Shown one piece after another: positions 1 to 64,000 of a stretch of DNA of 64,000 bases. Source of the DNA: an uncultured Candidatus Saccharibacteria bacterium (GTDB lineage: Bacteria; Patescibacteriota; Minisyncoccia; Minisyncoccales; GBS-2); the NCBI GenBank assembly GCA_964593405.1, contig CAZQIO010000001.1, positions 2,263 through 66,262 on the forward strand. The letters are read 5' to 3'. How positions within the stretch are numbered: the stretch's first letter is position 1; each line of letters begins with the position of its first letter. The notes under the pieces were generated by a model. That model did not search any database. It was not told where the DNA came from and saw nothing but the letters and a program-made list of their open reading frames with translations. The translations under genes were made by a program, and so were the position numbers.

Positions 1-20
1 TTATTTGATAGACTAAAAAT

Positions 21-812
21 ATGCTAGATAGAAAAAGGAAATATTTGCAGATTGCTTTTAATCGCAATTTAGAGGAAATAAAATCAATGATTTATTCTTT
101 GCCTTTGTCAGACCAAATCTTAATTGAGGTTGGATATCCTTTAATTAAAAGATACGGCGTTGAAGCAATCAGGAAAATAAGGCAATGGTGGACAGAGAAA
201 ATCTTCACTCATTTAATTGAGATTCCTTCAACTAAATCAAAATTGCTTACTCATTTTCTTATCAAATCACTTTCTAAAACATTGACGGAAGACCAAAGAG
301 AGCTAGCACAAAAAGAAACAGAAACTACCTTTGCCCCCTACATCGTTGCAGATTTAAAATGCATGGATAGAGCCTTTGCTGAAGTTGAAACTGCAAAATT
401 AGCTGGGGCTTCCGCAGTTACTTGTTTGGGGCTCGCTCCAACAGAGACAATCAATTTGTTTGTTGAAAAATGCGAAGAATTCGGGCTTGATTCAATTCTT
501 GATATGTTAAACGTTGATTATCCTTTTGAGGTTTTGCAAAAACTAAAAAGGCCACCAAAAATCATTATGCTTCATCGTGGAGTTGACGAAGGAGAAGAAA
601 ACAAAGAGAGAGAAATTCCTTATCATGAAATAGAGAGGATAAAAAGCGTTTACGATGACGTTTTAATTGCAGTTGCCGGAGGAGAAACGATTGAAGAAGT
701 TGTTCACGGAACTTTCAACGGTGCTGACATTGTGGTAGTTTGGCGACTGTTTAACGAGAATCAAGAAAACATTACAAAATTGGCCAACGAATTTCTAAAA
801 GAAATAAAATGA
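21..812 (+). CDS. 3-hexulose-6-phosphate synthase-like (OMP-decarboxylase/KGPDC fold) paralog 1, with ~45-aa internal insertion
   Basis: Motifs LQIAF, LIEVGYPLIK, VADLKCMD and VAGG match the HPS/KGPDC signature. It is a tandem paralog of the next gene. Confidence 0.5.
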   Translation: MLDRKRKYLQIAFNRNLEEIKSMIYSLPLSDQILIEVGYPLIKRYGVEAIRKIRQWWTEKIFTHLIEIPSTKSKLLTHFLIKSLSKTLTEDQRELAQKETETTFAPYIVADLKCMDRAFAEVETAKLAGASAVTCLGLAPTETINLFVEKCEEFGLDSILDMLNVDYPFEVLQKLKRPPKIIMLHRGVDEGEENKEREIPYHEIERIKSVYDDVLIAVAGGETIEEVVHGTFNGADIVVVWRLFNENQENITKLANEFLKEIK

Positions 813-1465
813 TTCTAACCAAAAAACAAAGATATCTTCAGATTGCTTTAAACAGCACCATTGAAGAGGCAAAGAAAATTATTGCCCAAATTCCTTTTTC
901 TGAAAGAATTTTGATTGAGGTTGGAACTCCAATGATAAAAATTTATGGCCAGAAGGCAATTTTAGAGATAAAAAACAACCTGCCCAACGGAACCTACATT
1001 GTTGCCGACACAAAATGTTCTGATTTAGCCTCAAGGGACGTAAAGATGGTGGCTGAGGCTGGGGCTCGAGCTTTAACCTGTCTTGGAGTAGCTCCAATAG
1101 AGACGATCGATAGATTTATCAGAGATTGTGAAGATTTTGGTTTAGATTCAATGATTGATATGATGAACGTAAAAGATCCGGTAAATGTTTTAAAAAAGCT
1201 AAAAAAACTTCCAAAGGTAGTGATAATTCATCGAGGAGTGGATGAAACTGAATTTTCAAAAGAAAAGCAAATTCCTTTTTATCAAATAAATCAGATCAAA
1301 AACAATTTTGATGTTTTGGTTTCAGTAGCAGGAGGGGACACTATTGAAGAAGTTCAAAGAGCAATACTTAACGGGGCCGATATCGTCGTAGTTTGGAAAG
1401 CTTTTTATCAAAGCACAAAAGAGACGGCAAAATTGGTCAATGAATTTTTAAAAGAAATCAAATAA
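809..1465 (+). CDS. 3-hexulose-6-phosphate synthase-like (KGPDC family) paralog 2
   Basis: LQIALN, LIEVGTPMIK, VADTKCSD and VAGGDT motifs. The 4-nt ATGA overlap with the upstream paralog suggests translational coupling. Confidence 0.55.
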   Translation: MILTKKQRYLQIALNSTIEEAKKIIAQIPFSERILIEVGTPMIKIYGQKAILEIKNNLPNGTYIVADTKCSDLASRDVKMVAEAGARALTCLGVAPIETIDRFIRDCEDFGLDSMIDMMNVKDPVNVLKKLKKLPKVVIIHRGVDETEFSKEKQIPFYQINQIKNNFDVLVSVAGGDTIEEVQRAILNGADIVVVWKAFYQSTKETAKLVNEFLKEIK

Positions 1466-2077
1466 AAGCTTTTATTATGGAAACTCTCAATACAAATTTT
1501 TATTCTCCTATAAATCTTTATTTTCCTTTAGTTTCTGTAGTTTTTTTGTTTTTGCTGGCTGTGTTTTTTTTGGCAACAACGAAAGGAGTTAGATAGTAAA
1601 GAAAAGGAAATTCAAAAAATTTTAGCAATAGACCCCAACAACAAAACAGCAACGGAAAAATTAGAAAAGATAAAAAGAAAAAGAAAACTTTACGCTCTTT
1701 TAGAACCTATTTTGATGATTTTTTTTGCAACAGCAATGAGCCTCTACTTTATTTTAAAAATCCTTCCTCCTATTTACCGATTACTCGGTTTTTAACTTTT
1801 CTACTTACCAAAAATAATTTTTTGCCCTCTTTTAAGCAAATCTTTTTTAATTCCTTCCAACGACAAACCTAACAACTTGTCCAGTTCTTGCAACATCTAA
1901 TGTCTTTCTAAAACTCTCAATGTTCAAAACTCTAAACCCTCACTCCACCTACTTGTCCCCACATTCCTGTTGAAATTTCTCCACTTTCCACAATACCTGC
2001 CACAACCACTCTCTTTCCCCGCATTTCGAACACATTTTCAACTAAAAAATAGCTGACTCTGCCATATTCAAAATTCT

Positions 2078-2860
2078 CTATTCTCTCTTTTTTCTCTCTT
2101 CTATTAAGGATTTTAGGCCCTCCAAAATTTCTACTGGTAAAGCAAAGATTACAGTTTTTGATGGATCGGGCTGAATTTTTTCTATCGTTTCTAAAGTCCT
2201 CAAAGACAAGCCACCAGAAACAGAACTCAAAATTTCAGCTGCCTTTTTCAGGTTTTCAGCTGCTTTTACTTCTCCCTCTGATTTAATAATTATTGCTCTT
2301 TTTTCCCTCTCTGATTCTGCCTGAGCAGCCATTGCCCTCTTCATTGCCGCTGGCAATTCAATATCTTGGATTTTAATTGCCGTAATATCAATTCCCCAGG
2401 CTGCAGTTTCAGTATCGACAATTTTCTTTATTTCCGAAGCTATCTTTTCCCTTTCTGCCAGCAGGGTATCTAGTTCTACCCCACCAATGACGTCTCTTAA
2501 GGTGGCTAAGGCATATTGAGAAATGGCATAAGAATAATTTTCAACCTCCAAGACAGCATTTTCTGCTTTTTCAACCTTAAAAAAGACAACCGCATTTACT
2601 CCCACAGGAACGTTATCTTTTGTTATTGCCTCTTGCCTTGGAACATCGATCGTTGTCACTCGCATGTCAACTTTTATCATTTGTTGGATTCCAGGAAAAA
2701 TCCAGCGAAGACCGGGATTGTAGGTTCCAGTATACTTTCCCAATGTCAAAACTACTCCTCTCTCATATTGGTTGATTATTTTAAAACCCGAAGCCAAGAA
2801 AAAAATTATCAAGATTATTGACCAGAAAAGTACCGAAAAAAATACCGATTCCAGCAACAT
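2078..2860 (-). CDS. SPFH/band-7 (stomatin/prohibitin-like) membrane protein
   Basis: N-terminal TM helix followed by an SPFH core (PGLRWIFPGI...VDMRV...NVPVGVNAVVFFKV) and a coiled-coil tail. Confidence 0.7.
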   Translation of the reverse strand: MLLESVFFSVLFWSIILIIFFLASGFKIINQYERGVVLTLGKYTGTYNPGLRWIFPGIQQMIKVDMRVTTIDVPRQEAITKDNVPVGVNAVVFFKVEKAENAVLEVENYSYAISQYALATLRDVIGGVELDTLLAEREKIASEIKKIVDTETAAWGIDITAIKIQDIELPAAMKRAMAAQAESEREKRAIIIKSEGEVKAAENLKKAAEILSSVSGGLSLRTLETIEKIQPDPSKTVIFALPVEILEGLKSLIEERKKRE

Positions 2861-2959
2861 AATTTCAAATTAATTATAAAAACATTTTTGTTATCGACCT
2901 TTTTACCGTTTATTTTTATAATAAAACAAAACAAAAAGAAAAGGAAGAAAAAAATCGAG

Positions 2960-3511
2960 ATGGAAAAATTAAATCAAGAAATTAGAAATTGCAAAAAATG
3001 TCCTTTGTGGAGATTGAGGAAAACTGCTGTTCCTGGAGAGGGGCCAATTGATGCAAAAATTTTTATTTGTGGTCAAGCTCCCGGGATTGAAGAAGACAAA
3101 ACAGGGAGGCCTTTTTGCGGAAGGGCAGGGAAATTTTTGGACCATTTGTTGAATTTGGCAAAAATAGAAAGGGAAAAAGTTTTTATAACTTCTCCTTTGA
3201 AATGCCTTCCCCAACCTCCCCCAAACAGAAAACCTAAAAAAGAAGAAATCGAAGCTTGCTTACCTTATTTGAAAAGACAAATTGAAATTGTGAATCCAAA
3301 ATGTTTTATTTTGCTTGGCGAAGTTGCTTTCTCAGTGTTTTTTCCGGATAAGAAATTGAAAGATTTTAGAGGAAAATTGATTGAAAAAGATGGAAAATTT
3401 TATTTTCCGACTTATCATCCTGCTGCTGGCCTGAGGTTTCCAATTTTCAAAAAGATTTTAGAGAAAGATTTCAAAAGATTAAAAAATCATCTCAAAGTTT
3501 TTACCATGTAG
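2960..3511 (+). CDS. uracil-DNA glycosylase, family 4
   Basis: CKKCPLW...GEGP...IFICGQAPG...GRPFCGRAG motifs. Start moved to the ATG at 2960; the track's 2888 start adds a poly-Lys N-extension. Confidence 0.7.
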   Translation: MEKLNQEIRNCKKCPLWRLRKTAVPGEGPIDAKIFICGQAPGIEEDKTGRPFCGRAGKFLDHLLNLAKIEREKVFITSPLKCLPQPPPNRKPKKEEIEACLPYLKRQIEIVNPKCFILLGEVAFSVFFPDKKLKDFRGKLIEKDGKFYFPTYHPAAGLRFPIFKKILEKDFKRLKNHLKVFTM

Positions 3512-5094
3512 GTTTCTTTTAATTTGTAGCCAATTTTTCTCCAATAATCCCTTACTCCCACTCCAGAAATTGAACAAATTTTTTCCACACCAAATTCTTT
3601 TTTTGCAATTTTTTCAGCTTTTTTAATTAATTTCTTTCCTAACCCTCTGTGCTGAGGAGCTAAAATTTTTTCTCCCAAAGGGACCATTTGGCCAAAAGTT
3701 TGAATTTCCCTAATAATTGCCGCATCTTTTAAAACCTTAAAAACTGGTAAAAATTCACTATTTGGAATTCTCAATCTCAGAAAACTAAAAAGTTTTGTTC
3801 TATTTTTGTTTTCAAAACTCAAAAATATTTCTTTTCCACCAGAGGCTTCGTAATCTTCTCTGAACAAATAAATTTTCTCTTTTGGGTTGTAATTCTCTCT
3901 CACTTCTCTGCATCGAATGCATTTACACTTTAGTTTTTTATTTTTTAATTCTCTTTGGACTATTTCTCTCAAATTTGAAATTTTGCAACCTGCCACGATT
4001 TTTGTTGCCGGAATGTCCCTTTGAATTCTGGCTACTCTGACCCAGTATGGAAGAATAGATTTGATTTGGACCAAAAGCTCAATTAATTCTTTATCTGAGT
4101 AAGGTTTGTATTTTTTCTTTTTCCAAAGTTCATAAATTAAGCCTCCTTTTGTTACAACTGTTGGGTAAATTTTTATCCAATCTGGTTTGAAATTTTCATC
4201 CGAAAACAAGATTTTAAAACAATCAAAATCTTTTTTTAGATCGGAACCTAACAAATTTGGCATTAAATGGTACAAAACTTTAAATCCATAGTCTTTTAAA
4301 AGTTTTGTCGCTTTTGCAATCGTATTTTGGTTCAAACCAGTTTTGTTTTTTTCTAAAACATCATCAAAAATTGTTTGAACCCCCAACTCAACCATCGTCA
4401 CTCCAAGTTCTCTCAAAAATTTGATTTCTTTTTCGTTTATAAAGTCTGGCCTTGTTTCAATCGAAATTCCGACAATTCTGTTTTTTGCTTTCTCATTTTT
4501 CCTTTGTTCTTTTTTTAACTCCTCGAACAAATGTACCACATTATTTTGCCATGGCAATATTTTGTGGTAGAATTTATTTTCGTTTGCTGCTCTGAAACAT
4601 TCTTTGACAAACCAAATTCTGTAATTTTTTGGGTAAGCACTAAAAGTTCCTCCAACAATTCTCAATTCAATTTTGTCAGTTGGGTGCCCTTCGATCTTTA
4701 GCATTTCGATTCTTTTTTTCATTTGAAAATAAGGGTCAAAATTCAATCTCTTTGCCCTTTCTACGGCAGGTTCCCCCGACAAATAACTTTTTGGCAATCC
4801 CTTCTCTGTCGGGCAAAAAATACATTTTCCAGGGCAAAAATAAGGTTTTGTCAAAACAGAGACGTTAACAATTCCAGAGAGAGATCTTACTTTTCTCGTT
4901 TTCAAAATTTTCTCTAAGATTTTCGATCTTTTTATCCTTTTTTCGCGAAGTAATATTTGGTAAGCTTTAAATAGTTCAAAATTGCTTGGCAAAGGAATTT
5001 TAAATTCTTTGGCTATTTTCCTCTTAAAATTTGCCAAATCCCTTTCATTTTTAATTTTCTCTTTGATCAATTTTTGAACTACTTTCTCTAACAT
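3487..5094 (-). CDS. elp3: Elp3-family radical SAM + GNAT tRNA wobble-uridine modification enzyme
   Basis: Radical SAM CPGKCIFCP motif, HLMPNLLGS, RIQRDIP, CKCIRCREV, and a C-terminal GNAT (QHRGLGKKLI...SGVGVRDYWRKIGY). Confidence 0.8.
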   Translation of the reverse strand: MLEKVVQKLIKEKIKNERDLANFKRKIAKEFKIPLPSNFELFKAYQILLREKRIKRSKILEKILKTRKVRSLSGIVNVSVLTKPYFCPGKCIFCPTEKGLPKSYLSGEPAVERAKRLNFDPYFQMKKRIEMLKIEGHPTDKIELRIVGGTFSAYPKNYRIWFVKECFRAANENKFYHKILPWQNNVVHLFEELKKEQRKNEKAKNRIVGISIETRPDFINEKEIKFLRELGVTMVELGVQTIFDDVLEKNKTGLNQNTIAKATKLLKDYGFKVLYHLMPNLLGSDLKKDFDCFKILFSDENFKPDWIKIYPTVVTKGGLIYELWKKKKYKPYSDKELIELLVQIKSILPYWVRVARIQRDIPATKIVAGCKISNLREIVQRELKNKKLKCKCIRCREVRENYNPKEKIYLFREDYEASGGKEIFLSFENKNRTKLFSFLRLRIPNSEFLPVFKVLKDAAIIREIQTFGQMVPLGEKILAPQHRGLGKKLIKKAEKIAKKEFGVEKICSISGVGVRDYWRKIGYKLKETYMVKTLR

Positions 5095-5788
5095 GGAAAA
5101 AAGTTTTGCTGAATATTTATTGCGAAAGACTCAATTAGATTATGACACAATTTCTGAAGAATTTTCAGCTACCAGAAGAGAAATTTGGGAGGAAATGAAA
5201 TTTTTGTTTGATTTTTTAAAAAAAGGAGATAGGGTTTTGGATTTGGGTTGCGGAAACGGAAGATGGTACCCCCTTTTTAAAGAAAAAGAAGTTGATTATT
5301 TTGGGGTTGATTTTTCTGAAAAGTTAGTGGCAATTGCCAAAAAAACTTTTCCCGAAGCCAAATTTTTAGTTGCCAACGCCCTTTCTCTGCCTTTTGAAAA
5401 CCATTTTTTTGATAAAATATATTCAATTGCGGTATTGCATCAAATTCCCTCTTTTGATTTTAGAATTCAGTTTTTAAAAGAGTGCAAAAGAGTTTTAAAA
5501 CCTGAAGGAATTTTAATTTTGACAGTTTGGAAAATTTATCGACCAAAAGAGATGCTGCTTTTGTTAAAGTATACAATTTTGAAGATTTTGGGAAAGTCAA
5601 AATTGGATTTCAAAGATATTTTTGAACCCTGGGGCAAAAAAATTCAAAGGTACTATCATTGCTTTTCAAAAAGGGAGTTGGAAAATTTAGTAAAAAAAGC
5701 TGGCTTTGAAATTTTAAAATCTGGTTTGGTAAAAAACAAAAAGGGAAACAGAAAAAATTTTTTTGTTGTTTGCAAAAAGCCCTCGTAG
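5093..5788 (+). CDS. class I SAM-dependent methyltransferase, Trm9/ALKBH8-MTase-like
   Basis: FSATRREIW followed by VLDLGCGNGRW (motif I) resembles the Trm9 N-terminus. The gene is divergent from elp3 and their start codons overlap (CATG). Confidence 0.55.
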   Translation: MEKSFAEYLLRKTQLDYDTISEEFSATRREIWEEMKFLFDFLKKGDRVLDLGCGNGRWYPLFKEKEVDYFGVDFSEKLVAIAKKTFPEAKFLVANALSLPFENHFFDKIYSIAVLHQIPSFDFRIQFLKECKRVLKPEGILILTVWKIYRPKEMLLLLKYTILKILGKSKLDFKDIFEPWGKKIQRYYHCFSKRELENLVKKAGFEILKSGLVKNKKGNRKNFFVVCKKPS

Positions 5789-5850
5789 TTTAATGGAAAA
5801 AACAGGGGCCTCCGGAGCCCCAGATGCTGGTTCGATTCCAGCCGAGGGCA
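5779..5850 (+). tRNA. tRNA-Arg(CCG)
   Basis: 7-bp acceptor GCCCTCG/CGAGGGC, D arm GTTT/AAAC, anticodon stem GGGGC/GCCCC with loop CTCCGGA, T arm GCTGG-TTCGATT-CCAGC, discriminator A. CCA is not encoded. Confidence 0.75.
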
Positions 5851-5851
5851 C

Positions 5852-5879
5852 TTGACACAAAAACTTTTTTTGATAAAAA
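5852..5879 (+). promoter_or_regulatory. sigma70-like promoter: -35 TTGACA, 16-nt spacer, extended -10 TGaTAAAAA
   Basis: Consensus -35 hexamer at 5852-5857 and a TGn-extended -10 at 5871-5879. The predicted TSS (~5886) coincides with the 5' end of the downstream structured RNA. Confidence 0.35.
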
Positions 5880-5886
5880 AGGGTTT

Positions 5887-6014
5887 GAGGGGGTGCGGCC
5901 CAAAGTGGCCTAGGGTAAAGCAATTCTAGCGAAGGAGGCAAACGAGCCTAGGCATTTCTGAAGCCCCAGAAATGGAATTCCAAGTTTGCCGAATTCGCTA
6001 GGTTGCTCCCCCTC
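5887..6014 (+). ncRNA. structured small RNA, candidate SRP RNA (4.5S-like)
   Basis: The 5' GAGGGGGTGCGGCC pairs with 3' GGTTGCTCCCCCTC in a long closing helix. Internal palindromic stems (GCCTAGG/CCTAGGC, CTAGCGAA/TTCGCTAG). A GAAGGAGGCA segment resembles the SRP domain-IV GGAAGGAAGCA motif. Followed by a T-run (ATTTTTT). Confidence 0.4.
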
Positions 6015-6038
6015 ATTTTTTATTGGTAAAATGAAATT

Positions 6039-6617
6039 ATGAGAAACAAAGAAAAATTTGAGATTGCAGTTTCTGGAGCAGCAAAGATTGAGCATTGTTG
6101 CAAAGAAATAGTTGAGCTTTGTGAAGAAGTAGGAAAAGAAATTGCAAAGCAAAATTGCAACTTAGTTACTGGAGCCACTACTGGAGTTCCTTATTTGGTG
6201 GCAAAGGCTTGCAAAAACGCTGGAGGTTTTGTCATTGGCTTTTCTCCAGCAGCAACCGAAGAAGCCCATGTTAAAGTTTACAAACTTCCAACAGATGTTT
6301 TTGATGTAATAGTTTATACTGGCGCAGATTACACAGGAAGGAATGTGATCATGACAAAATCGGCAGATGGAGTAATAATAATTTGCGGGAGAATGGGAAC
6401 TTTGCACGAATTTGCCACTGCTTTCGAACTCCAAAAGCCAATTGGAGTTTTGGAGGGAAGCGGGGGAACGGCAGATAAAATAAGAAAGATTGCAACCGGT
6501 CCTTACAGAGGGGTAAAAAAGATAATTTATGAAAGAGACCCAAAAAAATTGGTTAGAAAATTGATCGAGGCAATTAAAAAAGAAAAAGCAAAAAACAAAA
6601 AAGGTCGAAAAAAATAA
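6039..6617 (+). CDS. LOG/TIGR00725-like Rossmann-fold nucleotide-binding protein
   Basis: VSGAA...LVTGATTGV...VIIICGRMGTLHEF...PIGVL pattern of the SLOG/LOG family. Confidence 0.45.
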   Translation: MRNKEKFEIAVSGAAKIEHCCKEIVELCEEVGKEIAKQNCNLVTGATTGVPYLVAKACKNAGGFVIGFSPAATEEAHVKVYKLPTDVFDVIVYTGADYTGRNVIMTKSADGVIIICGRMGTLHEFATAFELQKPIGVLEGSGGTADKIRKIATGPYRGVKKIIYERDPKKLVRKLIEAIKKEKAKNKKGRKK

Positions 6618-6625
6618 AATAAAAA

Positions 6626-6886
6626 ATGGAAGAAATTACAGAGGGAAAATTAATCGGTAGAGTAACCCATTATTTTGGGAAAATTGGGGTTGCGGTCATT
6701 GAACTTCAAGACACATTAAGAGTTGGAGATAAAATAAGAATTGTTGGGGGAGAAACAGATTTTTCTCAAACAGTAGAATCGATGGAAATCGAACATCAAA
6801 AAGTAAATGAAGCAAAGGCTGGAGATTCGGTCGGACTTAAGGTTTTGCAAAAAGTTAGGGAAGGATACAAAGTTTACAAATTGTGA
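6626..6886 (+). CDS. small beta-barrel protein (EF-Tu domain-2-like fold?)
   Basis: 86-aa ORF with an alternating hydrophobic pattern (GRVTHYFGKIGVAVIEL...VGDKIRIVG). Function unknown. Confidence 0.3.
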   Translation: MEEITEGKLIGRVTHYFGKIGVAVIELQDTLRVGDKIRIVGGETDFSQTVESMEIEHQKVNEAKAGDSVGLKVLQKVREGYKVYKL

Positions 6887-7296
6887 CAAAAGAAGTTATC
6901 TTGAAACTTTTTTTATCTCTTTTTTTGGGAGCTTTAGTAGGTTTAGAGAGAGAACTTAAAAGAAAAGGTGCTGGCCTCCAAACCTACTCTTTAGTTTGTT
7001 TGGGTTCTTGTCTTTTTTCAGTAATTGCTTTTTCTTTGGCCAAACTCAAAATTATCGATCCTTCTGTGATTTTAATGGCAATTGCTGTTGGTATGGGTTT
7101 CATTGGTGGGGGTGCAATTTCTAGAGGAGAAAATCAAATCGTCGGTTTGACAACCGCTGCCGGTCTTTGGGCAGTTGCTGCAATAGGATTAGCAGTTGGA
7201 GCAGGATTTTATTTTTTGGCATTTTTGGCAACCATTTTTGTGCTGATAATTTTGGCTGGTTTTGGCAGGCTAGAAGAAAAAATCTTCAAAAAATAA
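6883..7296 (+). CDS. MgtC/SapB family membrane protein
   Basis: GLERELKRKGAGLQTYSLVCLGSCLF motif and four TM helices. Confidence 0.7.
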   Translation: MTKEVILKLFLSLFLGALVGLERELKRKGAGLQTYSLVCLGSCLFSVIAFSLAKLKIIDPSVILMAIAVGMGFIGGGAISRGENQIVGLTTAAGLWAVAAIGLAVGAGFYFLAFLATIFVLIILAGFGRLEEKIFKK

Positions 7297-7334
7297 TTCG
7301 CATATTCGTAAAAAATTCGTCATTCGTAGATTTT

Positions 7335-8582
7335 ATGGAATTTGTTGCGGATTTTCATTTGCACTCAAAGTATTCAAGAGCGACTTCTCAAAGGATGGAT
7401 TTGGAAAATTTGGATAAATGGGCAAAGATAAAAGGAATTTTGGTTTTGGGAACCGGCGATTTTACACACCCTTTTTGGTTTCAAGAATTGAAAAATAAAT
7501 TAGAACCAGCAGAGCCTGGGCTTTTTAAATTGAAAAATTCAAACTCCCAAACTCGCTTTTTGTTGACAACAGAAGTCTCTTGCGTTTTTCAAAGAAAAAA
7601 CCAAGTCAAAAAAGTTCACTTGATAATTTTTTCTCCCTCTTTCGAAATTTGTGAAAAAATAAACAATGCAATTTCAAAATACGGAGATTTATCAGCAGAT
7701 GGCAGGCCAACTTTGAATTTGGATGCGAAAGAATTGGTAAAGCTTGTCTTAACTATTTCTCAGGATTGTTTAATCGTTCCTGCCCATGCCTGGACTCCTT
7801 GGTTTTCGGTTTTTGGTTCCCGTTCTGGATTTAATTCATTAGAAGAATGTTTTGAAGATTGGACAGAATACATCTATTCAATAGAAACTGGCCTTTCTAG
7901 CAATCCTGAAATGAATTGGCGACTTTCAGCTTTAGATAAAGTCACTTTAATTTCTTGTTCTGATGCCCACTCTCCAGAACATATTGGTAGAGAAGCGAAC
8001 GCTTTCAATACTCAATTGGATTATTTTTCAATCGTTGATGCAATAAAGAAAAAAGACAAAGAAAAATTTTTGTATACGATAGAATTCTTTCCAGAGGAAG
8101 GGAAATACCATTATGACGGCCACAGAAATTGTGGCATCTCTTTGCATCCAAAAGAAACAAAAAAATACAATGGAATTTGCCCTGTTTGTGGAAAACCCTT
8201 AACGATCGGTGTTTTAAACAGAGTTGAACAATTGGCAGACAGACCAGAAGGATTTGTTCCAGAAAATGCCATTCCTTTCAAAAGTTTAGTTCCCCTAGAA
8301 GAAATCATTGCCGATGCAATTTCTCAAAATCCCGGAACTTCAGAAGTTAAAAAACACTACCAAAATTTGATTTTAAATTTTGGAAACGAGTTTAATGTTT
8401 TACTCAAGACAAAAAGAGAAGATTTAGAGAGAGCTTCTTTGCCAGAAATTGCTGAGGGAATCTTGAGAGTTAGAGAGGGAAAAATTTTCATTGAACCAGG
8501 TTTCGATGGAGTTTACGGAAAGATTAAAATTTTCTCAAACAAAGAGAAAACGAAAGCTTTGCAACAAGGCACATTGTTTTGA
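7335..8582 (+). CDS. Endonuclease Q-like (PHP-domain nuclease with C-terminal Zn ribbon)
   Basis: N-terminal PHP motif ADFHLHSKYSRATS and a C-terminal CGISLHP...CPVCGKPLTIGVLNRVEQLADR zinc finger. Start placed at the ATG MEFVADFHLHS; the track's 7167 start overlaps mgtC. Confidence 0.6.
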   Translation: MEFVADFHLHSKYSRATSQRMDLENLDKWAKIKGILVLGTGDFTHPFWFQELKNKLEPAEPGLFKLKNSNSQTRFLLTTEVSCVFQRKNQVKKVHLIIFSPSFEICEKINNAISKYGDLSADGRPTLNLDAKELVKLVLTISQDCLIVPAHAWTPWFSVFGSRSGFNSLEECFEDWTEYIYSIETGLSSNPEMNWRLSALDKVTLISCSDAHSPEHIGREANAFNTQLDYFSIVDAIKKKDKEKFLYTIEFFPEEGKYHYDGHRNCGISLHPKETKKYNGICPVCGKPLTIGVLNRVEQLADRPEGFVPENAIPFKSLVPLEEIIADAISQNPGTSEVKKHYQNLILNFGNEFNVLLKTKREDLERASLPEIAEGILRVREGKIFIEPGFDGVYGKIKIFSNKEKTKALQQGTLF

Positions 8583-8611
8583 GTTTATTTTTTAATTAAA
8601 ATTTTAAATTA

Positions 8612-9370
8612 ATGATTGATATTCATTGTCATCTCGAATTTATTGAAAACCCAATTGAGGTCATTGAGACGTCAAAAGGAAAAATGAAGGCAATTTTAAC
8701 TAGTGTTGCCGACCCAAAGAATGCCAGGGCTGTTTTTGATTTGGAGAAAAAATATCCAAATTTTCTTTTTGTCACTTTAGGTTTTCATCCAGAGTACCTT
8801 TTAAATTATCAAGATGATGAGATCGAAAAATACATTGAATTTATCAAAAATTCAAAAGAAAAAATCTGTGCCATTGGCGAAGTTGGGATGGATTTTTCAA
8901 AAGAATGTGAAGAAATTGACAAAATGAGAATGAGAAAAGTTTTTGTGAGGTTTATTAATTTAGCAAAAGAGTTGAATTTACCATTGGTAATTCATGCTAG
9001 GGATGCTTTCAAGGAAGTTTTGGAAATTCTAAAAGAGTTAAAAGCTCAAAGAGTTTGCCTTCATTGTTTTTCTGGATCTGAAGGGATTTTAAAAGAAGCT
9101 TTGAGAATGGGTTATTTTATTTCTTTTGCCACCAACGTTTGCTACACAAAAAAACATCCAAGATTGGCTGAAAAAACTCCAATAGAAAGAATGCTTTTGG
9201 AAACAGACTCTCCTTGGCTTGACCCTGAAAATCCAAAATCACTAACTAACAGACCCTGGAAGATTTTTTATTCAGCAAAAGTAATTTCAGAAATTAAAAA
9301 AATTCCTCCTGAAAAAGTTTTGGAAATTACGACTAAAAACGCGATTGAATTTTTCAATTTAAAATTTTAA
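8612..9370 (+). CDS. tatD: TatD-family metal-dependent hydrolase/DNase
   Basis: MIDIHCHLEF N-terminus, a VIHARDA-type motif, and C-terminal LLETDSPWL. Confidence 0.8.
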   Translation: MIDIHCHLEFIENPIEVIETSKGKMKAILTSVADPKNARAVFDLEKKYPNFLFVTLGFHPEYLLNYQDDEIEKYIEFIKNSKEKICAIGEVGMDFSKECEEIDKMRMRKVFVRFINLAKELNLPLVIHARDAFKEVLEILKELKAQRVCLHCFSGSEGILKEALRMGYFISFATNVCYTKKHPRLAEKTPIERMLLETDSPWLDPENPKSLTNRPWKIFYSAKVISEIKKIPPEKVLEITTKNAIEFFNLKF

Positions 9371-9379
9371 ATTAATTCT

Positions 9380-11854
9380 ATGAGCTACAGCCATTTAAAA
9401 ATTGAGAAAAAGTGGCAAAAAATCTGGAAAGAGAAAGAAATTTATAAAGCAAAAGATTTTTCAAAAAAGAAAAAATTTTACTGCCTTGATATGTTTCCCT
9501 ATCCTTCCGGAGCTGGCCTTCACGTTGGCCATTTAAGAGGATACATTGCAACGGATGTTATAGTCAGAATGAAAATGATGCAAGGTTTTAATTGTTTACA
9601 TCCAATGGGTTGGGATGCTTTTGGCCTTCCTGCTGAAAACTATGCCATAGCCCACAAAATCCATCCTGAAATTGCAGTAAGGCAAAATATTAAAAATTTC
9701 AAAAAGCAACTTGAAAAAGTGGGCTTTAGTTACGATTGGTCAAGAGAAATTAACACCACAGATCCAAATTACTACAAATGGACACAATGGATATTTTTGC
9801 AACTTTTCAAAAAAGGATTAGTTTATGAATCTTTTGAGCCGATAAACTGGTGTCCTTCTTGCAAAACAGGTTTGGCAAACGAAGATTTAGAACAAGGAAA
9901 ATGCGAAAGATGCGGGTCTAAAGTGGAGAAAAAATCACTAAGACAATGGATAATTAAAATCACAAAATATGCTGAGAGACTTTTGAGAGATCTTAAATAC
10001 TTAGAAAAAGGCTGGCCAGAGCACATAATAAAAATGCAAAAAGATTGGATTGGGAAATCAGAAGGGGTTGAGTTTGAAATGAAAATTTTTGCAGAAGGTG
10101 TGGATACTGGGAAAAGGTTGAAGATTTTTACCACTAGAATCGATACTGTCTTTGGAATGACCTATTGCGTTTTAGCTCCAGAAAATAAACTTTTAGATGA
10201 ATTAAAAGAAAAAATTAAAAATTGGAAAGAGGTTGAAAAATACAAAAGAGAAGTTGAAGCAAAATTGGCAGAAGAGAGAGAAAAGGAAAAAACTGGAATA
10301 AGGTTAGAAGGAATTTTGGCTGAAAATCCTTTCAACGAAGAAAAAATTCCAATTTTTGTTTCAGAGTACGTTTTGGCAGATTACGCCACTGGAGCGATAA
10401 TGGCTGTTCCAGCTCATGACAAAAGAGATTTTGACTTTGCAAAAAAGTTTGATTTGCCAATCAGAAAAGTAATTGAAGGGGGACAAAAAGAAGGAGAATG
10501 CTTTGAGGGAGAAGGAATTTTAGTAAATTCTGGCCAATTTTCAGGATTGAAATCTTCTGAGGCAAAAGAAAAAATGGCTCAATGGCTAAAAGAGAGAAAA
10601 ATTGGAAAAAAGGCTATCTATTACAAAATCAGAGATTGGGTTTTTGCTAGACAAAGATACTGGGGAGAACCTTTTCCTTTGGTTTTTTGTGAAGAGTGCA
10701 AAAGAAAAATTTTAGAAAAAAAATACAAAAAAGGAGAATTCAACAAAGGAGAACTATTAAATCCAGGATGGATTTGTGTAACAGAGGAGAATTTGCCAGT
10801 TTTACTTCCAAAAGTTAAATATTATGAACCCACAGGCACAGGAGAGTCTCCTTTGGCAAAAATTGAAAAGTGGGTAAAGACAAAGTGTCCAAAATGTGGC
10901 TCTCCTGCAAAAAGGGAAATAAACACAATGCCCCAGTGGGCGGGTTCTTGCTGGTATTATTTAAGATACATTGATCCAAAAAACCAAAAAGAATTTTGTT
11001 CTCCAAAAAAAGAAAGGTATTGGATGCCTGTTGACCTTTATGTTGGCGGTGCAGAACACGCAACAAGACATTTAATCTATGCCAGGTTTTGGCACAAATT
11101 TTTGTACGACATCAAAAAAGTTTCGACAAGAGAGCCATTTTTGAGATTGAGATCAGTAGGAATCATTTTGGGACCTGATGGAAGGAAAATGTCAAAAAGA
11201 TACGGAAACGTTATTAACCCTGATGATGTTTGTAAAAAATACGGAGCGGATTCTTTAAGAGTTTATGAAATGTTCATGGGTCCTTTTGATCAAATGATTG
11301 CTTGGCAAGAAAAAGGAATCGTTGGGGCAAGGAGGTTTTTGGAGAGAGTATGGAAACTAACTTTAAAGGTTAAAAATTTAAAATCAAAAAACAAAAAACT
11401 GATTAAAATTTTGCACCAAACGATAAAAAAGGTAACAGAAGATATTGAAAACTTCAAATTTAATACGGCAGTCTCTCAGTTAATGATTTTTGCAAACGAA
11501 ATGGAAAAAGAAGAAAAAATCGAAAAAGAAATTTTTGAAAATTTCATTAAGCTTTTGGCCCCATTTGCCCCGCACATTTCAGAAGAAATTTGGCAAAGAT
11601 TAGGAAAAAAGAAATCGATTTTTTTGAGTTCTTGGCCAAAGTACAATCCAAAATTGGCAAAAGAAGAAAAAATCACTTTGATCGTCCAAATTAATGGAAA
11701 AGTAAGAGACAAAATCGAGGTTGAGGCTTCAATTTCAGAAAAAGAGGCCAAAAATTTAGCTCTTTCTCGAGAAAAAGTAAAAAAGTGGATCGGAGGAAAA
11801 GAAATTAAAAAAGTTGTTTTTGTACCAAAAAAATTGATAAACTTTGTGATTTAA
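9380..11854 (+). CDS. leuS: leucyl-tRNA synthetase
   Basis: HVGHLRGY (HIGH), KMSKR (KMSKS), CP1 editing domain, Zn knuckles. Confidence 0.9.
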   Translation: MSYSHLKIEKKWQKIWKEKEIYKAKDFSKKKKFYCLDMFPYPSGAGLHVGHLRGYIATDVIVRMKMMQGFNCLHPMGWDAFGLPAENYAIAHKIHPEIAVRQNIKNFKKQLEKVGFSYDWSREINTTDPNYYKWTQWIFLQLFKKGLVYESFEPINWCPSCKTGLANEDLEQGKCERCGSKVEKKSLRQWIIKITKYAERLLRDLKYLEKGWPEHIIKMQKDWIGKSEGVEFEMKIFAEGVDTGKRLKIFTTRIDTVFGMTYCVLAPENKLLDELKEKIKNWKEVEKYKREVEAKLAEEREKEKTGIRLEGILAENPFNEEKIPIFVSEYVLADYATGAIMAVPAHDKRDFDFAKKFDLPIRKVIEGGQKEGECFEGEGILVNSGQFSGLKSSEAKEKMAQWLKERKIGKKAIYYKIRDWVFARQRYWGEPFPLVFCEECKRKILEKKYKKGEFNKGELLNPGWICVTEENLPVLLPKVKYYEPTGTGESPLAKIEKWVKTKCPKCGSPAKREINTMPQWAGSCWYYLRYIDPKNQKEFCSPKKERYWMPVDLYVGGAEHATRHLIYARFWHKFLYDIKKVSTREPFLRLRSVGIILGPDGRKMSKRYGNVINPDDVCKKYGADSLRVYEMFMGPFDQMIAWQEKGIVGARRFLERVWKLTLKVKNLKSKNKKLIKILHQTIKKVTEDIENFKFNTAVSQLMIFANEMEKEEKIEKEIFENFIKLLAPFAPHISEEIWQRLGKKKSIFLSSWPKYNPKLAKEEKITLIVQINGKVRDKIEVEASISEKEAKNLALSREKVKKWIGGKEIKKVVFVPKKLINFVI

Positions 11855-11856
11855 AA

Positions 11857-13671
11857 ATGTGTGGCATCGTTGGATACATTGGAGAAAAATCTGCTTTTCC
11901 AATTTTACTCACAGGTTTGAAAAGACTAGAATACCGAGGTTATGACTCTTTTGGTTTTGCAGTTTTGGGGAAAGATGTTTTTTTGTTTAAAAAGCCGGGA
12001 AAAATTTCAGATTTTGAACCAGAATTTTCTTATCCTGATGGGAAAGTAGGCATTGCTCACACAAGATGGGCAACCCACGGAGAGGTCACAGAAGCTAACG
12101 CCCACCCTCATTTTGATTGCAAAAAAGAAATTTTTTTGGTTCACAACGGAATAATTGAAAACTATAGAGAATTGAAAGAAAGATTGATCAAAGAAGGGCA
12201 CAAATTCTCAAGCGAAACCGACACTGAAGTTTTGTGCCATTTAATTGAAAAATATTTCAAAAAAAATTTGGAAGAGGCCGTTCAAAAAGCACTCTCTGAA
12301 GTTAGAGGAACTTATGGAATTGCAGTAATTTCGAAAAAAGATCCAGAAAAAATTGTTTGTGCCAGATTATCTTCTCCTCTTTTGATCGGAATTGGAAATG
12401 GAGAATACATTTTGGCTTCTGACCCAACTGCCATTTTGGCTTTCACAAAAAAAGTAGTTTCTCTGGATGATTTTGAAATTGGGGTAATAAAAAAAGATGG
12501 TTTTTCAATAATTAAGGGAAATAGCCTCCAAACAAAGAAAATATGGGAGATTGAATGGAGTTTGGAAGAGGCTCAAAAAGGAGGCTATCCCCATTTCATG
12601 CTCAAGGAAATAATGGAAGAACCTGAGGCAATAGAAAATGCAATCTTGGGAAGGTTGGTTGAAAAAGAGGGAACGGTAAAATTAGGGGGACTAGAGCAGG
12701 TTTCAGAGAAATTAAAAAAAATTGAGAGGATTTTTTTGATTGCCTGCGGAACTTCTTTCCATGCAGCAAAAATTGGAAAATTGATGCTTGAAGAGTATGC
12801 CCAAATACCGACAGAAGCAGAAATTGCCTCTGAGTTTCGCTACAGACAAGTTTCCATCAATGAAAAAGATTGCGCAATTTTCATTTCTCAATCCGGAGAG
12901 ACTGCCGACACCCTAGCCTGTCTGAGGGAAATGAAAAGAAAGGGAATTTTGTGCCTTGGGATTACAAACGTCGTTGGTTCTTCCCAGGCAAGAGAAACTG
13001 ATGCTGGAGTTTACACAAGATCGGGTCCTGAAATTTCGGTAGCTTCGACAAAAGCATTCTTGGGGCAACTTTCTGTTTTAGCGCTAATTACTGTTTTTTT
13101 GGGAAGACAAAGAAAAATGAGCTATGTTATGGGAAAGAGAATAGTTGAGGAATTAAAAAAACTTCCAGCTTTGGCAAAAAAAGTTTTAAATTTGGCTCCA
13201 GAAATTGAAAATTTGGCAAAAAAATACAAAAGTTTTAAAAACTTTTTTTTCGTTGGCAGAAAATACAATTTCCCAGTGGCTCTAGAAGGGGCTCTAAAGT
13301 TAAAAGAGATCTCTTATTTGCACGCAGAAGGAATAGCTGGAGGAGAACTAAAACACGGGCCTCTAGCCTTAATCGATGAAAATACTCCAACCATCGCTAT
13401 TTGCCCTTCAGATTCAGTCTACGAAAAAATGCTCTCTAACATTCAAGAAATTAAAGCAAGAAAAGGAAAGATAGTTGCCATTGCTACTGAAGGAAACGAA
13501 GAAATAAAAAAAATAGCTGACGATGTAGTGTTTATTCCAAAAACTTTAGAAATGCTCACTCCCTTTCTTTCTGTCATTCCTCTCCATCTTTTTGCCTATT
13601 ATGTGGCAGTACTTTTGGGGAAAAATCCAGACTATCCAAGGTCCCTTGCAAAAAGCGTTACTGTAGAATAA
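11857..13671 (+). CDS. glmS: glutamine--fructose-6-phosphate aminotransferase
   Basis: MCGIVGYIG N-terminal nucleophile Cys, two SIS domains, C-terminal ...KSVTVE. Confidence 0.9.
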   Translation: MCGIVGYIGEKSAFPILLTGLKRLEYRGYDSFGFAVLGKDVFLFKKPGKISDFEPEFSYPDGKVGIAHTRWATHGEVTEANAHPHFDCKKEIFLVHNGIIENYRELKERLIKEGHKFSSETDTEVLCHLIEKYFKKNLEEAVQKALSEVRGTYGIAVISKKDPEKIVCARLSSPLLIGIGNGEYILASDPTAILAFTKKVVSLDDFEIGVIKKDGFSIIKGNSLQTKKIWEIEWSLEEAQKGGYPHFMLKEIMEEPEAIENAILGRLVEKEGTVKLGGLEQVSEKLKKIERIFLIACGTSFHAAKIGKLMLEEYAQIPTEAEIASEFRYRQVSINEKDCAIFISQSGETADTLACLREMKRKGILCLGITNVVGSSQARETDAGVYTRSGPEISVASTKAFLGQLSVLALITVFLGRQRKMSYVMGKRIVEELKKLPALAKKVLNLAPEIENLAKKYKSFKNFFFVGRKYNFPVALEGALKLKEISYLHAEGIAGGELKHGPLALIDENTPTIAICPSDSVYEKMLSNIQEIKARKGKIVAIATEGNEEIKKIADDVVFIPKTLEMLTPFLSVIPLHLFAYYVAVLLGKNPDYPRSLAKSVTVE

Positions 13672-13681
13672 AATTTGAGAA

Positions 13682-15391
13682 ATGGAAAAGATTTTATCTC
13701 AAAAAATTGGAGAAAAAGTAATTTTTTTGGCAAACGAAGCACTCTGTCGAGGAGCCCTTGAAGCTGGGGTTGATTTTGTCTCTACTTATCCTGGCACTCC
13801 AGCTTCTGAAATTGGAAACACTTTTTGGAAAATTAAAGAGGAAGTCAAAAAAATAAATCCAAATTTTCATTTCGAATTTTCGACAAACGAAAAAGTTGCA
13901 ACAGAAGCTGCTGCCGGAGCTGCCCTTTGTGGCGCAAAATCTTTAGTTGCTTTTAAGCATTTTGGATTAAACGTTGCCTCAGACTTTATTTTGACTTTAA
14001 TGCACACTCCTTTGAAAGGGGCAATGGTAATTTTTGTCGCCGACGATCCTTCCTGTTGGAGTTCTGCTCAATCTGAACAAAACACAAGATACTTTGCTAA
14101 AATGGCCCACATTCCTGTTTTGGAACCTTCAACCCCCCAAGAATTCAAGGATTTTGCAAAAATTGCTTTTTTAATTTCTGAAAAATACAAAATCCCAGTA
14201 ATGATTAGGAGCACAACCAGAGCCTCCCATCAATCTGGAATTGTTAAACTGGGAAAATTAGAGGCAAAAACTTTAGAGCAAAAAGTAAAATTTGAAAAAG
14301 ACCCAAGTCAATTTTCGACAATGCCACCAAGAATTTTGGAAATGAAAAAAGAGTTGTTAGAGAAAGTAGAAAAAATTGGAAAAAGAGAGGGCCAAAAAAT
14401 TTGCAAAATTTACAGGGGTCAGACCCCTGCAAAATTTGGCATAATTACTTCGGGAGTTTCTTTTCTTTATGTTCAGGAAGCTCTCTCTAGACTCAATTTG
14501 AAATTGCCGATTTTAAAATTGGGAATGATTTACCCTTTGCCAAAAGAAAAAATTTCAAAATTTATCAAAAATTTAAAATCTGTTTTGATAGTCGAAGAAT
14601 TGGAACCTTATTTAGAAGAAGAAATTGAAATTTTGGCAAGAAAAGAAAATCCAAAATTAAAAATTTGTGGAAAAAAAGAAGGGCCGATTGAAGGAGGGAG
14701 AATTTGGAAAGAAAGAAAGGCAATTTTACCTCAAGTTGGAGAACTAAAACCAGAGTATGTAGAAATTGCAATTTCAAAAGTTATTGGAAAAAAACCTTCT
14801 TTTGATTATTCAAAACACCTCAAAAAATTCGAAAAAATTCAAGTTCCGCCAAGGCCTCCGATTTTGTGTCCGGGGTGCCCTTATTGGTGGGTGGTTAATG
14901 CGATTAAAAAATCTGTTGACAAAAAAAGCATAATTTTTGGTGGAGAAATTGGTTGCTACATGCTCTTTTCTCACGAGGCAATTTCCCTGCAAGATTATCT
15001 TTATTGCATGGGATCTTCTGCAGGTGTTGCTCATGGAATCTCAAAGGCGACAAACCAAAAAGTAATTTGCTTTATTGGAGATTCTTCTTTTTTCCACGCT
15101 TCGATTCCTGCTCTAATAAACACAGTTTTTAACAAATCAAATCCTTTGATTATCATTTTAGAAAACCAAACAACAGCAATGACCGGTCACCAGCCCCATC
15201 CGGGAAATGTTGGAATAAAAATCGAAGAAATAGTTTCTGCCTGCGGGGTTAAAAACTTGAAAGTAATAGATCAGGTCGAAAATCAAAAAGAATTTGAAGA
15301 GACAATAAAGGAATTTTTGCAAAAAAATGAAGTTTCAGTAATCATTGCCAGACACACTTGTAAACTTTTAGAAAAAAAGAAAAAACAATGA
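13682..15391 (+). CDS. iorA: indolepyruvate/2-oxoacid:ferredoxin oxidoreductase alpha subunit-like (TPP enzyme)
   Basis: FLANEALCRGALEAGVDFVSTYPGTPASEI N-terminus and a TPP-binding region (GDSSFFHAS...). Paired with the downstream beta-like subunit. Confidence 0.6.
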   Translation: MEKILSQKIGEKVIFLANEALCRGALEAGVDFVSTYPGTPASEIGNTFWKIKEEVKKINPNFHFEFSTNEKVATEAAAGAALCGAKSLVAFKHFGLNVASDFILTLMHTPLKGAMVIFVADDPSCWSSAQSEQNTRYFAKMAHIPVLEPSTPQEFKDFAKIAFLISEKYKIPVMIRSTTRASHQSGIVKLGKLEAKTLEQKVKFEKDPSQFSTMPPRILEMKKELLEKVEKIGKREGQKICKIYRGQTPAKFGIITSGVSFLYVQEALSRLNLKLPILKLGMIYPLPKEKISKFIKNLKSVLIVEELEPYLEEEIEILARKENPKLKICGKKEGPIEGGRIWKERKAILPQVGELKPEYVEIAISKVIGKKPSFDYSKHLKKFEKIQVPPRPPILCPGCPYWWVVNAIKKSVDKKSIIFGGEIGCYMLFSHEAISLQDYLYCMGSSAGVAHGISKATNQKVICFIGDSSFFHASIPALINTVFNKSNPLIIILENQTTAMTGHQPHPGNVGIKIEEIVSACGVKNLKVIDQVENQKEFEETIKEFLQKNEVSVIIARHTCKLLEKKKKQ

Positions 15392-15963
15392 AAAAAGAAA
15401 ATTTCAACATTGTCATTGTTGGTGTTGGAGGCCAGGGGCAACTGACTCTTTTGCAACTTTTGGCAGCGGCAGCTTTGGCCGAGAAAAAGAATGTCAAAAC
15501 CTCAGAATTGCATGGGTTATCCCAGAGAGGAGGATCTGTCGAGGTTCACATTAGATTTGGCAATGTTTTTTCACCTTTGGTTTCTCAAGGTCAGGCTGAT
15601 TTAATTTTGGCTTTAGAACTCCAAGAGGCATTGAGAGCGCTTTATTATTGCTCTTCAGAGACCAAAATTTTATTAAACGATTTAATTTTGCCAATTCCAG
15701 GGAAAGAACCTTTAAAAAGAGAAGAAATTTTAAATCAAATTAGAAAATTCACAAAAAATTTTGAAATTGTCAAAGCATCGGAAATTTGTAAAGAAAAATT
15801 GGGAAATGAAATTTTGGCTGGAGTTTTTTTACTCAGTTTTTCTATCCACAAAAAAATAATTCCGCTAAAACCCCAATCCCTTTTGATGGCCATCAAAAAA
15901 ATAATCTCCGAGAAATATTTGGAAACAAACCTTAAAGTTTTTGAACTATCAAAAGAATTTTAA
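15388..15963 (+). CDS. iorB: indolepyruvate oxidoreductase beta / PFOR gamma-like subunit
   Basis: IVIVGVGGQGQLTLLQLLAAAAL...SQRGGSV motif. Overlaps iorA by 4 nt. Confidence 0.6.
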   Translation: MKKENFNIVIVGVGGQGQLTLLQLLAAAALAEKKNVKTSELHGLSQRGGSVEVHIRFGNVFSPLVSQGQADLILALELQEALRALYYCSSETKILLNDLILPIPGKEPLKREEILNQIRKFTKNFEIVKASEICKEKLGNEILAGVFLLSFSIHKKIIPLKPQSLLMAIKKIISEKYLETNLKVFELSKEF

Positions 15964-17219
15964 ATTCTCTCAATTTTTGCCCCCAATTTTCTCAATTTTT
16001 GATCAAAATTTTCATAACCTCGGTCGATTTGCTCTACTCCTTCAACAATAGATTGTCCCTTTGCGCAAAGGGCTGCCAAAACCAGGGCCGCTCCCGACCT
16101 AATATCTGTCGAATTTAATTTTGTCCCAATCAACTTTTTCTTTCCAAAAATTAAAGCCCTGTGGGGATCGGTAATTTCAATGTCAGCACCCATTTTTCTT
16201 AATTCGTGCAAATGTTGAAACCTGTTTTCGTAAAGGGGCTCATGGATCAAAGATTTCCCTTCAGCTTGAGTGAGTAAAGTTGCGGTTTGAGGTTGCAAAT
16301 CGGTTGGAAAGCCAGGATAGGGCAGAACTTGAACCTTGGTTCCTCTCAAATTTTTCGATTTTTTAACCAAAATTTCATCTTTTTTAACTTTAAAGTTTAC
16401 CCCAATTTCCTCCATTTTTTTCAAAAAGGCAGTTAAATGTTCCGGATTAACTTTCTTTATTTTTCCTTCTCCTCCAGTGATGGCAAAAGCAATGAAAAAA
16501 GTAGCAGCCTCGTTGAGGTCTGGGCAGATTTTAAATTCAATCCCTTTTAATTTTTCCCTTCCCTCAATTTCTATTGTGTGAGTTCCAATTCCAGAAATTT
16601 TCACCCCCATTTTCTCTAAAAATTTCCCAAGATCTTGAACTTGAGGTTCAGCAGCTGCCAATTCAATTTTTGTTTTTCCTTTTGCTAAACTAGCTAACAT
16701 CATCGTATTTTCAGTCGCAGTTACCGAAAATTCTTTCAAAACAATTTTTTTGCCTTCAATCTTTTTTGGTGCCTCAAAAAAATAAAAGCCTCCTTTTTCA
16801 AAAATTTTTATTCCAAAATCCTCAAAAGCCTCCAAATGGGTAGTGATAGGCCTCAGACCAATTTTGTCACCCCCTGGATGAGGAACTTTTATTTTTTTAA
16901 ACCTTGTCAAAAGAGGTCCAATGAGTAAAACAGAGATTCTCATTTTTTCAAAAAGGTCAACCGGAATTTTCTCCGGATCAATATCCTTTGTTTCAATCTT
17001 TATTTTTTTCTTTCCAACCCATTCAATTTTTGCTCCGATCGATTTTAATATCTCAATTTGATTTAAAACATCACTGCAAAGGGGTAGATTATCAATCACT
17101 GATTCTTCCTCTGTCAAAAGACAAGCTGCCAAAATTGCTCCGGCTGAATTTTTATATCCAGAAATTTCAACCTCTCCAAAAAGAGGAGTTCCTCCTTTGA
17201 CTAAGAATTTTGCTGGCAT
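15960..17219 (-). CDS. murA: UDP-N-acetylglucosamine 1-carboxyvinyltransferase
   Basis: MPAKFLVKGGTPLFGEVEISGYKNSA, the catalytic Cys region, and a full-length EPT fold. Confidence 0.9.
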   Translation of the reverse strand: MPAKFLVKGGTPLFGEVEISGYKNSAGAILAACLLTEEESVIDNLPLCSDVLNQIEILKSIGAKIEWVGKKKIKIETKDIDPEKIPVDLFEKMRISVLLIGPLLTRFKKIKVPHPGGDKIGLRPITTHLEAFEDFGIKIFEKGGFYFFEAPKKIEGKKIVLKEFSVTATENTMMLASLAKGKTKIELAAAEPQVQDLGKFLEKMGVKISGIGTHTIEIEGREKLKGIEFKICPDLNEAATFFIAFAITGGEGKIKKVNPEHLTAFLKKMEEIGVNFKVKKDEILVKKSKNLRGTKVQVLPYPGFPTDLQPQTATLLTQAEGKSLIHEPLYENRFQHLHELRKMGADIEITDPHRALIFGKKKLIGTKLNSTDIRSGAALVLAALCAKGQSIVEGVEQIDRGYENFDQKLRKLGAKIERI

Positions 17220-17274
17220 ATTTCTTTTTAATTCAAATTTTAACTTTTTTCAAACTCTGATAAAATAAAAATGG

Positions 17275-17358
17275 GCCGAGGTGGCGGAATTGGGAGACGC
17301 GCAGGGCTTAGGACCCTGTGGGAGAAATCCCGTGTGGGTTCAAATCCCACCCTCGGCA
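17275..17358 (+). tRNA. tRNA-Leu(UAG)
   Basis: Acceptor GCCGAGG/CCTCGGC, anticodon stem CAGGG/CCCTG with loop CTTAGGA, a long variable arm, T arm GTGGG-TTCAAAT-CCCAC, discriminator A. Confidence 0.8.
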
Positions 17359-17379
17359 AAAAATTAGTGATTTAGCAAT

Positions 17380-18741
17380 ATGGAAATAAATCCTCTTATA
17401 TTTAGGGCATACGATGTTAGAGGAATTTATGGGGAGGATTTAACGGAGGATGTTTTCCAAAAAATTGGTTTTGTTTTGGGAAAGAAAAAAGAGAAATTTT
17501 TAGTCGGCCAAGACATTAGAAAATCTGGTAAAAGATTAGCAATGGCCTTAATTTCAGGTTTGAACTCTGCTGGCGCAAGGAAAGTTTTTTTCTGTGGCAA
17601 ATCCTCTTTTGGGCTTTGTTTTTTTTCAGGTTCAAGCTTGAAAGTTGACAAAACTCTTTATGTTAGCGCTTCTCATTTACCACCAGAATGGAATGGTTTA
17701 AAAATCAATTTTGGGAACGGACTGCCAATTTCTTCTAAAGAAATTGAAAAAATCAGGAATGAGGTTTTAAAAATCGAAAAGAAAAAAATTAATTTTAAAA
17801 AGCCAAAATTTGAAAAAGTAAACCTAAAAAAAGATTATATCAAAACTCTAATTGAAAAATTTCCTTTACTCAAAAATTGTGGTTTAAAAATTGTCTTAGA
17901 TTGTGGCAATGGTTCTACTTCTTTGGTCGCTCCTCAAATTTTTAAAAAATTTGGTTTCAATGTCGTAGAGCTTTTTTGCGATCCTGATCCCAATTTTCCC
18001 AACCGCCCATCAGAGCCGACTTTTGAGGCAACCGAAAAATTAAGAAAAATGGTTTTAAAAGAAAAAGCAGATTTTGGAGTGGCCTTTGATGGAGACGGAG
18101 ATAGAGGAGTGATAATCGATGATAAAGGGAGGTATTTAAGAGGGGAGCAAGTTGGAATTTTGTTGGCAAAAGAGATGTTAAAAGAAAAGCAAAGAAAAAA
18201 GATAGTTAAAACAGTCGCCTGTTCGATGGCCATTGAAGAAGAACTAAGGCCGTTGGGCGCAAAGATAATTGAGGTTCCAGTAGGCCACACTTTTGTAGTT
18301 TCTAGAGCAAATAAAGAAGGGGCCTTAATCGGAATTGAAGAATCAAGTCACATTGTCATGCCAGACTATTTTGTTTTTGATGATGCAATCTTAATCCCTT
18401 TGAAAGTTGCTGAGATTTTAATCAAAAGTAGAAAAAAACTTTCAAAACTTGTTGATGAAATTAAAAATTATCCTTTCAAAGAAATTACTTTTGAATGCCC
18501 AGATGAAAAAAAATTTAAAGTAGTCGAAAAATTGAGTTTCGATTTTAAAAGAAAATACAAAGAGGTTAATACTTTAGATGGAGTTAAAATTAGCCTTGAC
18601 TTTGGTTGGGTTTTAATTCGGGCCTCAAACACTTCTCCAAAAATTCGACTTTACGTTGAGGCAAAAAATGAAAAAAAATTTGAAAACTTGAGAGAAAAAT
18701 TTTCAAAAATTCTAAAACAATGTATCAAACAGTCATTTTAG
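17380..18741 (+). CDS. phosphoglucosamine/phosphomannomutase (alpha-D-phosphohexomutase, archaeal-type GlmM-like)
   Basis: FRAYDVRGIYGEDL N-terminus, active-site SASHLP, metal-binding DGDGDR loop. Confidence 0.75.
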   Translation: MEINPLIFRAYDVRGIYGEDLTEDVFQKIGFVLGKKKEKFLVGQDIRKSGKRLAMALISGLNSAGARKVFFCGKSSFGLCFFSGSSLKVDKTLYVSASHLPPEWNGLKINFGNGLPISSKEIEKIRNEVLKIEKKKINFKKPKFEKVNLKKDYIKTLIEKFPLLKNCGLKIVLDCGNGSTSLVAPQIFKKFGFNVVELFCDPDPNFPNRPSEPTFEATEKLRKMVLKEKADFGVAFDGDGDRGVIIDDKGRYLRGEQVGILLAKEMLKEKQRKKIVKTVACSMAIEEELRPLGAKIIEVPVGHTFVVSRANKEGALIGIEESSHIVMPDYFVFDDAILIPLKVAEILIKSRKKLSKLVDEIKNYPFKEITFECPDEKKFKVVEKLSFDFKRKYKEVNTLDGVKISLDFGWVLIRASNTSPKIRLYVEAKNEKKFENLREKFSKILKQCIKQSF

Positions 18742-19991
18742 GAGCTGGAGAGTCATCGAGATTTTGGCCACTAAACTACAAACACAAATCCCTTTTTTAT
18801 TTGATGGGAAAACCGATAATTTGGTGGTGCTTAAAAGGAATTGAAAAACAGGGTTTAAAAGAAATAATCATCGTTCAATCCCCAAAAAGAGATATTGAAG
18901 AGGAATTGAGAAAGTTCAAATTTCAAAATTTAAAAATCAAATTTGTCATTCAGCCAAAGCCAATAGGCACAGGAAATGCTCTTTGGCAGGCCAAAAACCT
19001 TTTGCGGGGCAATTTTTTTGTTTTAAACGCCGACGTTTTGTGCTCAGATTTAATTTTAAAGCCAATGCTAAAAATCATCAAAAAAGAAAAAAAGCCTACT
19101 TTAGCAGGGCAAAAAACAAAAACTCCTTGGCTCTTTGGAATGATGAAACTAAAAGGAGATAGAATTTTAAAAATTGTTGAAAAGCCAAAAAAAGGAAAAG
19201 AACCTTCAGATATTAAAGTTGTTGGGGTTTACTTTTTAGAGCCAAAATATTTTGAATTTTATCAAAAAGTGGAAAAACACCCTTTTGATTTTGAAGACGC
19301 TCTTTCTGAATACATGAAAAAGAGAGAAGTAAAATTGGCCTTGATTGAACAACCAGAAGAGAAAACACCAGCTTTTTTAAAATATCCATGGCACCTTTTC
19401 AATTTGAGAAATTATTTGTTTGATAATTTTTTGAAAGAAAAAATTGAAAATGGGGTTGAAATTTCAAAAAGAGTTATCATTGATGGAAAAGTTTACATTG
19501 GAAAAGGTACAAAAATTTTTGAAGGAGTAACAATTAAAGGGCCTTGTTTTATTGGAGAAAATTGCACTATTGGAAACAACTCATTAGTCAGAGAATACGT
19601 TAACTTAGAAAACACGGTTTTAATCGGAGCCTTCTGTGAAATAGCCAGGTCAATTTTTCAAGAAGGTTCAACAACCCATTCTGGCTATTTTGGAGATTCG
19701 ATAATCGGCAGAGAAACAAAAATTGGGGCAGGCACGATAACTTCTAATGTGAGGCTAGACAGGCAAGAAATAGTTTGCGAGGTCAAAGGAGAAAAAATTA
19801 AAACAGGTTTGAAATCTTTTGGAACGGCAGTCGGCCAAAAAACTTTAATTGGAACAAAGGTTAACATTATGCCAGGAAAATTTATTGGATCTGATTGCGT
19901 CATTGGACCAAACTCTATCATTTTTGAAAACGTAAAAGATAACACAAAATATTTCACTCAATTCCAAAATGTCAAAAAAGAAAAAAAATGA
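18720..19991 (+). CDS. bifunctional sugar-1-phosphate nucleotidylyltransferase / left-handed beta-helix acetyltransferase (GlmU-like)
   Basis: ILGAGESSRFWP NTP-transferase motif plus C-terminal hexapeptide repeats. Confidence 0.7.
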   Translation: MYQTVILGAGESSRFWPLNYKHKSLFYLMGKPIIWWCLKGIEKQGLKEIIIVQSPKRDIEEELRKFKFQNLKIKFVIQPKPIGTGNALWQAKNLLRGNFFVLNADVLCSDLILKPMLKIIKKEKKPTLAGQKTKTPWLFGMMKLKGDRILKIVEKPKKGKEPSDIKVVGVYFLEPKYFEFYQKVEKHPFDFEDALSEYMKKREVKLALIEQPEEKTPAFLKYPWHLFNLRNYLFDNFLKEKIENGVEISKRVIIDGKVYIGKGTKIFEGVTIKGPCFIGENCTIGNNSLVREYVNLENTVLIGAFCEIARSIFQEGSTTHSGYFGDSIIGRETKIGAGTITSNVRLDRQEIVCEVKGEKIKTGLKSFGTAVGQKTLIGTKVNIMPGKFIGSDCVIGPNSIIFENVKDNTKYFTQFQNVKKEKK

Positions 19992-20889
19992 ATTTTTTGT
20001 TATTGGAGTTGATGGAGGAGGAACAAAAACAGTAGGGGTTTTGGCAACAAATAAAGGAAAAATTCAAAGAAAAATTGAAATTTCTTCTACAAATCCAAAC
20101 AAAATTGGCTTTAAAAGATCAATTTTTAATTTGAAAAGACTACTAAAGAAACTTTCAAAAGGTAAATCAAAGAAAATTAAGTTGGCTTACTTGGGTTTGG
20201 CCGGAGGATTAGAAAGGGACGAGGGAAAAAGAAGAAAAATTGAAAAGGAACTTCAAAAATTTTTTCCCTTCAAAATTGTAGTTGAGGGAGATCAAATAAT
20301 AGCCTTCAGAGCGGCAACGAATGAAAAAAATGGTATTGTCGTTATTGCTGGAACAGGAGCGATTGCGATGGGTTGGAAGGGAGGAAAAAAAGCAATTTGT
20401 GGAGGCTGGGATTGGTTGATTGGAGATCAAGGCTCTGCCTTTTGGGTTGGAAAGAGAGTTTTGGAGGAGGTGGCAAAATCTATGGATAAAAGAGTAAAAA
20501 AATTGGCAATTGAAAAATATCTTTTTGAAAAATTTAAAATCAAAAAAGAAAGCGACCTTTACAAATTTTACGATCCAAATTTTGTTGAAAAGGTAGCTTC
20601 GATTGCAAAAATTGTCGATCGATTAGCAAAAAAAGGAGACAGTTTTTCAAAAAAAATTTTAACAAAAGCGGCTAAAGAATTGACAAAAATGACTTTACAA
20701 GTTATTAGAACATTAAAATTAAAAAACCAACAATTCCCTCTGGTTTTAGTCGGTGGCATGTTTAAATCAAAAATTTTAAGCGAAAAAATCACAAAAGAAA
20801 TTAAAAAAATTGCACCAAAAACAAAAATTTTTCTTTCTCAAAAACCACCTGTGTTTGGAGCAATAAAACTAGCCCTTGAAGCTTTATAA
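19969..20889 (+). CDS. BadF/BadG/BcrA/BcrD-type ATPase (N-acetylglucosamine kinase-like)
   Basis: FVIGVDGGGTKTVGVL phosphate-1 motif and VIAGTGAIAMGW phosphate-2 motif. Confidence 0.6.
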   Translation: MSKKKKNEFFVIGVDGGGTKTVGVLATNKGKIQRKIEISSTNPNKIGFKRSIFNLKRLLKKLSKGKSKKIKLAYLGLAGGLERDEGKRRKIEKELQKFFPFKIVVEGDQIIAFRAATNEKNGIVVIAGTGAIAMGWKGGKKAICGGWDWLIGDQGSAFWVGKRVLEEVAKSMDKRVKKLAIEKYLFEKFKIKKESDLYKFYDPNFVEKVASIAKIVDRLAKKGDSFSKKILTKAAKELTKMTLQVIRTLKLKNQQFPLVLVGGMFKSKILSEKITKEIKKIAPKTKIFLSQKPPVFGAIKLALEAL

Positions 20890-20948
20890 ACCAAAAATAG
20901 CCTATATTATCAAACTTATCTCTGCCATGATTTTCAGTTTGTGAGAAT

Positions 20949-22058
20949 TTAGGGCGATGACTTTATTAGTGCTCTCAATTTCTTCTTACATTCTGGGTCA
21001 GTTATGTATTCTGCAAGTTCTTGAAAAGAATAGGGAAAAATTTGTAATGCTTCCTTCAATTCTTCTTTTAATTTTGGATCCCTGAGCATTGCGGCTAATT
21101 TTTCTGTTATTTCTTCTCTTTCAAAAAAGAAAGAAAGTAATGAAGCAAGGGAAACAAAGTGATGAGGACTCAGAGATAACCTCCCTTTCACATTTTTTTT
21201 AAAGTCGATTTTGCCTTTGGTAGTTAACCTCAATTCTTTGTTTGAAGCATCTAAGAGCAGTTTGCGAAAAATGAGCAGGCGATCTTTTATCTTTTCATCC
21301 AAACTTTGGTGTAAAAAACACTCTGTTTGTTGGAGGAGGAATATATACCACCGTAAAAGAACGATTACTTCTTGTTTTGAAAAACTATCCCAATCAATAG
21401 AGAAAACCCTTATTGTGTTTTCAACTTCCTCCATGGGAAGGGGGAGGAAAAAAATTGGAATGTTTGAACATTCTTTTATTTCTATTCTCCGTCCTTTTTC
21501 AGAAACTTCCAAAGAAATGCCATATTTTAGTTTTGCTCCGCCTTTTGTATTTATCTCTGAAACCACTCTTGTTTTCTTTCTATAACTAATTCCCCCAACT
21601 TCTGAAACCTCATCTATAGCACAAACTATCTCTCCTTGCGGATTTAATATAATGTTGTCTACCTTATTGAAGAAATCATCATATTCTGAAGTTCTAACCA
21701 CAATCCAATCTTTACCTAAAAACTTGGCAAAAACAGCTACTTTTAACCTTTCTAACCACTCTCCCCATTCTTCCGATTTTTCTTTAATGCTTAAAAGTAT
21801 CCTTTCTGGATCTTTTCTATATGCCAACAATTGTTTTATTTCATTTCTCGGAAAGTTTATTTTACGCTTTACATTTTCGAGCCGTTTTCGGTCTTCGGGT
21901 GTTAGTTCAGGAACAAGTCGACACCCATTGTCTACTCGACACCCCCACCTCTGTAATTGTCCTGCATAATCGTTTAAGAACTGCATCAATCTTTCCCTCC
22001 CTTTTTCAACCGGTTCCTCTGAACCCTCAATTGTTACTGGAGAGATTTTCTCTGGCAT
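20949..22058 (-). CDS. hypothetical protein (369 aa)
   Basis: Long ORF with no motif I recognise. Confidence 0.4.
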   Translation of the reverse strand: MPEKISPVTIEGSEEPVEKGRERLMQFLNDYAGQLQRWGCRVDNGCRLVPELTPEDRKRLENVKRKINFPRNEIKQLLAYRKDPERILLSIKEKSEEWGEWLERLKVAVFAKFLGKDWIVVRTSEYDDFFNKVDNIILNPQGEIVCAIDEVSEVGGISYRKKTRVVSEINTKGGAKLKYGISLEVSEKGRRIEIKECSNIPIFFLPLPMEEVENTIRVFSIDWDSFSKQEVIVLLRWYIFLLQQTECFLHQSLDEKIKDRLLIFRKLLLDASNKELRLTTKGKIDFKKNVKGRLSLSPHHFVSLASLLSFFFEREEITEKLAAMLRDPKLKEELKEALQIFPYSFQELAEYITDPECKKKLRALIKSSP

Positions 22059-22093
22059 ATGAAAAAATTTAATTGGTGAAAAGAAAATTAAAT

Positions 22094-22183
22094 TGGTGCC
22101 CGGGGAGGGACTCGAACCCTCACGGGGTTTTACCCCCAGTAGATTTTGAGTCTACCGCGACTTCCAGATTCCGCCACCCGGGC
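22094..22183 (-). tRNA. tRNA-Leu(CAA), CCA encoded
   Basis: Reverse complement gives acceptor GCCCGGG/CCCGGGC, anticodon stem GTAGA/TCTAC with loop CTCAAAA, a long variable arm, T arm GAGGG-TTCGAGT-CCCTC, ACCA tail. Confidence 0.8.
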
Positions 22184-22353
22184 TCAATTTTCATTTTCTT
22201 AATTTTTTTCTAAATTGTCAATTGAAGACTTGACAACAATCTTTTTTGGATTAAAATAAACAAGGGAAAACCATGAGGAAGATAATGAAAATTTACACGA
22301 GAACCTACAAAAACTGTTTGGCGGCATTTTGTATTTTTATTAATTTTCTCTAG

Positions 22354-22414
22354 CAGGGGGTAAGAGAGGGAGCAAGAAATTATTTAAAACTTCTCTAACC
22401 CCCTGCAAAGGGGG
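22354..22414 (+). promoter_or_regulatory. structured 5' leader of greA with mutually exclusive helices involving the Shine-Dalgarno
   Basis: CAGGGGGT (22354-61) can pair with ACCCCCTG (22398-405). Alternatively CCCCCT-GCAA-AGGGGG (22399-414) forms a GNRA-capped hairpin that buries the AGGGGG SD 14 nt upstream of the ATG. Confidence 0.3.
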
Positions 22415-22427
22415 CCTTCAAAATTAT

Positions 22428-22901
22428 ATGAGAAAAAAATTCTACCTGACAAAAGAAGGATTAGAAAAATTAAAAAGAGAGTACCAAAACTTGAAAGCTT
22501 TAAAATTGAAGCAATTGAAAGGAAATTTGCCCCAGATTTTTCATTCTGAAGATATTAATCCTGAATATTTAGCTTTTAAAGAAGACATGAATTTTTTAGA
22601 AACTAGACTTGCCGAATTAGAATTTATTTTGAAAAATTTTCAGTTGATCAAACCTCCTCCAAAAGAACTCCAAAACCACGTTGCCTTGGGGGCAACCGTC
22701 ACTTTAGAAGATGAAAGCGGGGCAATCAATGAATTCACTATAGTGGGCACGTTAGAGGCAAATCCAATGGAAGGAAAAATTTCAAACGAATCTCCAGTAG
22801 GAAAAGCCCTTTTGGGGAAAAAAGTTGGAGACATTGTTGAAATACTTTCCCCAATTAGGGTGGTGTATAAGATAAAAAAAATTAAATATCATTTATCTTG
22901 A
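22428..22901 (+). CDS. greA: transcription elongation factor GreA
   Basis: N-terminal coiled coil (LTKEGLEKLKREYQNLK) and a C-terminal FKBP-like domain (PVGKALLGKKVGDIVEI). Confidence 0.8.
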   Translation: MRKKFYLTKEGLEKLKREYQNLKALKLKQLKGNLPQIFHSEDINPEYLAFKEDMNFLETRLAELEFILKNFQLIKPPPKELQNHVALGATVTLEDESGAINEFTIVGTLEANPMEGKISNESPVGKALLGKKVGDIVEILSPIRVVYKIKKIKYHLS

Positions 22902-22904
22902 GAA

Positions 22905-24173
22905 ATGAAAAAAATTCTCAATTTCCTCATTAGAGTTAACAAGTTGAAAGAAATACCAAGAACTGGGTGGGTGTTGAGAGGAGTCAAAAATCCTGAAACG
23001 ATCGCCGAACACACCTTCCGTTTAGCAGTAATGGTTTGGCTATTTGGAGAAGAAAAGAAATTGGAAGTTCAAAAAATGATCAAAGAAGCTTTATTTCATG
23101 ACATTTGCGAAGTTTATGCAGGGGATATTCCCCCATTTTTTTATTATTTACAAGTTCTAAAAAGTAAACAAAAAAAAGAAGAAATTTTTGCCAAATGGGT
23201 TAGACTTTCCCAAAAAGAAAAAATAAAGAGGTCAAAAATGAAATTAAAAAAAGAAAAGCAAGCACTTCTGAAAGTAATAAAGGGATTGAAAAATGAGTGG
23301 AAAAAGGAAATTCTTTCTTGTTTTGTTGATTATGTAGAAGGACTTTCAAAAGAGGGAAGATTTTTTAGGCAAGTAGACAAAATAGAAACATTCCTTCAGG
23401 CAATAGAGTATTTTGGTCCCCACGCAAAACTTCTTAATGCTTGGTGGGAAGAGATTGAAGAGATAGTTGAGGATCCTTTACTTTTGGAATTTATCAAAGT
23501 TGTAGAGAAAAAATTCTACGGAAAATCGAAAAATGCTCAGAGGAATAGAAAAGTAGAAAATTTTTTAGATTTCTTTTTAAAGATCGGAAAAATAAAAAGA
23601 ATACCGAGGTTGTATTGGATTTTAAGGAAAATCAAAAATCCAGAAACGGTTGCCGGCCACATTTTTACTGTTGCAATAATGGCTTGGGTTTTTGGGAAAG
23701 AAAAACCGCACTTGAGTATGGAAAAACTTTTAAAAATGGCTCTTTGCCACGAAATCACAGCAATAGAAACTGGGGATACAACCCCCTACGATAGAATTTT
23801 AAAGACAAAAGATAAAGAAAAAGAAAAAATCCTAGCAAAAATGATCAGGCTTTCAGAAAAAGAGAAAAAAAAGAATTTTTGGGCAGATTATAAAAAAGAA
23901 AAGAAAACTCTTGAAAAAATAACAAAAAACTTAGATAACGAAACCAAAAAAGAAATAATCAACCTTTGGGAAGATTACAGAAAAAAAGAAAGTTCAGAAG
24001 GGATTTTTCTTTCTCAATTGAACACTGTCGCAGTTTTGTTCCAGGGAGTTTTGTACAAAAAGAAAATTAAAAATTTTTCCACCTCTCCCCTTTGGGAATG
24101 GGCCTTTGAAAGCGTCTCTGATCCATTGATTTTAAAATTTCTCGATGCCTTAAAAGAGTATGAAAAAAATTAA
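22905..24173 (+). CDS. tandem double HD-domain phosphohydrolase (YfbR-like 5'-deoxynucleotidase duplicated within one ORF)
   Basis: Two internal repeats: IPRTGWVLRGVKNPETIAEHTFRLAVMVWLF...HDICE and IPRLYWILRKIKNPETVAGHIFTVAIMAWVF...HEIT. Confidence 0.7.
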   Translation: MKKILNFLIRVNKLKEIPRTGWVLRGVKNPETIAEHTFRLAVMVWLFGEEKKLEVQKMIKEALFHDICEVYAGDIPPFFYYLQVLKSKQKKEEIFAKWVRLSQKEKIKRSKMKLKKEKQALLKVIKGLKNEWKKEILSCFVDYVEGLSKEGRFFRQVDKIETFLQAIEYFGPHAKLLNAWWEEIEEIVEDPLLLEFIKVVEKKFYGKSKNAQRNRKVENFLDFFLKIGKIKRIPRLYWILRKIKNPETVAGHIFTVAIMAWVFGKEKPHLSMEKLLKMALCHEITAIETGDTTPYDRILKTKDKEKEKILAKMIRLSEKEKKKNFWADYKKEKKTLEKITKNLDNETKKEIINLWEDYRKKESSEGIFLSQLNTVAVLFQGVLYKKKIKNFSTSPLWEWAFESVSDPLILKFLDALKEYEKN

Positions 24174-24903
24174 AGTTGGATGTTGCGGATTTCCTGAAAA
24201 CAAAAAAGAGTACTTTAAAAAATTTTCTTTAGTTGAGTTGCAATCTACTTTTTACGAAATTCCGGCAAAAATGGAAACTGTGAAAAAATGGAGAGAGGAG
24301 GCTCCAAAAGATTTTGAGTTTTCTCTGAAAGCATTTCAAGTAATAACTCACGATGCTTCAAGTCCTACTTACAAAAAATTGAAAAGAAAATTTGGTAATC
24401 AAAAAAATTATGGATTTTTTAAAAACACAAAAGAAGTATTTTTGGCTTGGGAGATGACAAAGAATGTGGCAAAAGAATTAAAAGCAAAAGTTATTGTTTT
24501 TCAATGCCCTTCTTCCTTTAAGCCAGAAAAAGAGAACATAAAAAATTTTGAAAACTTTTTCAAAAAAATAAAAGAGAAAAATTTTATTTTTGCTTGGGAA
24601 CCAAGAGGAGAATGGTCAGAAGATTTGATTAAAAATCTGTGCAAAAAATTGAATTTGGTCCATTGTGTTGACCCTTTCAAACAAAAACCAGTTTTTGGAA
24701 AAATAAATTACTTTAGGTTGCACGGAAAACCAGGATACAATTTAAAGTACAATTATACTATTGAAGATTTCAAAGAACTTTTGAAGTTTTGTGACAAAAA
24801 AGAAAACTACGTTTTGTTTAACAATTTAAATATGGGAAAAGATGCCCAAAGTTTTCAAAAGCTCCTCAAAAATGTTCCACATTATATTGCCATGGCAAAA
24901 TAA
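24160..24903 (+). CDS. DUF72 (YecE-like) family protein, paralog 1
   Basis: VGCCGFP...ELQSTFYEIP matches the DUF72 signature. Tandem with the next gene. Confidence 0.6.
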   Translation: MKKIKVGCCGFPENKKEYFKKFSLVELQSTFYEIPAKMETVKKWREEAPKDFEFSLKAFQVITHDASSPTYKKLKRKFGNQKNYGFFKNTKEVFLAWEMTKNVAKELKAKVIVFQCPSSFKPEKENIKNFENFFKKIKEKNFIFAWEPRGEWSEDLIKNLCKKLNLVHCVDPFKQKPVFGKINYFRLHGKPGYNLKYNYTIEDFKELLKFCDKKENYVLFNNLNMGKDAQSFQKLLKNVPHYIAMAK

Positions 24904-24915
24904 TGTGGCACAATT

Positions 24916-25668
24916 ATGAGTGAAGTTTTTATTGGGACATCGGGGTATATTTATCCCCATTGGGAAGGAGTTTTTTATCCTCTAGGCTGGCCCAAAGCAA
25001 AAAAATTGGAATACTATTGCCAGCATTTTGATACAGTTGAACTAAACAATACTTTTTATAGGCTTCCTGGTAAAAAAACTTTTGAAAGTTGGTACAAAAG
25101 AACTTCCAAGAATTTTATTTTCGCAGTCAAGGTTTCAAGATTCATCACTCATATTAAAAAATTGAAAGATTGCCGAGAATCTTGGGAGATATTTTTAAAG
25201 CGGGCTTTAATTTTAAAAGAAAAACTAGGCCCTCTCTTGTTTCAGTTGCCACCTTCTTGGAAAAAGGATGCAAAAAGGTTGGAAGAATTTTTAAAACTAA
25301 TAACTAAAAACCTAGAACCTAAAACCTCAAACTTAAAGTTTGCTTTTGAATTCAGGAATGAAACTTGGTGTTGCCAAGAAATTTATGATTTGTTGAAAAA
25401 ATACAATTGCGCTTGGGTTGTTGTCGATTCTCCCCATTGGCCAAAGGTTTTCCAGGTTACTGCAGATTTTGTTTATGTTAGAATGCACGGTTCAAAAATT
25501 TTGTTTGGTTCAAAGTATACAAAAAAGGAATTAGAGAATTTGGCAGAAAAAATTAAAGAATGGCAAAAACAAAGATTAGATGTTTTTGTCTATTTTAACA
25601 ACGACGCCCATGGCTTTGCAGTTCAAAATGCAAAAGAATTATTAAGATTGACAAAGAATTTTAAATAA
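24916..25668 (+). CDS. DUF72 (YecE-like) family protein, paralog 2
   Basis: IGTSGYIYPHWEGVFYP...YYCQHFDTVELNNTFYRLP canonical DUF72 N-terminus. Confidence 0.7.
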   Translation: MSEVFIGTSGYIYPHWEGVFYPLGWPKAKKLEYYCQHFDTVELNNTFYRLPGKKTFESWYKRTSKNFIFAVKVSRFITHIKKLKDCRESWEIFLKRALILKEKLGPLLFQLPPSWKKDAKRLEEFLKLITKNLEPKTSNLKFAFEFRNETWCCQEIYDLLKKYNCAWVVVDSPHWPKVFQVTADFVYVRMHGSKILFGSKYTKKELENLAEKIKEWQKQRLDVFVYFNNDAHGFAVQNAKELLRLTKNFK

Positions 25669-25707
25669 ACTAAAAAAAGAAAAGGTCGAAAAATCAATTT
25701 TAAACCA

Positions 25708-26397
25708 ATGAGAAAAGTTTTATTGTCAATTTTAATTGGAGTTTTGATTTTGGCAATTTCAAATCCAATCGCTGCCAAGTCCAAAGGAAAAAAAATTAAT
25801 GAGCCAGTAGATAAGATAACTTTCATTCACTACAAAGGAGGAAAAGTAAGAGTGGAAGGTAAAGGAGCAAAAGCTCAAACCTGTTATAAGTTGTTGGGGG
25901 TAAAATGGAGAAATCTGCCGATAGATTATGTGATTCAAACTGGAATTCCAGAAAGTGCCATTTCCTTGGCGACTGCTGAATGGGATAGGTGGACCTCTGC
26001 TAATTTATTTGGAAATTTTGCTACAGATTCTTTAGCCGATTTTGATGAAGATTCACCAGATGGAAAAAACGAGTACAGCATTGGCAATTATCCAGAAGAG
26101 GGTGTAATAGCAGTGACAAACATTTGGTACACTATTCGTTCAAAACAAATTGTTGAATACGACGTGCTGTTTGACACTGATTATTTATGGGGAGATGCGA
26201 CAATCAACCCTGAAGTAATGGATTGGCAAAACATTGCCACTCACGAAACAGGACATGGTTTGGGTCTTGGCGATGTTTATCAAACTCTTTGCTCTGAGGT
26301 GACAATGTATGGATATTCTGATTATGGAGAGACAAAGAAAAGAACTCTTGAAACACCAGATATTTTAGGACTTCAAAAACTCTACGGCGGACTATAA
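25708..26397 (+). CDS. secreted metzincin-like Zn metalloprotease (HExxHxxGxxD, snapalysin/matrixin-like)
   Basis: Signal peptide, HETGHGLGLGD zinc-binding motif, and a downstream Met-turn-like MYGY. Confidence 0.6.
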   Translation: MRKVLLSILIGVLILAISNPIAAKSKGKKINEPVDKITFIHYKGGKVRVEGKGAKAQTCYKLLGVKWRNLPIDYVIQTGIPESAISLATAEWDRWTSANLFGNFATDSLADFDEDSPDGKNEYSIGNYPEEGVIAVTNIWYTIRSKQIVEYDVLFDTDYLWGDATINPEVMDWQNIATHETGHGLGLGDVYQTLCSEVTMYGYSDYGETKKRTLETPDILGLQKLYGGL

Positions 26398-26489
26398 AAT
26401 AGGGTTTATTTGATTTTTTGTTTGCCACCTAGTTTCTCTTTGCGATTTTTTCTTTTTCATTATCTGACCAATGATCATTTTTTAAAATT

Positions 26490-27047
26490 ATGAAAAAAGA
26501 GAATTTTAAATTGCTTGAGAAAAAAGGTGCGGTTTTAGTCATTGTCGATGTTCAGGAAAAATTGCTGCCAAAAATCAAAGAAAAGGGCAAGATTTTAAAA
26601 AACATTTTAAAACTGGTTAAATTTGCAAAAATCATTAACCTTCCGATTGTTTTGACTGAACAATACCCAAAGGGCCTGGGGAAGACAGTCAATGAAATTA
26701 GAAAAATTTTACCAAATATAGAGCCAATTCAAAAAACAACCTTTAGTTGTTTTGGCAGCAAAAATTTCAAAGAAAAATTAAAAAAGCTTAAGGTCTCAAG
26801 TTTAATCATTGTTGGAATAGAAACTCACATTTGTGTTCTTCAAACAGCACTCGAAGCAATCGGTCGTTTTAAAGTTTTTGTTGTAGCCGATGCCACTTCT
26901 TCCCGTTCGAAAAAAGACTGGCAAATTGCTATTGAAAGAATGAGAGAGGAGGGAGTGACAATTTCTTCAACAGAAATGCTAATTTTTGAATTGTTAAAAG
27001 ATACAAAAGAAAAAGAATTCAAAAAAGTTTTGGAATTGTTGAAATAA
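26490..27047 (+). CDS. isochorismatase-family cysteine hydrolase
   Basis: VLVIVDVQ (Asp), Lys, and a VGIETHICV (Cys) triad arrangement. Confidence 0.7.
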   Translation: MKKENFKLLEKKGAVLVIVDVQEKLLPKIKEKGKILKNILKLVKFAKIINLPIVLTEQYPKGLGKTVNEIRKILPNIEPIQKTTFSCFGSKNFKEKLKKLKVSSLIIVGIETHICVLQTALEAIGRFKVFVVADATSSRSKKDWQIAIERMREEGVTISSTEMLIFELLKDTKEKEFKKVLELLK

Positions 27048-27060
27048 AAAGAACGTCTTA

Positions 27061-27130
27061 TTATAATTCACTAATGAGATTTACTGTTTCAACAAAAGGA
27101 TTTTGCGATGTAATAGATATTACCTTTTAA
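27061..27130 (+). repeat. remnant copy A of the yjbQ promoter-proximal 5' end (TATAAT box, ATG, 18 codons then stop)
   Basis: TTATAATtcacTAATGAGATTTACTGTTTCAACAAAAGGATTTTGCGATGTAATAGATATTAC is ~90% identical to 41041-41090 and shares the upstream TATAAT-N4-TAATG with copy B. Confidence 0.6.
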
Positions 27131-27184
27131 AATAAATTAAGTCTAAAGTTTTATACATCCAGTGCGTAAAAACAACCAAAATAA

Positions 27185-28276
27185 ATGTACCATCTTTTCA
27201 GGAAATTGATAGACATAAATTTATTATATTTAAGCAAATATTCTCGCTTTTTTTTAAATTTTATTCAACCAAGGCCGATTGAGGCCAGCTTTAAGGTAAC
27301 TGAGAGGTGCAACAGCCGGTGCATTACCTGTAATGTCTGGAAAAATGTTCCCAAGAATGAATTGACTACTCAAGAAATAGAAAATGTTTTTTATCAGTTA
27401 AGAGAGATAGGAATAAAATATATCGGTTTCACTGGTGGAGAATGTTTGTTAAGGGATGACATTGGTGAATTGATTAAAAAAGCCAAAAAAATATTAAGAG
27501 CAAAAGTTTATATAATCACAAATGGTATATTGTTAGAAGAAAAAGCAAAGATTCTTTTGGAACAGGGAGTAGATTATATCAGCGTTTCCCTTGATGGCAT
27601 AGGAAAAACTGATGAAAAAATAAGAGGAGTCCCCGGTCATTACGAGAAGGTCATAAGAGGAATTAAACGATTAAGAAAATTGAGTTCGGGGAAATCGCCT
27701 CCCATTAATATAGGCACCACCCTTGTCAAACTTAACCTTCACGAAATTCCAAAATTGATTGAGGTTTGTAAAAAATTAAATGTAACTTGGTCGTATAATT
27801 TATTAGATACAAGCCTTTATTTCTTTAAAGGTATTGATACTTCCCAACTATTGGTCAACGATGAGAATTTAGTGGATAAAACGATCGATTATTTATACGA
27901 AATAAAAAAGAAGGACCCCGAAATAATTAACATGAATTTTAAGAGTTTGGAATTTGCCAGAGAGTATCTTAAAAATAAAAAGCCCAATTTCCATTGCACT
28001 ATGGGGTATCTGAGAGTTTTGATAGATTCAAGTTTAAATGTCTATTCAGGTTGTTGGGCTCTTCCTCCGATGGGAAACTTAAGAAAAGAAAATTTAAAAG
28101 ATATTATTAGATCGCCAAAATATAAACAAAGGACAAAACAAATGTTTGATTTAAACTGCCCAAGATGTACTTGCGGTTATGCATTCTCTCTGGCGATTAA
28201 CTTTTTACCTTCAAGTTTGATTGAAGCAATCAAAAATTTTAAGGGGTATAAAACATATCTAAAAATGATAGTGTAG
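27185..28276 (+). CDS. radical SAM protein with C-terminal SPASM/twitch-like Cys cluster
   Basis: CNSRCITCN (CxxxCxxC), GGEC, and a C-terminal ...CTMGY...GCW...CPRCTCGY. Confidence 0.7.
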   Translation: MYHLFRKLIDINLLYLSKYSRFFLNFIQPRPIEASFKVTERCNSRCITCNVWKNVPKNELTTQEIENVFYQLREIGIKYIGFTGGECLLRDDIGELIKKAKKILRAKVYIITNGILLEEKAKILLEQGVDYISVSLDGIGKTDEKIRGVPGHYEKVIRGIKRLRKLSSGKSPPINIGTTLVKLNLHEIPKLIEVCKKLNVTWSYNLLDTSLYFFKGIDTSQLLVNDENLVDKTIDYLYEIKKKDPEIINMNFKSLEFAREYLKNKKPNFHCTMGYLRVLIDSSLNVYSGCWALPPMGNLRKENLKDIIRSPKYKQRTKQMFDLNCPRCTCGYAFSLAINFLPSSLIEAIKNFKGYKTYLKMIV

Positions 28277-28323
28277 TATTGCAAAGCGGATAATCGGTTA
28301 GACCAAGAAACTTAAAAGGGAAT

Positions 28324-28872
28324 ATGATTTTCACTCAACTAGATCTTAAATTACTATTGTTACTTCAGAATTTTCATAACAAGTTTTTGGATTATTTGAG
28401 TTTAGGAATTAGCTGGATTACCGAGGGAGGTTTTATTTGGTTTTTTATTTGTGGGTTAATTTTTCTTTTTGAGAAAAAAGAGAAAAAAAGGAAAATTTTT
28501 TTAATTTTATCAGTGCTTTTGCTGAGTGATTGGCTGGTTAATATTCCTTTCAAGATGATTCTTTTTTGTCGAGAAAGGCCATATAAGGTTATTCCAGGAA
28601 TTAGAGTGATTGGCAAAATCTGGGAAAATTGTTCTTTTCCCTCCGGTCATTTGGCCGTTTCAACGGCCGCTGTTTTGATTATTGGTTATTTGTTCCATTT
28701 AAGAAAAGGCTGGTTTATTTTTTCTTCAATTAGCTTTCTCTTTCTTTTGTCTTTTGCCAGGATGTATGTTGGCATGCATTATCTGAGCGATATTTTAGGA
28801 GGAATAGTTATTGGAGTTATTTCCGCGCTTATCATTATCTATTTTGATAAGCAGATTAACTGGAAATTCTGA
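28324..28872 (+). CDS. PAP2-family membrane phosphatase
   Basis: CRERPY, PSGH, and ARMYVGMHYLSDILGG (R-x5-H-x3-D) motifs. Multiple TM helices. Confidence 0.7.
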   Translation: MIFTQLDLKLLLLLQNFHNKFLDYLSLGISWITEGGFIWFFICGLIFLFEKKEKKRKIFLILSVLLLSDWLVNIPFKMILFCRERPYKVIPGIRVIGKIWENCSFPSGHLAVSTAAVLIIGYLFHLRKGWFIFSSISFLFLLSFARMYVGMHYLSDILGGIVIGVISALIIIYFDKQINWKF

Positions 28873-28912
28873 AGTTAAGATAAAACTTCGACAATTTCTT
28901 TTTTGCCGAGTT
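28873..28912 (+). terminator. possible intrinsic terminator after the PAP2 gene
   Basis: GAAGTT-aagataaa-AACTTC hairpin followed by a T-rich run (TTTCTTTTTTG). Confidence 0.25.
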
Positions 28913-28924
28913 TTTATTTTCATT

Positions 28925-28970
28925 TTATAATGGATTAATGCGCTTTACCGTTTCAACAAAAGGATTCGTT
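28925..28970 (+). repeat. remnant copy B of the yjbQ promoter-proximal 5' end
   Basis: TATAATggatTAATGCGCTTTACCGTTTCAACAAAAGGATT matches the first ~30 nt of yjbQ (41041-41070), then diverges. Confidence 0.55.
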
Positions 28971-29154
28971 GTGAAAACACCAGAATACTCGTTAAAATAA
29001 GACTTCCTCCAAGGAGCGAAATGACCAAGAAAAAGCTGGCAGTTAAGGCTTAATTTTTAATGGGATGTCATCCATATTTTTTGGCATCATGGACAATATC
29101 CCAGCAAATGGCTTAAATTTGAGCTGGAAGTAATGATATAACTGGGTTTTAAGT

Positions 29155-30103
29155 TTGGAAATCACTTCAATCGCAGAACAGTTATTATTCACCGGCGTCA
29201 GGATAGAAAGTATAGTGGTCGAAAATAAACGAAAAATCGGGACAGGTTTTATTCTTGATTACAGAATGGAGGGCAAAAGCTATCCGTTCATCATAACAGC
29301 AAAGCATATTATTAGCGGAGCCGAAGAAGGAGTATTAACTTTTATTAAAGGCAAAAGAAACATACCGCTTCTTGGAGAGGGTTATCAGTTAAAAATTAAG
29401 GATTTTGAGAAAATTTAGTTTAAGCATCCAAGTGAAAACATTGATGTAGCAGTATCACCTTTTGTTCCTATTCTTAACCATATTGCAAATCAAGAAATCC
29501 AAGTATTTTTTAAATCAATACCTAGCGATTTGATTCCCAAAAATGCACAACTAAAGGAATTTGACGCGATAGAGGATATTCTCTTTATTAGGTTATCCCA
29601 TCGGACTATGGGATGAGAAAAATCTTCTTCTTATTGTAAGAAGAGGTATTACCGCAACTCTAGTATTTGTAAACTTTAATGGTGAAAGGCAATTTTTAAT
29701 CGACGCTTCTATCTTTCCGGGTTCTAGTGGAAGCCCTGTTTTTATTTATGACAGAGGAATTTATTGGAACAAAAAGTCAGAAGCTACGGTTGGTGGTCAC
29801 AGAATCTTCCTTTTAGGAATTCTTTCAGCTGTTTTTCGGATGCCCGATAGAGGAGAATTGATCTTTCCAAGCGAACGAATACACACCCTTACAGAGCATG
29901 GCGAAGCAGTGTTTTTTACGAATGAAAAAGTGAGGATTAAAGTAAATCAACTAGCAGACTTAGGAATAGTTTTTAAATCAGAGATAATAATTGAAACTAT
30001 AAACAAGTTTCTGAAAGGAAACGTAATGCATGCCTATGGCGCTCCACAATATTTCGCATACATAATCGATAAACACTTACATAATAGCCTCCTAATCCTC
30101 TGA
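29155..30103 (+). pseudogene. trypsin-like (S1/Trypsin_2) serine protease, disrupted by an in-frame TAG (29416-18) and a frameshift near 29590
   Basis: Catalytic triad segments lie in three frames or pieces: ITAKHII (His), NIDVAVS (Asp), and IDASIFPGSSGSPVF (Ser, GxSGxP). Confidence 0.6.
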
Positions 30104-30273
30104 ATACAAATCATGGAACCATGAATAATATCTCACCGAGTGAATTAAGTTTGAACTGGAAGTAAAAGTGTGATGTTATAGCAGCATCTTTTAGCATAGA
30201 AAGAGATGATTAAATAGCTAACTAAAAAATTATTCTTCTTTAACTGTCTCCTTAACATAAGCGATTTTGGGTT

Positions 30274-30471
30274 TTATTGTTTCTTTTCTTTCTTCTTTAC
30301 AAGCCAGTAGACTATTCCAGCGATTATCCAGCATATTATCGTGCTTATTGGCGTGGAGGAACAGTGAGCGTAGTGGCCTAGCAGGCAGGATCTACTTGCG
30401 GGGGCGGGGATTAATGTTGAAACCCCTAAAACAATAAATATTACTATTAGAACCCAGTGATACCCCTTCAA
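30274..30471 (-). CDS. small two-TM membrane protein (hypothetical)
   Basis: 65-aa ORF with two hydrophobic helices and a Lys-rich tail. Confidence 0.25.
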   Translation of the reverse strand: MKGYHWVLIVIFIVLGVSTLIPAPASRSCLLGHYAHCSSTPISTIICWIIAGIVYWLVKKKEKKQ

Positions 30472-30866
30472 TAAATTTTCCTCCTATATATCGGATGTTA
30501 TTATTTTAACTCAAGATGTTTATAAAATTTTGGATGATAACAAGGATTAAATCTGCATTTCTCACACCTTTTAATGGAGTTGGTATAATGCCGCGGAATG
30601 CTCAAAGGTTATTGATAAGATTCTAGAGATGTTGATGGATGAAACGCTACCCTCAAAGAGAAAATAGAGAGATGGAATAATCTTTCAGAGAAGTTTGCCG
30701 AGTGCATAGGTGGGCGTTTAAAGGAGTTAGTAAAGGAAATGAAGATAACTGAATTAGAGGTGCAGAAGCTAGCTCAGGAAATTTTAGAAGAAGCAACCAT
30801 ATACGCTAAACATCATCGTGAAAATTAATAGTTTATCAATTTTAAGAATAAAAGCCTGAATAAAAT

Positions 30867-31795
30867 TCAATTTAAAACTTTAAGCCCAGCCTTATCATAG
30901 ATTTCCTTCAGTTTCTCTGGGCTGAAATCCGTATAATGTCTTGCAAGTACGCTTCTTGGAACCCTTCCGCAGAAGGCATCAACATATCTGTCCGGGACGC
31001 CTAGTTTTCCCATTTCGCAGGCAAACCATTCCCTCAATATTTGAGGCGTAATGCTTAAACCAGTTTTCATTCTGGCATCGAGGAATATCCTGTGCTTTTC
31101 GTTCGTCTTCATCGGGAAGAGTTTATCGCTCTTTTTTAGCCTAATCTTTAGTCATTCCTTTAAAGGTTTTTCAGCCTCTTCGTTGTAGAAGGTTATGTAG
31201 CTTCTTTTTGTTCTGGAATTATGTCGGGGAAATATCGTTCTCTTTTCAAAATCGATGTCGCTTAGCTTCAACTTTAGGGCTTCGCTTCTCCTTAATCCAG
31301 AGGAAGCTAATAAAAGAAAGATCGCCTTTTCTCTTAAATCCTTCAAGGCTTGGTAAAATCTTTGAAGCTCTTCTTTTGAAGGGACCTTTTTAATCGTTGG
31401 GCTTGGATTTGGGAATTTGAAGCTTGGACCAAGTCTGGCCTTCCTAAGAAATCTCTGAAAAACCTCTACAAAGCCTTCAACATGTTGGCATAGCTATACG
31501 GATTTCCATCCCTCAAAGTTAAAAGGAAACTCCTAATATCTCCAACGCTCGGGAAGTCAATGCCATTTTTCTCTATCCAAGCCAAAAACTTCCGCACATT
31601 GTAGATGTGTTGCCCCACCGTCTGTTTCGAAAGCTGAAGGTTAACCAAGCAAAATTCTGCGAATTTCCTCAGCACTTCCTGGAAATCAGATATTCTCTCA
31701 AAGTTATTCTCCTCATTCTCCATTCTCCCTTCAAATTGTCCCAATTTGAATTCTAAGCCATCTTTGAGCCTGTCACGCTGAGGACCCGGGTTCAA
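30867..31795 (-). pseudogene. tyrosine recombinase/integrase (XerC/D-phage integrase family), one frameshift (~31470-31495) and one in-frame TGA (31152-54)
   Basis: N-terminal SAM-like domain (ISDFQEVLRKFAEFCLVNLQLSKQTVGQHIYNVRKFLAW). Catalytic box I LLLASSGLRRSEALKLKLSDID. Box II ITPQILREWFA...RSVLARHYTD with the Tyr. Pieces 2 and 3 are in the same frame across the TGA. Confidence 0.75.
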
Positions 31796-31813
31796 ATCCC
31801 GGCGGCCACACCA
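31786..31813 (+). other. orphan tRNA 3' fragment (T arm + acceptor 3' strand + CCA): candidate att core
   Basis: CCGGG-TTCAAAT-CCCGG, then CGGCCAC, then A-CCA. No complementary 5' acceptor strand (GTGGCCG) lies upstream. Abuts the integrase N-terminus. Confidence 0.55.
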
Positions 31814-32061
31814 TTCATCACTGTTTTTTTGTCTCCTTTTTTCCGTAAAGAGGTCTTAATTGTTTTATTGCCATTTTCAAAGCATTTTCACAAGTCCTTG
31901 AAATATTCAAGCCCAATTCCCTTGCCTCTTTAACAACATCCTCGTCGATATAGATGGTTACACTTATTTGCTTACCCAATTTTATTTGCCTCCATTTGGA
32001 ATTATGTGGAAATCAAATTTAAGGATTTCGCATGCAAAGCCATGCGCCCTGAGGATGGAGA

Positions 32062-32859
32062 ATGGCGATGGCGAGAATAGTGAGAATAAAGTTGTATAAG
32101 AATTCTCTAGGAAATTTTTATGAAGAGGAGAAAGAGATGTCAGAGGCTGTTGCGCCGAGAAGGTTTGTCATTCCGAGGCTTTTGGCTTGGGTTATGGTTT
32201 TTGCTGGAATAGGCATATTCGTTATCGGTATTCCATTTCTTATGTATAGCCTTTTCATGTTTAGTTTTGTTAGGCGCTTCGACCCTACCGGCATTATCCT
32301 GATGATCGTTGGTGCAATCGTCTTTTACGTTGGATACAAAAATACGGGCTTTATACTGACTAAGGAAGAGATAGTAGATAGGTGGAGCGTTTTAGTTGAG
32401 AACGGCAAGGGAAAGGCAAACGAGATCTTCGATGATACCGAAGGCTTCATTAGGAAAAGCCAAGCTCCAAGGATTGCTGTCGAAAGGAGGGAAATTGTCC
32501 CTACGATAACAAAGGACATCCTGGGCGTGAGGAGAAGGTTTTTGGTCGTTACTAAACTTGAGAATCCAAAGCTTTTGAATTACAAGACCTTCATTTGCGC
32601 TAGGGATTATGGAAACAACCTCGATGTTTCGTGGTATTTAACGTATAAAATGGGCTTTTTCGAAGCTTTATTGAACCTATTATTTCTCAGAGGAAGATTT
32701 GTTCCAAAACTTGACTTGTTCGACGAGCAGGATTTAAGAGCTTATATGACAAACGTCCATCACTGCCTTTTAAAAGCCGTTGAATCTTTAATGAAGAGCT
32801 TGGGGCAAGACTTTTCTAAGGTTGACAGAAAATCTATAGGTTTCTTGGGCGTTAGTTGA
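32062..32859 (+). CDS. membrane protein (two N-terminal TM helices + ~180-aa soluble domain), hypothetical
   Basis: Hydrophobic segments LLAWVMVFAGIGIFVIGIPFLMYSLFMF and GIILMIVGAIVFYVGY. 4-nt overlap with the downstream ATPase. Confidence 0.4.
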   Translation: MAMARIVRIKLYKNSLGNFYEEEKEMSEAVAPRRFVIPRLLAWVMVFAGIGIFVIGIPFLMYSLFMFSFVRRFDPTGIILMIVGAIVFYVGYKNTGFILTKEEIVDRWSVLVENGKGKANEIFDDTEGFIRKSQAPRIAVERREIVPTITKDILGVRRRFLVVTKLENPKLLNYKTFICARDYGNNLDVSWYLTYKMGFFEALLNLLFLRGRFVPKLDLFDEQDLRAYMTNVHHCLLKAVESLMKSLGQDFSKVDRKSIGFLGVS

Positions 32860-34142
32860 TGGGAATTCTTGATAGGCTGCTTAGGCGGAAAAAGAAGGAA
32901 AAAGAGGAGGTTGAAGTAGAGGAGAAAGTCGAAGAAGCTCCAGTCGAAGTTGACGAGGGAAATGTTGTAAACATTGGCTGGTATTGGTCTGAGCAAAAGC
33001 AAGAGTGGCAGATGGCAAAGATTAAAGAGGAGGATAGGAAAGTTCACTTTTACGTTGTCGGTGCCTCTAGAACTGGAAAGTCAAAGTTCCTTGAGTTTTT
33101 GATTAGACAAGACATTGAAAAGGGAAATGGCTTCGGAGTAATCGACCCTCACAGGGATTTGATTGATGATATTAAGGCTTATCTAACATTAGCCCTGCCG
33201 AAAGAGGAGTTGGAAGAGAGAGTTGTAGTAATAGACCCAACAGATGAGAGGTATACCGTCGCCTTCAACCCTCTTGAGAAGATCAAGAAAATGTTATCTG
33301 CCGAGATAGCAGCCGAGCTCGTCGAAGCCTTCAAGAAGATTTGGGATTATGGGAGCGCCATCGAAACTTACGGTTGGGGTGCTAGGATGGAGGATTTGCT
33401 TAGGAACTCGCAAATAGCCCTAATAGAGGCTGGACTCACGCTATGCGACCTACCACGTTTTCTAATAGAGGATGACTTTAGGGAGAACGTCTTGGAGAGG
33501 GTTGAGCATCCAATAGCAAAGAGGTATTTCCAGAGGTTTAATGCCTTAGCCCCAAAAACGAGAGAGGAATGGATGGAATCTACACTGAACAAAGTCAATG
33601 CTTTTTTATCAGATGATAGGATCAGGGAGATATTCTCATTCCAAAAATCTTCTTTCAATTTCAGGGAGATAATGGATAATAAGAAGATTTTGTTAATTAA
33701 GCTTGATAAGGGAAGGCTGAAAGAAAATGCCGACTTGCTGGGTGCGCTATTGATGACGAAGATCAGGATGGCTGCGTTCTCGAGGTCAAACGTTCTAAAA
33801 GAGAAAAGAGTCCCATTCTACCTTTACATTGACGAGTTTCAAAACTTTGCAACCAAAACATTCATTGAAACTCTGAGCGAGGCTAGAAAATATGGCTTAT
33901 CACTTATAATGGCCCATCAGAATCTTTCTCAGTTGCCGAAGGAATTGCAAGATTCAATTTTAACTAACTGCGGAATCCAATGTTACTTCAAGGTCTGTAG
34001 AAGAGATGCTGAAATATTAGCTAAAGAAGCTTTTGAGACGAGTGGTGTTGAGGTAAAAGCAGTAAAACTTTCGAGGGAGTACTCTGATTACGATTGGTTC
34101 ACATATTCAGAGGATTGGGAAAAGTACATTCAAGAGCTATAG
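32856..34142 (+). CDS. FtsK/HerA/TraG(VirD4)-superfamily P-loop ATPase (DUF87-like), no TM segment
   Basis: Walker A VVGASRTGKS. Walker B LYIDEFQNF. C-terminal RKYGLSLIMAHQNLSQLP signature shared by T4 coupling proteins and HerA. Confidence 0.6.
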   Translation: MMGILDRLLRRKKKEKEEVEVEEKVEEAPVEVDEGNVVNIGWYWSEQKQEWQMAKIKEEDRKVHFYVVGASRTGKSKFLEFLIRQDIEKGNGFGVIDPHRDLIDDIKAYLTLALPKEELEERVVVIDPTDERYTVAFNPLEKIKKMLSAEIAAELVEAFKKIWDYGSAIETYGWGARMEDLLRNSQIALIEAGLTLCDLPRFLIEDDFRENVLERVEHPIAKRYFQRFNALAPKTREEWMESTLNKVNAFLSDDRIREIFSFQKSSFNFREIMDNKKILLIKLDKGRLKENADLLGALLMTKIRMAAFSRSNVLKEKRVPFYLYIDEFQNFATKTFIETLSEARKYGLSLIMAHQNLSQLPKELQDSILTNCGIQCYFKVCRRDAEILAKEAFETSGVEVKAVKLSREYSDYDWFTYSEDWEKYIQEL

Positions 34143-34194
34143 CAGTTGCCAAACAGATGTTTTTGGGCAAAACACAAAATTGAAGGTGGTGTAA

Positions 34195-35103
34195 TTCCAC
34201 TGTACACTGTGGGAAATTAGGCAAGCTTATGAGGAGTTCGGTGTAGAGAAAGAGGTTCAGGATAAAATTCTGAGTGAAGTTGTCTTCAGTAAAAGGTATC
34301 TTTTAGAGAGAAAGCCCAAGGAAGTTGAAAAGAAGGTTAAGGAAAAGTCTAGTGAGGAAGAGAAGCTCACAGCCTTAGAGGAAATTATTGCAACATTAAC
34401 ACCTTTTGAGAAGGCGATTCTATGGGCTATAGGTGTTGGAAACTACAATTCAGCAGACATATACGAAGAGGCGAATAAGAAACTCAAAGAATGGGGTTGC
34501 TCAACCAGAAAATACTCAGAGTTTAAGAAGAAGTTTTATGAGTTTGCCAAACTACCTAAAGAGGGAGGTAAAGGATTAATAGAGTTTAGAAAGCTTGGCA
34601 GGAGCTTTTGCTATTGGCTAAGTAAGTGGGGAGAAATTGCATTTGCTGAAAAGTTTGGAATACCTTCTGATAGGGCGATAAACGAGCTTGGAGGTGGAAG
34701 AAAGCCATCAAAAACCGTAGCCTTGGAAGTCATAAAGGAGTGGCTTGAACCAAATGGATACAAGGTTAAGGCTGAGGAGGAAATAAAAACCGATTTGACC
34801 GAGAGAGGCAGAGGCTACACTGATTGGGTTGCCGAGAAAAATGGTGAAGTTTTGAGGATTGAGATTGAGCATAGAAGCCAAAAAGAGCAAGTGGAGAGGA
34901 ATATAAGGAAGAACTTAGAGTACTCAGATACACTCTACATCATAGCGAGCGATGAAACGGCGAAAAGAAAAGTTATTCAAGTTGCTTTGAGAACATTATT
35001 TAGGCTGAGGAAAGAAAAACCCGATGAAAAATGTGTGGTGAAGGTAGCTGACATTGAAGAACTGAAAAGGAATAGTTGGAATAAGTGGTTCGAGATAAAA
35101 TGA
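34195..35103 (+). CDS. winged-helix + PD-(D/E)xK nuclease-like protein; open frame of ~300 codons with no ATG/GTG/TTG before 34723
   Basis: Frame opens after the TAA at 34192-94. C-terminal GYTDWVAEKNGEVLRIEIEHRS resembles a PD-(D/E)xK core. The track only reports the TTG at 34723. Start lost, or non-canonical. Confidence 0.4.
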   Translation, partial: FHCTLWEIRQAYEEFGVEKEVQDKILSEVVFSKRYLLERKPKEVEKKVKEKSSEEEKLTALEEIIATLTPFEKAILWAIGVGNYNSADIYEEANKKLKEWGCSTRKYSEFKKKFYEFAKLPKEGGKGLIEFRKLGRSFCYWLSKWGEIAFAEKFGIPSDRAINELGGGRKPSKTVALEVIKEWLEPNGYKVKAEEEIKTDLTERGRGYTDWVAEKNGEVLRIEIEHRSQKEQVERNIRKNLEYSDTLYIIASDETAKRKVIQVALRTLFRLRKEKPDEKCVVKVADIEELKRNSWNKWFEIK

Positions 35104-35152
35104 AGGAAAACCTTATATGAGGAAAATCCACCTTTTCTATAAGTGAGAAAAA

Positions 35153-35518
35153 TTGGAGCGTTCAACTAGGAAATATAAGGCAACAAAGTTACCCGTTGAA
35201 GTATTTGATGAAGCCGAGTTAGTGAAAGCTAAGCTAATTATGAATAGGGAGGCTTTAAAGAAGCTTCCTTCAGAGGGTGCGAACCCAGCTAAATGTCCCC
35301 TTGGCGGTAATGATTTGAGGGTTGCCGAAGTTAAAGTGGCGGTAAAAATGGTCTCGTGTCAACGTTGCGGTTACAAACAACCGTCCCTAGACGTATCCAG
35401 CATTGGAAACGATCCTGCGGCAATCGCTGGAGCGTTAGGTCTGGGAGTTCTAGCGGGTCTCGGTATAGCTGCATTGCTATATTTAATATTTAGCGGTGAA
35501 AAGAATGAGCGAAGTTAG
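35153..35518 (+). CDS. small Zn-ribbon protein with C-terminal TM anchor (hypothetical)
   Basis: CPLGG...CQRCGY (two CxxC-like pairs), then AAIAGALGLGVLAGLGIAALLYLIF. The 35153 start is TTG; the first ATG is at 35240. Confidence 0.35.
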   Translation: MERSTRKYKATKLPVEVFDEAELVKAKLIMNREALKKLPSEGANPAKCPLGGNDLRVAEVKVAVKMVSCQRCGYKQPSLDVSSIGNDPAAIAGALGLGVLAGLGIAALLYLIFSGEKNERS

Positions 35519-35895
35519 GATAAAAGTCCAGGCAGATTTGAATATCATTAAAGAATTACTGATAAGAGAGGGTTTTACGATCCGGGCATTTTGCAGACTT
35601 GGAAAGAAGGCCAGGTATTTGGATTAGCTAAGCCGTTAAATTATCTAATCGAAGTTCACGTTAGGGGTTTTGCGGATAATACTTTAGATGCCGAAATAGA
35701 GTTATCACGTGAATATCTAGAACATCCCTACGACGGGAAACCTTACTACGGTTTTCTAATCGAGAACTCTAACTAAGTGGAAACCCATGCTTTTTGTACT
35801 ATGTATCATTTGTGGAATATGTGGATTTTTTGCAGTTTTAGAAAGATTCGGCTCGAAGGATAATTCATTGACAAAATTAGAAGAGGAATGATACA

Positions 35896-37179
35896 ATGGA
35901 TAGAATGTTTGTGAGATTTTTATCAGAAATAAAGGAACCAAAAGCTTCAGAACTTGGAGGAAAAGGCTATTCATTAGCTGTTTTAATGAATAACGGATTT
36001 AACGTCCCGAAAGGCTTTGTCATAGTTTTAGATGCGTTCTTTGAGCATCTTAAAAAGAACGAATTGATGGAGAAAGTTAGAGAACTAGTAGCTAAAATCA
36101 ACGAGGGGAATTTTCAAAAAAAAAGCAGAGAAATTAAAGAGTTAATATTGAGCGGAGCAATACCTGAGGAAATTGCCTTAGAGGTAAAAAATGTCTTAAA
36201 TAAATTAAATGTTCAGTATGTTTCTGTTAGGTCATCTGCTGTTAGCGAGGATAGCTTAAAAGCTTCATCTGCGGGAATGCATGATACATTCTTGAATGTA
36301 AAATCAGAACCAAAACAGGTTTTAGAAAATGTGAAGAAGTGCTGGGCATCTTTATTCAATGAAAGAGCGATAATATACAGAATTAAGAAAAAGCTGCCTC
36401 ATTTAGAGGGAATGGCGGTTGTAGTTCAAGAAATGATACCAGCTGAGGTTTCTGGGGTCGCCTTTACTGCCCACCCAACGAACAAAAAGTTTTTACTTAT
36501 TGAGGCTTGCTATGGAATTGGTGATATGGTCGTGGGTGGTAAGGTGGAGCCAGATGATTATGTGGTGAATAGAGAAACTTTAGAAATAATAGAAAGAAAG
36601 ATTGGCAGGAAGGATAGAATGAGCGTTATTGAAAATGGAAAAATTAAAGTTATTGATGTCGAAAAGAAACTTGCTGAAAAACAGGTTTTATCTGATAATG
36701 AGATAAAAGAAATCGCTGAAACTTGCCTAAAAGTCGAAAAAACATTTAAATATCCTCAAGATATTGAGTGGTGTATCTCCAAAGATTTTATATGGATTCT
36801 ACAATCACGAACAATAACCGCGACATCATTGCTTATTGGAGAAAAAACAAAAATAAAACCGATTTTGAGCGGATTAGGAGCAAGCCCCGGTATAGTTAAA
36901 GGGAAAGTAAAAATTATTTTAAGTCCGAGGGAAGTTAATAAAATGAATGATGGTGAAATATTGGTTACTGTAATGACTAATCCACTATATGTTACTGCAA
37001 TACAAAAAGCCAAAGGAATAGTTACAGACGTTGGTGGCATACTTTCTCATGCAGCTATTGTAGCAAGGGAGCTTGGAATTCCTTGTGTAGTTGGAACTGA
37101 AAAAGCGACAAAAATACTGAAAGATAATATGGAGGTTATTGTAAATGGTACAGAGGGTAAAGTTTATGCACCAGACTGA
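35896..37179 (+). CDS. PEP-utilizing-enzyme family phosphotransferase (PPDK-N ATP-grasp + phosphohistidine 'mobile' domain, no PEP/pyruvate TIM barrel)
   Basis: ELGGKGYSLAVLMNNGFNVPKGFVI (PpsA N-terminus) and C-terminal GGILSHAAIVARELGIPCVVG with the swivel His. Confidence 0.7.
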   Translation: MDRMFVRFLSEIKEPKASELGGKGYSLAVLMNNGFNVPKGFVIVLDAFFEHLKKNELMEKVRELVAKINEGNFQKKSREIKELILSGAIPEEIALEVKNVLNKLNVQYVSVRSSAVSEDSLKASSAGMHDTFLNVKSEPKQVLENVKKCWASLFNERAIIYRIKKKLPHLEGMAVVVQEMIPAEVSGVAFTAHPTNKKFLLIEACYGIGDMVVGGKVEPDDYVVNRETLEIIERKIGRKDRMSVIENGKIKVIDVEKKLAEKQVLSDNEIKEIAETCLKVEKTFKYPQDIEWCISKDFIWILQSRTITATSLLIGEKTKIKPILSGLGASPGIVKGKVKIILSPREVNKMNDGEILVTVMTNPLYVTAIQKAKGIVTDVGGILSHAAIVARELGIPCVVGTEKATKILKDNMEVIVNGTEGKVYAPD

Positions 37180-38260
37180 TGATTTAATAACTGAATTATT
37201 CAGAGTTACAGGAGAGGCAATCTACGATACAGATATGCAACACGGGGATGGTAGGGATTATTGGCCCTTTCATCCAGTATTTTTAGATTCTCTTGTTGCT
37301 CCAATAGTGTTTAAAGAAATTTTAAGGATTATTGAAACATTAGAAAACAAAGGCTACACCCTAACAGACATTGCAGAAACAGTATACAGTCCAACTAAAA
37401 TAGCTAATTACCAATATTTGTGGCCAGAAAAAACAATCAAATCTTTAACCTATGACGAAAAATACAAGCTCGCAAAATATTTCGTTGAGTTACTAACGAT
37501 TTTGAGAAATGGTGAACCTTTTTGTGAGAAAGGAAGAAACTTGGTATGGACCAGAAAGAACTTAATCCAAAATATAGAAAAATATAAGAAAGATTTTGTA
37601 AGTGCTAAACAAAACCCTGAAATGGCTCAACTTTTGTCGAAGCTAGAAGGAATTCTAGTTTCTTATGCGGAAGCGCTGTACTATTACATGATTGACTTAT
37701 CACGTATGATGCATGGTCCTTATTCACTTGAAAATGGATCTACTGTTTTTGTAAAGGAATATCTTCACTTAAAGGCTGGAGAACTTTGGGATGTGGTTTC
37801 AGATTTCCCTTTTGACCATTTTAAAGAGATCGGAATTTATCAAGGCATACAAATAACTACTTTCTTTATGGGACATACACACTCAAATCCACCTTTCCCA
37901 AAAGCAATAGATAAATTCGTTATAATCGTAGATGATAAAGTAATAAAAAATATGGACGAGCTGAGAAATTTATATGAAAAGGTAAAAGAAGTAACAGAAA
38001 GAGCAGCTCGATGTATAGCAGAAAAGTCTGGCGATGAAGCTTTTCTTCTTAAGAAGGGAATTGATATGTTTTTCTATCCATTAAAACCTCTCTACAAGGA
38101 AATAGGAGAGAACTGGAAAGATATACTTCCACAAGCATATAAGTTTGCATATAATGTGAAAGATAAAATAAAAGTTCCTGGACCCTGGGGTGATTGGAAT
38201 AAAGAGAAAGCAGTAAGTCACCTTCTAAAACTAATGGATTTTCGGAGGAAAGCAAGATGA
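37166..38260 (+). CDS. hypothetical protein, translationally coupled to the phosphotransferase (ATGcaccagacTGA overlap)
   Basis: 365-aa ORF starting MHQTDDL. No motif recognised. Confidence 0.4.
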   Translation: MHQTDDLITELFRVTGEAIYDTDMQHGDGRDYWPFHPVFLDSLVAPIVFKEILRIIETLENKGYTLTDIAETVYSPTKIANYQYLWPEKTIKSLTYDEKYKLAKYFVELLTILRNGEPFCEKGRNLVWTRKNLIQNIEKYKKDFVSAKQNPEMAQLLSKLEGILVSYAEALYYYMIDLSRMMHGPYSLENGSTVFVKEYLHLKAGELWDVVSDFPFDHFKEIGIYQGIQITTFFMGHTHSNPPFPKAIDKFVIIVDDKVIKNMDELRNLYEKVKEVTERAARCIAEKSGDEAFLLKKGIDMFFYPLKPLYKEIGENWKDILPQAYKFAYNVKDKIKVPGPWGDWNKEKAVSHLLKLMDFRRKAR

Positions 38261-38484
38261 TAACAGAGTTCTGCAGTTACAAGCAAACTCTAATAAATAT
38301 GATGAAGATTATCCGTAAACCTATAGAATCTTTTGCTATTGATACAAACACCACTTACCTTTACTTTGAAAAAACGCTTTACCTCCAATAGGTCCAACCA
38401 ATTCTAGAGAAAACTATATGATGCCTTTTCTTATTTTAGTAACCAACCCCCTGTTCTCATGTCTTAAAGCATGGTGGATGTACG

Positions 38485-39183
38485 ATGTGCGGGTATTCAA
38501 ACCTAGCTACCTTTAAAGATAATATTACCGGAGATGTGGTATACGAACAGTTTAGAAGGGGGTTTGAGATTATCAAAAAGATTCCTCACCATGAAATGGT
38601 TGCTATTGGAACCGCTGGCTCATTTTTAGACCCACATGAAGTTCCATACGAAATCCAAGCAAAAATAATAAAAGAACTTAACTCTTCAGGTGATATATAC
38701 TACATAAACATTGAAATAAGAGCAGAATATGTGACTAAAGAATCTCTTGAAAATTTGGTAGAAGTAGTCGATGATCCACATAAGTTAGCTATTGGAATCG
38801 GTTTAGAAAGTTCAAATGAGCTTATAAGAGAGTTATGTGTCAATAAATGTCTACCTATCGCCTCTTTCATCCGAGCTAAAAGATTGCCTGAAGAATTGCG
38901 AAAAAATGTACTTATTGCGACTCCAAGATTGCCTAAGCCCTTAGAACTTAAAGTAAGTGACGGTGCTCAGACGGCAATAGAATTATTAAATGAATATAAA
39001 GGCACACTAGACTATAATTATATCGATGCTATAGATGCCCTTTCAAGCTCTGATAAGAGAAAATGGTATGAGAATTTGGAAAGAGAAATGAACAACTCTG
39101 ATTCAATAGAAAAACCAATATCTACGAACTTTAGCCGTTGGCTGGAGGCGTGGAAAAATGAGCATGGAAGAATATTTCAATAA
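38485..39183 (+). CDS. hypothetical protein; in-frame upstream extension carries a C-x8-C-x2-C cluster
   Basis: MCGYSNLATF... Upstream in frame, PTPCSHVLKHGGCT runs back to a TAA at 38440. Possibly a truncated metallo or radical-SAM-like enzyme. Confidence 0.3.
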   Translation: MCGYSNLATFKDNITGDVVYEQFRRGFEIIKKIPHHEMVAIGTAGSFLDPHEVPYEIQAKIIKELNSSGDIYYINIEIRAEYVTKESLENLVEVVDDPHKLAIGIGLESSNELIRELCVNKCLPIASFIRAKRLPEELRKNVLIATPRLPKPLELKVSDGAQTAIELLNEYKGTLDYNYIDAIDALSSSDKRKWYENLEREMNNSDSIEKPISTNFSRWLEAWKNEHGRIFQ

Positions 39184-40286
39184 AAATAAAGAAAAACTTA
39201 AAGAGGTTTACGAGCTATTCCGGAATACAGATTACGGCAGGGAATTAAATCTACCCCCAGAATTTAATGATTACAACACTTTTAAAACTTTACCCCTCAT
39301 AGATCCACGAAAAGTAGATTTTAAGCGACTATTTGTTCCAGGCGATAATTTGTGGTCTTTTATATCTAGTGGAGTGTCGGGACATAGGAAGATGGTAATG
39401 AGCGATATAGGAACTATTACTAAGTATCCAGAAGAAATGGATGAAATCTTAAGAACTAATACATCTGTATTTCTCCACAGTAAGAGGAGAAAAGGTGAAA
39501 GGAGATGTACTCTTCATAATAGAATATCCCCTGATGGCAGAATGGATTTGTTATCAATTAGAAAAGGCTATAGAAGCAGGAAAAATATTTCCCGGGAATA
39601 TTAGGAAAAAGAAAGTATATTTCGAATTAAGTGGAGAACCTGTTACTGAGGAACAAGTCTGTAACATTGTAAAAAGATTAGAGAAAATATTTCAAACAGA
39701 AGTAGAATATTCTATTACATACGGCTCTACTGAGATTGGGCTTATAGGAACGTATATTCCAACAATTCATGGTTCCAAAATTAAATATGAAGTAATTCCA
39801 TCGCTTTTTGTAGAAATAGTCGATGGGGAAATAATCATTACTCCTTATAGGAAACAAGGGACAATATTATTTAGATACAAAACCGGAGACAAGGGCAAAC
39901 TATTTTTTGAAAATGGTAAACCATTCTTGAATGTAATTGGGAAATCTGAAAGTGAGGGGATTATGTATGTTGCAGGTGTTCAAGTATGCATCCCAGAGCT
40001 AGTGGCAGAAATAGAAAAAATAGCAAATTTTCCAATCGGAATAAAGGTCATCAAAAAGAAGGATCGGCCGAAAGGAGTATGCGAACTTGATATTAAAATT
40101 CATATACCTCGGCGTGATGCTTTAAGTAATAGTTTAAAAAATGCCATAACAGAAAAAACTAAACAGTTCATTACAGATTCTGCTGTTTTGTCGGTGGAAA
40201 ATCATTTAGGAATAGTGAAAATAAATATTCATTATTCTTCTGAACCTATAAAAAAAAGGTTCATTATTGAAAACTTAAAGGCATAA
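39158..40286 (+). pseudogene. PaaK/F390-synthetase-like adenylate-forming enzyme, frameshifted near 39495-39604
   Basis: ANL motifs SSGVSGHRKMV (A3, P-loop-like) in the first piece and YGSTEIG (A5) in the second. Confidence 0.5.
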
Positions 40287-40449
40287 ATCAAGATAATGGA
40301 TGCATAATTCCTTATCAATGAACTCATTGCAAAACTCTTAGCGAACGTTTAAACTGTTAGCTTAAGCAATGAGGTTTCGCAATTGGCTCAATAATAAAAA
40401 CTTAGAATACAGAAGCTATTCTAGAAGAACGAAAAATATTAAACCATTG

Positions 40450-40535
40450 CTTTGTGGCTTAATTATGTACCTTCATCAACTTTCACATCAAATCCTATCA
40501 TCAACCTATGTGGGGTTGAGAGTTAAGCCACAAAG
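40450..40535. repeat. 13-bp perfect inverted repeat CTTTGTGGCTTAA ... TTAAGCCACAAAG with 60-nt spacer
   Basis: Arms at 40450-40462 and 40523-40535, inside the 750-bp noncoding right end of the island. The track ORF at 40369..40572 that spans it is probably spurious. Confidence 0.45.
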
Positions 40536-41040
40536 CTTAATATTCCACTTTTCCAAATATTGCCTCTCTTAACTTTCCAATTTAATACCCTCAAATATTG
40601 ATGCGTCAATGTTAAGCTATCATATACTTTCTTGCCTCTGAGGGTATGGAGCGATTTCTAGTGAAGCTTGGGTTTTATTTTAATACCCCTATCTTATTAT
40701 TCGGTAAACTGGTATAGCTAAAATCTCATCACTTTCAAGCCTTTCAACGTCTATTGCCTTGAAAGCATAGAGCTTCTTTCCAACTTCAAAGAATAGTAGA
40801 TCCCAATAATAGCCTTTCCTAATCCATATTACTGGTCTCTGGCTCAAAATGGCATTTTTCATTTTTAAAATTGCTCTACAATCAGCGTATTTCGTTCTAT
40901 ATTTTGAGTCCTCTTGCTACTATACACTACTCTTACAGTGAAGTATCTTCCCTAAAGCATACTATCTGAAGGAAAGAAATAGTTGGCTTTAATCGCTGAA
41001 GGCTTTTTATTTTTGGGAAAATAAATTATACTGAAATAAT

Positions 41041-41451
41041 ATGCGCTTTACTGTTTCAACAAAAGGTTTTTGCGACATAATTGATATTACTTCAAGGGTT
41101 CAAGAGGCGGTCAAAAAAGCAGGGGTTAAAGATGGTTTTTGTATTGTCTCTTGCCCAGGATCTACGATTGGAATTACAACGATTGAGAATGAACCAGAAC
41201 TTTTGAAAGATTTCAAAGAACTTTTGGAAAAATTGATCCCCTCTGACAAAGAGTACCGCCATGACAAAGTTTGGGGAGAAACCAACGGGTTTTCTCATTT
41301 AAGGTCTGCTTTGATTAAACCTTTTTTAACAGTGCCCATCGAAAATGGAAAATTAATTTTGGGCACCTGGCAGAATATTGTTTTTATTGATTTTGATTCA
41401 AGGCCAAGGGAAAGAGAAATTTTGGTTAAAGTTTTTGGACAAAGGTCGTAA
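41041..41451 (+). CDS. yjbQ: YjbQ/UPF0047-family protein (integration-target gene; intact copy)
   Basis: MRFTVSTKGFCDIIDITSRV...GTWQNIVFIDFD family signature. Confidence 0.7.
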   Translation: MRFTVSTKGFCDIIDITSRVQEAVKKAGVKDGFCIVSCPGSTIGITTIENEPELLKDFKELLEKLIPSDKEYRHDKVWGETNGFSHLRSALIKPFLTVPIENGKLILGTWQNIVFIDFDSRPREREILVKVFGQRS

Positions 41452-41452
41452 A

Positions 41453-42376
41453 ATGAATCAAAAAATAAAAATGTCAGAAAAAATTTGGAAAATTTTTGGC
41501 ATTTTTGGAATAGTTTGTTTGGTTGGAATTTTTCTTGGAGGAATTTTGATATCTTTGGGAGGAATAAAAAGAAAGACAATGACCCCAGCTTATTTTGAAA
41601 AAGTTGAAACACCAATGGGAATTGGCGGTGGGCTAGAAAAAATCAATTTACCCTCTCCTGAAACACCACCTCCTTCTAATCTTGAGAAAGAAATTCCTTC
41701 AAGAATGATCATTAAAACTGGCTGGTTAAATTTAGTGGTTAAAGATATTGGAGAAGCGATAAAGAAAATTTCGAAATTTGTTGAAGAAAATGGCGGTTGG
41801 GTTGTTTCGAGCAATGTTTATGAAACAGAGAAAATTCCTTCTGGAAGTATTACTGTCAGGGTGCCTGCAGAAAAGTTTGACCAGGCTAAAGATTATTTTA
41901 AAAGTTTAGCAGTGAGAGTGAGCAGCGAAAGCACTCAATCTCAAGACATCACCGAAGAATACGTCGATTTACAATCTAATTTGAGAAATTTGGAGGCAGC
42001 GGAAGAGCAACTTTTGGAAATAATGAAGAGGGCAGGAAAAATTAACGAGGTTTTAGATGTTTACCGAGAATTGACCAACATTCGCCAGCAGATAGAAAAG
42101 ATAAAAGGGAGAATGCAGTATTTGGAGCAATCTGCCAAAATGTCATTAATCACTGTTAATTTGGCCCTTTCTGAAGAGTTGCTGCCTATTCCACCAGGCG
42201 AAAAATGGAGGCCAAAGTATGTATTTTTGCAAACCTGGAAAAGCGTTTTGAATTTCTGGAAAGGCTTTTCTTACTTTTTGATCAAATTGGTAGTTTGGTC
42301 TCAAGTTTGGATTCCGACTTTGATTTTGGTAGCAGTTTTCATCAGAATCTGGAGGAAAAAGAAAAGAAAAGTTTAA
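41453..42376 (+). CDS. membrane-anchored coiled-coil protein (DUF4349-like)
   Basis: N-terminal TM, central coiled coil (LQSNLRNLEAAEEQLLEIMKRAG), C-terminal TM. Start at the ATG MNQKIKM. Confidence 0.4.
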   Translation: MNQKIKMSEKIWKIFGIFGIVCLVGIFLGGILISLGGIKRKTMTPAYFEKVETPMGIGGGLEKINLPSPETPPPSNLEKEIPSRMIIKTGWLNLVVKDIGEAIKKISKFVEENGGWVVSSNVYETEKIPSGSITVRVPAEKFDQAKDYFKSLAVRVSSESTQSQDITEEYVDLQSNLRNLEAAEEQLLEIMKRAGKINEVLDVYRELTNIRQQIEKIKGRMQYLEQSAKMSLITVNLALSEELLPIPPGEKWRPKYVFLQTWKSVLNFWKGFSYFLIKLVVWSQVWIPTLILVAVFIRIWRKKKRKV

Positions 42377-43026
42377 TGAGAATTTTCAAACCCTTTAGCA
42401 TCAATCCAGTAATTAAGTATCTGATTTTGGCAGATTTGATTTTTTGGTCTGGTTGGGGACTTTTGGCCCCGATCTTTTCTGTTTTTTTAGTTGAGAAAAT
42501 AGAGGGTGGAAATTTGGCCTTAGCAGGATTGGCCAGCGGAATTTATTGGGTTTTAAAGTCAATTTTGCGCTTGCCAATTGGTCTTTTTTTAGATTCAAGA
42601 AAAGGAGAGGAAGATGATTTTTGGTTTTTGTTTTTTGGCCTAATTTTTTCTTCTTTGGTCCCCTTTGGTTATTTGATGGCAAAGAACTTTTTTCACGTTT
42701 TTCTTTTGCAGATTTTGGAGGCTGTTGGCATGGCAATGGCCCTTTCTGGTTGGACAGTAATTTTTACCAGACATATTGACCAGGGAAAAGAAGCTACCGA
42801 ATGGGCTTTGGATGCAACCTCGGTTGGAATTGGAATTGGTCTTTGTGGAATTTTGGGTGGAATGATAGCCCAGGTTTTCGGTTACAAAGTTGTCTTTTTC
42901 CTCTTTGGAGTTTGTGGCATTTTTTCTGCCCTTTTGCTCTTGAGAATTTTGAAAATAATTTCTCCAAGATCAGCTAAAAAAGGACTGGTTTTCTCTTTGA
43001 GGGAAATTTTCTTTCAGGAAAAATGA
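42376..43026 (+). CDS. polytopic membrane protein (MFS-like half)
   Basis: About six predicted TM helices. Start at the ATG MRIFKPF. Confidence 0.35.
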   Translation: MRIFKPFSINPVIKYLILADLIFWSGWGLLAPIFSVFLVEKIEGGNLALAGLASGIYWVLKSILRLPIGLFLDSRKGEEDDFWFLFFGLIFSSLVPFGYLMAKNFFHVFLLQILEAVGMAMALSGWTVIFTRHIDQGKEATEWALDATSVGIGIGLCGILGGMIAQVFGYKVVFFLFGVCGIFSALLLLRILKIISPRSAKKGLVFSLREIFFQEK

Positions 43027-44741
43027 AAAACCAAGAGATTGCCAAAATTTTTTATGAAATTGCCTATTTTTTGGAAATGGAAGGGGTTAAATTCAAACCA
43101 TTTGCCTATGAAAAGGCTGCAATTACCCTGGAAGGATTAGAAAAAGACATTGAGGAAATTTACAAAAAAGGAGGGTTTGAGGCTTTAAAGAAAATTCCAG
43201 GTATTGGAGAAAGCATTGCCAAAAAAATAGAAGAATATTTAAAAACAGGAAAAATCCAATATTACGAAGATTACAAAAAAAAGTATCCGATAAATTTGGA
43301 AGAATTGATGGGAATTGAAGGAATTGGGCCAAAGAGAATTAAGGTTTTGTATGAGAAATTGGGAATTAAAAATTTAAAAGAACTGGAAGAGGCGGCAAAA
43401 TCTCACAAAATTGCCCCTCTTTTTGGTTTTGGAGAAAAAACAGAAAAAAACATTTTGGAGGCGATTGAGTTTGCAAAGAGGGCCAAGGGAAGGTTTTTGT
43501 TGGGGGATATTTTGCCAAGGGTAAGAGAAGTTTTTGAGAAATTGAAAAGTTTAAAAGAAGTAGAAAGAATCGATGTTGTAGGCTCAATAAGAAGAATGAA
43601 AGAGACAATTGGTGATGTTGATTTTTTAGTCATTTCAAAAAATCCAAAGCCGATTATGGATTTTTTTGTTTCTTTGCCAGGAGTGATTAAGGTTTGGGGG
43701 AAAGGGACGACAAAATCTTCAGTGAGAATGAAAGAGGGTTTTGATATGGACATTAGAGTTTTACCAAAAAGTTCCTATGGGGCAGCATTGCAGTATTTCA
43801 CTGGATCTAAAGAACACAACATTGCTTTGAGGAAAATTGCCATAGAAAAAGGCCTGAAACTTTCTGAATATGGACTTTTTAAGGGTCAAAAAATGATTGC
43901 TGGAGAGTCAGAGGAAGAAATTTATGAAAAATTGGGAATGGATTGGATTGCCCCAGAATTGAGAGAAAACAGAGGAGAAATAGAGGCAGCTTTGAAAGGG
44001 AAATTACCAAAAATAATTGACTACAAAGATATAAAAGGAGATTTACATTGCCATTCAAAATGGGATGGCGGAGCAAACACAATTGAAGAGATTGCAAAAC
44101 AAGCAATCAAAATGGGTTATGAATATGTTGGAATTGCAGATCATACAAAGTTTTTGAAGATTGAACATGGCTTAGATGAAAAGAAGTTGAGAGAGAGAAA
44201 CAAAGAAATTGATGCTTTAAACAAAAAATTTGCCGGAAAAATCAAAATTTTAAAAGGTTGCGAAGCAAACATTTTGCCAGATGGCTCAATCGACATTTCA
44301 GACGATTGTTTGAAAGAGCAAGATTTTGTCATTGCCGGAGTCCATTCAAGGTTTAAAATGTCAAAAGAAGAGATGACAGAGAGAATAATTCGGGCAATGA
44401 AAAATCCGAATGTAGATATAATTTCCCATCCAACAGGAAGGCTAATTCAAAAAAGGGATGAATACGAAATTGACTTTGATAAAATTTTGAGGGTTGCAAA
44501 AGAAACTGGAACGATTTTAGAAATCAATTCCTATCCTGAAAGGTTGGATTTGAACGACGTTAACATCAAAAGAGCAAAAGAAGCTGGAGTGAAAATGATC
44601 ATTAACACCGACGCCCATCATATAGACCAAATGAGATTCATTGAATACGGAATTGGCCAAGCAAGGCGAGGGTGGGCTGAAAAAGAAGACATTGTCAATT
44701 GCTGGCCACTAGAGAAAATGTTAAAATTTTTGAAAAAGTAA
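43023..44741 (+). CDS. polX: DNA polymerase X family with C-terminal PHP phosphoesterase domain
   Basis: Pol-beta-like helix-hairpin-helix and nucleotidyltransferase region ([17 protein letters not shown]) plus PHP motifs ([11 protein letters not shown]...IADHT...NTDAHH). Confidence 0.8.
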
Positions 44742-44756
44742 AAACATTGCTTAGCC

Positions 44757-45329
44757 ATGGAAAAAGAACCAAGTTTGTTGACTAACAGGAGAAAAGAATC
44801 AGAGGAAAAAGAAAAACTTATACAACTAGGAAGAAAATTCGTAGAGGACGAATGGAGGCGAGAATACGAAAGGTGGGTGGAGAAAAGGCGGGGGAGAGAA
44901 AAAGAGGAGGGAAGAGAACCAGGCACTCATTTTTTTCAGGTCTCTGGAGAAGGTGAGGCAAGTGCAGAGTTTGAGTTAAAAGATTTAGACTCTGTTAATC
45001 CAAAAATATTTGAACTTATCGGAATGTGGCTAGAGCTGGTGAGCGGAATAGCTTCTATATTTAAAGAAAAAGGAAATGTAGATGAATTATTTTTTGGAAA
45101 AGAACCTCTATGGAGCCAATTAAAAAACTTACCAGAAGATACAAAAAAACAAATTATCCAAAGATGGAAAGATAGTTCTTCGGAATTTACCAAAATCCAA
45201 AAGGAGATAGACGCCATATACAAGCAAAAAATTTCAAAGGCTGAAAAACTTATTATCGAATTTTTCAAAAATGAAATGACCGCATTCTCATTAAGCCTTA
45301 CAATATTAGAACAGCTTCTCTTTCTCTAA
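44757..45329 (+). CDS. hypothetical protein (Glu/Arg/Lys-rich)
   Basis: ORF only. Confidence 0.3.
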   Translation: MEKEPSLLTNRRKESEEKEKLIQLGRKFVEDEWRREYERWVEKRRGREKEEGREPGTHFFQVSGEGEASAEFELKDLDSVNPKIFELIGMWLELVSGIASIFKEKGNVDELFFGKEPLWSQLKNLPEDTKKQIIQRWKDSSSEFTKIQKEIDAIYKQKISKAEKLIIEFFKNEMTAFSLSLTILEQLLFL

Positions 45330-45355
45330 AATCTCAAAAAACCAAAGATTTTAGG

Positions 45356-45811
45356 TTGACAATAAATCTCAACATGCCAACAGAAAGATCAGCAGGAGCA
45401 ATAATTTTTAGGAAAGAAAAGGGTAAAATTTTTTATTTGCTTTTACACTATCCTGGAGCCTCCCATCGGGCAAATTCTGATTATTGGGACTTTCCAAAAG
45501 GACATTTAGAAAAGGGGGAGACTCTGGAAGATGCGGCAAAAAGAGAAATTGAAGAAGAGACTGGGTTGAAAAAAATCAAGTTTGTCGACGGTTTCAAAGA
45601 GACAATCAAGTATTTTTTTAAATGGCAAGGGAAAAACGTTTTAAAGTTTGTCACATTTTTCTTGGCAGAAACAAAGGAAAAGAAAGTTACAATTTCTTTT
45701 GAGCACATTGGCTATCAATGGTTACCTTTTGAAGAGGCAATGAAAAAATTAACTTTTCAAAATTCAAGAGAGATTTTAAAAAAAGCAAACGAATTTTTAA
45801 AAAAAAATTAA
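45356..45811 (+). CDS. NUDIX hydrolase
   Basis: Nudix box GHLEKGETLEDAAKREIEEETGL. Confidence 0.8.
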   Translation: MTINLNMPTERSAGAIIFRKEKGKIFYLLLHYPGASHRANSDYWDFPKGHLEKGETLEDAAKREIEEETGLKKIKFVDGFKETIKYFFKWQGKNVLKFVTFFLAETKEKKVTISFEHIGYQWLPFEEAMKKLTFQNSREILKKANEFLKKN

Positions 45812-46155
45812 CTCTTAACTTTTTCGACAATTTTCTCAAAAATTTCAGGTTTTTCTCTGGCCAATTGAGCCAAAATTTTTCTGTCAAGTTCAATATTTTT
45901 TTCTTTTAAGGCATGGATGAATTTGCTATAAGATAGCCCATATTGTTTTAAAGCAGCAGAAATTTGAATTTGCCAAAGTCTTCTCATTACTCTTTTTTTC
46001 TCTTTTCTTCCTCTGTAGGCATGTTTTAAAGCGTGAATTAGGGCATCCTTTGCCAATCTGTATTTTGACTTTCTTTTCCATCTAAAACCCTTAACTTTTT
46101 TCAAAAGTCTTTCTCTTTTTTTGTGTCTTGTTTTTCCTTTTTTAACCCTGACCAT
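45808..46155 (-). CDS. rplT: 50S ribosomal protein L20
   Basis: MVRVKKGKTRHKKRERLLK...GRKEKKR. Confidence 0.9.
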   Translation of the reverse strand: MVRVKKGKTRHKKRERLLKKVKGFRWKRKSKYRLAKDALIHALKHAYRGRKEKKRVMRRLWQIQISAALKQYGLSYSKFIHALKEKNIELDRKILAQLAREKPEIFEKIVEKVKS

Positions 46156-46160
46156 AAAAT

Positions 46161-46349
46161 TTAAGGTCTGCTCAAAAACCTCTTTATTACCTTTGCCTCA
46201 GCCTTTGATACTGGAACCCATTTTCTAGTTTCTCTAATTTTTTTTCCAGATTTTTTTGCCCGATAATGGTCTTGTCCGCAAACCCTTCTTAAAATTTTTC
46301 CAGTCTTTGTAATTTTGAACCTTTTTAAAATCGACTTTCTCGTTTTCAT
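46161..46349 (-). CDS. rpmI: 50S ribosomal protein L35
   Basis: MKTRKSILKRFKITKTGKILRR. Confidence 0.85.
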   Translation of the reverse strand: MKTRKSILKRFKITKTGKILRRVCGQDHYRAKKSGKKIRETRKWVPVSKAEAKVIKRFLSRP

Positions 46350-46849
46350 TTTTTTGCCACGATCATTATAAAGCCTCCCGGCGTCTTTTTTAAATCTTGT
46401 TCGATTTTAATTTCAACCTTTTTTTGGAGAATTTCGATAAATTTTTTGAATTTTTCTTTGGCAAAATCTGCCAAAACCTTTTCTCTTCCGTGCAAAATCA
46501 TTTGAATTTTTAATTTGTCTCCAGCTTTCAAAAACTTTTCTGCTTGGTTTGCTCTGGTTTCCATGTCATGGTCTGAAATGTTAAAACTCAACCTTATTTC
46601 TTTTACTTCGCTCTTTTTTTCTTTTTTCTCTTTCTTTTTTTCTTGGTATAAAAATTTTCCGTAATCTGCAATTTTGCAAACAGGAGGGTCTGCCTTTTCG
46701 CTAATTAAAATCAAATCCAAATTTTTTTCTTTTGCTATCTTTAAAGCCCCCTCTAAAGAAAAAACGCCCAATTGCTTTCCTTGCTCATCAATTACTCTTA
46801 CCTTTTCAGCCCTTATTTGATTGTTGATTAAATATCTTTTCAATTTCAA
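46346..46849 (-). CDS. infC: translation initiation factor IF-3 (non-AUG start, TTG at 46849)
   Basis: INNQIRAEKVRVIDEQGKQLGV...LDLILIS... The reported start codon is TTG, consistent with IF3 autoregulation via a non-AUG start. Confidence 0.85.
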   Translation of the reverse strand: MKLKRYLINNQIRAEKVRVIDEQGKQLGVFSLEGALKIAKEKNLDLILISEKADPPVCKIADYGKFLYQEKKKEKKEKKSEVKEIRLSFNISDHDMETRANQAEKFLKAGDKLKIQMILHGREKVLADFAKEKFKKFIEILQKKVEIKIEQDLKKTPGGFIMIVAKK

Positions 46850-46889
46850 CTAACCACTAAAAAATAATTACTAAAAATCACTAATTTTG

Positions 46890-47187
46890 TGGAGATGGCG
46901 GGATTCGAACCCGCGTCTGGGGGTTGACCTGGGTCTCCCTCTACGGCTATAGTCGATTTTTTAGTCTATCTGGAATACTAGTAAATCGACAAACCTAGTA
47001 TTCCACTCAAAGAAATAAAGAACAACCCCCTCAACTATGACACCTGTTCCCTAACCGAGGGGATTTAGGGACAGGCGCTTGTCTACCCGATAATTAAGCG
47101 TAGACAAGAGCAGGAGTTTGTGTGGCAGGATTTTTGGCCGCCAGAAACCCAGGTTCCTTTCCCCCATCGATTCCAAAAACCATCCCC
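46890..47187 (-). ncRNA. ssrA: tmRNA (ssrA), ~298 nt
   Basis: 5' GGGGAUGGUUUUUGGAAUCGAUGGGGG... The 3' end is ...GCGGG-UUCGAAU-CCCGC-CAUCUCC-A. The acceptor pairs with a G3:U wobble (alanine identity). Candidate tag ORF ...GCU CUU GUC UAC GCU UAA. Adjacent to smpB. Confidence 0.65.
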
Positions 47188-47226
47188 TTTTTACAAACTT
47201 TATTTGGTCTTTCACCGCAACAGCGA

Positions 47227-47685
47227 TTATCTTTTCAAAAAATATTCTTTCAAGGTTCTCTGAATTTCTTTTTCTATTTCCTTCTTTTTTTTCTCTTCTT
47301 TTTTTGAGACCTTCTTTTTTCTTTTGCCAACACCAAATTCCAACTTTATTTTACCACCTTTTACATAAAGACGCAAGGGAACAAGGGTTACACCTTTTTG
47401 TTTTGATTTTCCAGCTAAATATTTAATTTCAGATTTTTTCAACAAAAGCTTCCTTTCTCTTTGAACATCATAATTGCCCCCGATGTTTTTTGGCTGCCAG
47501 GGAATGATCGTTGCCCCTACCCAAAAAGCCTCCCCACCTTTAATGACAACATAAGTTCCCAGAAGGCTTGTTCCTTGCGATTTTAAGGTTTTTACCTCTT
47601 GACCAAAAAGTGAAATACCAGCTTCGAACTTTTCCAAAATTTCATAATCAAAATAAGCCTTTTTGTTTTCACTCAAAATTTTCAT
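47227..47685 (-). CDS. smpB: SsrA-binding protein SmpB
   Basis: KKAYFDYEILEKFEAGISLFGQEVKTLK ... Lys-rich C-tail. Confidence 0.9.
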   Translation of the reverse strand: MKILSENKKAYFDYEILEKFEAGISLFGQEVKTLKSQGTSLLGTYVVIKGGEAFWVGATIIPWQPKNIGGNYDVQRERKLLLKKSEIKYLAGKSKQKGVTLVPLRLYVKGGKIKLEFGVGKRKKKVSKKEEKKKKEIEKEIQRTLKEYFLKR

Positions 47686-47726
47686 TCTTTCATTGTAAAA
47701 AAAAGTTTGATAATTTTGAAATATGT

Positions 47727-49331
47727 ATGGTCAGAGAAAAAATTAAAAATTTAATTGCCAAAAGCTTGAAAAATCTTCAAAAAAGAGCCATTTTGCCACC
47801 ATTTGAATTTTCAAAAACCCAAATCGAAATTGAAAAGCCAAAATTTGCTTTTCAGGGTGATTATTCCACAACGTTAGCCTTTGTCTTGGCCAAAAAACTT
47901 GAAAAAAAACCAGAAGAAATTGGCCAATTTTTGAAATCTGAAATAGAAAAAGAAAAAGTTTTTGAAAAGGTAGAAGTAGTCAAACCTGGTTTTGTTAATT
48001 TTTTTCTTTCAAGAGAATATCTTCAAGAAAAATTAAAAGAAATCCTCAAAGAAGGCGAAAAATTTGGCCGGGCAAAGAAAAGAAAAGGAAAAAAAGTTCA
48101 GGTTGAATTCATTTCTGCCAACCCAACTAGTCAATTGCACATTGGAAACGGAAGAGGAGCTTTTTTTGGCGATGTTTTGGCAAACGTTCTTGAAATGGCA
48201 GGTTTTGATGTGGAAAGAGAATATTTTATTAACGATGCCAAAACGAACACTCAAATTAGACTTTTGGGACAGACTGCCTTAGGCAAGGGGACTGCCTATT
48301 TGAATGAATATCTCAAAGAAAAAATTAAAAAGCTTCAATCAAAATTGAAAAAAATCTCAGATGAAAGAGAAGCTGGCTATTTGCTTGCTCAAGAAATCCA
48401 AAAGGATAACAAAAAATTTATCGAAACAAAATTAAAGATCAAATTCGATAATTGGGTTTCAGAAGAGAAACTTTACAAAATAGGAAAGGTAAAGAAAGTT
48501 TACGAAATTTTAAAAAAAGAAGGATTGGTTTACAAAAAAGAAGGGGCAGAGTGGTTGAAAATTTCGGCCTTTGGAGCTCCAAAAGATGAAGTTATAATCA
48601 GGAGGGACGGTAACCCAACCTATTTTCTTTCAGACATTGCCTACCATAAAGACAAGTTTGAGCGAGGTTATCACAAAATTATCAATATTTGGGGGGCAGA
48701 CCATCAGGGCCATGTACCAAAAATTAAGGCAATAGCTAAAATTTTTGGCTTTCGGGGAGAATTGGAAATTTTGATTTCTCAACTGGTAAGATTAAAAGGT
48801 GGTCAAAAAATGTCAAAGAGAAAAGGAGAAATTGTTACCCTTGAAGAATTGATCGACGAAGTCGGTTTGGATGTAGCAAGATTCTTTTATTTAACAAAAT
48901 CTTTAGATTCTCAAATGGAGTTTGATTTAGAATTGGCTAAAGAACAATCAGAAAAGAATCCGGTTTACTACATCCAATACGCTCACACTAGAATTTGTGG
49001 AATCTTGAGAAAATGCAAAAAAATCGAACTGAAAAAATCTGACCTGAGAAATCTCAAATTTTTGAACCATCCCAGCGAAATAAACCTTATTAAGCAATTA
49101 ATCAGACTTCCAGAAATTGTCGAAGACACGGCCAAAGATTATCAAATTCAGAGAATTCCTCAATATGCCCTAGATTTAGCAAGTTCTTTTCATCATTTTT
49201 ACAAAGAATGCCGCGTATTAGAAGAAAAAGAAAACTTAAAAAAAGCACGACTCTTTTTGTGTTTGGCTACAAAAACAGTTTTAAAAAACGTTTTAAACTT
49301 AATGGGAATTTCAGCCCCAAAGAAAATGTAA
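47727..49331 (+). CDS. argS: arginyl-tRNA synthetase
   Basis: Add-1 N-domain, HIGH variant ANPTSQLHIGNGRGA, KMSK variant QKMSKRKG, and a DALR anticodon-binding C-terminus. Start at the ATG MVREKIKNL; the track's 47568 start overlaps smpB. Confidence 0.85.
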   Translation: MVREKIKNLIAKSLKNLQKRAILPPFEFSKTQIEIEKPKFAFQGDYSTTLAFVLAKKLEKKPEEIGQFLKSEIEKEKVFEKVEVVKPGFVNFFLSREYLQEKLKEILKEGEKFGRAKKRKGKKVQVEFISANPTSQLHIGNGRGAFFGDVLANVLEMAGFDVEREYFINDAKTNTQIRLLGQTALGKGTAYLNEYLKEKIKKLQSKLKKISDEREAGYLLAQEIQKDNKKFIETKLKIKFDNWVSEEKLYKIGKVKKVYEILKKEGLVYKKEGAEWLKISAFGAPKDEVIIRRDGNPTYFLSDIAYHKDKFERGYHKIINIWGADHQGHVPKIKAIAKIFGFRGELEILISQLVRLKGGQKMSKRKGEIVTLEELIDEVGLDVARFFYLTKSLDSQMEFDLELAKEQSEKNPVYYIQYAHTRICGILRKCKKIELKKSDLRNLKFLNHPSEINLIKQLIRLPEIVEDTAKDYQIQRIPQYALDLASSFHHFYKECRVLEEKENLKKARLFLCLATKTVLKNVLNLMGISAPKKM

Positions 49332-49373
49332 AAATTTCTTGCAATTTTTTCCAGAGTTGCTATTCTAAAAAGT

Positions 49374-52300
49374 ATGGAACCAAATTTTCCACAAATAGAA
49401 AAACAAATACTTAATTTTTGGAAGAAAAATTCAATTTTTGAAAAAAGTCTCAAAGGAAAGAAAAAAAACTTTATCTTTTACGAAGGGCCACCAACAGTTA
49501 ATGCTCCTCCCGGTCTCCATCATGTCTTGTCTCGAGTTTACAAAGATATAATCTGTCGCTACAAGACAATGCAGGGCTTTAAAGTGGAAAGAAAGGCAGG
49601 CTGGGATACTCACGGCCTTCCGGTTGAGCTTCAGATAGAAAAAAAGTTGGGAATCAAAATAAAAAAGGAGATTGAAAAAATTGGAATAAAAAAATTCAAC
49701 GCCGAATGCAAAAAATCAGTTTTTGCCTATAAAAAAGATTGGGAAAATATGACAGAAAGGATTGGATTTTGGTTGGACCTCAAAAACCCTTATGTTACTT
49801 TCTATCCAGAATACATTGAGTCTTTGTGGTTTATTTTGAAAAAAATCTGGGAAAAAAAGCTTTTGTATCAGGATTTTAAAGTCACAGCCTTTTGTCCAAG
49901 ATGCGGCACCAGTTTATCAACTCATGAAGTTGCTTTAGGTTACAAAAAAGTCAAAGAACCAGCAATATATGTGAAGTTCAAAGTTTTAGACTCAGAATTC
50001 GAAAATACCTTTTTGTTAATTTGGACAACCACCCCCTGGACTTTACCAGGGAACGTGGCCGTAGCGGTCAATCCCCAATTCACTTATGTACTTTTTGAAC
50101 ACCACCCAACGAAAGAAAATCTGATCGTAGCAAAAGAAAGGCTTGAAAAGTTAGGAGAAAAGGGAGAGGTAAAAAAAGAATTTAAGGGCAAAGATTTGGT
50201 TGGTCTCAAATATCAAGCACCGTTTAATTTTTATCAGCCAGATCCCGACAAAGATAGAATGTTTGAGGTAATAGCTGGAGATTTTGTGAGCCTCGAAGAA
50301 GGAACGGGTTTAGTCCACATAGCTCCAGCTTTTGGTGAGGAAGATTTAGATTTGATTAAGAAAGAAAATTCAAAAAACAAAGGAAAAAAATTCCCAATCT
50401 TAATTAACGTTGACCAAGAAGGAAAATTCAAACCCGAAGTTCAAAAATGGGCAGGCCTTTTTGTTAAAGATGCCGATTCTGGCATCATTCAAGATTTGAA
50501 AGAAAGAGGTCTTTTGCTCAAAGAAGAACTTTATGAACACGATTACCCCTTTTGTTGGAGGTGTTCTACTCCTCTTTTGTACTACGCAAAAAAAAGTTGG
50601 TTTATTGGAGTAACAAAAGTTAAAAGAAATTTAATTGCCAATAACAAAAAGATCAATTGGGTGCCAGAGTTTATTGGAAAGGGAAGGTTTGGTGAATGGT
50701 TGAGGGAAGTAAAAGACTGGAATCTTTCTAGAGAAAGATATTGGGGAACACCATTGCCAGTTTGGAAGTGCCTAAAGTGCGGCAATGAAATTGTTATAGG
50801 CTCTAGGGCAGATTTGTTAGAGCAAAAATTCTCCACCAATAAATATTTGATTTTAAGACATGGCGAATCAAAAATGAACGTTAAAAAAATTTTAATTTCT
50901 ACTTTACCAGAAAAAGTGGCCTGCCCCCTCACTGAAAGAGGAAAAGCGCAAATTTTCCAAGCAGCAAAAAAGTTGAAAAAAGAAAAAATTGACCTAATTT
51001 TCTCTTCTGACCTTTTGAGAGCGAGGCAAACTGCAGAAATTGTTGCTAAAATTACTGGAGCAAAAATAATTTTCGACAAAAGATTAAGAGACATTCAGGG
51101 AGGAATTTTTGAAGGAGAAAGAATCGAAAAATTTCTTGCCTTTTGGAAAAGTTATGAAGAAAAATATACAAAAAGACCCCAAAAAGGAGAAAATTATCAA
51201 GACGTCAAAAAGCGAATGATTAAGGTAATTGAAGATTTAGAAAGAAAATATCAAGGAAAGACAATTCTCATTGTTTCCCATCAAAGACCTTTGGCAATGC
51301 TTGAAGGAGCAATGAAAGGATTTTTGATAGATGAGTTCGAAAAATTCATAGAGCCAAACTTAATCAAAACTGGCGAAATAAGAGAAATTGAATATAAAAA
51401 ATTCCCTTACAACGAAAAAGGAGAATTAGATTTTCATCGACCTTACGTTGACGAAATAAAGTTTTTCTGTCCAAAATGCCAAGGAAAAATGGAAAGAGTT
51501 GCAGAAGTTGTAGATTGCTGGTTTGATTCTGGAGCTATGCCTTTTGCCCAGTATCATTGGCCATTTGAAGGAAAATTCAAGCCTTCTTTTAAAAACCAAA
51601 AACTCAAACCGCCAAAACTGTTTCCAGCAGATTATATTTCAGAAGCTGTCGATCAAACCAGAGGGTGGTTTTACACTCTTTTGGCAGTTTCAACACTTTT
51701 GGGTTTCGGCCCTCCTTACAAAAATGTTGTTTCCCTCGGTCACGTTTTGGATGAGAAAGGAGAGAAAATGTCAAAATCGAAAGGTAATGTTGTCGATCCA
51801 TTTTACATTGTAGAAAAGTATGGAGCCGATGCCATCCGTTGGTACTTTTTCACTGTTAATCAACCTTGGGACGCCAAGCTTTTCTCTGAAAAAGATGTCC
51901 TTTCTGTTTTAAGAAGGTTTATTTTAACTCTTTGGAATTCTCATTTGTTCTTGAAAACCTACGTTCCAAAAACAAAAATAAAGAAAACAGAAAAATCAAA
52001 AAACGTTTTAGATAGATGGATTGTTTCTAGGTTAAATAGATTAATTTTGGAAACAACTCAACTTTTGGAAAAATATCAAATAACAAAAGCTGCTACCTTA
52101 ATCGAAAATTTTGTCGTCAATGACCTTTCTTTATGGTACATTAGAAGATCTCGAAAAAGATTTCAAAATCCAAAAACCAAAAAAGAATTTACGGAAGCTG
52201 CCGAAACCCTCTCTTTTGTTTTGTTGACCTTGGCTAAAATTTTAGCTCCCTTTATTCCCTTTTTAGCTGAGAAAATTTTCAAAGATTTAACTAACAAAAC

Positions 52301-52853
52301 AAAAGCTTCCGTTCATTTGGAAAAATGGCCAAGACCAAATTTAAAAGCAATCGATAGGAAATTAGAAGAAAAAATGGAAAAAGTAAGAGAAATAATCAGC
52401 CAGGCTTTAGCTGAAAGGGCAAAGACAAAGATTAAAGTAAGACAACCACTCAATCGATTGACTATTCCAGATAAAACAATCTATAAAGAAAAGAGCCTTT
52501 TAGAATTAATTAAAGAAGAAGTGAATGTTAAAGAAGTTATCGTTGGAGAGAAATTGGAATTGGACCTTTCAATTACCCCAGAATTAAAAGAAGAAGGATT
52601 GGCGAGAGAATTGATAAGACAGGTGCAGCAAATGAGAAAAGAAATGGGCCTTTTCCCAAAAAATAAAACAAAAATTTACTTTTTTGCTCAAGAAAATTTA
52701 GAAAGAATTGTTGAAAAGTACAAAAAGGAAATATTACTCCAAACAAAGAGTAAAGAGATTCTTTGGCAATTGCCTCCAAAAAACTCTTTCCAAAAAGAGG
52801 TAAAGGTCAATGACTCTTTAATAAAAATTGGATTGGTGAAATATGGTGTTTAA
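49374..52853 (+). CDS. ileS: isoleucyl-tRNA synthetase with an inserted histidine-phosphatase (PGM-like) domain at ~50829-51431
   Basis: HH (HIGH variant PPGLHH), CP1 editing domain, KMSKSKGN, and Zn knuckles CLKCG/CPKCQG. Between the two CxxC pairs sits ~200 aa with LILRHGES (RHG catalytic His), an RARQT-like motif and SHQRPL (second His). Confidence 0.9.
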   Translation: MEPNFPQIEKQILNFWKKNSIFEKSLKGKKKNFIFYEGPPTVNAPPGLHHVLSRVYKDIICRYKTMQGFKVERKAGWDTHGLPVELQIEKKLGIKIKKEIEKIGIKKFNAECKKSVFAYKKDWENMTERIGFWLDLKNPYVTFYPEYIESLWFILKKIWEKKLLYQDFKVTAFCPRCGTSLSTHEVALGYKKVKEPAIYVKFKVLDSEFENTFLLIWTTTPWTLPGNVAVAVNPQFTYVLFEHHPTKENLIVAKERLEKLGEKGEVKKEFKGKDLVGLKYQAPFNFYQPDPDKDRMFEVIAGDFVSLEEGTGLVHIAPAFGEEDLDLIKKENSKNKGKKFPILINVDQEGKFKPEVQKWAGLFVKDADSGIIQDLKERGLLLKEELYEHDYPFCWRCSTPLLYYAKKSWFIGVTKVKRNLIANNKKINWVPEFIGKGRFGEWLREVKDWNLSRERYWGTPLPVWKCLKCGNEIVIGSRADLLEQKFSTNKYLILRHGESKMNVKKILISTLPEKVACPLTERGKAQIFQAAKKLKKEKIDLIFSSDLLRARQTAEIVAKITGAKIIFDKRLRDIQGGIFEGERIEKFLAFWKSYEEKYTKRPQKGENYQDVKKRMIKVIEDLERKYQGKTILIVSHQRPLAMLEGAMKGFLIDEFEKFIEPNLIKTGEIREIEYKKFPYNEKGELDFHRPYVDEIKFFCPKCQGKMERVAEVVDCWFDSGAMPFAQYHWPFEGKFKPSFKNQKLKPPKLFPADYISEAVDQTRGWFYTLLAVSTLLGFGPPYKNVVSLGHVLDEKGEKMSKSKGNVVDPFYIVEKYGADAIRWYFFTVNQPWDAKLFSEKDVLSVLRRFILTLWNSHLFLKTYVPKTKIKKTEKSKNVLDRWIVSRLNRLILETTQLLEKYQITKAATLIENFVVNDLSLWYIRRSRKRFQNPKTKKEFTEAAETLSFVLLTLAKILAPFIPFLAEKIFKDLTNKTKASVHLEKWPRPNLKAIDRKLEEKMEKVREIISQALAERAKTKIKVRQPLNRLTIPDKTIYKEKSLLELIKEEVNVKEVIVGEKLELDLSITPELKEEGLARELIRQVQQMRKEMGLFPKNKTKIYFFAQENLERIVEKYKKEILLQTKSKEILWQLPPKNSFQKEVKVNDSLIKIGLVKYGV

Positions 52854-53154
52854 ACAATTAAAAGAGTTGATAATCTCACCATATGAAGGATATGAAATCA
52901 CAGAACATCTTTTAGAGGAAGATAGGAAAAAATTGGCAGATGGTTTGGGAAAATTTTTGAAATCGCTGAAAAATTTCTTTGGAGAACCAGACCAAATGGA
53001 AGTGACCAAAGATGATATACAAAAACTTATCGAATATTTTAGAGGTTATCCTAGCCAAAGAGATAATTTTATTAAAGGATTGCGCCTTTCAACAGAATTA
53101 CATCCAGCAAGATTGGAAAGAATTTTGCAAAGATTGCTTGAGAAAATTTCTTGA
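52843..53154 (+). CDS. hypothetical protein (103 aa)
   Basis: ORF overlapping the ileS end by 11 nt. Confidence 0.3.
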   Translation: MVFKQLKELIISPYEGYEITEHLLEEDRKKLADGLGKFLKSLKNFFGEPDQMEVTKDDIQKLIEYFRGYPSQRDNFIKGLRLSTELHPARLERILQRLLEKIS

Positions 53155-53167
53155 ATTTTCCCAAAAT

Positions 53168-53917
53168 ATGTTTGTGAGGGAAAGGACTGTTGGGTTGATT
53201 TTTCAAAAGAAGGAATTTAGGGAAGCAGATCAAATAATTTCTGTTTTTTCCCAAGACTTTGGAAGGATAGAAGTTCTTTGCAAAGGGATTAGGAAAATTG
53301 CCTCAAAATTAAAGTATGGAATAGAAATTTTTTATCTTAGCGAAATCGAAACTGTTAAAGGATATTATTCGAGAATTCTTACAGATGTTCAAGTGGTCGA
53401 AAAATTTTCTCAAATCAGAAAAAATTTGGCCAGATTGTCGATTGCTTATCAAATTTCCGAAGTTTTGGATGGTTTGATCAAAGAGTCAGAAAGAGAAGAG
53501 AAAATTTGGAATTTGCTTTTGAACACTTTTTCTATTTTGAACAATCAAAATCTCAACTTAACAATTTGCCATTTAAGTTTTTACTATTTTTTTTGGAATT
53601 TGGTTAACGTTTTGGGGTTTGGGCCAAGGCTAAAAAATTGTGTTTTTTGTCAAAAAAGAATTTTAAACCATTTAATTTATTTTTCGGCAGAGGATGGCGG
53701 AGTGGTTTGTAAAGAATGTTTTTTAACACAAAAAAAAGGAGAAAGGGTTTCTCAAAGGTTGATTAAGTTTTTAAGAGCCTTTCTTGAGTTTGAGTTTGAT
53801 CTGATTAAAAAAGTGAAAGTAAAAAAAAGCGATTTTGCGGAAATGAAAACGATTACCAAAAGATATTTTCAAAACCTAATCGAAAAACACTATGCGAGTT
53901 CGAATTCGAATTTTTAA
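53168..53917 (+). CDS. recO: DNA repair protein RecO
   Basis: N-terminal OB fold (GLIFQKKEFREADQIISVFSQDFGRIEVLCKGIRK) and a C-terminal Zn finger CVFCQ...CKEC. Start at the ATG MFVRER. Confidence 0.7.
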   Translation: MFVRERTVGLIFQKKEFREADQIISVFSQDFGRIEVLCKGIRKIASKLKYGIEIFYLSEIETVKGYYSRILTDVQVVEKFSQIRKNLARLSIAYQISEVLDGLIKESEREEKIWNLLLNTFSILNNQNLNLTICHLSFYYFFWNLVNVLGFGPRLKNCVFCQKRILNHLIYFSAEDGGVVCKECFLTQKKGERVSQRLIKFLRAFLEFEFDLIKKVKVKKSDFAEMKTITKRYFQNLIEKHYASSNSNF

Positions 53918-55568
53918 TCTTTTGATTTTAATTTTTCTTTTTCTTTCTGGCCTTTCTTTTTTTATCTGGCAAAGGAACGTTTATTCTAAAGAAAGCTTAA
54001 AATTGGAAATTTTAGGGCCTAGCGAGGCTGTTTTTGGTGAAGAAGTGGAATATATTGTAAAATACAAAAATAACGGTCATTTTAGACTGGAGGAACCAGA
54101 ATTGATTTTTGATCCTCCAGAAAATTCTTTAAAAGATGGAGAAATTGCCAAAAGAGAAATTTTAACCTCAGAAAAATTGGGTTTTGCCATTTATCCTGGT
54201 GAAGAAAATTCCTTTTCGTTTAGAGTGAAACTTTATGGCAAAGAGGGAGAAGTCAAAATAGCCAAAGCCACTTTAAATTATCGGCCAAAAAATTTAAAAG
54301 CCAAATACACTTCAAAAACTACTTTAACTACTAAAATCAAATCTGTTCCAATTACTTTTGAGTTCGATTTACCATCAAAAGTTGAGCCTGGGAAAAAATT
54401 CACCTTTAATCTCAATTATTTTTCTAACGTTGAACAACTTTTAGAAAATTTAAGAATTCAAATTGAGTATCCAAAAGAGTTTGAATTTATAGATTCAAAA
54501 CCAAAAGCGATTGAACAGTCAGAGTGGGAAGTGCCAGTTTTAAATAAATTTGAAGGAGGGAGAATTGAAATTTCAGGAAGAATTTTTGGAGAGGAAGGAA
54601 CTGCTAAAGTTTTCAAGGGAAAATTGGGAATTTTAATAGGAGAAAACTTAATAATTTTGAAAACAGCCGAAAAGGGAGTGGAAATTGTTAAGCCATCAAT
54701 TTTTATCAGACAAGAAATTAATGGCAACCCTCAGTATGTAGCCGCACCCGGAGAATGGCTCCATTATACAATCTTTTTCAAAAATATAGGAGATGAAGAG
54801 ATGACAAATTTAATTTTGATTTCAAAATTAGAAGGAGAGGCTTTTGATTTTCAAACGATCAAAACAGAGTTGGGAGAAGCAAGGGCAGGCGACAATTCAG
54901 TTGTTTTTGATTGGAGGAAAGTTCCCAAGTTACAATATTTAGCACCAACGGAAGAGGGATCGGTTGAGTTTTGGATAAGATTAAAGGATGAGATAGGGAA
55001 CGTTAAAAACCCGGTTTTAAAAAATAAAGTATTCATCGGTCAGGCAAAAGAAGAATTTATTACTAAAATTTCATCAAAAGTTGAACTTTTCCAATTTGGT
55101 TATTATTATGATGAAATATTCGGAAATTCAGGACCTCTTCCTCCAAAAGTTGGGGAGAGTACGACCTATACAATCGTGTGGGAGATAAAAAATTATTATT
55201 CAGATTTGAACGATGTTAAAGTTAAGGCCAAATTGCCATCTTTTGTCAGTCTAACCGGAAAGGTTTTTCCTCAAGAAATGGCCTCAAAGTTTTCCTTCGA
55301 TCCAGAATCTAGGGAAATAGTCTGGGCAATCGGAAATCTAGAACGGGGAAAAGGAGTTTTGAGCCCCCCTCTTACTCTTGCCTTCCAAGTGATTTTTTCA
55401 CCTACTCCAGAACAAGTGGGAACTAGTCCAGAAATAATTAACGAAGCCAAACTCATTAGTGAAGATAGCTGGACAGGAAGGATTTTGGAAGCTAGCGCAA
55501 AAGCAATAACCACTAAATTAACAGATGACCCCATGATGCGGCCAGAATTTGGTGTTGTTGTTAAATAA
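53892..55568 (+). CDS. exported/membrane-anchored large beta-repeat protein (DUF11/CARDB-like)
   Basis: N-terminal TM or signal (LLILIFLFLSGLSFFIW), then repeated beta-rich segments. Confidence 0.4.
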   Translation: MRVRIRIFNLLILIFLFLSGLSFFIWQRNVYSKESLKLEILGPSEAVFGEEVEYIVKYKNNGHFRLEEPELIFDPPENSLKDGEIAKREILTSEKLGFAIYPGEENSFSFRVKLYGKEGEVKIAKATLNYRPKNLKAKYTSKTTLTTKIKSVPITFEFDLPSKVEPGKKFTFNLNYFSNVEQLLENLRIQIEYPKEFEFIDSKPKAIEQSEWEVPVLNKFEGGRIEISGRIFGEEGTAKVFKGKLGILIGENLIILKTAEKGVEIVKPSIFIRQEINGNPQYVAAPGEWLHYTIFFKNIGDEEMTNLILISKLEGEAFDFQTIKTELGEARAGDNSVVFDWRKVPKLQYLAPTEEGSVEFWIRLKDEIGNVKNPVLKNKVFIGQAKEEFITKISSKVELFQFGYYYDEIFGNSGPLPPKVGESTTYTIVWEIKNYYSDLNDVKVKAKLPSFVSLTGKVFPQEMASKFSFDPESREIVWAIGNLERGKGVLSPPLTLAFQVIFSPTPEQVGTSPEIINEAKLISEDSWTGRILEASAKAITTKLTDDPMMRPEFGVVVK

Positions 55569-55578
55569 AATTAAAAAC

Positions 55579-56997
55579 ATGAACAATTTAATGGAAAAAA
55601 TTATATCTTTAGCAAAAAGAAGGGGATTTGTTTTCCCATCTTCTGAGATTTATGGGGGAATTTCAGGATTTTATGATTTTGGACCTCTTGGGGTTGAAAT
55701 GAAAAATAACATAAAAAAACTTTGGTGGAAAAAAATAGTCAGAGAGAGAGATGATGTTGTGGGAATTGATTCATCGATAATTCAAAACCCAAAAGTTTGG
55801 CAGGCTTCTGGTCATGTGGAAAGGTTTTTTGACCTTTTGACAGAGTGTAAAAATTGTCACAAAAGGTTTAGGGCTGACCATTTGATTGAGGAAATGAGAA
55901 ATTCTGGAAAATTGGGTGAAATTGAAAAAGAAAAAGAAATAAAAGATATTTCAAAATTGATTGAAAAAATAAAATGCCCAGAATGCGGAGGAGAATTGGT
56001 TCCTCCAAGACAATTTAATTTGATGCTCAAAACTTTTGTCGGGCCGGTTGAAGAGGAAAGTTCAATTTCTTTTTTGCGACCAGAGACAGCTCAAGGCATT
56101 TTTATTAATTTCAAAAACATAATGGAAACTCAAAGAAAAAAAATTCCCTTTGGTATAGCCCAAATCGGAAAAGCCTTTAGAAACGAAATCACTCCTAGAA
56201 ATTTTCTCTACAGAGTTAGGGAATTTGAGCAAATGGAGTTGGAATTTTTTGTCAAACCAGGGGAAGATGAAAAATGGTTTGAATATTGGGTAAAAGAGAG
56301 GTTCAATTGGTACATTAATGTTTTAGGAATTAAAAAGGAGAATTTAAGAATCAGAGAACACAAAAAAGAGGAATTAGCCCATTATGCAAAAGCCTGCGTT
56401 GATATCGAATACAAATTTCCCTTTGGTTGGGGAGAAATTGAAGGAATTGCAAACAGGACAGATTACGATTTAAAGAAGCACCAGGAATTTTCAGGACAGA
56501 ACCTTTCTGTTTTCGATGAAAAAGAAAATAAAAAATATTTGCCCTATGTGATTGAGCCTTCTTGCGGAGTAGAAAGAATATTTTTCGCTTTGTTGTGCGA
56601 TGCTTTCGAAGAAATTCCTGGAGGAAGGACAAAAACAACAAAGCCAACAAAGGAGGTTGAAATTTTACTCAAACTTGATAAAAAAGTTGCCCCAGTTAAG
56701 GTTGGAATTTTACCTTTAATCAGAACAAAAAAAGAATTGGTTCAAAAAGCTAGGGAAATTTATGAAAAGCTCAAACCCCATTTCAATTGCGTTTTTGACG
56801 AGGTTGGCTCTATCGGAAGAAGATATAGAAGATTAGATGAGATTGGATGCCCCTTTGCAATTACTGTTGACTTTGAGAGTTTAGAAAAAGAAGATGTAAC
56901 AATTAGAGAAAGAGACAGCATGGAACAAGAAAGGGTGAAAATAAAAGATTTGTTAAAAGTATTAAAAGAAAAACTTGAATTAGAAGATGATGTTTAA
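55579..56997 (+). CDS. glyQS: glycyl-tRNA synthetase (alpha2, archaeal/eukaryotic type)
   Basis: Class II motifs FRNEITPRNFLYRVREFEQMELEFF (motif 2) and SCGVERIF (motif 3), plus an anticodon-binding C-terminus. Confidence 0.85.
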   Translation: MNNLMEKIISLAKRRGFVFPSSEIYGGISGFYDFGPLGVEMKNNIKKLWWKKIVRERDDVVGIDSSIIQNPKVWQASGHVERFFDLLTECKNCHKRFRADHLIEEMRNSGKLGEIEKEKEIKDISKLIEKIKCPECGGELVPPRQFNLMLKTFVGPVEEESSISFLRPETAQGIFINFKNIMETQRKKIPFGIAQIGKAFRNEITPRNFLYRVREFEQMELEFFVKPGEDEKWFEYWVKERFNWYINVLGIKKENLRIREHKKEELAHYAKACVDIEYKFPFGWGEIEGIANRTDYDLKKHQEFSGQNLSVFDEKENKKYLPYVIEPSCGVERIFFALLCDAFEEIPGGRTKTTKPTKEVEILLKLDKKVAPVKVGILPLIRTKKELVQKAREIYEKLKPHFNCVFDEVGSIGRRYRRLDEIGCPFAITVDFESLEKEDVTIRERDSMEQERVKIKDLLKVLKEKLELEDDV

Positions 56998-58255
56998 AAA
57001 AGTTGTACTAAAAAATGGGTTAAGAATTCTTACTGTTCCTCAAAAAACAACGAGGGCGGTTACTGTTTTGGTTTTGGTTGGTAGCGGTTCCAAATATGAA
57101 GAAAAAGAAAAAAGCGGAATTTCTCACTTTTTAGAACACATGTTTTTCAAAGGAACAAAAAAAAGACCAAGCTCTCTGGCCATTGCCGAAACTCTAGACA
57201 AAGTTGGGGGCATTTACAATGGCTTTACCTCAAAAGATTATACTGGCTATTTTGCAAAAGTAGCAAAAGAACATTTTGAACTGGCCTTAGATTGGGTGGC
57301 AGACATTTTTTTAAATTCTATTTTGCCAGAAAAAGAGATTGAAAAAGAAAGAGGAGTGATCATTGAAGAAATTAACATGAGAAAAGATCATCCAATAGAA
57401 CACGTTCAAACACTTTGGCATCAACTACTGTACGGAGATCAACCTGCCGGATGGGACATTGCCGGAAGCGTCGAAACTGTTTCAAAAATTACTCGGCAAG
57501 ATCTAATTAAATTTAGAGAAAAACATTACATTGCCAAAAATACAATAGTTTGTTTGGCTGGGAATTTTGATCAAAAAACTGGAATTGAAAAAGTGAAAAA
57601 ATATTTTTCAAAAATTAAAGAAGGCAAATTGCCACAAAAACCAAAAGTTATTGAAAAACAAAACTCGCCAGCTTTTTTAATTGAGGAAAGAAAAACTGAT
57701 CAAACCCATCTTTGTCTGGGAGTGAGAACTTTTAATTTGTTTCATCCCTCAAGGTACGCCCAAGAAATTTTAGCTTTGGTTTTGGGGGGAATGATGAGTT
57801 CAAGGCTTTTTGAAACAATAAGGACAAAATTAGGCATTGCTTATTATGTAGACACCGAAGTCTATTTGGACCCAGACAGTGGTTATTTAGTGACAAGAGC
57901 AGGTTTGGATAATGAAAAAGTTTTAACAGGCATTTTAGCGATTTTAAAAGAGTACAAAAAAATAAAAAAAGAAGGAATTTCAAAAGGAGAATTGAAAAAG
58001 GCGAAAGATTGCCTAAAGGGCAAAATGACTCTCCTTTTGGAATCTTCAGACGCTCTTGCTTCTTTCTATGCCAGCCAGGAGGTTTTGGAAAAGAAAATTT
58101 TATCTCCAGAACAAATTTTTGAAAAAATTGAAAAAGTTTCTCAAAAAGACATTTTGAAATTGGCCAGAGAAATTTTCAGACCAGAAAGATTAAACCTGGC
58201 AATGATTGGTCAATTTGATTCGAAAAAAACTTTAAAGAAAATTTTAAAGATATGA
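56987..58255 (+). CDS. M16-family (pitrilysin-like) zinc peptidase
   Basis: Inverted zincin HFLEHMFFKGT (HxxEH) motif. Start overlaps the glyQS stop (ATGATGTTTAA). Confidence 0.75.
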   Translation: MMFKKVVLKNGLRILTVPQKTTRAVTVLVLVGSGSKYEEKEKSGISHFLEHMFFKGTKKRPSSLAIAETLDKVGGIYNGFTSKDYTGYFAKVAKEHFELALDWVADIFLNSILPEKEIEKERGVIIEEINMRKDHPIEHVQTLWHQLLYGDQPAGWDIAGSVETVSKITRQDLIKFREKHYIAKNTIVCLAGNFDQKTGIEKVKKYFSKIKEGKLPQKPKVIEKQNSPAFLIEERKTDQTHLCLGVRTFNLFHPSRYAQEILALVLGGMMSSRLFETIRTKLGIAYYVDTEVYLDPDSGYLVTRAGLDNEKVLTGILAILKEYKKIKKEGISKGELKKAKDCLKGKMTLLLESSDALASFYASQEVLEKKILSPEQIFEKIEKVSQKDILKLAREIFRPERLNLAMIGQFDSKKTLKKILKI

Positions 58256-59259
58256 AAGAGAAAAATTTTTTAGATCTTTCATGGAGTTCAATTTTCAAAA
58301 TAGTTGTTACCCTTTTTTTCATTTTTGTCGTTTATAAAATTCAAGAAATTTTAATGCTTGTTATCTTTTCTTTGATCATTTTTCTTTTGTTTGAACCAGC
58401 CATCAATTTTCTAGAAGAAAAAAAGATAAAGAGAGCAATTTCTGTCCCCTTACTTTATTTTTCTTTCTTTTTGATTTTGGGGACATTGACGTTTTTCTTT
58501 TCAGCCCCGATTGTTGGAGAGTTTGATAAATTTGCCAAACGGATCCCAGAACATTTTGAGAAAATTTCCCCTTTTTTTCAAAGACTGGGTATTGAAGCCT
58601 TTGAAAGTTTTGAAAGCTTTACCAAATCTTTCCAAGAATGGTTAATTAGGGCCTCAAGCAGTATTTTCTCTGCCATTTCGGCAATTTTTGGGGGAATATT
58701 TTCCACATTGACCATTTTTTCTTTTTCTTTCTTTTTGTCCCTCGAAGGAAAAGAAATCGAAAAATTAGTGGCCCTTTTTTTGCCCAAAGAAAAACAAGAA
58801 AAAGTTTTAAAGATTTTAAAAAGTTGTCAAGAAAAAGTATCCTTTTGGTTTGCCATTAGGCTTTTGGGTTGTTTTTTTGTCGGGCTTTTCACTTTTTTCA
58901 CTTTGAAGGTTTTAAACATTGAGTATTCCTTTTCTCTTAGTGTTCTGAGTGGAGTTTTAAATTTAATACCGATTCTAGGGCCGATTTTCGCCGCTGCTTT
59001 CGTTGCCATTTTTGTCAGTATAAATTCTTTTTCGAAGGCCATTTTCTTTTTAGTTGCTTTTGTTTTGATTCAACAAATTGAGGGAAATTTTTTAACTCCT
59101 CTCTTTACCAACAAATTGATTAAAATGTCTCCCTTTTTAGTTTTATTTTCCATTTTGGTAGGAGCTAAACTTTTTGGTTTTTGGGGATCGATTTTGGCCA
59201 TTCCCTTGGGTGCAATTTTTTTGGAGTTTTTGAAAGAGTTTTTTGGTAAAGAAAGTTAA
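58252..59259 (+). CDS. AI-2E family transporter (PerM/UPF0118)
   Basis: 8-TM topology with the conserved C-terminal ...GAIFLEFLK region. Confidence 0.55.
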   Translation: MKEKNFLDLSWSSIFKIVVTLFFIFVVYKIQEILMLVIFSLIIFLLFEPAINFLEEKKIKRAISVPLLYFSFFLILGTLTFFFSAPIVGEFDKFAKRIPEHFEKISPFFQRLGIEAFESFESFTKSFQEWLIRASSSIFSAISAIFGGIFSTLTIFSFSFFLSLEGKEIEKLVALFLPKEKQEKVLKILKSCQEKVSFWFAIRLLGCFFVGLFTFFTLKVLNIEYSFSLSVLSGVLNLIPILGPIFAAAFVAIFVSINSFSKAIFFLVAFVLIQQIEGNFLTPLFTNKLIKMSPFLVLFSILVGAKLFGFWGSILAIPLGAIFLEFLKEFFGKES

Positions 59260-59963
59260 TGGGAATTTTGTATGTAGTCGCTACACCAATTGGTAATTTA
59301 AAAGACATCACCCTCAGAGCCCTGGAAGTTTTGAGGTCAGTCGATTTGATATTGACTGAAGACACAAGAGTAGCCAAAAAACTTTTAGATCATTATGGAA
59401 TAAAAAAACCTCTTTTAAGTTATCATCAACACTCAAAATTAGAAAGAATTAACGAAATTGTTCAACTTTTGCGATCTGGGAAAAATTTAGCTTTAATTTC
59501 TGATGCGGGAACTCCCGGTATTTCCGATCCCGGGGGGAAACTAATAGAAAAACTAAAGGAAAATCTAAAAGAAATTAAAATTGTACCCATTCCTGGACCC
59601 TCTGCTATTGTTGCCGCAGCTTCCGTTTCTGGTTTTCCAATGGACAGGTTTTTATTTTTAGGTTTTTGCCCAAAAAAGAAAAAAAGAAAAAAATTTTTCA
59701 ATGAGGTTTTGAGTTCAAAATATCCAGTTATCTTTTACGAATCTCCCCACCGTCTCATTAAAACTTTAACAGAGCTTTCTTCAATGGCCAAAATTCTTAA
59801 TTTGCGAGTAAAAATTGTAATAGCAAAGGAATTAACAAAAAAGTTTGAAACAATTTTCAGGGGAGAAATTGAAAAGGTGATTGAGCAGCTTCAAAAAGAA
59901 AAAATAAAAGGGGAATTTGTTTTAATAGTTAAGACCGAATCAAATTTGCTTAAAAAACATTGA
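59259..59963 (+). CDS. rsmI: 16S rRNA (cytidine1402-2'-O)-methyltransferase
   Basis: GILYVVATPIGNLKDITLRALEVL...ILTEDTR...ISDAGTPGISDPG tetrapyrrole-methylase-like fold. Confidence 0.8.
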   Translation: MGILYVVATPIGNLKDITLRALEVLRSVDLILTEDTRVAKKLLDHYGIKKPLLSYHQHSKLERINEIVQLLRSGKNLALISDAGTPGISDPGGKLIEKLKENLKEIKIVPIPGPSAIVAAASVSGFPMDRFLFLGFCPKKKKRKKFFNEVLSSKYPVIFYESPHRLIKTLTELSSMAKILNLRVKIVIAKELTKKFETIFRGEIEKVIEQLQKEKIKGEFVLIVKTESNLLKKH

Positions 59964-60617
59964 TTGGTTAAGATAAGTAGTATGGGTTTTCAAAATCTAG
60001 AAAATTTTTCTTTTTCTTTTTTGTTGGCAAACTTTGTTTTGCTTTTTGGAATTTTAGTGGCAAAAATTTTTGAGAGAATATCTTTGAGATTTTTAGAGAA
60101 AATTAAATTAGACCAAATACTAAAGAGAATAGGCTGGAAAGAGGCCACAGAGAGTATTGGGGCAGAAATTTCGCTTCAAAATTTTATCTCCCAATTGGTT
60201 AAGTGGTTTTTTATTTTTTTATTTTTGATGGCCTTTTTTGAGATTTTGCAACTAGAAAAAGTTAGCGAATTTTTCGAGACGATCGTTCGTTACTATCCGA
60301 ACATTTTCATTTCAGTAGTTATTTTTTTGACAGTAGTTTATTTGGTTGATTTTTCAAGAAAAATTTTTGTTGCCTCTTTTGACAAAGAAAAAATTGTTTA
60401 CTCTCCTTTGGTTGGGAAGGGTCTTTCTTTCTTCATTTGGATTTTGACAATTTTGGCAATTTTGTACCAGTTGAAGATCGTTCCAGAGTTAATTTTGGTA
60501 ACATTTGTTGGACTAGTTGGAATGATTTCTTTGGCCGTTGGAATTTCTTTTGGCCTGGGCGGAAAAGATTTTGCCTCAAAATTTTTAAGAGAATTACAAG
60601 AAAAACTCAAAAAATAA
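59964..60617 (+). CDS. membrane protein with conserved TM-helix repeats (MscS-associated type), hypothetical
   Basis: About five TM helices. No enzymatic motif. Confidence 0.35.
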   Translation: MVKISSMGFQNLENFSFSFLLANFVLLFGILVAKIFERISLRFLEKIKLDQILKRIGWKEATESIGAEISLQNFISQLVKWFFIFLFLMAFFEILQLEKVSEFFETIVRYYPNIFISVVIFLTVVYLVDFSRKIFVASFDKEKIVYSPLVGKGLSFFIWILTILAILYQLKIVPELILVTFVGLVGMISLAVGISFGLGGKDFASKFLRELQEKLKK

Positions 60618-60619
60618 AC

Positions 60620-62407
60620 ATGGAGTACTTACATAAAGAGGATTTCAAAAGAATGATTTTACTTTCTTTTGAAACTATAGAAAGAGAAAAAGAGACGATA
60701 AACAGAATTAATGTTTTCCCAGTTCCTGACCAAGATACTGGAACAAATTTGGCTGCCACTTTAAGAGGAATGAAAGAAGCTGTAGAAAAGGCAGAATTTC
60801 AGACTTTAGAAAAACTTTCCAGGGCAGCCCTTGAAGGAGCTTTAACAAATGCTCAGGGTAATGCGGGAGTAATTTTTACTGGTTTTTTAGCTGGTTTTTT
60901 GTCTAAGTTTGATAAAAACCCAATTGATGCAAAAAAGTTAGCAGAAGCCTTTGAAGAAGGAAGAAAAAGTGCTCAAAATTCAATTTTAAAACCAAAAGAA
61001 GGGACAATTTTAGATGTAATAGAAGCTACAGCAAAAACTTTTCAAAAAGAGGCAGAAAGAGAGAAAAATATTGTAAAAATTTTTGAAAAAGCGATCGAAG
61101 CAGCAAAAGAAGCTCTTTTGCAAACTAGGGAAAAGCTTGAAATTTTAAAAAGAGCAAACGTTGTCGATGCTGGAGGGCTTGGGTTTTTAATGATTTTGGA
61201 AAGTTATTTGGAGGCACTGCGACCAACAAAAAAAATGGAAAAGGAAAAAGAAAGTTCGGTTCATGAGGTGAAAAAATTTATTCAAGTTTTAAAGAATAGA
61301 TACGAAATAGTTTCTTTGATTTTAAACCCAAAAATTGAGCAAGAAAGGATAAAAGAAAAATTAAAAAAATTTGGCAATTGCATAGACATTGTTTTAGTGG
61401 GTGAAAAAATGAAAATTCACATTCATACAGATTGGCCAGAAGAAGTTAGGGAAGTTTTAAAAACAATTGGAAAGATTGAAGATTTGAGGATCGAAGATAT
61501 GACAAAAGAAGTTAGTGGTGAACCATCTCTTAAAAAAGTTTCGATCGGAATTGTTACAGAGGATGTAGCCTGCCTTTTGCCAAAAATTTTAGAAAGATAT
61601 AATATTGAGTTGGCGCAAACAAAATTTGATTGGCCAGAATTGGAAAAGATTCCTGGAGAGAATATTTATCAAAAAATAAAAAAAGCCTATGAGATTGGAA
61701 TTGAAACAAGACCAAAAACTTCTCAGGCCACCCCAAAATCTTATCTCGATGCTTTTAAAAAGCAACTTCAAAGGTTTGACAAAGTTTTGTGTGTTACTGT
61801 GAGTTCAAAAATTTCTGGTTGCTACAATTCAGCCTGCCAAGCAAAAGAGATGCTGTTAGAGAGTGAAAAAGAAAGAGTTTTTATTTTAGACTCTTTGAAT
61901 GCGGCAGCAGGTCAAGCCCTCTTGATTTTAAGAGCGATTGAATTAATTCAAGAGCAAAGGGAAATGCCAGAAATTTTAGACGCCCTTAAAAGGTTAATTC
62001 CTCAAACCCACACCTACATTATTTTCGCAGACCCAAAAGGACCAGAATTTATTGGGAGAATCACTAAAAGTCAGGCAAACTGGATTAGAAGAATGAAAAA
62101 ATTGGGAATTCATCCCTTGATGGAATTTAAAAAAGGAGTGCTTAAAAAAGGGGGGATGATTTTTGCCAAAGACGAGCCAGAGGCAATTTTCAAAAAAATT
62201 TTAAAAGAAAGTAAAAAAGAGAGAAAATTAGGGAAAAAAATCAGAATTGTCATCAATCACGCCGATAATCTTGAGGGCGCAAAAAAATTAAAGGAAATGT
62301 TAAAGAAAATTGGGGCCGAAGTTTCTTTCATTTCAGAGGGATCACCGATAATTTGTGCGGTAACTGGTCCTGGAACTTTAATTGCCGGCTGGCAAGCGAT
62401 TGAATAA
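60620..62407 (+). CDS. DAK2 (DhaL-like) domain + DegV-like domain fusion protein (YloV-like)
   Basis: PVPDQDTGTNLAATLRG (DAK2 DxDTGTN) N-domain. C-terminal SIGIVTEDVACLLP...CVTVSSKISGCYNSA DegV-like domain. Start at the ATG MEYLHKEDF. Confidence 0.6.
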   Translation: MEYLHKEDFKRMILLSFETIEREKETINRINVFPVPDQDTGTNLAATLRGMKEAVEKAEFQTLEKLSRAALEGALTNAQGNAGVIFTGFLAGFLSKFDKNPIDAKKLAEAFEEGRKSAQNSILKPKEGTILDVIEATAKTFQKEAEREKNIVKIFEKAIEAAKEALLQTREKLEILKRANVVDAGGLGFLMILESYLEALRPTKKMEKEKESSVHEVKKFIQVLKNRYEIVSLILNPKIEQERIKEKLKKFGNCIDIVLVGEKMKIHIHTDWPEEVREVLKTIGKIEDLRIEDMTKEVSGEPSLKKVSIGIVTEDVACLLPKILERYNIELAQTKFDWPELEKIPGENIYQKIKKAYEIGIETRPKTSQATPKSYLDAFKKQLQRFDKVLCVTVSSKISGCYNSACQAKEMLLESEKERVFILDSLNAAAGQALLILRAIELIQEQREMPEILDALKRLIPQTHTYIIFADPKGPEFIGRITKSQANWIRRMKKLGIHPLMEFKKGVLKKGGMIFAKDEPEAIFKKILKESKKERKLGKKIRIVINHADNLEGAKKLKEMLKKIGAEVSFISEGSPIICAVTGPGTLIAGWQAIE

Positions 62408-62408
62408 G

Positions 62409-63275
62409 ATGAAAACAAAACAAAAAATCGGAATAGTGGCTGATGAAGGAGGGGATTTACCAAAAGAATTGATTGAAAAGCATCGAATCTCGATCGTTCC
62501 TTTTAAAGTTGATTTGGGCCAAATGGAAAATTTACCAGGAAGCATTTTTCAAAAAATCAGGGAGGCAGAAAAAAGAGGTTTGAAAAGTTTTGTTAAAACT
62601 TCCCAGCCATCGCCCGGAGATTTTTTAAATGCCTTTAGAGAAAAACTAAAGGAATTTGAAGAAATAATTTGCATTACTGTTACCTCAAAGCATTCAGGGA
62701 CTTTCAATTCTGCTTTGCAGGTTAAAAATTTTTTGGCAGAAAGAGAAAGAATTCATGTTGTAGATTCAATGAGCGTTTCTGGGGGAGAGGGTTTGATCAT
62801 TTTAAAAGCGATAGAATTAATTTCGCAAGGTTTGAAAACAAGAGAGATTTTGGATAAATTGAAAGATTGCATTTTAAAGACAAACCTCATTTTTTTACTC
62901 AAAGACCCAAAATGGTTAGAAAATTCAGGGAGAATTCCAAAGGTTTTGGGTGCTTTTTTGAGAAAAATGCAAAATTTAGGTTTCCATCCAATCTTGGGTG
63001 TAAAAAGAGGAAGGGTGGTGCCTGTTGGAGTTAAAAAAGGAATAGAAGATATGGCCAGCGCCCTTTTTGATGAACTAAAAAAGAAAATTTCAGAGAGAGA
63101 AAAAATTAGCGTTGCCATAACTCACGCCGACAATGAATTTGAGGCAAAAAAATTGGAAAATTTAGTAAAAGGTCTAAAAAATTGTGAAATTAAGTTTTTA
63201 AACATCATCGGAGAAATAGTCGGTGGGCTTTCTGGTCCTGGAGCAGTTGCTCTAGCTTGGCAAACATGCACGTAG
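62409..63275 (+). CDS. DegV-family fatty-acid-binding protein
   Basis: KIGIVADEGGDLP...ICITVTSKHSGTFNSA...KGRVVPVG signature. Start at the ATG MKTKQKIG. Confidence 0.7.
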   Translation: MKTKQKIGIVADEGGDLPKELIEKHRISIVPFKVDLGQMENLPGSIFQKIREAEKRGLKSFVKTSQPSPGDFLNAFREKLKEFEEIICITVTSKHSGTFNSALQVKNFLAERERIHVVDSMSVSGGEGLIILKAIELISQGLKTREILDKLKDCILKTNLIFLLKDPKWLENSGRIPKVLGAFLRKMQNLGFHPILGVKRGRVVPVGVKKGIEDMASALFDELKKKISEREKISVAITHADNEFEAKKLENLVKGLKNCEIKFLNIIGEIVGGLSGPGAVALAWQTCT

Positions 63276-63952
63276 CTTTAATTCCAGACGGAAATAGAAG
63301 ATGGGCAAAAAGAAAAAATTTACCCCCTTGGCAAGGACATATTGAGGGAGCGAAAACTTTAGAAAAAATTTTAGAGAAAGCCTGGGAAATGAAAATTCCT
63401 TATTTTACTTTTTGGGGATCTTCCCTAGATAATTTAACAAAAAGACCAAAAAAAGAAGTTTCGGTTTTATTTTCGCTCTATCAACGATATTTTTCAAAGC
63501 TTTTGAAAGAAAAAAGAATTTTCAAAGAGAAAGTCAAAGTTTCTGTTTTGGGAAGGTGGAAAGAGATTTTGCCAAAGAAAGTAAAAGAAATAATTTTTAA
63601 GCTTGTACAAAAAACAAAAAATCATGATCAATACTTTTTAACTTTTTTGATCGGTTACAATGGCACTGACGAAATGCTGGAGGCAATGAAAAAAATCGCA
63701 AAAAAAGGAATTAAAAAAATTGATGAAAAAATTTTGTTGGAAAATTTGTGGACAGGTTTTTTGCCTCCGGTTGATTTGGTAATTAGAACAGGATGTGAAA
63801 GAGACCCCCACAATTCTGCTGGTTTTATGATGTGGCAGACAGCCTATTCTCAGTTTTATTTCACAAAAACTTTATTTCCAGATTTTTCGCCAGAGGAATT
63901 TGAAAGGGCAATTAAAGATTTTGAAAAAAGAGAAAGAAGGTTTGGGGCTTGA
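63257..63952 (+). CDS. uppS: isoprenyl transferase (undecaprenyl-diphosphate synthase-like)
   Basis: HVALIPDGNRRWAKR, FWGSSLDN, and a C-terminal RERRFG. Confidence 0.85.
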   Translation: MANMHVALIPDGNRRWAKRKNLPPWQGHIEGAKTLEKILEKAWEMKIPYFTFWGSSLDNLTKRPKKEVSVLFSLYQRYFSKLLKEKRIFKEKVKVSVLGRWKEILPKKVKEIIFKLVQKTKNHDQYFLTFLIGYNGTDEMLEAMKKIAKKGIKKIDEKILLENLWTGFLPPVDLVIRTGCERDPHNSAGFMMWQTAYSQFYFTKTLFPDFSPEEFERAIKDFEKRERRFGA

Positions 63953-64000
63953 AAGTAAAAGCATGAAAAAAATTAGTTTGATAGCCGGAGAAACTGCTTC

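Follow-up and report, generated by a model that had tools for sequence, protein, structure and literature searches.

The analysed window (64,000 nucleotides of contig CAZQIO010000001.1) features the 5′ end of yjbQ three times, all as direct copies on the forward strand. Copy C is the intact UPF0047/YjbQ gene (41041–41451, Pfam 1.3e-37) and is followed by a conserved backbone of DUF4349, MFS, and PolX. Copy A is matched by a profile of 66 yjbQ genes at nt 1–52 only (27074–27125; nhmmer, E 1.5e-10). Across 50 nt it is 88% identical to C, with five of the six nucleotide differences in the aligned sequences being synonymous, and it runs from its ATG at 27074 through 18 codons into a TAA at 27128. 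The homology of copy B (ATG 28938) is restricted to yjbQ nt 1–29 (28938–28966), 27 of which are identical to C, and breaks after codon 9. A and B have an upstream TATAAT-N6-ATG in common (TATAAT at 27062–27067 and 28926–28931), whereas the upstream sequence of C differs and carries TATACT. The borders of the B/C repeat are sharp, and the longest run of consecutive identical bases common to B and C is at most 14. The 26-nt core ATGCGCTTTACTGTTTCAACAAAAGG has exactly three matches in the window at up to three mismatches and none in 100 dinucleotide-preserving shuffles. The first-pass annotation had described three direct copies at essentially these coordinates—A with about 90% identity over its first 50 nt and a stop after 18 codons, B with about 30 nt and the TATAAT context of A—and is borne out on each of these points.

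Table 1. Features of the yjbQ locus, in window positions
Feature	Position	Strand	Basis
Copy A: promoter-like TATAAT, ATG, yjbQ nt 1–52, unrelated sequence, TAA	27056–27130	+	nhmmer, alignment
Radical SAM/SPASM gene (segment 1)	27185–28276	+	Pfam Radical_SAM 5e-27
PAP2 phosphatase gene (segment 1)	28324–28872	+	Pfam PAP2 7e-19
Copy B, putative left junction (attL): host promoter TATAAT, ATG, yjbQ nt 1–26/29	28920–28966	+	
X: degenerate 3′ remnant (last ~38 codons) of a large serine recombinase gene, begins ATTCGTTGT	28962–29133	+	nhmmer, colinear with L097
Tail repeat D3a, within X	29082–29133	+	
Degraded trypsin-like peptidase cassette; one in-frame TAG (29419), one frameshift	29134–30113	+	
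D3b: X tail repeated, 77% identity to D3a	30114–30165	+	
65-aa ORF conserved with archaeal-type element	30274–30471	−	73% nt identity to L097 1082–1279
Tyrosine integrase pseudogene, archaeal type; frameshift near 31466–31480, in-frame TGA near 31152	30867–31723	−	
tRNA 3′-end-like fragment (T arm, acceptor, CCA), tyrosine-integrase attachment-site sequence	31776–31813	+	
CcdA-like small DNA-binding protein	31818–31979	−	Pfam CcdA 1.8e-9
265-aa protein of unknown function and type IV coupling-protein-like ATPase (VirD4/TraG family)	32062–34142	+	
Right-hand cargo, host-like G+C	34723–40572	+	
Cargo: PPDK_N/PEP-utilizer enzyme	35896–37179	+	
Cargo: one frameshifted gene	39158–40286	+	
Cargo, other: two small ORFs; ORFs of 371 and 232 aa; 67-aa ORF	within 34723–40572	+	
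Copy C: intact yjbQ (UPF0047) with own promoter-like TATACT box	41023–41451	+	Pfam

Segment 1, between A and B, carries a radical SAM/SPASM gene and a PAP2 gene, identities that Pfam confirms. Both genes are native neighbours of yjbQ. PAP2 (60–70% identity) lies directly upstream of yjbQ in seven related loci (L017, L019, L028, L031, L032, L082, and L091), and a radical SAM ortholog (67% identical) lies directly downstream of it in L082. The segment contains no recombinase and no mobile-element hallmark of any kind, and a fragment cut at the breakpoint of A (nt 52, distinct from that of B) is found in no other locus. Segment 1 is therefore not an integrated element, and of the serial insertion into the yjbQ 5′ end that had been proposed, only the part concerning segment 2 stands.

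In this Parcubacteria genome, segment 2 (28964–41040, ~12 kb) is a decayed island that carries genes of archaeal type. Its G+C is raised at 31–36 kb only (0.39–0.42 versus 0.35 overall; 0.41 in the stretch encoding the 265-aa protein and the ATPase) and host-like at 29–31 kb and 36–41 kb, so that the earlier description as a ~12-kb higher-GC island applies to its middle alone. After repair, the translation of the peptidase cassette matches Pfam Trypsin_2 at 6e-7. The best homologs of the tyrosine integrase pseudogene are 64–69% identical, the named ones coming from archaeal MAGs; its nucleotide identity to the archaeal-type contigs L095–L097 is 70.6%. The tRNA-like fragment is not a full tRNA; it occurs once in the window, lies undamaged within the island and in frame with the tyrosine integrase ORF, and recurs with one mismatch at the same place beside the integrase in L095–L097. 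The CcdA-like ORF has an equivalent position in L095/L096. The ATPase (Pfam T4SS-DNA_transf 6e-12, TraG-D_C, TrwB) is 36% identical to the equivalent gene of the archaeal element L093. In the right-hand cargo, tblastn with two large serine recombinase (LSR) proteins finds no recombinase remnant, even at E 20.

That segment 2 is a genuine insertion follows from the relatives as well as from the sharp borders. The seven loci in which PAP2 is directly followed by yjbQ represent the empty site. The conserved backbone in relatives reads HD-DUF72-DUF72-[variable]-YjbQ-(DUF4349)-MFS-PolX, and across 80 loci the content upstream of yjbQ is variable and mostly without any repeat. The breakpoint of copy B recurs in five other Parcubacteria contigs. 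In L062, L072, L092, and a Ca. Nealsonbacteria MAG, an extra yjbQ 5′ fragment is cut after ...AARGGATT and continues with ATTNGTTGT; L098 features the same arrangement in decayed form. The inserts that follow range from 1.25 to 5 kb and are unrelated to each other. In all five contigs, the stretch beyond the break shows homology to an LSR gene over its last ~38 codons. The 5′ fragment carries the lineage-specific codons of the resident gene (CGC in the window, S-I-R in L062, S-I-H in L092) and is thus of host origin; fragment and resident gene differ at one to three positions in these three loci, all third codon positions, and at eight in L072. In a different sample, Logan DRR163687, contigs L003 (ending at 28963) and L101 (starting at 28934) overlap by exactly 30 nt (k−1), and a fork in the assembly graph falls precisely at 28963, the final base common to B and C; it is read as polymorphism, the alternative branch itself not being directly seen.

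The link to the LSR is provided by X. A profile built from X of five Parcubacteria loci matches the LSR gene of L096/L097 at its 3′ end (E 1e-21 to 1e-23); this gene encodes 584 aa with Resolvase, Recombinase, and Zn_ribbon_recom domains. In the reverse direction, a tblastn search of the Parcubacteria loci with the LSR recovers no more than its last 33–52 residues (E 8e-10 to 8e-6). The X copies differ mostly at third codon positions (e.g., 6/2/12 by codon position) and hence appear to have diverged within working genes, which points to separate insertions. In the window, the sole profile match (28962–29032) is weak at E 0.017 and X carries a deletion, so that the case for an LSR rests here on position, colinearity, and relatives.

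The intact LSR genes feature a yjbQ-like stretch just upstream of the X junction. Aligned in register with yjbQ 5′ ends, the 26 nt to the left of this junction agree at 18 of 26 positions, a value reached by only 0.04% of random 29-mers, and the +1 frame of the stretch reads M(N/S)SSH-RFVLSTKG; nhmmer with a yjbQ DNA profile does not detect the LSR 3′ region, the in-register test alone being significant. A database LSR fragment, P0246, is 81% identical to LSR residues 318–547 and ends in ...FCFKHEG-FL*, exactly at the X boundary. EGFL* equals the −1-frame reading of yjbQ codons K-G-F-C-D, and these three residues and a stop would be consistent with read-through into yjbQ. Together, the yjbQ-like stretch and the end of P0246 suggest an attachment site inside the recombinase gene that is split on insertion. 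Given the empty site, the recurrent breakpoint, and a recombinase with a yjbQ-like site, the yjbQ 5′ end can be regarded as a recurrent attachment site, as had been proposed.

The left 3 kb of segment 2 are colinear with the archaeal-type elements: LSR end, 65-aa ORF, tyrosine integrase, tRNA-like site, and CcdA. Window positions 31813–30873 align with L097 82–1023 (70.6% nt identity) and 30472–30272 with L097 1082–1279 (73%), the latter lying between tyrosine integrase and LSR gene in L097. D3b follows 107 nt beyond this second match and occupies the position of the LSR stop codon, which is at 114 nt in L097. The tyrosine integrase itself was rejected as the responsible enzyme: It is an archaeal-type pseudogene whose own tRNA-like site is intact inside the island.

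We favour, at a probability of about 0.58, a locus with two kinds of scar: B, segment 2, and C as the fossil of an LSR insertion, and copy A as the stump of another allele. The inserting element would have used an LSR with its attP inside its own gene, ~38 codons before the stop, where the DNA mimics the first ~29 nt of yjbQ; it would have entered yjbQ at codon 9–10, with the crossover probably lying within ...AARGG(G)AT.... The left product—B and X—would then be the host promoter and the first 26–29 nt of yjbQ fused to the LSR tail. As the right product, a tailless LSR gene reading into yjbQ is expected, with a start codon supplied by the element and in another frame. The element is colinear with elements of archaeal-type contigs that carry this LSR together with a tyrosine integrase and its tRNA-like site, a system presumably not used for this insertion.

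As it stands, the island is fossil: It has no LSR body, and its tyrosine integrase is a pseudogene. Later decay would have removed the former and inactivated the latter along with the peptidase and a third gene; a cassette would have inserted into the LSR tail during this decay. Neither the LSR body nor the predicted right junction is present beside the resident yjbQ, in the window or at the other junction-bearing Parcubacteria loci, and the resident yjbQ 5′ ends at these loci are host-like. Secondary loss or remodelling must therefore be assumed each time, through which yjbQ would have regained an ordinary promoter and 5′ end. The proposal of the first-pass annotation that the element brought a replacement 5′ end finds no visible counterpart in C.

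It is unlikely that a single ancient scar explains these loci, that is, one old fusion of yjbQ nt 1–29 with a recombinase tail, inherited vertically as [yjbQ′+X] and forming the left border of a hypervariable slot in which cassettes turn over by homologous recombination while gene conversion keeps the 29 nt similar to the resident gene. L062, L072, L092, and L098 share upstream LPG_synthase_TM, GT2, and radical SAM genes and may thus form one clade; the fragment in L098 is decayed, the recombinase body is in no locus, and the inserts are unrelated cassettes, some with short flanking repeats of their own (D3 in the window, tails in L072, a hairpin in L092). However, close relatives of the window have PAP2-yjbQ without the scar, so that many independent precise losses would be needed. 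The differences between X copies are codon-like (third > first > second position), unlike those of a vertically inherited dead remnant. The fragment in L092 and in the window matches the resident gene from the ATG as far as GGATT, outside of which the two are unrelated; gene conversion would not be expected to end its tracts at these limits. Moreover, the sequence is found in LSR genes that are intact, one LSR is truncated right at the junction, and the island in the window is colinear with a complete element.

Recombination without a site-specific enzyme is quite unlikely for the locus as a whole. Here, RecA-dependent recombination would patch in acquired DNA, of related or unrelated origin, by homology-facilitated illegitimate recombination or by single-crossover insertion of circles, with yjbQ and its downstream backbone as homologous anchor. 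Such a process leaves unexplained why the same breakpoint nucleotides and the same recombinase tail occur across independent hosts and inserts, and why an LSR protein should terminate at precisely this point. It does agree with the nearly exclusively synonymous differences among A, B, and C, as for alleles from different lineages, with the variable, mostly repeat-free upstream content of the 80 loci, and with stumps that follow native upstream yjbQ neighbours of some relative (M10 before A, PAP2 before B). For copy A it is the preferred reading. The yjbQ–radical SAM adjacency of L082, the unique breakpoint, and the mostly synonymous differences from C suggest that a further yjbQ allele once lay upstream of the radical SAM gene and that A is what is left of its 5′ end, probably after deletion or recombination with DNA of a related lineage rather than through an integrase. 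A search for yjbQ 3′-end sequence between 27126 and 27184 came up empty, which counts against this reading.

Improbable, too, is the insertion of two integrase-type elements in tandem or nested in the yjbQ 5′ end, each supplying a replacement 5′ end and promoter, with A, B, and C as attL, hybrid att, and attR. The three direct, sharply bordered copies, the TATAAT context upstream of both A and B, and the integrase and coupling-protein genes in segment 2 would fit, and dusA islands show that such an architecture exists (PMC4482086). Nevertheless, segment 1 holds nothing but two native yjbQ neighbours, the breakpoints are unequal (nt 52 in A, nt 29 in B) with an A-type junction in no other locus, and the sole integrase is an archaeal-type pseudogene whose conserved tRNA-like site adjoins it undamaged, 2.8 kb into the island, exactly as in the archaeal contigs.

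The same structure is present in an independent assembly (ENA ERZ1669417), and A, segment 1, B, and the left part of segment 2 also in DRR163687—with 99.8–99.98% identity between the window and the independent assemblies—so that it is not an assembly artefact. A chimera of an archaeal element contig misjoined to a Parcubacteria contig at short repeats, which would fit the G+C jump, the archaeal-type genes, and the break of two assemblies at 32530–32700 where variant sequences exist, is highly improbable: ENA NODE_123 extends from the bacterial backbone across B, X, and the integrase as far as 32529, and NODE_149, starting at 32694, takes in the coupling-protein gene, yjbQ, and the backbone, at equal coverage (10.5 and 10.2); L101 from the other sample covers 28934–32679, the identical run shared by B and C is too short to mislead an assembler, and synteny with relatives holds on both outer sides of the locus.

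For an element to integrate at a protein gene's 5′ end and bring a replacement for it is uncommon, but the dusA islands and prophages are a known example. Through DAI tyrosine integrases, these elements enter a conserved protein gene at its 5′ end and supply a new one; the displaced original persists as a far-side remnant, imperfect direct repeats flank the island, and the same target is used across many genomes (Farrugia et al. 2015, PMC4482086). The yjbQ locus resembles them in 5′-end insertion, far-side remnant, imperfect direct repeats, and recurrent target. It differs from their tyrosine integrase encoded beside the junction and their 21-bp semiconserved att sites in that the associated family is an LSR holding the site in its own 3′ coding end, that no recombinase survives in the window, and that the host is a Parcubacteria (CPR) bacterium. 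In SSV-type "suicidal" tyrosine integrases, the attachment site also lies within the recombinase ORF, and integration splits the gene with one piece at each element end, hindering later excision; these enzymes target tRNA genes, are split N-terminally, and are stated to be exclusive to archaea (PMC8371274, PMC7253208). The candidate system at yjbQ would differ by a serine recombinase, the loss of only the last ~38 codons, and a bacterial protein-gene target, and the tyrosine integrase with in-frame tRNA-like site that is also present in the window is unsplit. In Vibrio cholerae, yjbQ has been named as a recurrent chromosomal site adjoining mobile elements, a defence-island hotspot (bioRxiv 10.1101/2024.07.25.605194); this host belongs to another phylum, and the likeness lies in the named site, that study giving no details of a 5′-end breakpoint, a repeat, or a recombinase type.

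The yjbQ-linked LSR features the Resolvase, Recombinase, and zinc ribbon architecture of the large serine integrases (phiC31, Bxb1, A118, SCCmec Ccr, and SPbeta SprA). These enzymes insert unidirectionally at specific sites, often inside genes: A118 in comK, SPbeta in spsM, and SCCmec at the rlmH 3′ end, with restoration of the codons. In textbook cases, attP lies beside the integrase gene, outside its coding end, and has little in common with attB beyond the central dinucleotide, whereas the attP proposed here would lie within the coding end and resemble yjbQ. A serine integrase that splits its own gene would be new; a literature search found no description of one, which does not prove novelty. 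Against the LSR model, the common core of ~7 nt and the similarity over ~26 nt are more than typical serine-integrase sites need.

Segment 2, the 12-kb island between copies B and C of the yjbQ start, is best read as a fossil: B and the adjoining stretch X would represent its left junction, formed when a serine recombinase inserted an element into yjbQ at codon 9–10, with attP lying inside the recombinase gene, in its own last ~38 codons. The three direct copies of the yjbQ 5' end (A, B, and the intact gene C) claimed by the first-pass annotation are real, as a 26-nt core of yjbQ matches the window three times at ≤3 mismatches and not once in 100 shuffles. A and B have an upstream TATAAT box in common, and the sequence upstream of C is different. 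B and C are alike at 27/29 nt, with unrelated outer flanks on both sides. The arrangement is not an assembly artefact since independent contigs carry it: ENA assembly ERZ1669417 of the same genome features the region in two contigs with equal coverage, and in another sample, DRR163687, two Logan contigs match 23898–28963 and 28934–32679 at 99.8–99.98% identity. No structured RNA or tRNA is found at the junctions; the Rfam gathering scan of the window yields a tmRNA and three tRNAs, all elsewhere.

Features of the yjbQ locus in the order of the window
Feature	Position (nt)	Strand	Remarks
Copy A	start 27074		yjbQ match nt 1–52; stop after 18 codons
Radical SAM/SPASM gene and PAP2 gene	27131–28924		segment 1
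Copy B	start 28938		yjbQ match restricted to nt 1–29
X	28962–29133		~170 nt; first part of segment 2 (28964–41040); degenerate remnant of the last ~38 LSR codons
Trypsin-like peptidase pseudogene			segment 2, after X; flanked by 52-nt repeats
D3a/D3b, paired copies of the X tail	29082–29133/30114–30165		around the peptidase cassette
65-aa ORF			between peptidase pseudogene and tyrosine integrase
Tyrosine integrase pseudogene	30867–31723	minus	one frameshift and one in-frame TGA
tRNA 3'-end-like fragment GGTTCAAATCCCGGCGGCCACACCA	31776–31813		unique in the window
CcdA-like gene			after the tRNA-like fragment
265-aa ORF and VirD4/TraG-type coupling ATPase			after the CcdA-like gene
Small ORFs, PPDK-like enzyme, several unassigned ORFs, one frameshifted gene			right part of segment 2
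Copy C, intact yjbQ (UPF0047)	41041–41451		Pfam 1.3e-37
DUF4349 gene	41378–42376		just downstream of yjbQ
tmRNA gene	46887–47187	minus	Rfam 89.5 bits; 5.5 kb downstream of yjbQ

The comparison set consists of 80 metagenomic loci encoding YjbQ relatives and several exact-protein look-ups. The conserved backbone is HD-DUF72-DUF72-(variable)-YjbQ-(DUF4349)-MFS-PolX, and the yjbQ 5' end is normally single-copy. In seven loci the gene directly upstream of yjbQ is PAP2, and in four it is M10; by the PAP2–yjbQ adjacency, the empty site for segment 2 that the earlier annotation proposed to look for in relatives exists. Locus L082 has the order PAP2-yjbQ-radical SAM-DUF4349, the radical SAM protein being 67% identical to that of the window. 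Both genes of segment 1 are thus ordinary yjbQ neighbours. The DUF4349 gene varies in presence among close relatives, and in L082 it is separated from yjbQ by the radical SAM gene, so that yjbQ has variable surroundings on either side. The tmRNA gene and the adjacent SmpB confirm a bacterial host; no island abuts the tmRNA gene.

Segment 1, between A and B, is without mobile-element hallmarks. The breakpoint of A differs from that of B and is unique to this genome, and the context of A mirrors the yjbQ–radical SAM adjacency of L082. By these features, A lacks the support that B has for site-specific insertion and is probably not an integrase product. The differences between A and C are nearly all synonymous, and no clear remnant of the yjbQ 3' end emerged from alignments of the stretch that separates A from the radical SAM gene. 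In our reading, a deletion, or a recombination with DNA of a related lineage, left A behind as the stump of a different yjbQ allele; the predicted precursor order is M10-isochorismatase-yjbQ-radical SAM. In genome annotation, short 5'-end stumps of genes need not share one origin, even within a single locus.

The breakpoint of B recurs in other Parcubacteria. A degenerate search with the first nine codons identified extra yjbQ fragments in loci L062 and L072, an exact-pattern scan of GTDB genomes one further fragment in a Ca. Nealsonbacteria MAG (L092), and L098 carries a decayed copy. All four are cut after ...AARGGATT, like B, and continue into ATTNGTTGT and X, conserved over about 110 nt. 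The inserts are mutually unrelated and encode no recombinase: L072 has a ParE-type toxin–antitoxin pair plus a Cys-rich protein, L062 has genes for an aspartyl protease and a NUDIX protein, L092 encodes two membrane proteins, and the insert of L098 is 5 kb long. The fragment bears the lineage-specific codons of the resident gene in the window, L062, and L092, from which it differs by 1–3 third-position changes; in L072, 8/29 positions differ. A target-site duplication is rejected because fragment and resident gene differ, by synonymous changes and, in L072, at those 8/29 positions. Target and breakpoint are common to the four loci, each of which continues with the LSR tail, and the pattern of tail divergence indicates separate insertion events. 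The earlier claim of site-specific integration is right in kind for segment 2, given the empty site and the recurrence of the yjbQ 5' end as a target, and wrong for segment 1, which lacks mobile hallmarks. IMG/VR, scanned with the LSR protein and with patterns for the junction and for X, gave no match. In many loci (e.g., L007, ACAAAAGGATTTTGC), yjbQ codons 7–11 (T-K-G-F-C) often make up a near-palindrome, ACAAAA-GGA-TTTTGT, with the breakpoint at its centre; a recombinase half-site arrangement is plausible.

The identity of X comes from contigs of the L095–L097 type, which are matched by a DNA profile of X and which also carry the integrases most closely related to the tyrosine integrase of segment 2. 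In L096 and L097, a 584-aa gene ends in X (E 1e-21 to 1e-23); its Resolvase, Recombinase, and zinc-ribbon domains make it a large serine recombinase (LSR). The full LSR gene is present in the related elements L097/L096/L099, and L099 starts inside another such gene. As judged by tblastn, the match of the LSR to the Parcubacteria loci is limited to its last 33–52 residues. No LSR body is found in the window by tblastn with two LSR proteins, and no remnants of it were detected upstream of yjbQ, even at E 20, in the window and the other loci with the junction. Codon-like variation of X among Parcubacteria copies (third > first > second position) and start codons in some of them had suggested a stand-alone small gene, and a profile search with X returned small ORFs with the same C-terminal peptide and unrelated N-termini. 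This idea, as well as that of a −1 frameshift product from the yjbQ start, is superseded by the match of X to LSR 3' ends. X is not a diverged yjbQ continuation either, as the nhmmer yjbQ profile stops at nt 29–34 in B, L062, and L072; out-of-frame peptide matches of X inside yjbQ are weak and not significant.

For this family, recombination between attP and attB catalysed by the LSR is proposed. Just left of the X boundary, intact LSR genes have 26 nt that agree with yjbQ 5' ends, in register, at 18/26 positions, a score reached by only 0.04% of random 29-mers. The +1-frame translation of this stretch is M(N/S)SSH-RFVLSTKG and would hand yjbQ a start codon and an N-terminus. The expected other half of a split LSR gene is probably represented by the database protein P0246, which is encoded on a 2,435-nt JGI/IMG contig and came from searching exhaustively with the tail of L099: its identity to recombinase residues 318–547 is 81%, and it ends ...FCFKHEG-FL-stop, exactly at the X boundary. 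EGFL-stop is the recombinase-frame reading if the DNA goes on as the yjbQ codons K-G-F-C-D. The C-terminal LSR half occurs at attL in the Parcubacteria loci, and P0246 is a putative N-terminal half; none of the loci examined contains both. Among the 120 closest YjbQ proteins, none begins with the predicted MSSHRFVLSTKG. P0018, a 137-aa YjbQ in ENA and NCBI, begins MFRASFSLSTKG...; its N-terminus MFRASFSLSTKGFCD deviates from the usual MRF...STKG and resembles the putatively element-supplied RFVLSTKG. A hybrid originating from a right junction is possible.

The right junction is the weak point: the recombinase body next to yjbQ is kept in neither the window nor the other loci. Since the resident yjbQ 5' ends are host-like as well, loss or replacement of the right side must be assumed in every case. 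Under the LSR reading, the empty site would be ...TTATAATGGATTAATGCGCTTTACCGTTTCAACAAAAGG joined to TTTTTGCGACATAATTG..., that is, B-left to C-right, and the circular junction would run from upstream of C through the core to ATTCGTTGTG. In DRR163687, contig L003 ends at 28963—the last base common to B and C—and contig L101 starts at 28934. The overlap of 30 nt equals k−1 for the k=31 graph that we take to be Logan's, and indicates a branch node, not a coverage gap. The other branch at 28963 would most simply be the empty site. Exact-protein look-up gave no DRR163687 contigs for YjbQ and DUF4349. The finding depends on confirmation of the right junction; the observation itself is confirmed.

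The left 3 kb of segment 2 is the L095–L097 module, from recombinase tail to CcdA, as judged by colinearity at the DNA level. Window 31813–30873, with the tRNA-like fragment and the integrase, matches L097 82–1023 at 70.6% nt identity, and window 30472–30272 matches L097 1082–1279 at 73%. D3b lies 107 nt beyond the match of the 65-aa ORF, and the LSR stop codon of L097 lies at 114 nt. In the window, the module breaks off inside the recombinase gene, where the yjbQ start of the host adjoins it. The nearest named relatives of the integrase belong to archaeal MAGs (unclassified archaeon, Aenigmatarchaeota, Bathyarchaeota; 57–66% identity), and the archaeal locus L093 has a coupling-ATPase homolog too. 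The identity of 70–73% to elements with such relatives is direct sequence evidence that archaea and CPR bacteria of a common habitat exchange mobile DNA. A further coupling-ATPase homolog (41% to that of the window) is found at L076 16292–17272, 6 kb downstream of a yjbQ whose product has 57% identity; a further family member may be present in L076, at a different location.

The sole tyrosine integrase of the window is the archaeal-type (Pfam Phage_integr_3) pseudogene, 1.9–2.8 kb from B; no other member of that family is present in the window. An enzyme of this kind had been implied as the agent of integration, and it is the wrong one: its own tRNA-like site is kept beside it in the archaeal contigs and is intact and internal to the island here. 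The tRNA-like fragment has no second copy in the window at ≤3 mismatches, and a distance of 9 kb around it is free of tRNA genes. With the fragment unpaired, the tyrosine/tRNA system is present but did not make the junctions. In L095–L097, the fragment has the same place and is in frame with the integrase ORF, as it also is in the window; in these contigs, an upstream ATG would put it inside the ORF (MRRRLKKQFPNLWCGRRDLNPG...), which is the SSV-type self-splitting arrangement. With a tRNA-like site in the tyrosine integrase ORF, the element may carry two self-splitting integrases.

The most far-reaching reading, tentative at a probability of about 0.3, is that of an element family common to DPANN-type archaea and Parcubacteria. 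Its two self-splitting integrases would be an SSV-like tyrosine enzyme directed to a tRNA and an LSR mimicking the yjbQ 5' end in its own last ~38 codons, so that insertion would amputate the recombinase tail and give yjbQ an alternative-frame start codon. If true, this would be the first "suicidal" serine integrase and a cross-domain route of gene flow between two groups of ultra-small episymbionts. Islands at dusA insert into the 5' end of that gene, replace it, and leave a remnant (PMC4482086). The yjbQ locus is similar in having B as the remnant distal 5' end and C as the intact gene, but differs in that no cognate DAI-family tyrosine integrase is adjacent to the target gene. In Vibrio cholerae, yjbQ is listed as an island hotspot (bioRxiv 10.1101/2024.07.25.605194). 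Self-splitting of a recombinase gene is on record only for the SSV-type tyrosine integrases of archaea, and a review calls such recombinases exclusive to archaea (PMC8371274); in the literature searched, neither a serine recombinase whose own gene contains attP nor a CPR serine-recombinase element is reported. Mobile elements of CPR/Patescibacteria are poorly known, and the locus provides a concrete recurrent attachment site (yjbQ codon 9–10) and a candidate recombinase family. If the attachment site truly lies inside the serine recombinase gene, self-splitting integrases would not be limited to the tyrosine enzymes of archaea, integration would seem to have a one-way lock built into it, and the compact recombinase-plus-site module would be of possible use for genome engineering.

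Cassettes between their own imperfect 35–52-nt direct repeats occur in the window (peptidase pseudogene, between D3a and D3b), in L072 (ParE/antitoxin pair; 318–372/903–955), and in the reverse complement of L092 (two membrane ORFs; about 2760–2810 and 3820–3865). The repeats duplicate surrounding sequence—the recombinase-tail end and, in L092, a terminator-like hairpin and promoter. This looks like a second, smaller-scale insertion process inside these islands. An integron-type cassette array is rejected, as an IntI-like gene is absent in the window and D3a/D3b and the L072 tails are not self-complementary by inspection; Xer/dif-type (IMEX) insertion is disfavoured, since the repeated core, by inspection, has no dif-like sequence.

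Raised G+C (0.41) is confined to 31–36 kb. The in-frame stop of the tyrosine integrase at 31150–31152 (minus strand) is a TGA where the reconstruction puts Trp, probably by a simple TGG-to-TGA change; a trace of a donor reading TGA as sense is less likely. At 32530–32700, within the ORF 32062–32859, two assemblies break, and mismatches to the window are clustered at the contig ends. A diverged second copy or allele of this ORF exists in the samples, perhaps in other hosts of the donor element. The ORFs of 148 and 263 aa at 39158–40286 are a single frameshifted gene, without a Pfam match also after repair of the frame. The neighbours of this gene, as well as those of the PPDK_N/PEP-utilizer enzyme, are ORFs of 371 and 232 aa, unassigned to a family; together, these genes may form a small biosynthetic cluster.

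Follow-up and report, generated by a model that had tools for sequence, protein, structure and literature searches.

A decaying genomic island of probable archaeal-element ancestry at the 5' end of yjbQ in a hot-spring Parcubacterium

Introduction

Within the window (the whole 64,000-nucleotide stretch of DNA that was analysed), a block of approximately 12 kb was originally predicted to be a compositionally foreign island saturated with broken genes. This raises the questions of whether the block is a single insertion, what kind of element and donor it came from, and whether its interrupted genes are truly dead. The reading favoured in this study, which is considered likely, is one insertion of an archaeal-related plasmid-like integrative element at the 5' end of yjbQ in a Parcubacterium, captured non-canonically and now decaying.

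Results and discussion

Extent, boundaries and host of the island

The island is a discrete insertion occupying window positions 28967-41040 (12.1 kb). Its predicted higher G+C stood for only part of its length: G+C over 28971-41040 is 0.3725 compared to 0.340 in both flanks, with the increase restricted to about 30.5-35.9 kb (0.40-0.41), while 36.0-41.04 kb is at background (0.344). The prediction of foreign composition held across the entire block, where island segments A, B and C lie at a tetranucleotide distance of 46-50 from the host mean, compared to 11.0 +/- 1.2 (maximum 12.6) for 5-kb host segments, a departure of approximately 30 SD. The deviation vectors of the three segments correlate at 0.83-0.93, and the deviation arises mainly because the host is poor in TA-containing tetramers and rich in A/T runs. 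When examined for uniformity in GC and k-mers, the profile was found not to be uniform, and the host-versus-island log-likelihood switches sharply at both island edges (about 28.8-28.9 kb and 41.0 kb). Coverage by open reading frames (ORFs) of at least 100 aa is 0.607 in the island compared to 0.946 in the flanks, where the lowest value in any 12.1-kb window is 0.899. The features by which genomic islands are recognised (deviant composition, boundary direct repeats, absence in related genomes and a recombinase gene) are all present. The boundaries are marked by the following features:

27074..27123 (+): older stub of about 50 nt, the third copy of the yjbQ 5' end, reading MRFTVSTKGFCDVIDIT and then a stop
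28938..28966 (+): attL-like direct repeat on the left, made up of the first 29 nt of yjbQ and now heading a 20-codon stub
41041..41451 (+): intact host yjbQ (UPF0047), its start being the right direct repeat (41041-41069); host composition resumes here

The two 29-nt repeats, which correspond to the first codons of yjbQ, are identical at 27/29 positions, with a longest common exact stretch of 14 nt, and no such match occurred in 100 shuffles. Upstream of the left repeat lies the native promoter-like sequence of yjbQ (TTGCCG-17-TATAAT); in promoter and terminator scans, only these yjbQ upstream boxes were informative. Because of the older stub at 27074, located between isochorismatase and radical-SAM genes, the yjbQ-start site appears to have been used at least twice. 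Related hot-spring Parcubacteria provide the empty site: three contigs (L047, L048, L054) have DUF72a-DUF72b-PAP2-yjbQ contiguous and without the island, a fourth (L063, GBSOD1_14) has the order DUF72b-yjbQ-MFS-PolX, and each of the four contains a single yjbQ start and zero island genes. A 20-mer scan of JGI metagenomes found no element-borne attP matching the yjbQ repeat; of the 24 hits, 6 fall at the start of yjbQ in related bacteria and the others seem to be chance matches, with none adjoining element genes. No recombinase was identified for the yjbQ repeat site.

The suggestion that the host itself is archaeal-like (Elp3/EndoQ-type) was not supported, as SmpB, IF3, L20, L35 and GreA on the same contigs are bacterial and the best named ArgRS hits belong to Ca. 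Nealsonbacteria, Patescibacteria and Parcubacteria. The host belongs to the Parcubacteria (CPR) and comes from a Japanese hot spring rich in archaea.

Backbone genes and their relatives

The core of the island contains an integrase region and a type IV coupling protein (T4CP) gene with its partner:

30867..31795 (-): pseudogene of a tyrosine integrase in the SSV-type ("suicidal") class of archaea
31765..31813 (+): 3' half of a tRNA-Asp(GTC)-like sequence, running from the anticodon arm to CCA, within the 5' portion of the integrase frame
31818..31979 (-): CcdA/RHH-like 53-aa ORF, equivalent to Int(N), the N-terminal domain in unsplit homologues
32062..32859 (+): intact 265-aa membrane-type protein, a conserved partner always upstream of the T4CP gene
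32856..35103 (+): pseudogene of a ~740-aa T4CP (VirD4/TraG-like)-wHTH-restriction-endonuclease-like fusion

A TGA and a frameshift had been predicted in the integrase, and both are present (TGA at 31154; frameshift at about 31422, between LVQ and SFKFP), but the list was incomplete, since there is also a TAG at 31468. In addition, the 53-aa Int(N)-type ORF has probably been parted from the remaining gene by a frameshift, so that the integrase (30867-31979) probably carries two frameshifts in all. The catalytic RHY region is retained, and the catalytic motifs align with those of homologues. The C-terminal fragment alone matches PF16795 with an E value of 5e-6 and 26.9 bits, slightly below the Pfam gathering score of 27, and homologues 65-69% identical (labelled archaeon, Aenigmatarchaeota and Bathyarchaeota) all carry this domain. 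The tRNA-Asp-like half is flanked by the RHH-like N-domain and SAM-like domain of the integrase; in unsplit homologues (350-383 aa) and in contig L024, one ORF reads through this segment. It is the element's own attP and has not recombined. The integrase is contiguous and internal to the island, and the island ends are yjbQ repeats rather than a tRNA gene. With the integrase unsplit and this attP intact, the element did not enter via its own att site.

The T4CP matches PF02534, PF10412 and PF12696, and NF045973 identifies it as VirD4-like; its apparent fusion to a wHTH and a restriction-endonuclease-like domain is put forward tentatively. The gene is interrupted by a GAG to TAG change at 34140 and a frameshift at about 34205-34212. 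What was thought to be a separate wHTH-nuclease gene lacking a start (34195-35103) is instead the C-terminal ~300 aa of the T4CP gene, cut off by these two lesions. T4CP homologues of ~740 aa are 79-84% identical, and elements of Korarchaeota, Bathyarchaeia and other archaea match both this gene and the integrase at the identities given. All full-length T4CP hits with at least 64% identity in GTDB species genomes are archaeal (Methanodesulfokora, Bathyarchaeia, Methanoperedens, Sulfolobales, Thermoproteota).

These relatives are integrated in tRNA genes with a split integrase, in the order tRNA, Int(N), partner, T4CP ... Int(C), att; the split arises when the integrase recombines the attP inside its own gene with the tRNA gene. 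The Int(N)/Int(C) split at a matching tRNA gene is seen in L007-L011 and L039/L037, and on one archaeal contig, a tRNA-Arg attL is separated by 15.1 kb from a 33-nt attR. The backbone of integrase, 265-aa partner, T4CP fusion, cargo slot and 116-aa gene is that of a highly conserved family, with its closest members located in archaeal chromosomes. For the element core, the taxonomy of the T4CP and integrase homologues bears out the proposal of a possible archaeal source. The family is abundant in hot-spring archaea. Members also occur in MAGs labelled bacterial, with the WOR-3 contig (L067) containing element genes only. Contig L024 was considered as a second bacterial case and set aside as ambiguous, carrying XseA and HtrA but also an archaeal-type histone.

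Protease and cargo genes

The remaining genes of the island are listed below:

29082-29133 and 30114-30165 (+): two 52-nt direct repeats, 77% identical, bracketing the protease pseudogene
29155..30103 (+): Trypsin_2 (S1) protease pseudogene, in-frame TAG at 29416 and frameshift at about 29590
35153-35518 (+): 121-aa ORF, the start of the variable cargo slot with the split small ORF
35496-35776 (+): small ORF (about 90 aa) divided in two by a frameshift
35896..38260 (+): intact cargo pair, a PEP-synthase-like protein (427 aa) followed by a 371-aa protein
38257..39183 (+): RaSEA-like (TIGR01210) radical SAM pseudogene
39158..40286 (+): adenylate-forming (PaaK/AMP-ligase-like, weak match) pseudogene, frameshift at about 39475
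40689..40996 (-): remnant of the conserved 116-aa Zn-ribbon gene, on the far side of the cargo slot

The 52-nt repeats read as C-terminal remnants of paralogous ORFs. The possibility that the protease is a displaced host gene, raised by a Trypsin_2 gene beside yjbQ in L042, was rejected, as the two proteases are unrelated. Of the cargo pair, the 427-aa protein contains ATP-grasp and swivel-His domains only, and the 371-aa protein belongs to a rare family in which a homologue adjoins split PPDK_N and PEP-utilizers genes. In the radical SAM pseudogene, stops in the start frame at 38389, 38419, 38437 and 38440 are best read as two frameshifts about 60 nt apart. The 116-aa gene remnant is 77-79% identical to its relatives at the nucleotide level and has a 39-nt deletion plus a frame change. 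No homologues of the cargo and protease genes were found in related elements, and the closest relative of the 371-aa protein is on a contig whose gene content is CPR-like, so the island is possibly a mosaic. If the circle had opened beside the 116-aa gene, the 78-aa and Cas4-like genes of the family would be expected to have left remnants at the left end, but none were found there.

Origin of the element

Judging from the taxonomy of its relatives, the donor would be an archaeon. The most serious alternative is that the family is cross-domain or native to CPR or other bacteria, so that the donor was bacterial and the island is an ordinary decayed one using yjbQ as a regular attachment site. 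Several observations are in keeping with this: family members occur in MAGs labelled WOR-3 and "bacterium", the more distant T4CP-plus-partner pairs common in bacteria are found in Patescibacteria, Bacteroidota and Armatimonadota at about 50% identity, the closest homologue of the 371-aa protein is in the CPR-like contig, and the boundary repeat agrees with the yjbQ allele of the host itself, an indication of previous residence in the lineage. However, all close relatives physically linked to cellular marker genes are archaeal, the bacterial T4CP relatives lack the C-terminal (wHTH-nuclease) half, and the embedded att resembles the tRNA att of archaeal elements. Furthermore, integrases with their own target site inside the gene, as in this PF16795 integrase, were reported in a 2021 review to be exclusive to archaea (PMC8371274). 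A bacterial donor is accordingly regarded as improbable.

Integrity of the assembly

An archaeal element misjoined to CPR contigs, or two island halves misjoined at 32.5-32.7 kb, could in principle produce the same picture; both public assemblies break within the island at 32530-32710, a Logan contig ends exactly at 28963, inside the left repeat, and the coverage is low (about 10x). The junctions at 28.97 and 41.04 kb, which were checked as possible assembly joins, are each internal to a long metaSPAdes contig, and these two contigs have equal coverage (10.46 and 10.15). A longest exact repeat match of 14 nt is too short for a false join, and the PAP2 and yjbQ neighbours in relatives indicate that both halves are one locus. 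Across the sole, internal break, the 265-aa ORF is colinear with its homologues at a constant offset. A live archaeal element, moreover, would not bear so many lesions. Chimerism at the junctions was rejected on these grounds, and an artefact of any of these kinds is very unlikely.

Loss of gene function

At least five broken genes had been predicted, and all five breaks were located, including those in the S1 protease, the PaaK-like ligase and the split small ORF, at the positions listed above. The tally was nevertheless low: with the RaSEA-like radical SAM and 116-aa genes, at least seven island genes contain nonsense mutations or frameshifts. There are three potential explanations for these lesions. 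Under the favoured reading, they reflect decay of a horizontally acquired element.

Alternatively, they could be sequencing or consensus errors from mixed element variants in a low-coverage metagenome, in which case the element would be functional. The coverage of about 10x, the abundance of the family in hot springs and the position of one frameshift beside a C5 run fit this explanation, but three assemblies are base-for-base identical over the lesions (a Logan contig is 100% identical over 32711-40482), although all of them are probably derived from one read set. The 52 kb of flanks in the same data keep 95% ORF coverage, and base-calling does not explain the 39-nt deletion in the 116-aa gene or the missing rest of the backbone. 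Such errors are thus a highly doubtful cause.

Finally, the genes could be unbroken, with recoded stops, programmed frameshifts or both; the sole point in favour is that TAG is the commonest in-frame stop (29416, 31468, 34140), and this scarcely credible explanation, also disfavoured in the original prediction, was rejected because TGA and TAA also occur in frame and together with frameshifts, the T4CP TAG corresponds to E in intact homologues and the integrase TAG and TGA to R/K and W, respectively, at least six frameshifts have no common motif, island ORFs end with TGA, TAG and TAA, host genes likewise use all three (TAA 27, TGA 12, TAG 7), and no suppressor tRNA is present.

Proposed history and implications

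In the proposed history, a plasmid-like integrative element of the archaeal family would have moved from an archaeon to the bacterium, where recombination in a short segment of 14-29 nt, identical to the yjbQ start, would have led to its capture. After arrival, most genes were presumably not maintained and would have accumulated nonsense substitutions and 1-nt indels through neutral decay, which would have disabled the integrase, T4CP fusion, protease, radical SAM gene, ligase-like gene, small ORF and 116-aa gene.

If correct, the island is a rare physical trace of archaeon-to-bacterium DNA transfer, although in all other respects it is a dead genomic island of an ordinary kind. Since both junctions are present and an empty site is available for reference, the physical evidence that an entire mobile element crossed between domains would be unusually clean, and the island would also record the fate of the arrival: non-canonical integration, rapid loss of mobility genes and an intact two-gene dikinase-like cargo. 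Given a CPR host in an archaea-rich spring and a family that abounds in hot-spring archaea, the identity of the donor, and perhaps also of the organism on which the bacterium lives, could be revealed by the closest intact copy in the same sample. A more specific and rather unlikely scenario is direct archaeon-to-CPR transfer, with the Parcubacterium in physical contact with a hot-spring archaeon bearing the element family. Under that scenario, the dead element would serve as a molecular tracer for the archaeal partner of the symbiont; it would also be the first "suicidal"-integrase element recorded in a bacterial chromosome, and its capture at the reused yjbQ 5'-end site would suggest that a host-side system takes up foreign DNA there.

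Comparison with known systems

Bacterial ICEs and IMEs resemble the island in combining an integrase with a type IV coupling protein. Unlike in these elements, relaxase and mating-pair formation genes were undetected, and the T4CP appears to be fused to a wHTH and a restriction-endonuclease-like domain. No Pfam or NCBIfam match to relaxase or VirB4/mating-pore genes was found in island ORFs or in the gene lists of relatives, and an ICE was therefore rejected despite the (broken) coupling protein gene. A prophage was also rejected, as the island has no match to capsid, portal or terminase genes and essentially no IMG/VR relatives (a single match, at 22% identity).

Integrated elements of Thaumarchaeota and other archaea with VirD4-like ATPases (cryptic elements, ICEs; PMC6563490) are, like the island family, integrase-bearing and plasmid-like, with a VirD4/TraG-type ATPase, variable cargo (restriction-modification, toxin-antitoxin) and tRNA targets; compared to these, the island and its examined relatives lack VirB4 and other mating-pore genes. 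The SSV-type integrase elements of archaea (SSV1/2, pTN3, pT26-2; PMC8371274, PMC7253208) share with the island the PF16795 (Phage_integr_3) signature and a tRNA-gene 3' fragment (attP) within the integrase frame, and the island's relatives likewise integrate in tRNA genes to give Int(N) and Int(C). The island differs from them in its bacterial host, its unsplit integrase, which is a pseudogene, and its location away from a tRNA gene, and its backbone (T4CP-wHTH-nuclease plus partner) is apparently not that of SSV, pTN3 or pT26-2. Degraded bacterial islands and cryptic prophage remnants show the same deviant composition, direct repeats, integrase pseudogene, absence from sister genomes and build-up of nonsense and frameshift mutations. 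Unlike these, the present island has an archaeal-type backbone and lies at the 5' end of a protein gene, with the gene start rebuilt and two successive stubs left behind.

Extent of the island and continuity of the assembly

The block at 28967-41040 (12.1 kb) is real and sharply delimited. The original prediction held that it is compositionally foreign and higher in G+C across its length; the foreign composition extends throughout, while the G+C claim held for only one part. G+C is the weaker of the two compositional signals, averaging 0.3725 in 28971-41040 compared to 0.340 on each side, with the rise restricted to ~30.5-35.9 kb (0.40-0.41) and 36.0-41.04 kb lying at the background level (0.344). 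The tetranucleotide distance from the host mean was 46-50 in three island segments, which deviated in the same direction (r = 0.83-0.93), compared to 11.0 +/- 1.2 (maximum 12.6) for 5-kb segments of the host. TA-containing tetramers are unusually scarce in the host and A/T runs abundant, unlike in the island; TATA frequency is 1.6 per 1000 in the host outside 28967-41040 versus 4-7 in the island, and AAAA/TTTT and AATT are very abundant in the host. Restriction avoidance or mutational bias may underlie this host pattern. A host-versus-island likelihood profile (400-nt) switches at ~28.8-28.9 kb and again, with a very abrupt change, at 41.0 kb. The fraction covered by ORFs of at least 100 aa is 0.607 in the island and 0.946 in the flanks, where the lowest 12.1-kb window reaches 0.899.

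The possibility that the junctions at ~28.97 and ~41.04 kb are assembly joins had been raised with the prediction, and both proved to be crossed within metaSPAdes contigs (ERZ1669417). NODE_123 extends from host sequence across the left junction as far as 32529 and NODE_149 from 32694 across the right junction into host sequence, with coverages of 10.46 and 10.15, respectively, that are contig averages and not island-specific depths. Run DRR163687, which comes from a Kirishima hot spring on Kyushu (PMC10762115), yielded a Logan contig that matches 32711-40482 at 100% identity, including the lesions; all of these assemblies probably derive from one read set. Since each junction lies inside a contig and the Logan assembly agrees, the junctions are not joins. 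The sole assembly break, found in both metaSPAdes and Logan, is internal (32530-32710, inside the gene for a 265-aa protein) and is bridged by the window. Because homologues of the 265-aa ORF align with it colinearly to either side of the break at a constant offset, and PAP2 and yjbQ are adjacent in relatives, the two halves constitute one insertion. Chimerism was rejected on contig continuity and synteny. An element variant related to the island, in the same metagenome, may tangle the assembly graph at the break. Separately, the non-coding stretch 3' of the ligase-like gene contains, at 40449-40536, a 23-nt inverted repeat with 83% complementarity and a 42-nt loop; the Logan contig ends within this repeat, at 40482.

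The insertion site

A 29-nt direct repeat brackets the island; features at and around the site are as follows:

25708-28276: M10 peptidase, isochorismatase and radical SAM genes, absent from related genomes
27074-27123: third, more diverged yjbQ start (~50 nt), preceding radical SAM and PAP2
28938-28966: left repeat copy, ATGCGCTTTACCGTTTCAACAAAAGGATT
41041-41069: right repeat copy, ATGCGCTTTACTGTTTCAACAAAAGGTTT, with which the intact yjbQ (UPF0047) of the host begins
41393-42376: DUF4349 gene, between yjbQ and MFS

The left copy keeps native promoter-like boxes and heads only a 20-codon stub, and no repeat match of equal quality arose in 100 shuffles. Both differences between the copies are synonymous third positions, which would fit equally well crossing over of two similar sequences inside their common GTTTCAACAAAAGG or duplication followed by drift.

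Metagenomes scanned with the repeat core yielded yjbQ starts from related Parcubacteria of hot springs. Three of these contigs (L047, L048 and L054) carry DUF72a-DUF72b-PAP2-yjbQ contiguously, with amino acid identities of 68% for PAP2 and 80-84% for yjbQ, and a fourth (L063, GBSOD1_14) has the order DUF72b-yjbQ-MFS-PolX; none of the four contains an island gene, and each has a single copy of the yjbQ start. Another contig (L042, PolX 91% identical in amino acids) retains the right-hand synteny yjbQ-MFS-PolX-NUDIX-L20-L35-IF3. As PAP2 and yjbQ are contiguous and island genes absent in related contigs, the 12.1 kb is an insertion between PAP2 and yjbQ. A second Logan contig (L003) ends at 28963, the last base common to the left repeat and the uninterrupted yjbQ, which is compatible with, but not proof of, island-free cells in the sample (a graph branch) and hints at an empty-site sequence of ...TTTACCGTTTCAACAAAAGGTTTTTGCGAC directly after the PAP2 spacer. 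Given the third yjbQ start, the intermediate composition of the upstream M10 and radical SAM genes and their absence from relatives, the stretch preceding yjbQ appears to be an insertion hot spot used more than once. The DUF4349 gene, present also in contigs L055 and L066 and missing from L063 and L042, is another indel beside yjbQ.

Decay of the island genes and intact cargo

The following genes carry lesions:

Trypsin_2 protease: TAG at 29416, frameshift at ~29590; E 8e-7 once repaired
Integrase (- strand): TGA at 31154 (W in homologues), 1-nt loss at ~31422 (LVQ|SFKFP), TAG at 31468 (R/K in homologues)
T4CP (type IV coupling protein) fusion: GAG to TAG at 34140 (consensus E), frameshift at ~34205-34212
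35496-35776: small ORF, one frameshift
RaSEA-like radical SAM gene: start frame interrupted by four stops; matches TIGR01210 at E 2e-29, short of the curated cut-off
Ligase-like gene: frameshift at ~39475
40689 to ~40996 (-): damaged copy of a 116-aa gene, 77-79% nucleotide identity, 39-nt deletion and frame change

All five genes originally predicted to be broken (protease, integrase, wHTH-nuclease, PaaK-like ligase and small ORF) do carry lesions, and for the integrase the TAG and another probable frameshift, separating the RHH-like part from the remainder, are added to the expected TGA and frameshift. The wHTH-nuclease described as lacking a start is indeed broken but is not a separate gene: the T4CP ORF (32856-34142) has thousands of homologues, those 79-84% identical are ~740 aa long and comprise both parts, and the DNA match to relatives (~75% identity) is uninterrupted over 32.74-35.04 kb. 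When the C-terminal 302 aa were modelled with AlphaFold (mean pLDDT 70), Foldseek gave only weak matches, none at E <= 0.001, to winged-helix proteins (TubR, MarR-type) and restriction-endonuclease-fold nucleases (Bax1, AF1548, RecU), consistent with the wHTH-nuclease label. The four stops of the RaSEA-like gene are best explained by two frameshifts ~60 nt apart, and two 52-nt repeats flanking the protease read as stubs of further lost ORFs. The damaged 116-aa gene lies on the far side, and 35.15-40.3 kb is therefore the cargo slot of the element family.

That the element is decaying and not recoded, as first proposed, is upheld by the diversity of the stop codons, the inconsistent residues aligned with them in homologues, and the frameshifts. 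Stops of host genes are TAA (27), TGA (12) and TAG (7). Errors as the only source of the lesions were rejected, since three assemblies concur and the 52 kb of flanking sequence assembled from those data is intact.

Intact ORFs encode the 265-aa partner protein, a 121-aa protein, a PEP-synthase-like protein and an adjacent 371-aa protein, the last two (35896-38260) being the only long intact cargo. The PEP-synthase-like protein has only ATP-grasp and swivel domains (profile positions 4-462 of 798), its C-terminal domain being absent, and the family of the 371-aa protein is rare (279 representatives, the best at 53% identity). At another locus (L068, 9664-12620) the gene for a homologue of the 371-aa protein is flanked by PEP-utilizers and PPDK_N as individual genes, and joint action of the two intact cargo genes is therefore probable; this arrangement suggests an undescribed three-part dikinase-like system. 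With ~12-17 lesions over 12.1 kb, the estimated chance of a lesion-free 2.4 kb is ~0.02-0.07, only a weak hint at selection.

Host and archaeal relatives of the backbone

The flanks encode SmpB, IF3, L20, L35p and GreA, so the host is bacterial; the best named relatives of its ArgRS are from Ca. Nealsonbacteria (65%), the Patescibacteria group (60-63%) and Parcubacteria (63%). Precomputed annotation places a His_Phos_1 (histidine phosphatase) Pfam match within the synthetase domain of the 1159-aa isoleucyl-tRNA synthetase (49374-52853).

Members of the element family share a gene order: a tRNA gene, a short CcdA/RHH-like ORF reading into the tRNA, a 177-265-aa partner, the T4CP fusion, variable cargo (restriction-modification genes, TPR proteins, DUF2254 and others), 116-aa and 78-aa genes, a Cas4-like nuclease and then replication-type genes. 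The family is essentially absent from IMG/VR, and no relaxase, VirB4 or virion genes were found in the island. Among GTDB species genomes, all full-length relatives of the T4CP with at least 64% identity come from archaea (Bathyarchaeia, Methanoperedens, Sulfolobales and Thermoproteota), in agreement with the archaeal source originally considered possible; that of Ca. Methanodesulfokora washburnensis (79%) lies on a 147-kb contig with archaeal ribosomal genes. A related element of this organism (L008, 8539-9312) occupies a tRNA-Ser gene directly 3' of ribosomal protein S19, and so sits inside the ribosomal protein gene cluster or on its margin. Integrase relatives 65-69% identical are named from archaeon, Aenigmatarchaeota and Bathyarchaeota, and unsplit relatives (350-383 aa) combine CcdA-like, SAM-like and PF16795 domains. 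The serious rival reading, a donor that was itself another bacterium, is unlikely: bacterial T4CP relatives are ~50% identical and lack the C-terminal half, and the family members binned as bacterial, which would favor such a donor, have no linked cellular genes or show mixed signals, although the nearest relative of the cargo looks CPR-like.

Integrase configuration and route of entry

One 'MAG: archaeon' contig shows both element ends, with tRNA-Arg as attL and a 33-nt copy of the tRNA 3' end 15.1 kb away, adjoining an Int(C) of 275 aa with 68% identity to the integrase of the window. This is the SSV-type 'suicidal' arrangement, in which attP lies within the integrase gene and splits it on integration; according to a 2021 review it is found in archaea only and tied to Pfam PF16795 (PMC8371274). 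In the island, the integrase parts are contiguous and internal, all on the - strand:

30867 upward (-): SAM-like and catalytic domains
31765-31813: tRNA-Asp(GTC)-like 3' half with CCA, between the integrase parts
31818-31979 (-): CcdA/RHH-like ORF

This order is that of an unrecombined attP. In addition, the island ends in yjbQ repeats, not tRNA fragments, and no tRNA gene adjoins it; judging from these features, the element did not enter by its own integration route. Neither an element-borne copy of the yjbQ repeat nor a candidate recombinase for the repeat site was found. The most likely account of entry would be recombination across short identity at the recurrently used yjbQ site, catalyzed by some other recombinase or by the element's own integrase acting off-target; relaxed-specificity recombination is on record for the SSV-type class (PMC8371274). 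A second case of an unsplit integrase beside cellular genes is a MAG labelled 'bacterium' (L024, 4101-6897), where a 343-aa family integrase, with CcdA-like part, tRNA-like linker and catalytic domain in one ORF, directly adjoins xseA/xseB and an archaeal-type histone is encoded close by.

In all, the island is a real element of horizontal origin, clearly bounded and in decay, that a CPR genome took up by a non-canonical route where yjbQ begins. It may stem from direct archaeon-to-CPR transfer. While a dead genomic island is a known kind of feature, the novelty here lies in the host, the unsplit integrase and the reused 5' site of a protein gene, with a backbone of the archaeal 'suicidal-integrase' type, unreported from bacteria.

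Follow-up and report, generated by a model that had tools for sequence, protein, structure and literature searches.

A dead tyrosine integrase and its tRNA-derived attachment site in a Parcubacteria chromosome: probable remains of a mainly archaeal integrative element

Introduction

A tyrosine integrase gene with an interrupted reading frame that abuts the 3' part of a tRNA lacking its 5' half raises the question of where the pair originated and how it came to reside in its present chromosome. Here, we analysed a stretch of 64,000 nucleotides (hereafter, the window) that holds such a pair. By itself, the object is ordinary, a dead integrase beside its attachment (att) site; what makes it of interest is the cross-domain location. 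We consider it probable, at roughly 0.7, that we are dealing with the integrase-att module of an integrative element in decay, one that belongs to a mainly archaeal family and now resides in a Parcubacteria chromosome, and the presence of an archaeal-type element in a bacterium probably reflects the movement of DNA between domains of life. Metabolic genes are inferred to have passed between bacteria of the Candidate Phyla Radiation (CPR) and archaea, and a mobile element preserved together with its attachment sites would suggest a vehicle for such flow. The locus would then be a base-precise record of an element family, otherwise found in Bathyarchaeia, Aenigmatarchaeota and other archaea, that is now present in a CPR bacterium.

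Host chromosome and island

The host is, judging from its bacterial markers (tmRNA, SmpB, IF3, L20/L35 and GreA) and from its ArgRS, which is closest to those of Nealsonbacteria/Parcubacteria, a Parcubacteria (CPR) bacterium. The integrase lies between greA and yjbQ, which are separated by 18 kb in the window versus 0.65 kb in the closest related genome; this difference and the raised G+C content of the block that contains the integrase (Table 1) identify the element as foreign to the host. In an exact-sequence look-up, all proteins of the island were singletons, with no near-identical donor.

Because the genome is metagenome-derived, with about 10x coverage, and a contig break of one assembly falls in the island, between 32529 and 32694, a misjoining of archaeal DNA to a bacterial contig during assembly or binning has to be considered. 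Such an artefact appears very improbable, given that both host-island joins are located within single contigs of a second assembly at equal coverage (10.5x and 10.2x), that the left join is base-precise and falls within the 5' end of a host gene, and that the island is bracketed by syntenic host genes on both sides. The several pseudogenes also suggest long residence.

Table 1. Coordinates of the features discussed in the text
Feature	Position	Strand	Basis or remark
Hybrid junction, host yjbQ 5' end (ATG...AAAAGG) followed by element sequence	28938..28966	+	alignment
3' remnant of large serine recombinase gene, ~55-65 codons, body missing	28967..29135	+	tail matches relatives
Trypsin_2-like peptidase pseudogene with one stop and one frameshift	29170..30103	+	PF13365, 4e-7
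Second, degenerate serine recombinase 3' tail	30125..30175	+	sequence comparison
65-aa membrane-like ORF	30274..30471	-	conserved directly downstream of integrase in relatives
Block of raised G+C, 0.38-0.46 vs 0.31-0.36 around	30800..35800		holds integrase, att, ccdA and VirD4-like gene
Tyrosine integrase pseudogene	30867..31723	-	classical, XerA-like fold; 285 codons once repaired
Lesion 3: in-frame TGA	31152..31154	-	Trp (or Tyr) in homologues
Lesion 2: 1-nt deletion, CAAAGC to CAAGC, LVQ / SFKFP	~31424..31425	-	tblastn splits gene there
Lesion 1: in-frame TAG	31466..31468	-	Lys or Arg in homologues
Four GAGAAT repeats across integrase start	31693..31728	-	read from sequence
Integrase-proximal att site, 3' part of archaeal-type tRNA-Gly without 5' half	31766..31813	+	unique in window
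ccdA-like small gene, intact, abutting att site	31818..31979	-	PF07362, 1.8e-9
Cargo right of att: 265-aa membrane ORF and VirD4/TraG-like ATPase, both intact	32062..34142	+	PF02534, PF10412, PF12696

The integrase pseudogene

The repaired 285-aa integrase matches PF00589 (1e-16), PF16795 and the PF02899/SAM-like N-domain in Pfam, and has 1120 homologues, the best of which are 64-69% identical over the full length, so its annotation as a minus-strand integrase pseudogene in the first-pass annotation of this DNA holds. Homologues of 275-293 aa align with it from end to end at this level of identity, and the start codon is at 31723. In an alignment that includes the repaired integrase, residues R144/R145, K172, R230, R253, H262 and Y263 occupy positions that do not vary or hardly vary, and the catalytic set of tyrosine recombinases (PF00589), Arg...Lys...xxR...(His/Arg)...Tyr, is present in it. 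No further integrase was found in the window.

The gene lacks an uninterrupted reading frame and is a pseudogene of the PF00589 family, dead through three point lesions. Only two of these, the TGA and a frameshift, had been counted before. The TGA at 31152-54 was correctly placed, and the Trp (or Tyr) found at this position in homologues makes a change of TGG to TGA likely. The TAG at 31466-68, which had been taken as the end of the first of three gene pieces, is itself a nonsense codon, past which the same frame reads on as RFFRDFLGRPDLVQ, in agreement with the family consensus RFFRDFLG. The frame change was thought to occur between 31466 and 31496, but the actual frameshift is the 1-nt deletion at ~31424/25 (ttggtccaa^agcttc, LVQ|SFKFP). 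Otherwise, the integrase is almost intact, retaining 49 of the 50 columns that are at least 95% conserved among 53 homologues, which indicates that the inactivation was recent, as originally proposed.

This near-perfect conservation of the remainder of the gene and the low coverage would also fit an integrase that is still functional, in which case the stops and the frameshift would be recoding signals or errors of sequencing. We find this hardly credible, because the three lesions are independent and identical in two assemblies, TGA (9) and TAG (6) terminate host genes, no homologue has such features, and neighbouring element genes are broken as well. The second copy of the integrase and tRNA fragment, identical in sequence, comes from NODE_123 of ENA ERZ1669417, an assembly that may derive from the same reads as the NCBI assembly. 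An alternative genetic code or readthrough was rejected, since both TGA and TAG are ordinary stops in the host.

The GAGAAT array that spans the integrase start occupies the same position, between att and the start codon, in two relatives (L002 and L004), and may represent arm or regulatory sites. Homologues of the 65-aa ORF downstream of the integrase were detected by tblastn at 58-71% identity in L029, L023, L052, L004-7, L020, L032, L034 and L040.

The tRNA-derived attachment site

The tRNA-derived stretch next to the integrase is about 46-48 nt long (31766/68-31813) and extends from the anticodon stem/loop to CCA, as in the att fragments of relatives, with a 3' end that reads ...CCGGGTTCAAATCCCGGCGGCCACA. 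Previously, only a T arm, acceptor strand and CCA at 31786-31813 had been noticed; these are real and, as the 28-mer CCGGGTTCAAATCCCGGCGGCCACACCA, present in a single copy in the window (0 matches expected from shuffles), but the fragment is longer, starting from the anticodon stem. No complete tRNA was predicted here by ARAGORN, whether or not introns were allowed; at the gathering score, Rfam yielded only the three known tRNAs and one tmRNA in the window, none of them at the fragment; and the 5' acceptor strand (GTGGCCG or GCGGCCG) is absent within 300 nt upstream. Refolding thus confirms that there is no full cloverleaf of a tRNA gene at this position (5' acceptor strand, D arm and anticodon arm).

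The fragment is identical to the Bathyarchaeia tRNA-Gly(GCC) in 41 of 46 positions and displays archaeal tRNA-Gly traits, namely, A73 and an acceptor strand of the GCGGCCG type. As had been stated, its source is not among the three tRNAs of the window: the fragment shows no similarity to the tRNA and tmRNA genes of the window apart from the T-loop. A host tRNA or tmRNA was accordingly rejected as the source, and weak Rfam matches to tmRNA and mascRNA reflect only the T arm and acceptor. An exact 25-mer scan of 185,579 species genomes returned a single match, an orphan fragment beside tRNA-Gly(CCC) in Vulcanisaeta, and no intact tRNA with such an end in these representative genomes. The Vulcanisaeta fragment aided the assignment to Gly and supplied no partner tRNA.

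These features bear on the possibility that the fragment is an attR scar in a tRNA gene of the bacterial host, with the intact partner located elsewhere or lost by rearrangement. An integrase beside a tRNA 3' fragment has the attR geometry seen in relatives, and 64 kb of the genome are visible. However, within these 64 kb, the fragment shows neither near-identity to a host tRNA nor host DNA on its 3' side: the supposed host flank consists of the ccdA-like gene and VirD4-like cargo, with raised G+C and no host genes, the tRNA features are archaeal, the likeness to the tRNAs and tmRNA of the window ends at the T-loop, and no representative genome contains an intact tRNA with such a 3' end. A host scar is therefore rather improbable. 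Given the element DNA beyond it, the fragment appears to be an internal att site, and since relatives also set a ccdA-like gene against the att site, the junction between fragment and ccdA is apparently internal to the imported DNA. The initial description of an att remnant is thus upheld in that this is an att site, but a scar in a tRNA of the host genome is probably not what it represents, being of archaeal type with element DNA on both sides; it also becomes unlikely that a partner tRNA exists elsewhere in the genome.

Layout of the family in relatives

The position of the fragment just upstream of the integrase is a stereotyped feature of the family. Of 80 metagenomic relatives, 46 have an antisense tRNA T-loop upstream of the integrase, at a distance of 23-211 nt; its position and orientation are those seen in the window, and no complete tRNA is present there. 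Twelve relatives carry a fragment that exactly repeats 21-65 nt (41-65 nt in 11 of them) of an intact tRNA located 3-8.5 kb beyond the 3' end of the integrase, the repeat usually beginning at tRNA position 25-38. In the window, no intact tRNA was found at the place expected from these relatives, left of the integrase. Homologues of the ccdA-like gene adjoin a tRNA 3' end or an att site in at least 15 relatives, and large serine recombinases are present in at least 10. For the closest relative, in Bathyarchaeia, the empty site has the arrangement nitroreductase - ccdA - tRNA-Gly(GCC) - DHDPS, and the occupied site, nitroreductase - ccdA - fragment - integrase.

The fragments and the empty and occupied sites in relatives show how the family works: the classical, XerA-like integrase acts on an att site situated directly before its own start codon and recombines it with a tRNA gene, in the 3' part of the latter. 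On integration, the tRNA is restored at the distal end of the element, beside the ccdA-like gene, and a 3' tRNA fragment in antisense orientation is left abutting the integrase start. This habit is seen in relatives, and the window holds the integrase-proximal copy only.

Going by its named members, the integrase family is archaeal, and it might circulate among CPR bacteria as well. The VirD4-like gene of the window is 36% identical to that of an element in an archaeal metagenome-assembled genome (L002/L003). No relatives were detected among the viral contigs of IMG/VR, and the best integrase match in annotated phage and plasmid collections does not exceed 30% identity. The family is uncharacterised and very abundant, with more than 1,100 database members, and its layout (ccdA, tRNA-derived att, GAGAAT repeats, integrase and, often, a convergent serine recombinase) is testable in vitro.

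Comparison with known integration systems

XerA gives the best solved-structure match to the window integrase, across both domains (Pyrococcus abyssi 4a8e, 2e-18; Thermoplasma acidophilum 5hxy, 2e-14), and shares its two-domain layout of a SAM-like N-domain and a catalytic domain. XerA is a chromosomal dimer resolvase that acts at dif. By contrast, tRNA-derived direct repeats border the integrases of the window family, as do ccdA, VirD4-like and serine recombinase genes, so XerA is a relative by fold, not by function. Identity with the chromosome dimer resolvase was rejected, as relatives of the window integrase carry tRNA direct repeats and mobile cargo.

The 'suicidal' integrases of the SSV type (SSV1, pTN3 and pT26-2) have attP within the ORF, so that integration divides the gene into int(N) and int(C). 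Like them, the window family is archaeal, targets tRNA 3' ends and has an open frame through the antisense tRNA fragment, into which some database ORF calls of homologues extend (P0015, P0022 and P0024). Unlike them, it has its att site outside the ORF and a complete N-terminal domain downstream of the fragment. Upstream of the fragment, the integrase frame reaches a stop after 13 codons with no start codon between, and resemblance to the SSV1 integrase is confined to the C-terminal 45 residues. A split integrase of the SSV type was rejected because the SAM-like N-terminal domain is complete, a stop and no start codon are found upstream, and homologues start at or after Met 31723.

The window family conforms to the pattern of the classical (type II, pNOB8-type) archaeal tyrosine integrases in the classification of She et al. 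2002 (reviewed in PMC8371274). In these, as in the window family, the recombinase gene remains whole after integration and long exact direct repeats are formed; an att site outside the ORF, an undivided gene and tRNA 3' repeats are found in the 12 relatives and the Bathyarchaeia sites. None of the characterised type II integrases is close to the window family (the best plasmid or phage match being at most 30% identical), and the latter differs from them in having att only 23-200 nt before the start codon, beside the GAGAAT repeats, and in the accompanying ccdA-like gene and, often, large serine recombinase; the window copy is, moreover, dead and located in a bacterium. Bacterial tRNA/tmRNA islands with P4-like integrases follow the same logic of an integrase with a tRNA-derived repeat, and pseudogene decay is common among them, but no host tRNA or tmRNA is the source of the repeat in the window, and the named members of the integrase family are archaeal.

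The yjbQ junction and the serine recombinase

At the left end of the island, the hybrid junction joins the yjbQ 5' end to ATYYGTTGTRAAAACA. Its left part is identical to intact yjbQ in 25 of 26 positions, and its right part follows the ATCTGTTGTAAAAACA of relatives. The adjoining stump is collinear with the 3' end of the L006 recombinase gene, and its tail, WHHGQYPSKWLKFELEV, matches the recombinase C-terminus in L016, L019, L029 and L034, with 87-93% nucleotide identity over the tail motif. No serine recombinase body was found in the window. In relatives, a mimic of the yjbQ 5' end is located in the 3' coding region of the serine recombinase; it was revealed only by a protein-level pattern, whereas a strict DNA pattern detected no yjbQ-like cores in relatives. 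Among the sampled genomes of other CPR bacteria, none had a recombinase adjoining yjbQ.

Because host yjbQ is fused here to the recombinase end of the same element family, the yjbQ site and the integrase can probably be assigned to a single element, two att systems in one element being a likelier explanation than a pair of unrelated elements. The first-pass annotation had assigned the fragment an att history apart from that of the yjbQ site, which is made less likely by the repeat at 28938, composed of host yjbQ and sequence of the integrase's own family. Of the nested or recombined element proposed on that ground, what stands is the location of the module, within a strain-specific region of 18 kb that precedes yjbQ; the junction carrying sequence of the same family speaks against the rest.

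With regard to the recombinase that acts at the mimic, we infer from adjacency only that it is the serine recombinase. Large serine recombinase elements are known to insert in protein-coding genes and repair the displaced end, as do SP-beta in spsM and skin in sigK. The window element would resemble these in having a recombinase gene at the element end, an att site over a host gene end and an element-borne mimic of that gene end; it differs in that the mimic is part of the 3' coding sequence of the recombinase itself, the two being linked by adjacency only, and in that one recombinant junction survives in the window. This clean hybrid junction and the 3' stump mark the left end, and the right-hand end of the island (41041) has a native-looking yjbQ and upstream region, with no recombinase body beside it. 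Hence, there is no simple attL...attR pair, and a later rearrangement must be assumed.

The right end without a recombinant junction would also agree with a different reading, in which a segment of an archaeal chromosome, or else a tandem array, is present in the window, the fragment being a true attR made in the archaeon and the entry unrelated to the yjbQ mimic. The ccdA and VirD4-like genes would then be an older neighbouring element or archaeal flank. Indeed, ccdA adjoins tRNA-Gly in the empty Bathyarchaeia sites, so the ccdA-fragment-integrase junction could be an archaeal attR rather than attP; ccdA also lies left of the fragment in L004, L010, L011 and L039, and tandem arrangements are known (L010/L011). 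Against this stands the left end, a precise hybrid of host yjbQ and the recombinase-proximal sequence of the element, which points to site-specific entry of a molecule carrying that site, and we regard the alternative as unlikely. The two views could be reconciled by a composite circle that had been excised from a tandem array.

Under the preferred reading, that of a decaying element with two att systems, the fragment would have arrived with the element rather than been made from a host tRNA; the element-type DNA (ccdA and VirD4-like genes) past it suggests an unrecombined attP or a tandem-array junction. Entry into the bacterial chromosome probably occurred via the second att site, the mimic of the yjbQ 5' end that close relatives carry at the 3' end of their large serine recombinase gene, of which only the hybrid junction and the recombinase stump would remain. 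With both recombinases destroyed, the element would be locked in and eroding.

More tentatively, and with considerable doubt, the family might be a natural inter-domain shuttle, using the tRNA att in archaea such as Bathyarchaeia and the serine recombinase with its yjbQ mimic in Parcubacteria, so that the window would record a transfer from an archaeon to a CPR bacterium. Transfer between physically associated cells is conceivable: some Nealsonbacteria were reported as ectosymbionts of methanogenic archaea, in a paper that makes no mention of integrases (bioRxiv 10.1101/2022.04.20.488981).

The Trypsin_2-like pseudogene next to the recombinase stump is flanked by two copies of the serine recombinase tail.

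Inactivation of the integrase

The tyrosine integrase gene runs on the minus strand from 31723 to 30867 and is split into three open pieces that, when joined, yield a 285-residue protein. The repaired integrase matches the Pfam Phage_integrase family (1e-16), the 'archaeal phage integrase' model PF16795 and a SAM-like N-terminal domain, and can be aligned over its full length with database proteins of 275-293 residues at 64-69% identity. The alignment with homologues revealed three lesions, each a single-nucleotide event, where the first-pass annotation had two. The in-frame TGA is as originally claimed. The TAG that ends the first piece is an in-frame nonsense mutation, not a frame change, and the frameshift, previously placed between 31466 and 31496, is a single-base deletion at a different position (see the table). 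The proposal of recent inactivation holds, because the repaired protein retains 49 of the 50 columns that are conserved at 95% or more in an alignment with 53 full-length homologues. Recoding was ruled out as an explanation of the stops, given that all three stop codons end genes of the host itself (TAA in 21, TGA in 9, TAG in 6). The integrase and fragment region is identical at every base in a second assembly (ENA ERZ1669417 NODE_123, possibly built from the same reads). The recently killed integrase lies with its att (attachment) site inside a decaying island, a finding that is real but ordinary in kind.

Features of the island and its surroundings, in window coordinates
Feature	Position	Strand	Remarks
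yjbQ 5' end, first copy	27074-27123		50 nt kept (17 codons, AGA-type allele as in relatives)
yjbQ 5' end, second copy	28938-28966		25/26 nt identical to intact yjbQ, ATG through AAAAGG
55-nt motif	29076-29135		87-93% nucleotide identity to relatives
Second, degenerate serine recombinase tail copy	~30125-30175		
65-aa ORF	30274-30471		58-71% identical in at least 8 loci
TGA	31152-54	minus	conserved Trp replaced
Single-base deletion (true frameshift)	~31424/25	minus	ttggtccaa^agcttc, between LVQ and SFKFP
Nonsense TAG	31466-68	minus	Lys or Arg in homologues; family consensus RFFRDFLGRPDLVQ continues in same frame
GAGAAT x4 array	31693-31728	minus	between att fragment and integrase start codon
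28-mer of the tRNA-like fragment	31786-31813	plus	exact, unique in window
Two overlapping ORFs	39158-40286	plus	148 and 263 aa, no Pfam match
57-aa ORF	40689-40862	minus	locus L026 has a ~70% identical homologue, directly ahead of its att fragment
Intact yjbQ, 5' end	41041-		third copy
tmRNA	46887-47187	minus	Rfam 89.5 bits; overlooked by ARAGORN

The GAGAAT array is kept in distant relatives (~9965-10000 in both L002 and L004). Where ORF calls are over-extended, it shows up as a 'conserved' peptide (RIENxEN), which is spurious.

Origin of the tRNA-like fragment

The 28-mer initially reported next to the integrase start is present and unique, but its extent was underestimated: the tRNA-derived stretch spans 46-48 nt, from the anticodon stem/loop at 31766/68 (GAGCCTGTCAC...). 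No complete tRNA was found at the fragment by ARAGORN (with or without introns), by Rfam at the gathering score or by a search for the 5' acceptor strand, confirming that the 5' half is lacking. Nor is the source tRNA among the three tRNAs of the window, as already stated in the first-pass annotation; these tRNAs and the tmRNA do not resemble the fragment past the universal T-loop.

In the nearest relatives of the integrase (L004/L007, L009, L010, L013, L018 and L026 among the metagenomic loci compared with the window), the fragments are all of tRNA-Gly type and share the same T-arm and acceptor. Over 46 compared positions, the window fragment agrees with Bathyarchaeia tRNA-Gly(GCC) at 41, and the five mismatches include four G:C-to-A:T transitions, one of which turns the anticodon to GTC and another of which alters the acceptor (G71 to A). 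A scan of 185,579 species genomes gave a single exact match to a 25-mer, likewise an orphan fragment: it lies in Vulcanisaeta, adjoins tRNA-Gly(CCC) and a distant integrase and, compared with its intact partner, shows the same G-to-A change. By the established tRNA identity rules, discriminator A73 and a GCGGCCG-type acceptor point to an archaeal tRNA-Gly.

The integrase family and its attachment sites

Relatives of the integrase were collected as 80 metagenomic loci and several contigs retrieved by exact protein look-up. Of the 80 loci, 46 have a tRNA T-loop in antisense orientation 23-211 nt upstream of the integrase match, and ARAGORN detected no complete tRNA over any of these sites. Twelve loci are long enough to include an intact tRNA (Gly, Glu, Ser, Arg, Val and one of undetermined type) in the same antisense orientation 3-8.5 kb past the integrase 3' end, preceded in the relatives by a ccdA-like gene as the last gene. 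The integrase-proximal fragment is an exact copy of the 3' part of the intact tRNA in all 12; the longest exact repeat measures 41-65 nt in every locus but L073, where it is 21 nt, and the repeat starts at tRNA position 25-38 in 11 loci. Many contigs of the relatives stop 100-300 nt short of the integrase on its upstream side, which fits assemblies that break at a repeat.

With this geometry, the family behaves as a classical (type II) archaeal integrase targeting tRNA 3' ends (PMC8371274). The SSV-type 'suicidal' arrangement was rejected: the att site is not within the ORF, the protein has its entire N-terminal domain, and its closest solved structures are the two XerA proteins. Characterised phage and plasmid integrases reach at most 30% identity to the window integrase. 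The named family members come from archaea (Aenigmatarchaeota, Bathyarchaeota/Bathyarchaeia, Hodarchaeaceae, Methanosuratincola, 'archaeon') and one WOR-3 bacterium. One subgroup (L065, L067, L069 and L075; ~49% identity) has a complete sense tRNA-Arg directly upstream of the integrase and no antisense fragment, a different att geometry inside the same integrase family.

The host of L004 can be identified from the neighbouring nitroreductase, which shares a 90% cluster with proteins carrying the name Candidatus Bathyarchaeia. The empty site in four related genomes reads nitroreductase, ccdA-like gene, tRNA-Gly(GCC), DHDPS, and it is here that the fragment and integrase of L004 are inserted. 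In L097 (Bathyarchaeia; 6774-7060), the same tRNA-Gly fragment is followed at the same point by a different island, encoding a TBP homologue, a helicase and an Eco57I-type methyltransferase, without an adjacent integrase; therefore, this tRNA-Gly site is used by more than one element.

Under the family geometry, an intact tRNA would be expected to the left of the integrase in the window, and host flank to the right of the fragment. There is no tRNA left of the integrase in the window, and on the right, a ccdA-like gene starts five bases past the CCA; VirD4-like cargo, its G+C raised to the same degree, comes next. The order ccdA-fragment-integrase recurs in L004/L007, L010, L011 and L039. It can represent the unrecombined attP of a circular element, the junction of tandem elements, or an attR where ccdA already adjoined the tRNA, the arrangement that the last option requires and that the Bathyarchaeia empty sites display. 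All three origins place imported, not bacterial, DNA on both sides of the fragment, which is therefore probably no trace of integration into a tRNA of this genome. The earlier view of a scar with its partner tRNA elsewhere in the genome is not borne out by an archaeal tRNA-Gly-type fragment with element DNA on both sides; the fragment is most likely an archaeal tRNA-Gly att belonging to the element itself, brought into a Parcubacteria chromosome.

The bacterial host and the island

The tmRNA lies next to smpB, which settles that the host is bacterial. Because the window also encodes SmpB, IF3, L20, L35 and GreA, and the proteins nearest to its ArgRS bear the names Candidatus Nealsonbacteria, Parcubacteria and Patescibacteria, the host is a CPR bacterium. 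Host G+C is 31-36%, against 38-46% in the block at ~30.8-35.8 kb, which comprises the integrase, the att site, ccdA, a membrane ORF, a VirD4/TraG-like gene and three small ORFs. The VirD4-like gene is 36% identical to one in the same element type of an archaeal MAG.

In the nearest related genome (L094, Parcubacteria; yjbQ 90% identical), greA, one ORF and yjbQ follow each other within 0.65 kb, whereas the greA-yjbQ interval of the window holds an 18.2-kb strain-specific region (22905-41040), with homology to L094 restarting 7 nt ahead of the yjbQ start. Given this synteny, and because in the second assembly each host-island join falls within one contig, the contigs being equally covered, a chimeric assembly is unlikely.

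The ENA assembly of the same organism has a break at 32529-32694, which falls in the 265-aa membrane ORF, and a few bases diverge at each of the two contig ends; population heterogeneity or a repeat could have caused the break. The two overlapping ORFs of 148 and 263 aa have the look of a single gene interrupted by a frameshift. The region just upstream of yjbQ varies in other CPR genomes too (L100 has an additional Peptidase_S8 gene there), many yjbQ-bearing contigs are very short, and the site looks like an insertion hot spot.

A second recombinase and the yjbQ site

Past the integrase 3' end, the gene order of the window is that of its relatives: the 65-aa ORF comes first and the 55-nt motif next. 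This motif is the C-terminal tail (...SWNHGQYPNNWLKFELEV, followed by a stop) of a large serine recombinase, the gene for which is convergent with the integrase in at least 10 relatives; in the window, the final 55-65 codons alone remain, and a Trypsin_2 peptidase pseudogene sits between the two tail copies. Two aspects deserve follow-up: the cross-domain location of the element, and a family design that probably combines two recombinases with two att sites.

The final ~20 codons of the recombinase gene show 87-93% nucleotide identity between elements (the window, L048, L029, L032/L034, L016 and L019) whose integrases share only ~50% identity. Such conservation at the DNA level suggests that the tail also serves as a recombination or regulatory site.

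In L005/L007, L006, L023 and L052, the 3' end of the recombinase gene holds, in another frame, a mini-ORF (MNSSHRFVLSTKGSVVKTKHLKYSQK, then a stop), the first part of which mimics the YjbQ N-terminus (MRFTVSTKGF...). The yjbQ repeat at 28938, a partial copy of the host gene's 5' end, reads MRFTVSTKGFVVKTPEYSLK up to its stop; past AAAAGG, it switches to ATTCGTTGTGAAAACA..., tracking the relatives' ATCTGTTGTAAAAACA... in the DNA alignment. Such a hybrid would be the expected leftover of a site-specific crossover between yjbQ and the element's mimic; the enzyme acting there would, by adjacency, be the serine recombinase. On the simplest reading, a circular element with both att systems would have entered the chromosome via the yjbQ site, which would explain the unrecombined tRNA-type att. 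Because the right end at 41041 looks native, with no recombinase body found next to it, this reading has to assume that the right-hand portion of the island, at 35.8-41.0 kb and with a G+C like that of the host, was later deleted or replaced.

The yjbQ 5' end is present in three copies. The one at 27074 breaks off ahead of radical-SAM and PAP2 genes, and its breakpoint differs from the +26 junction at 28938, implying a separate event.
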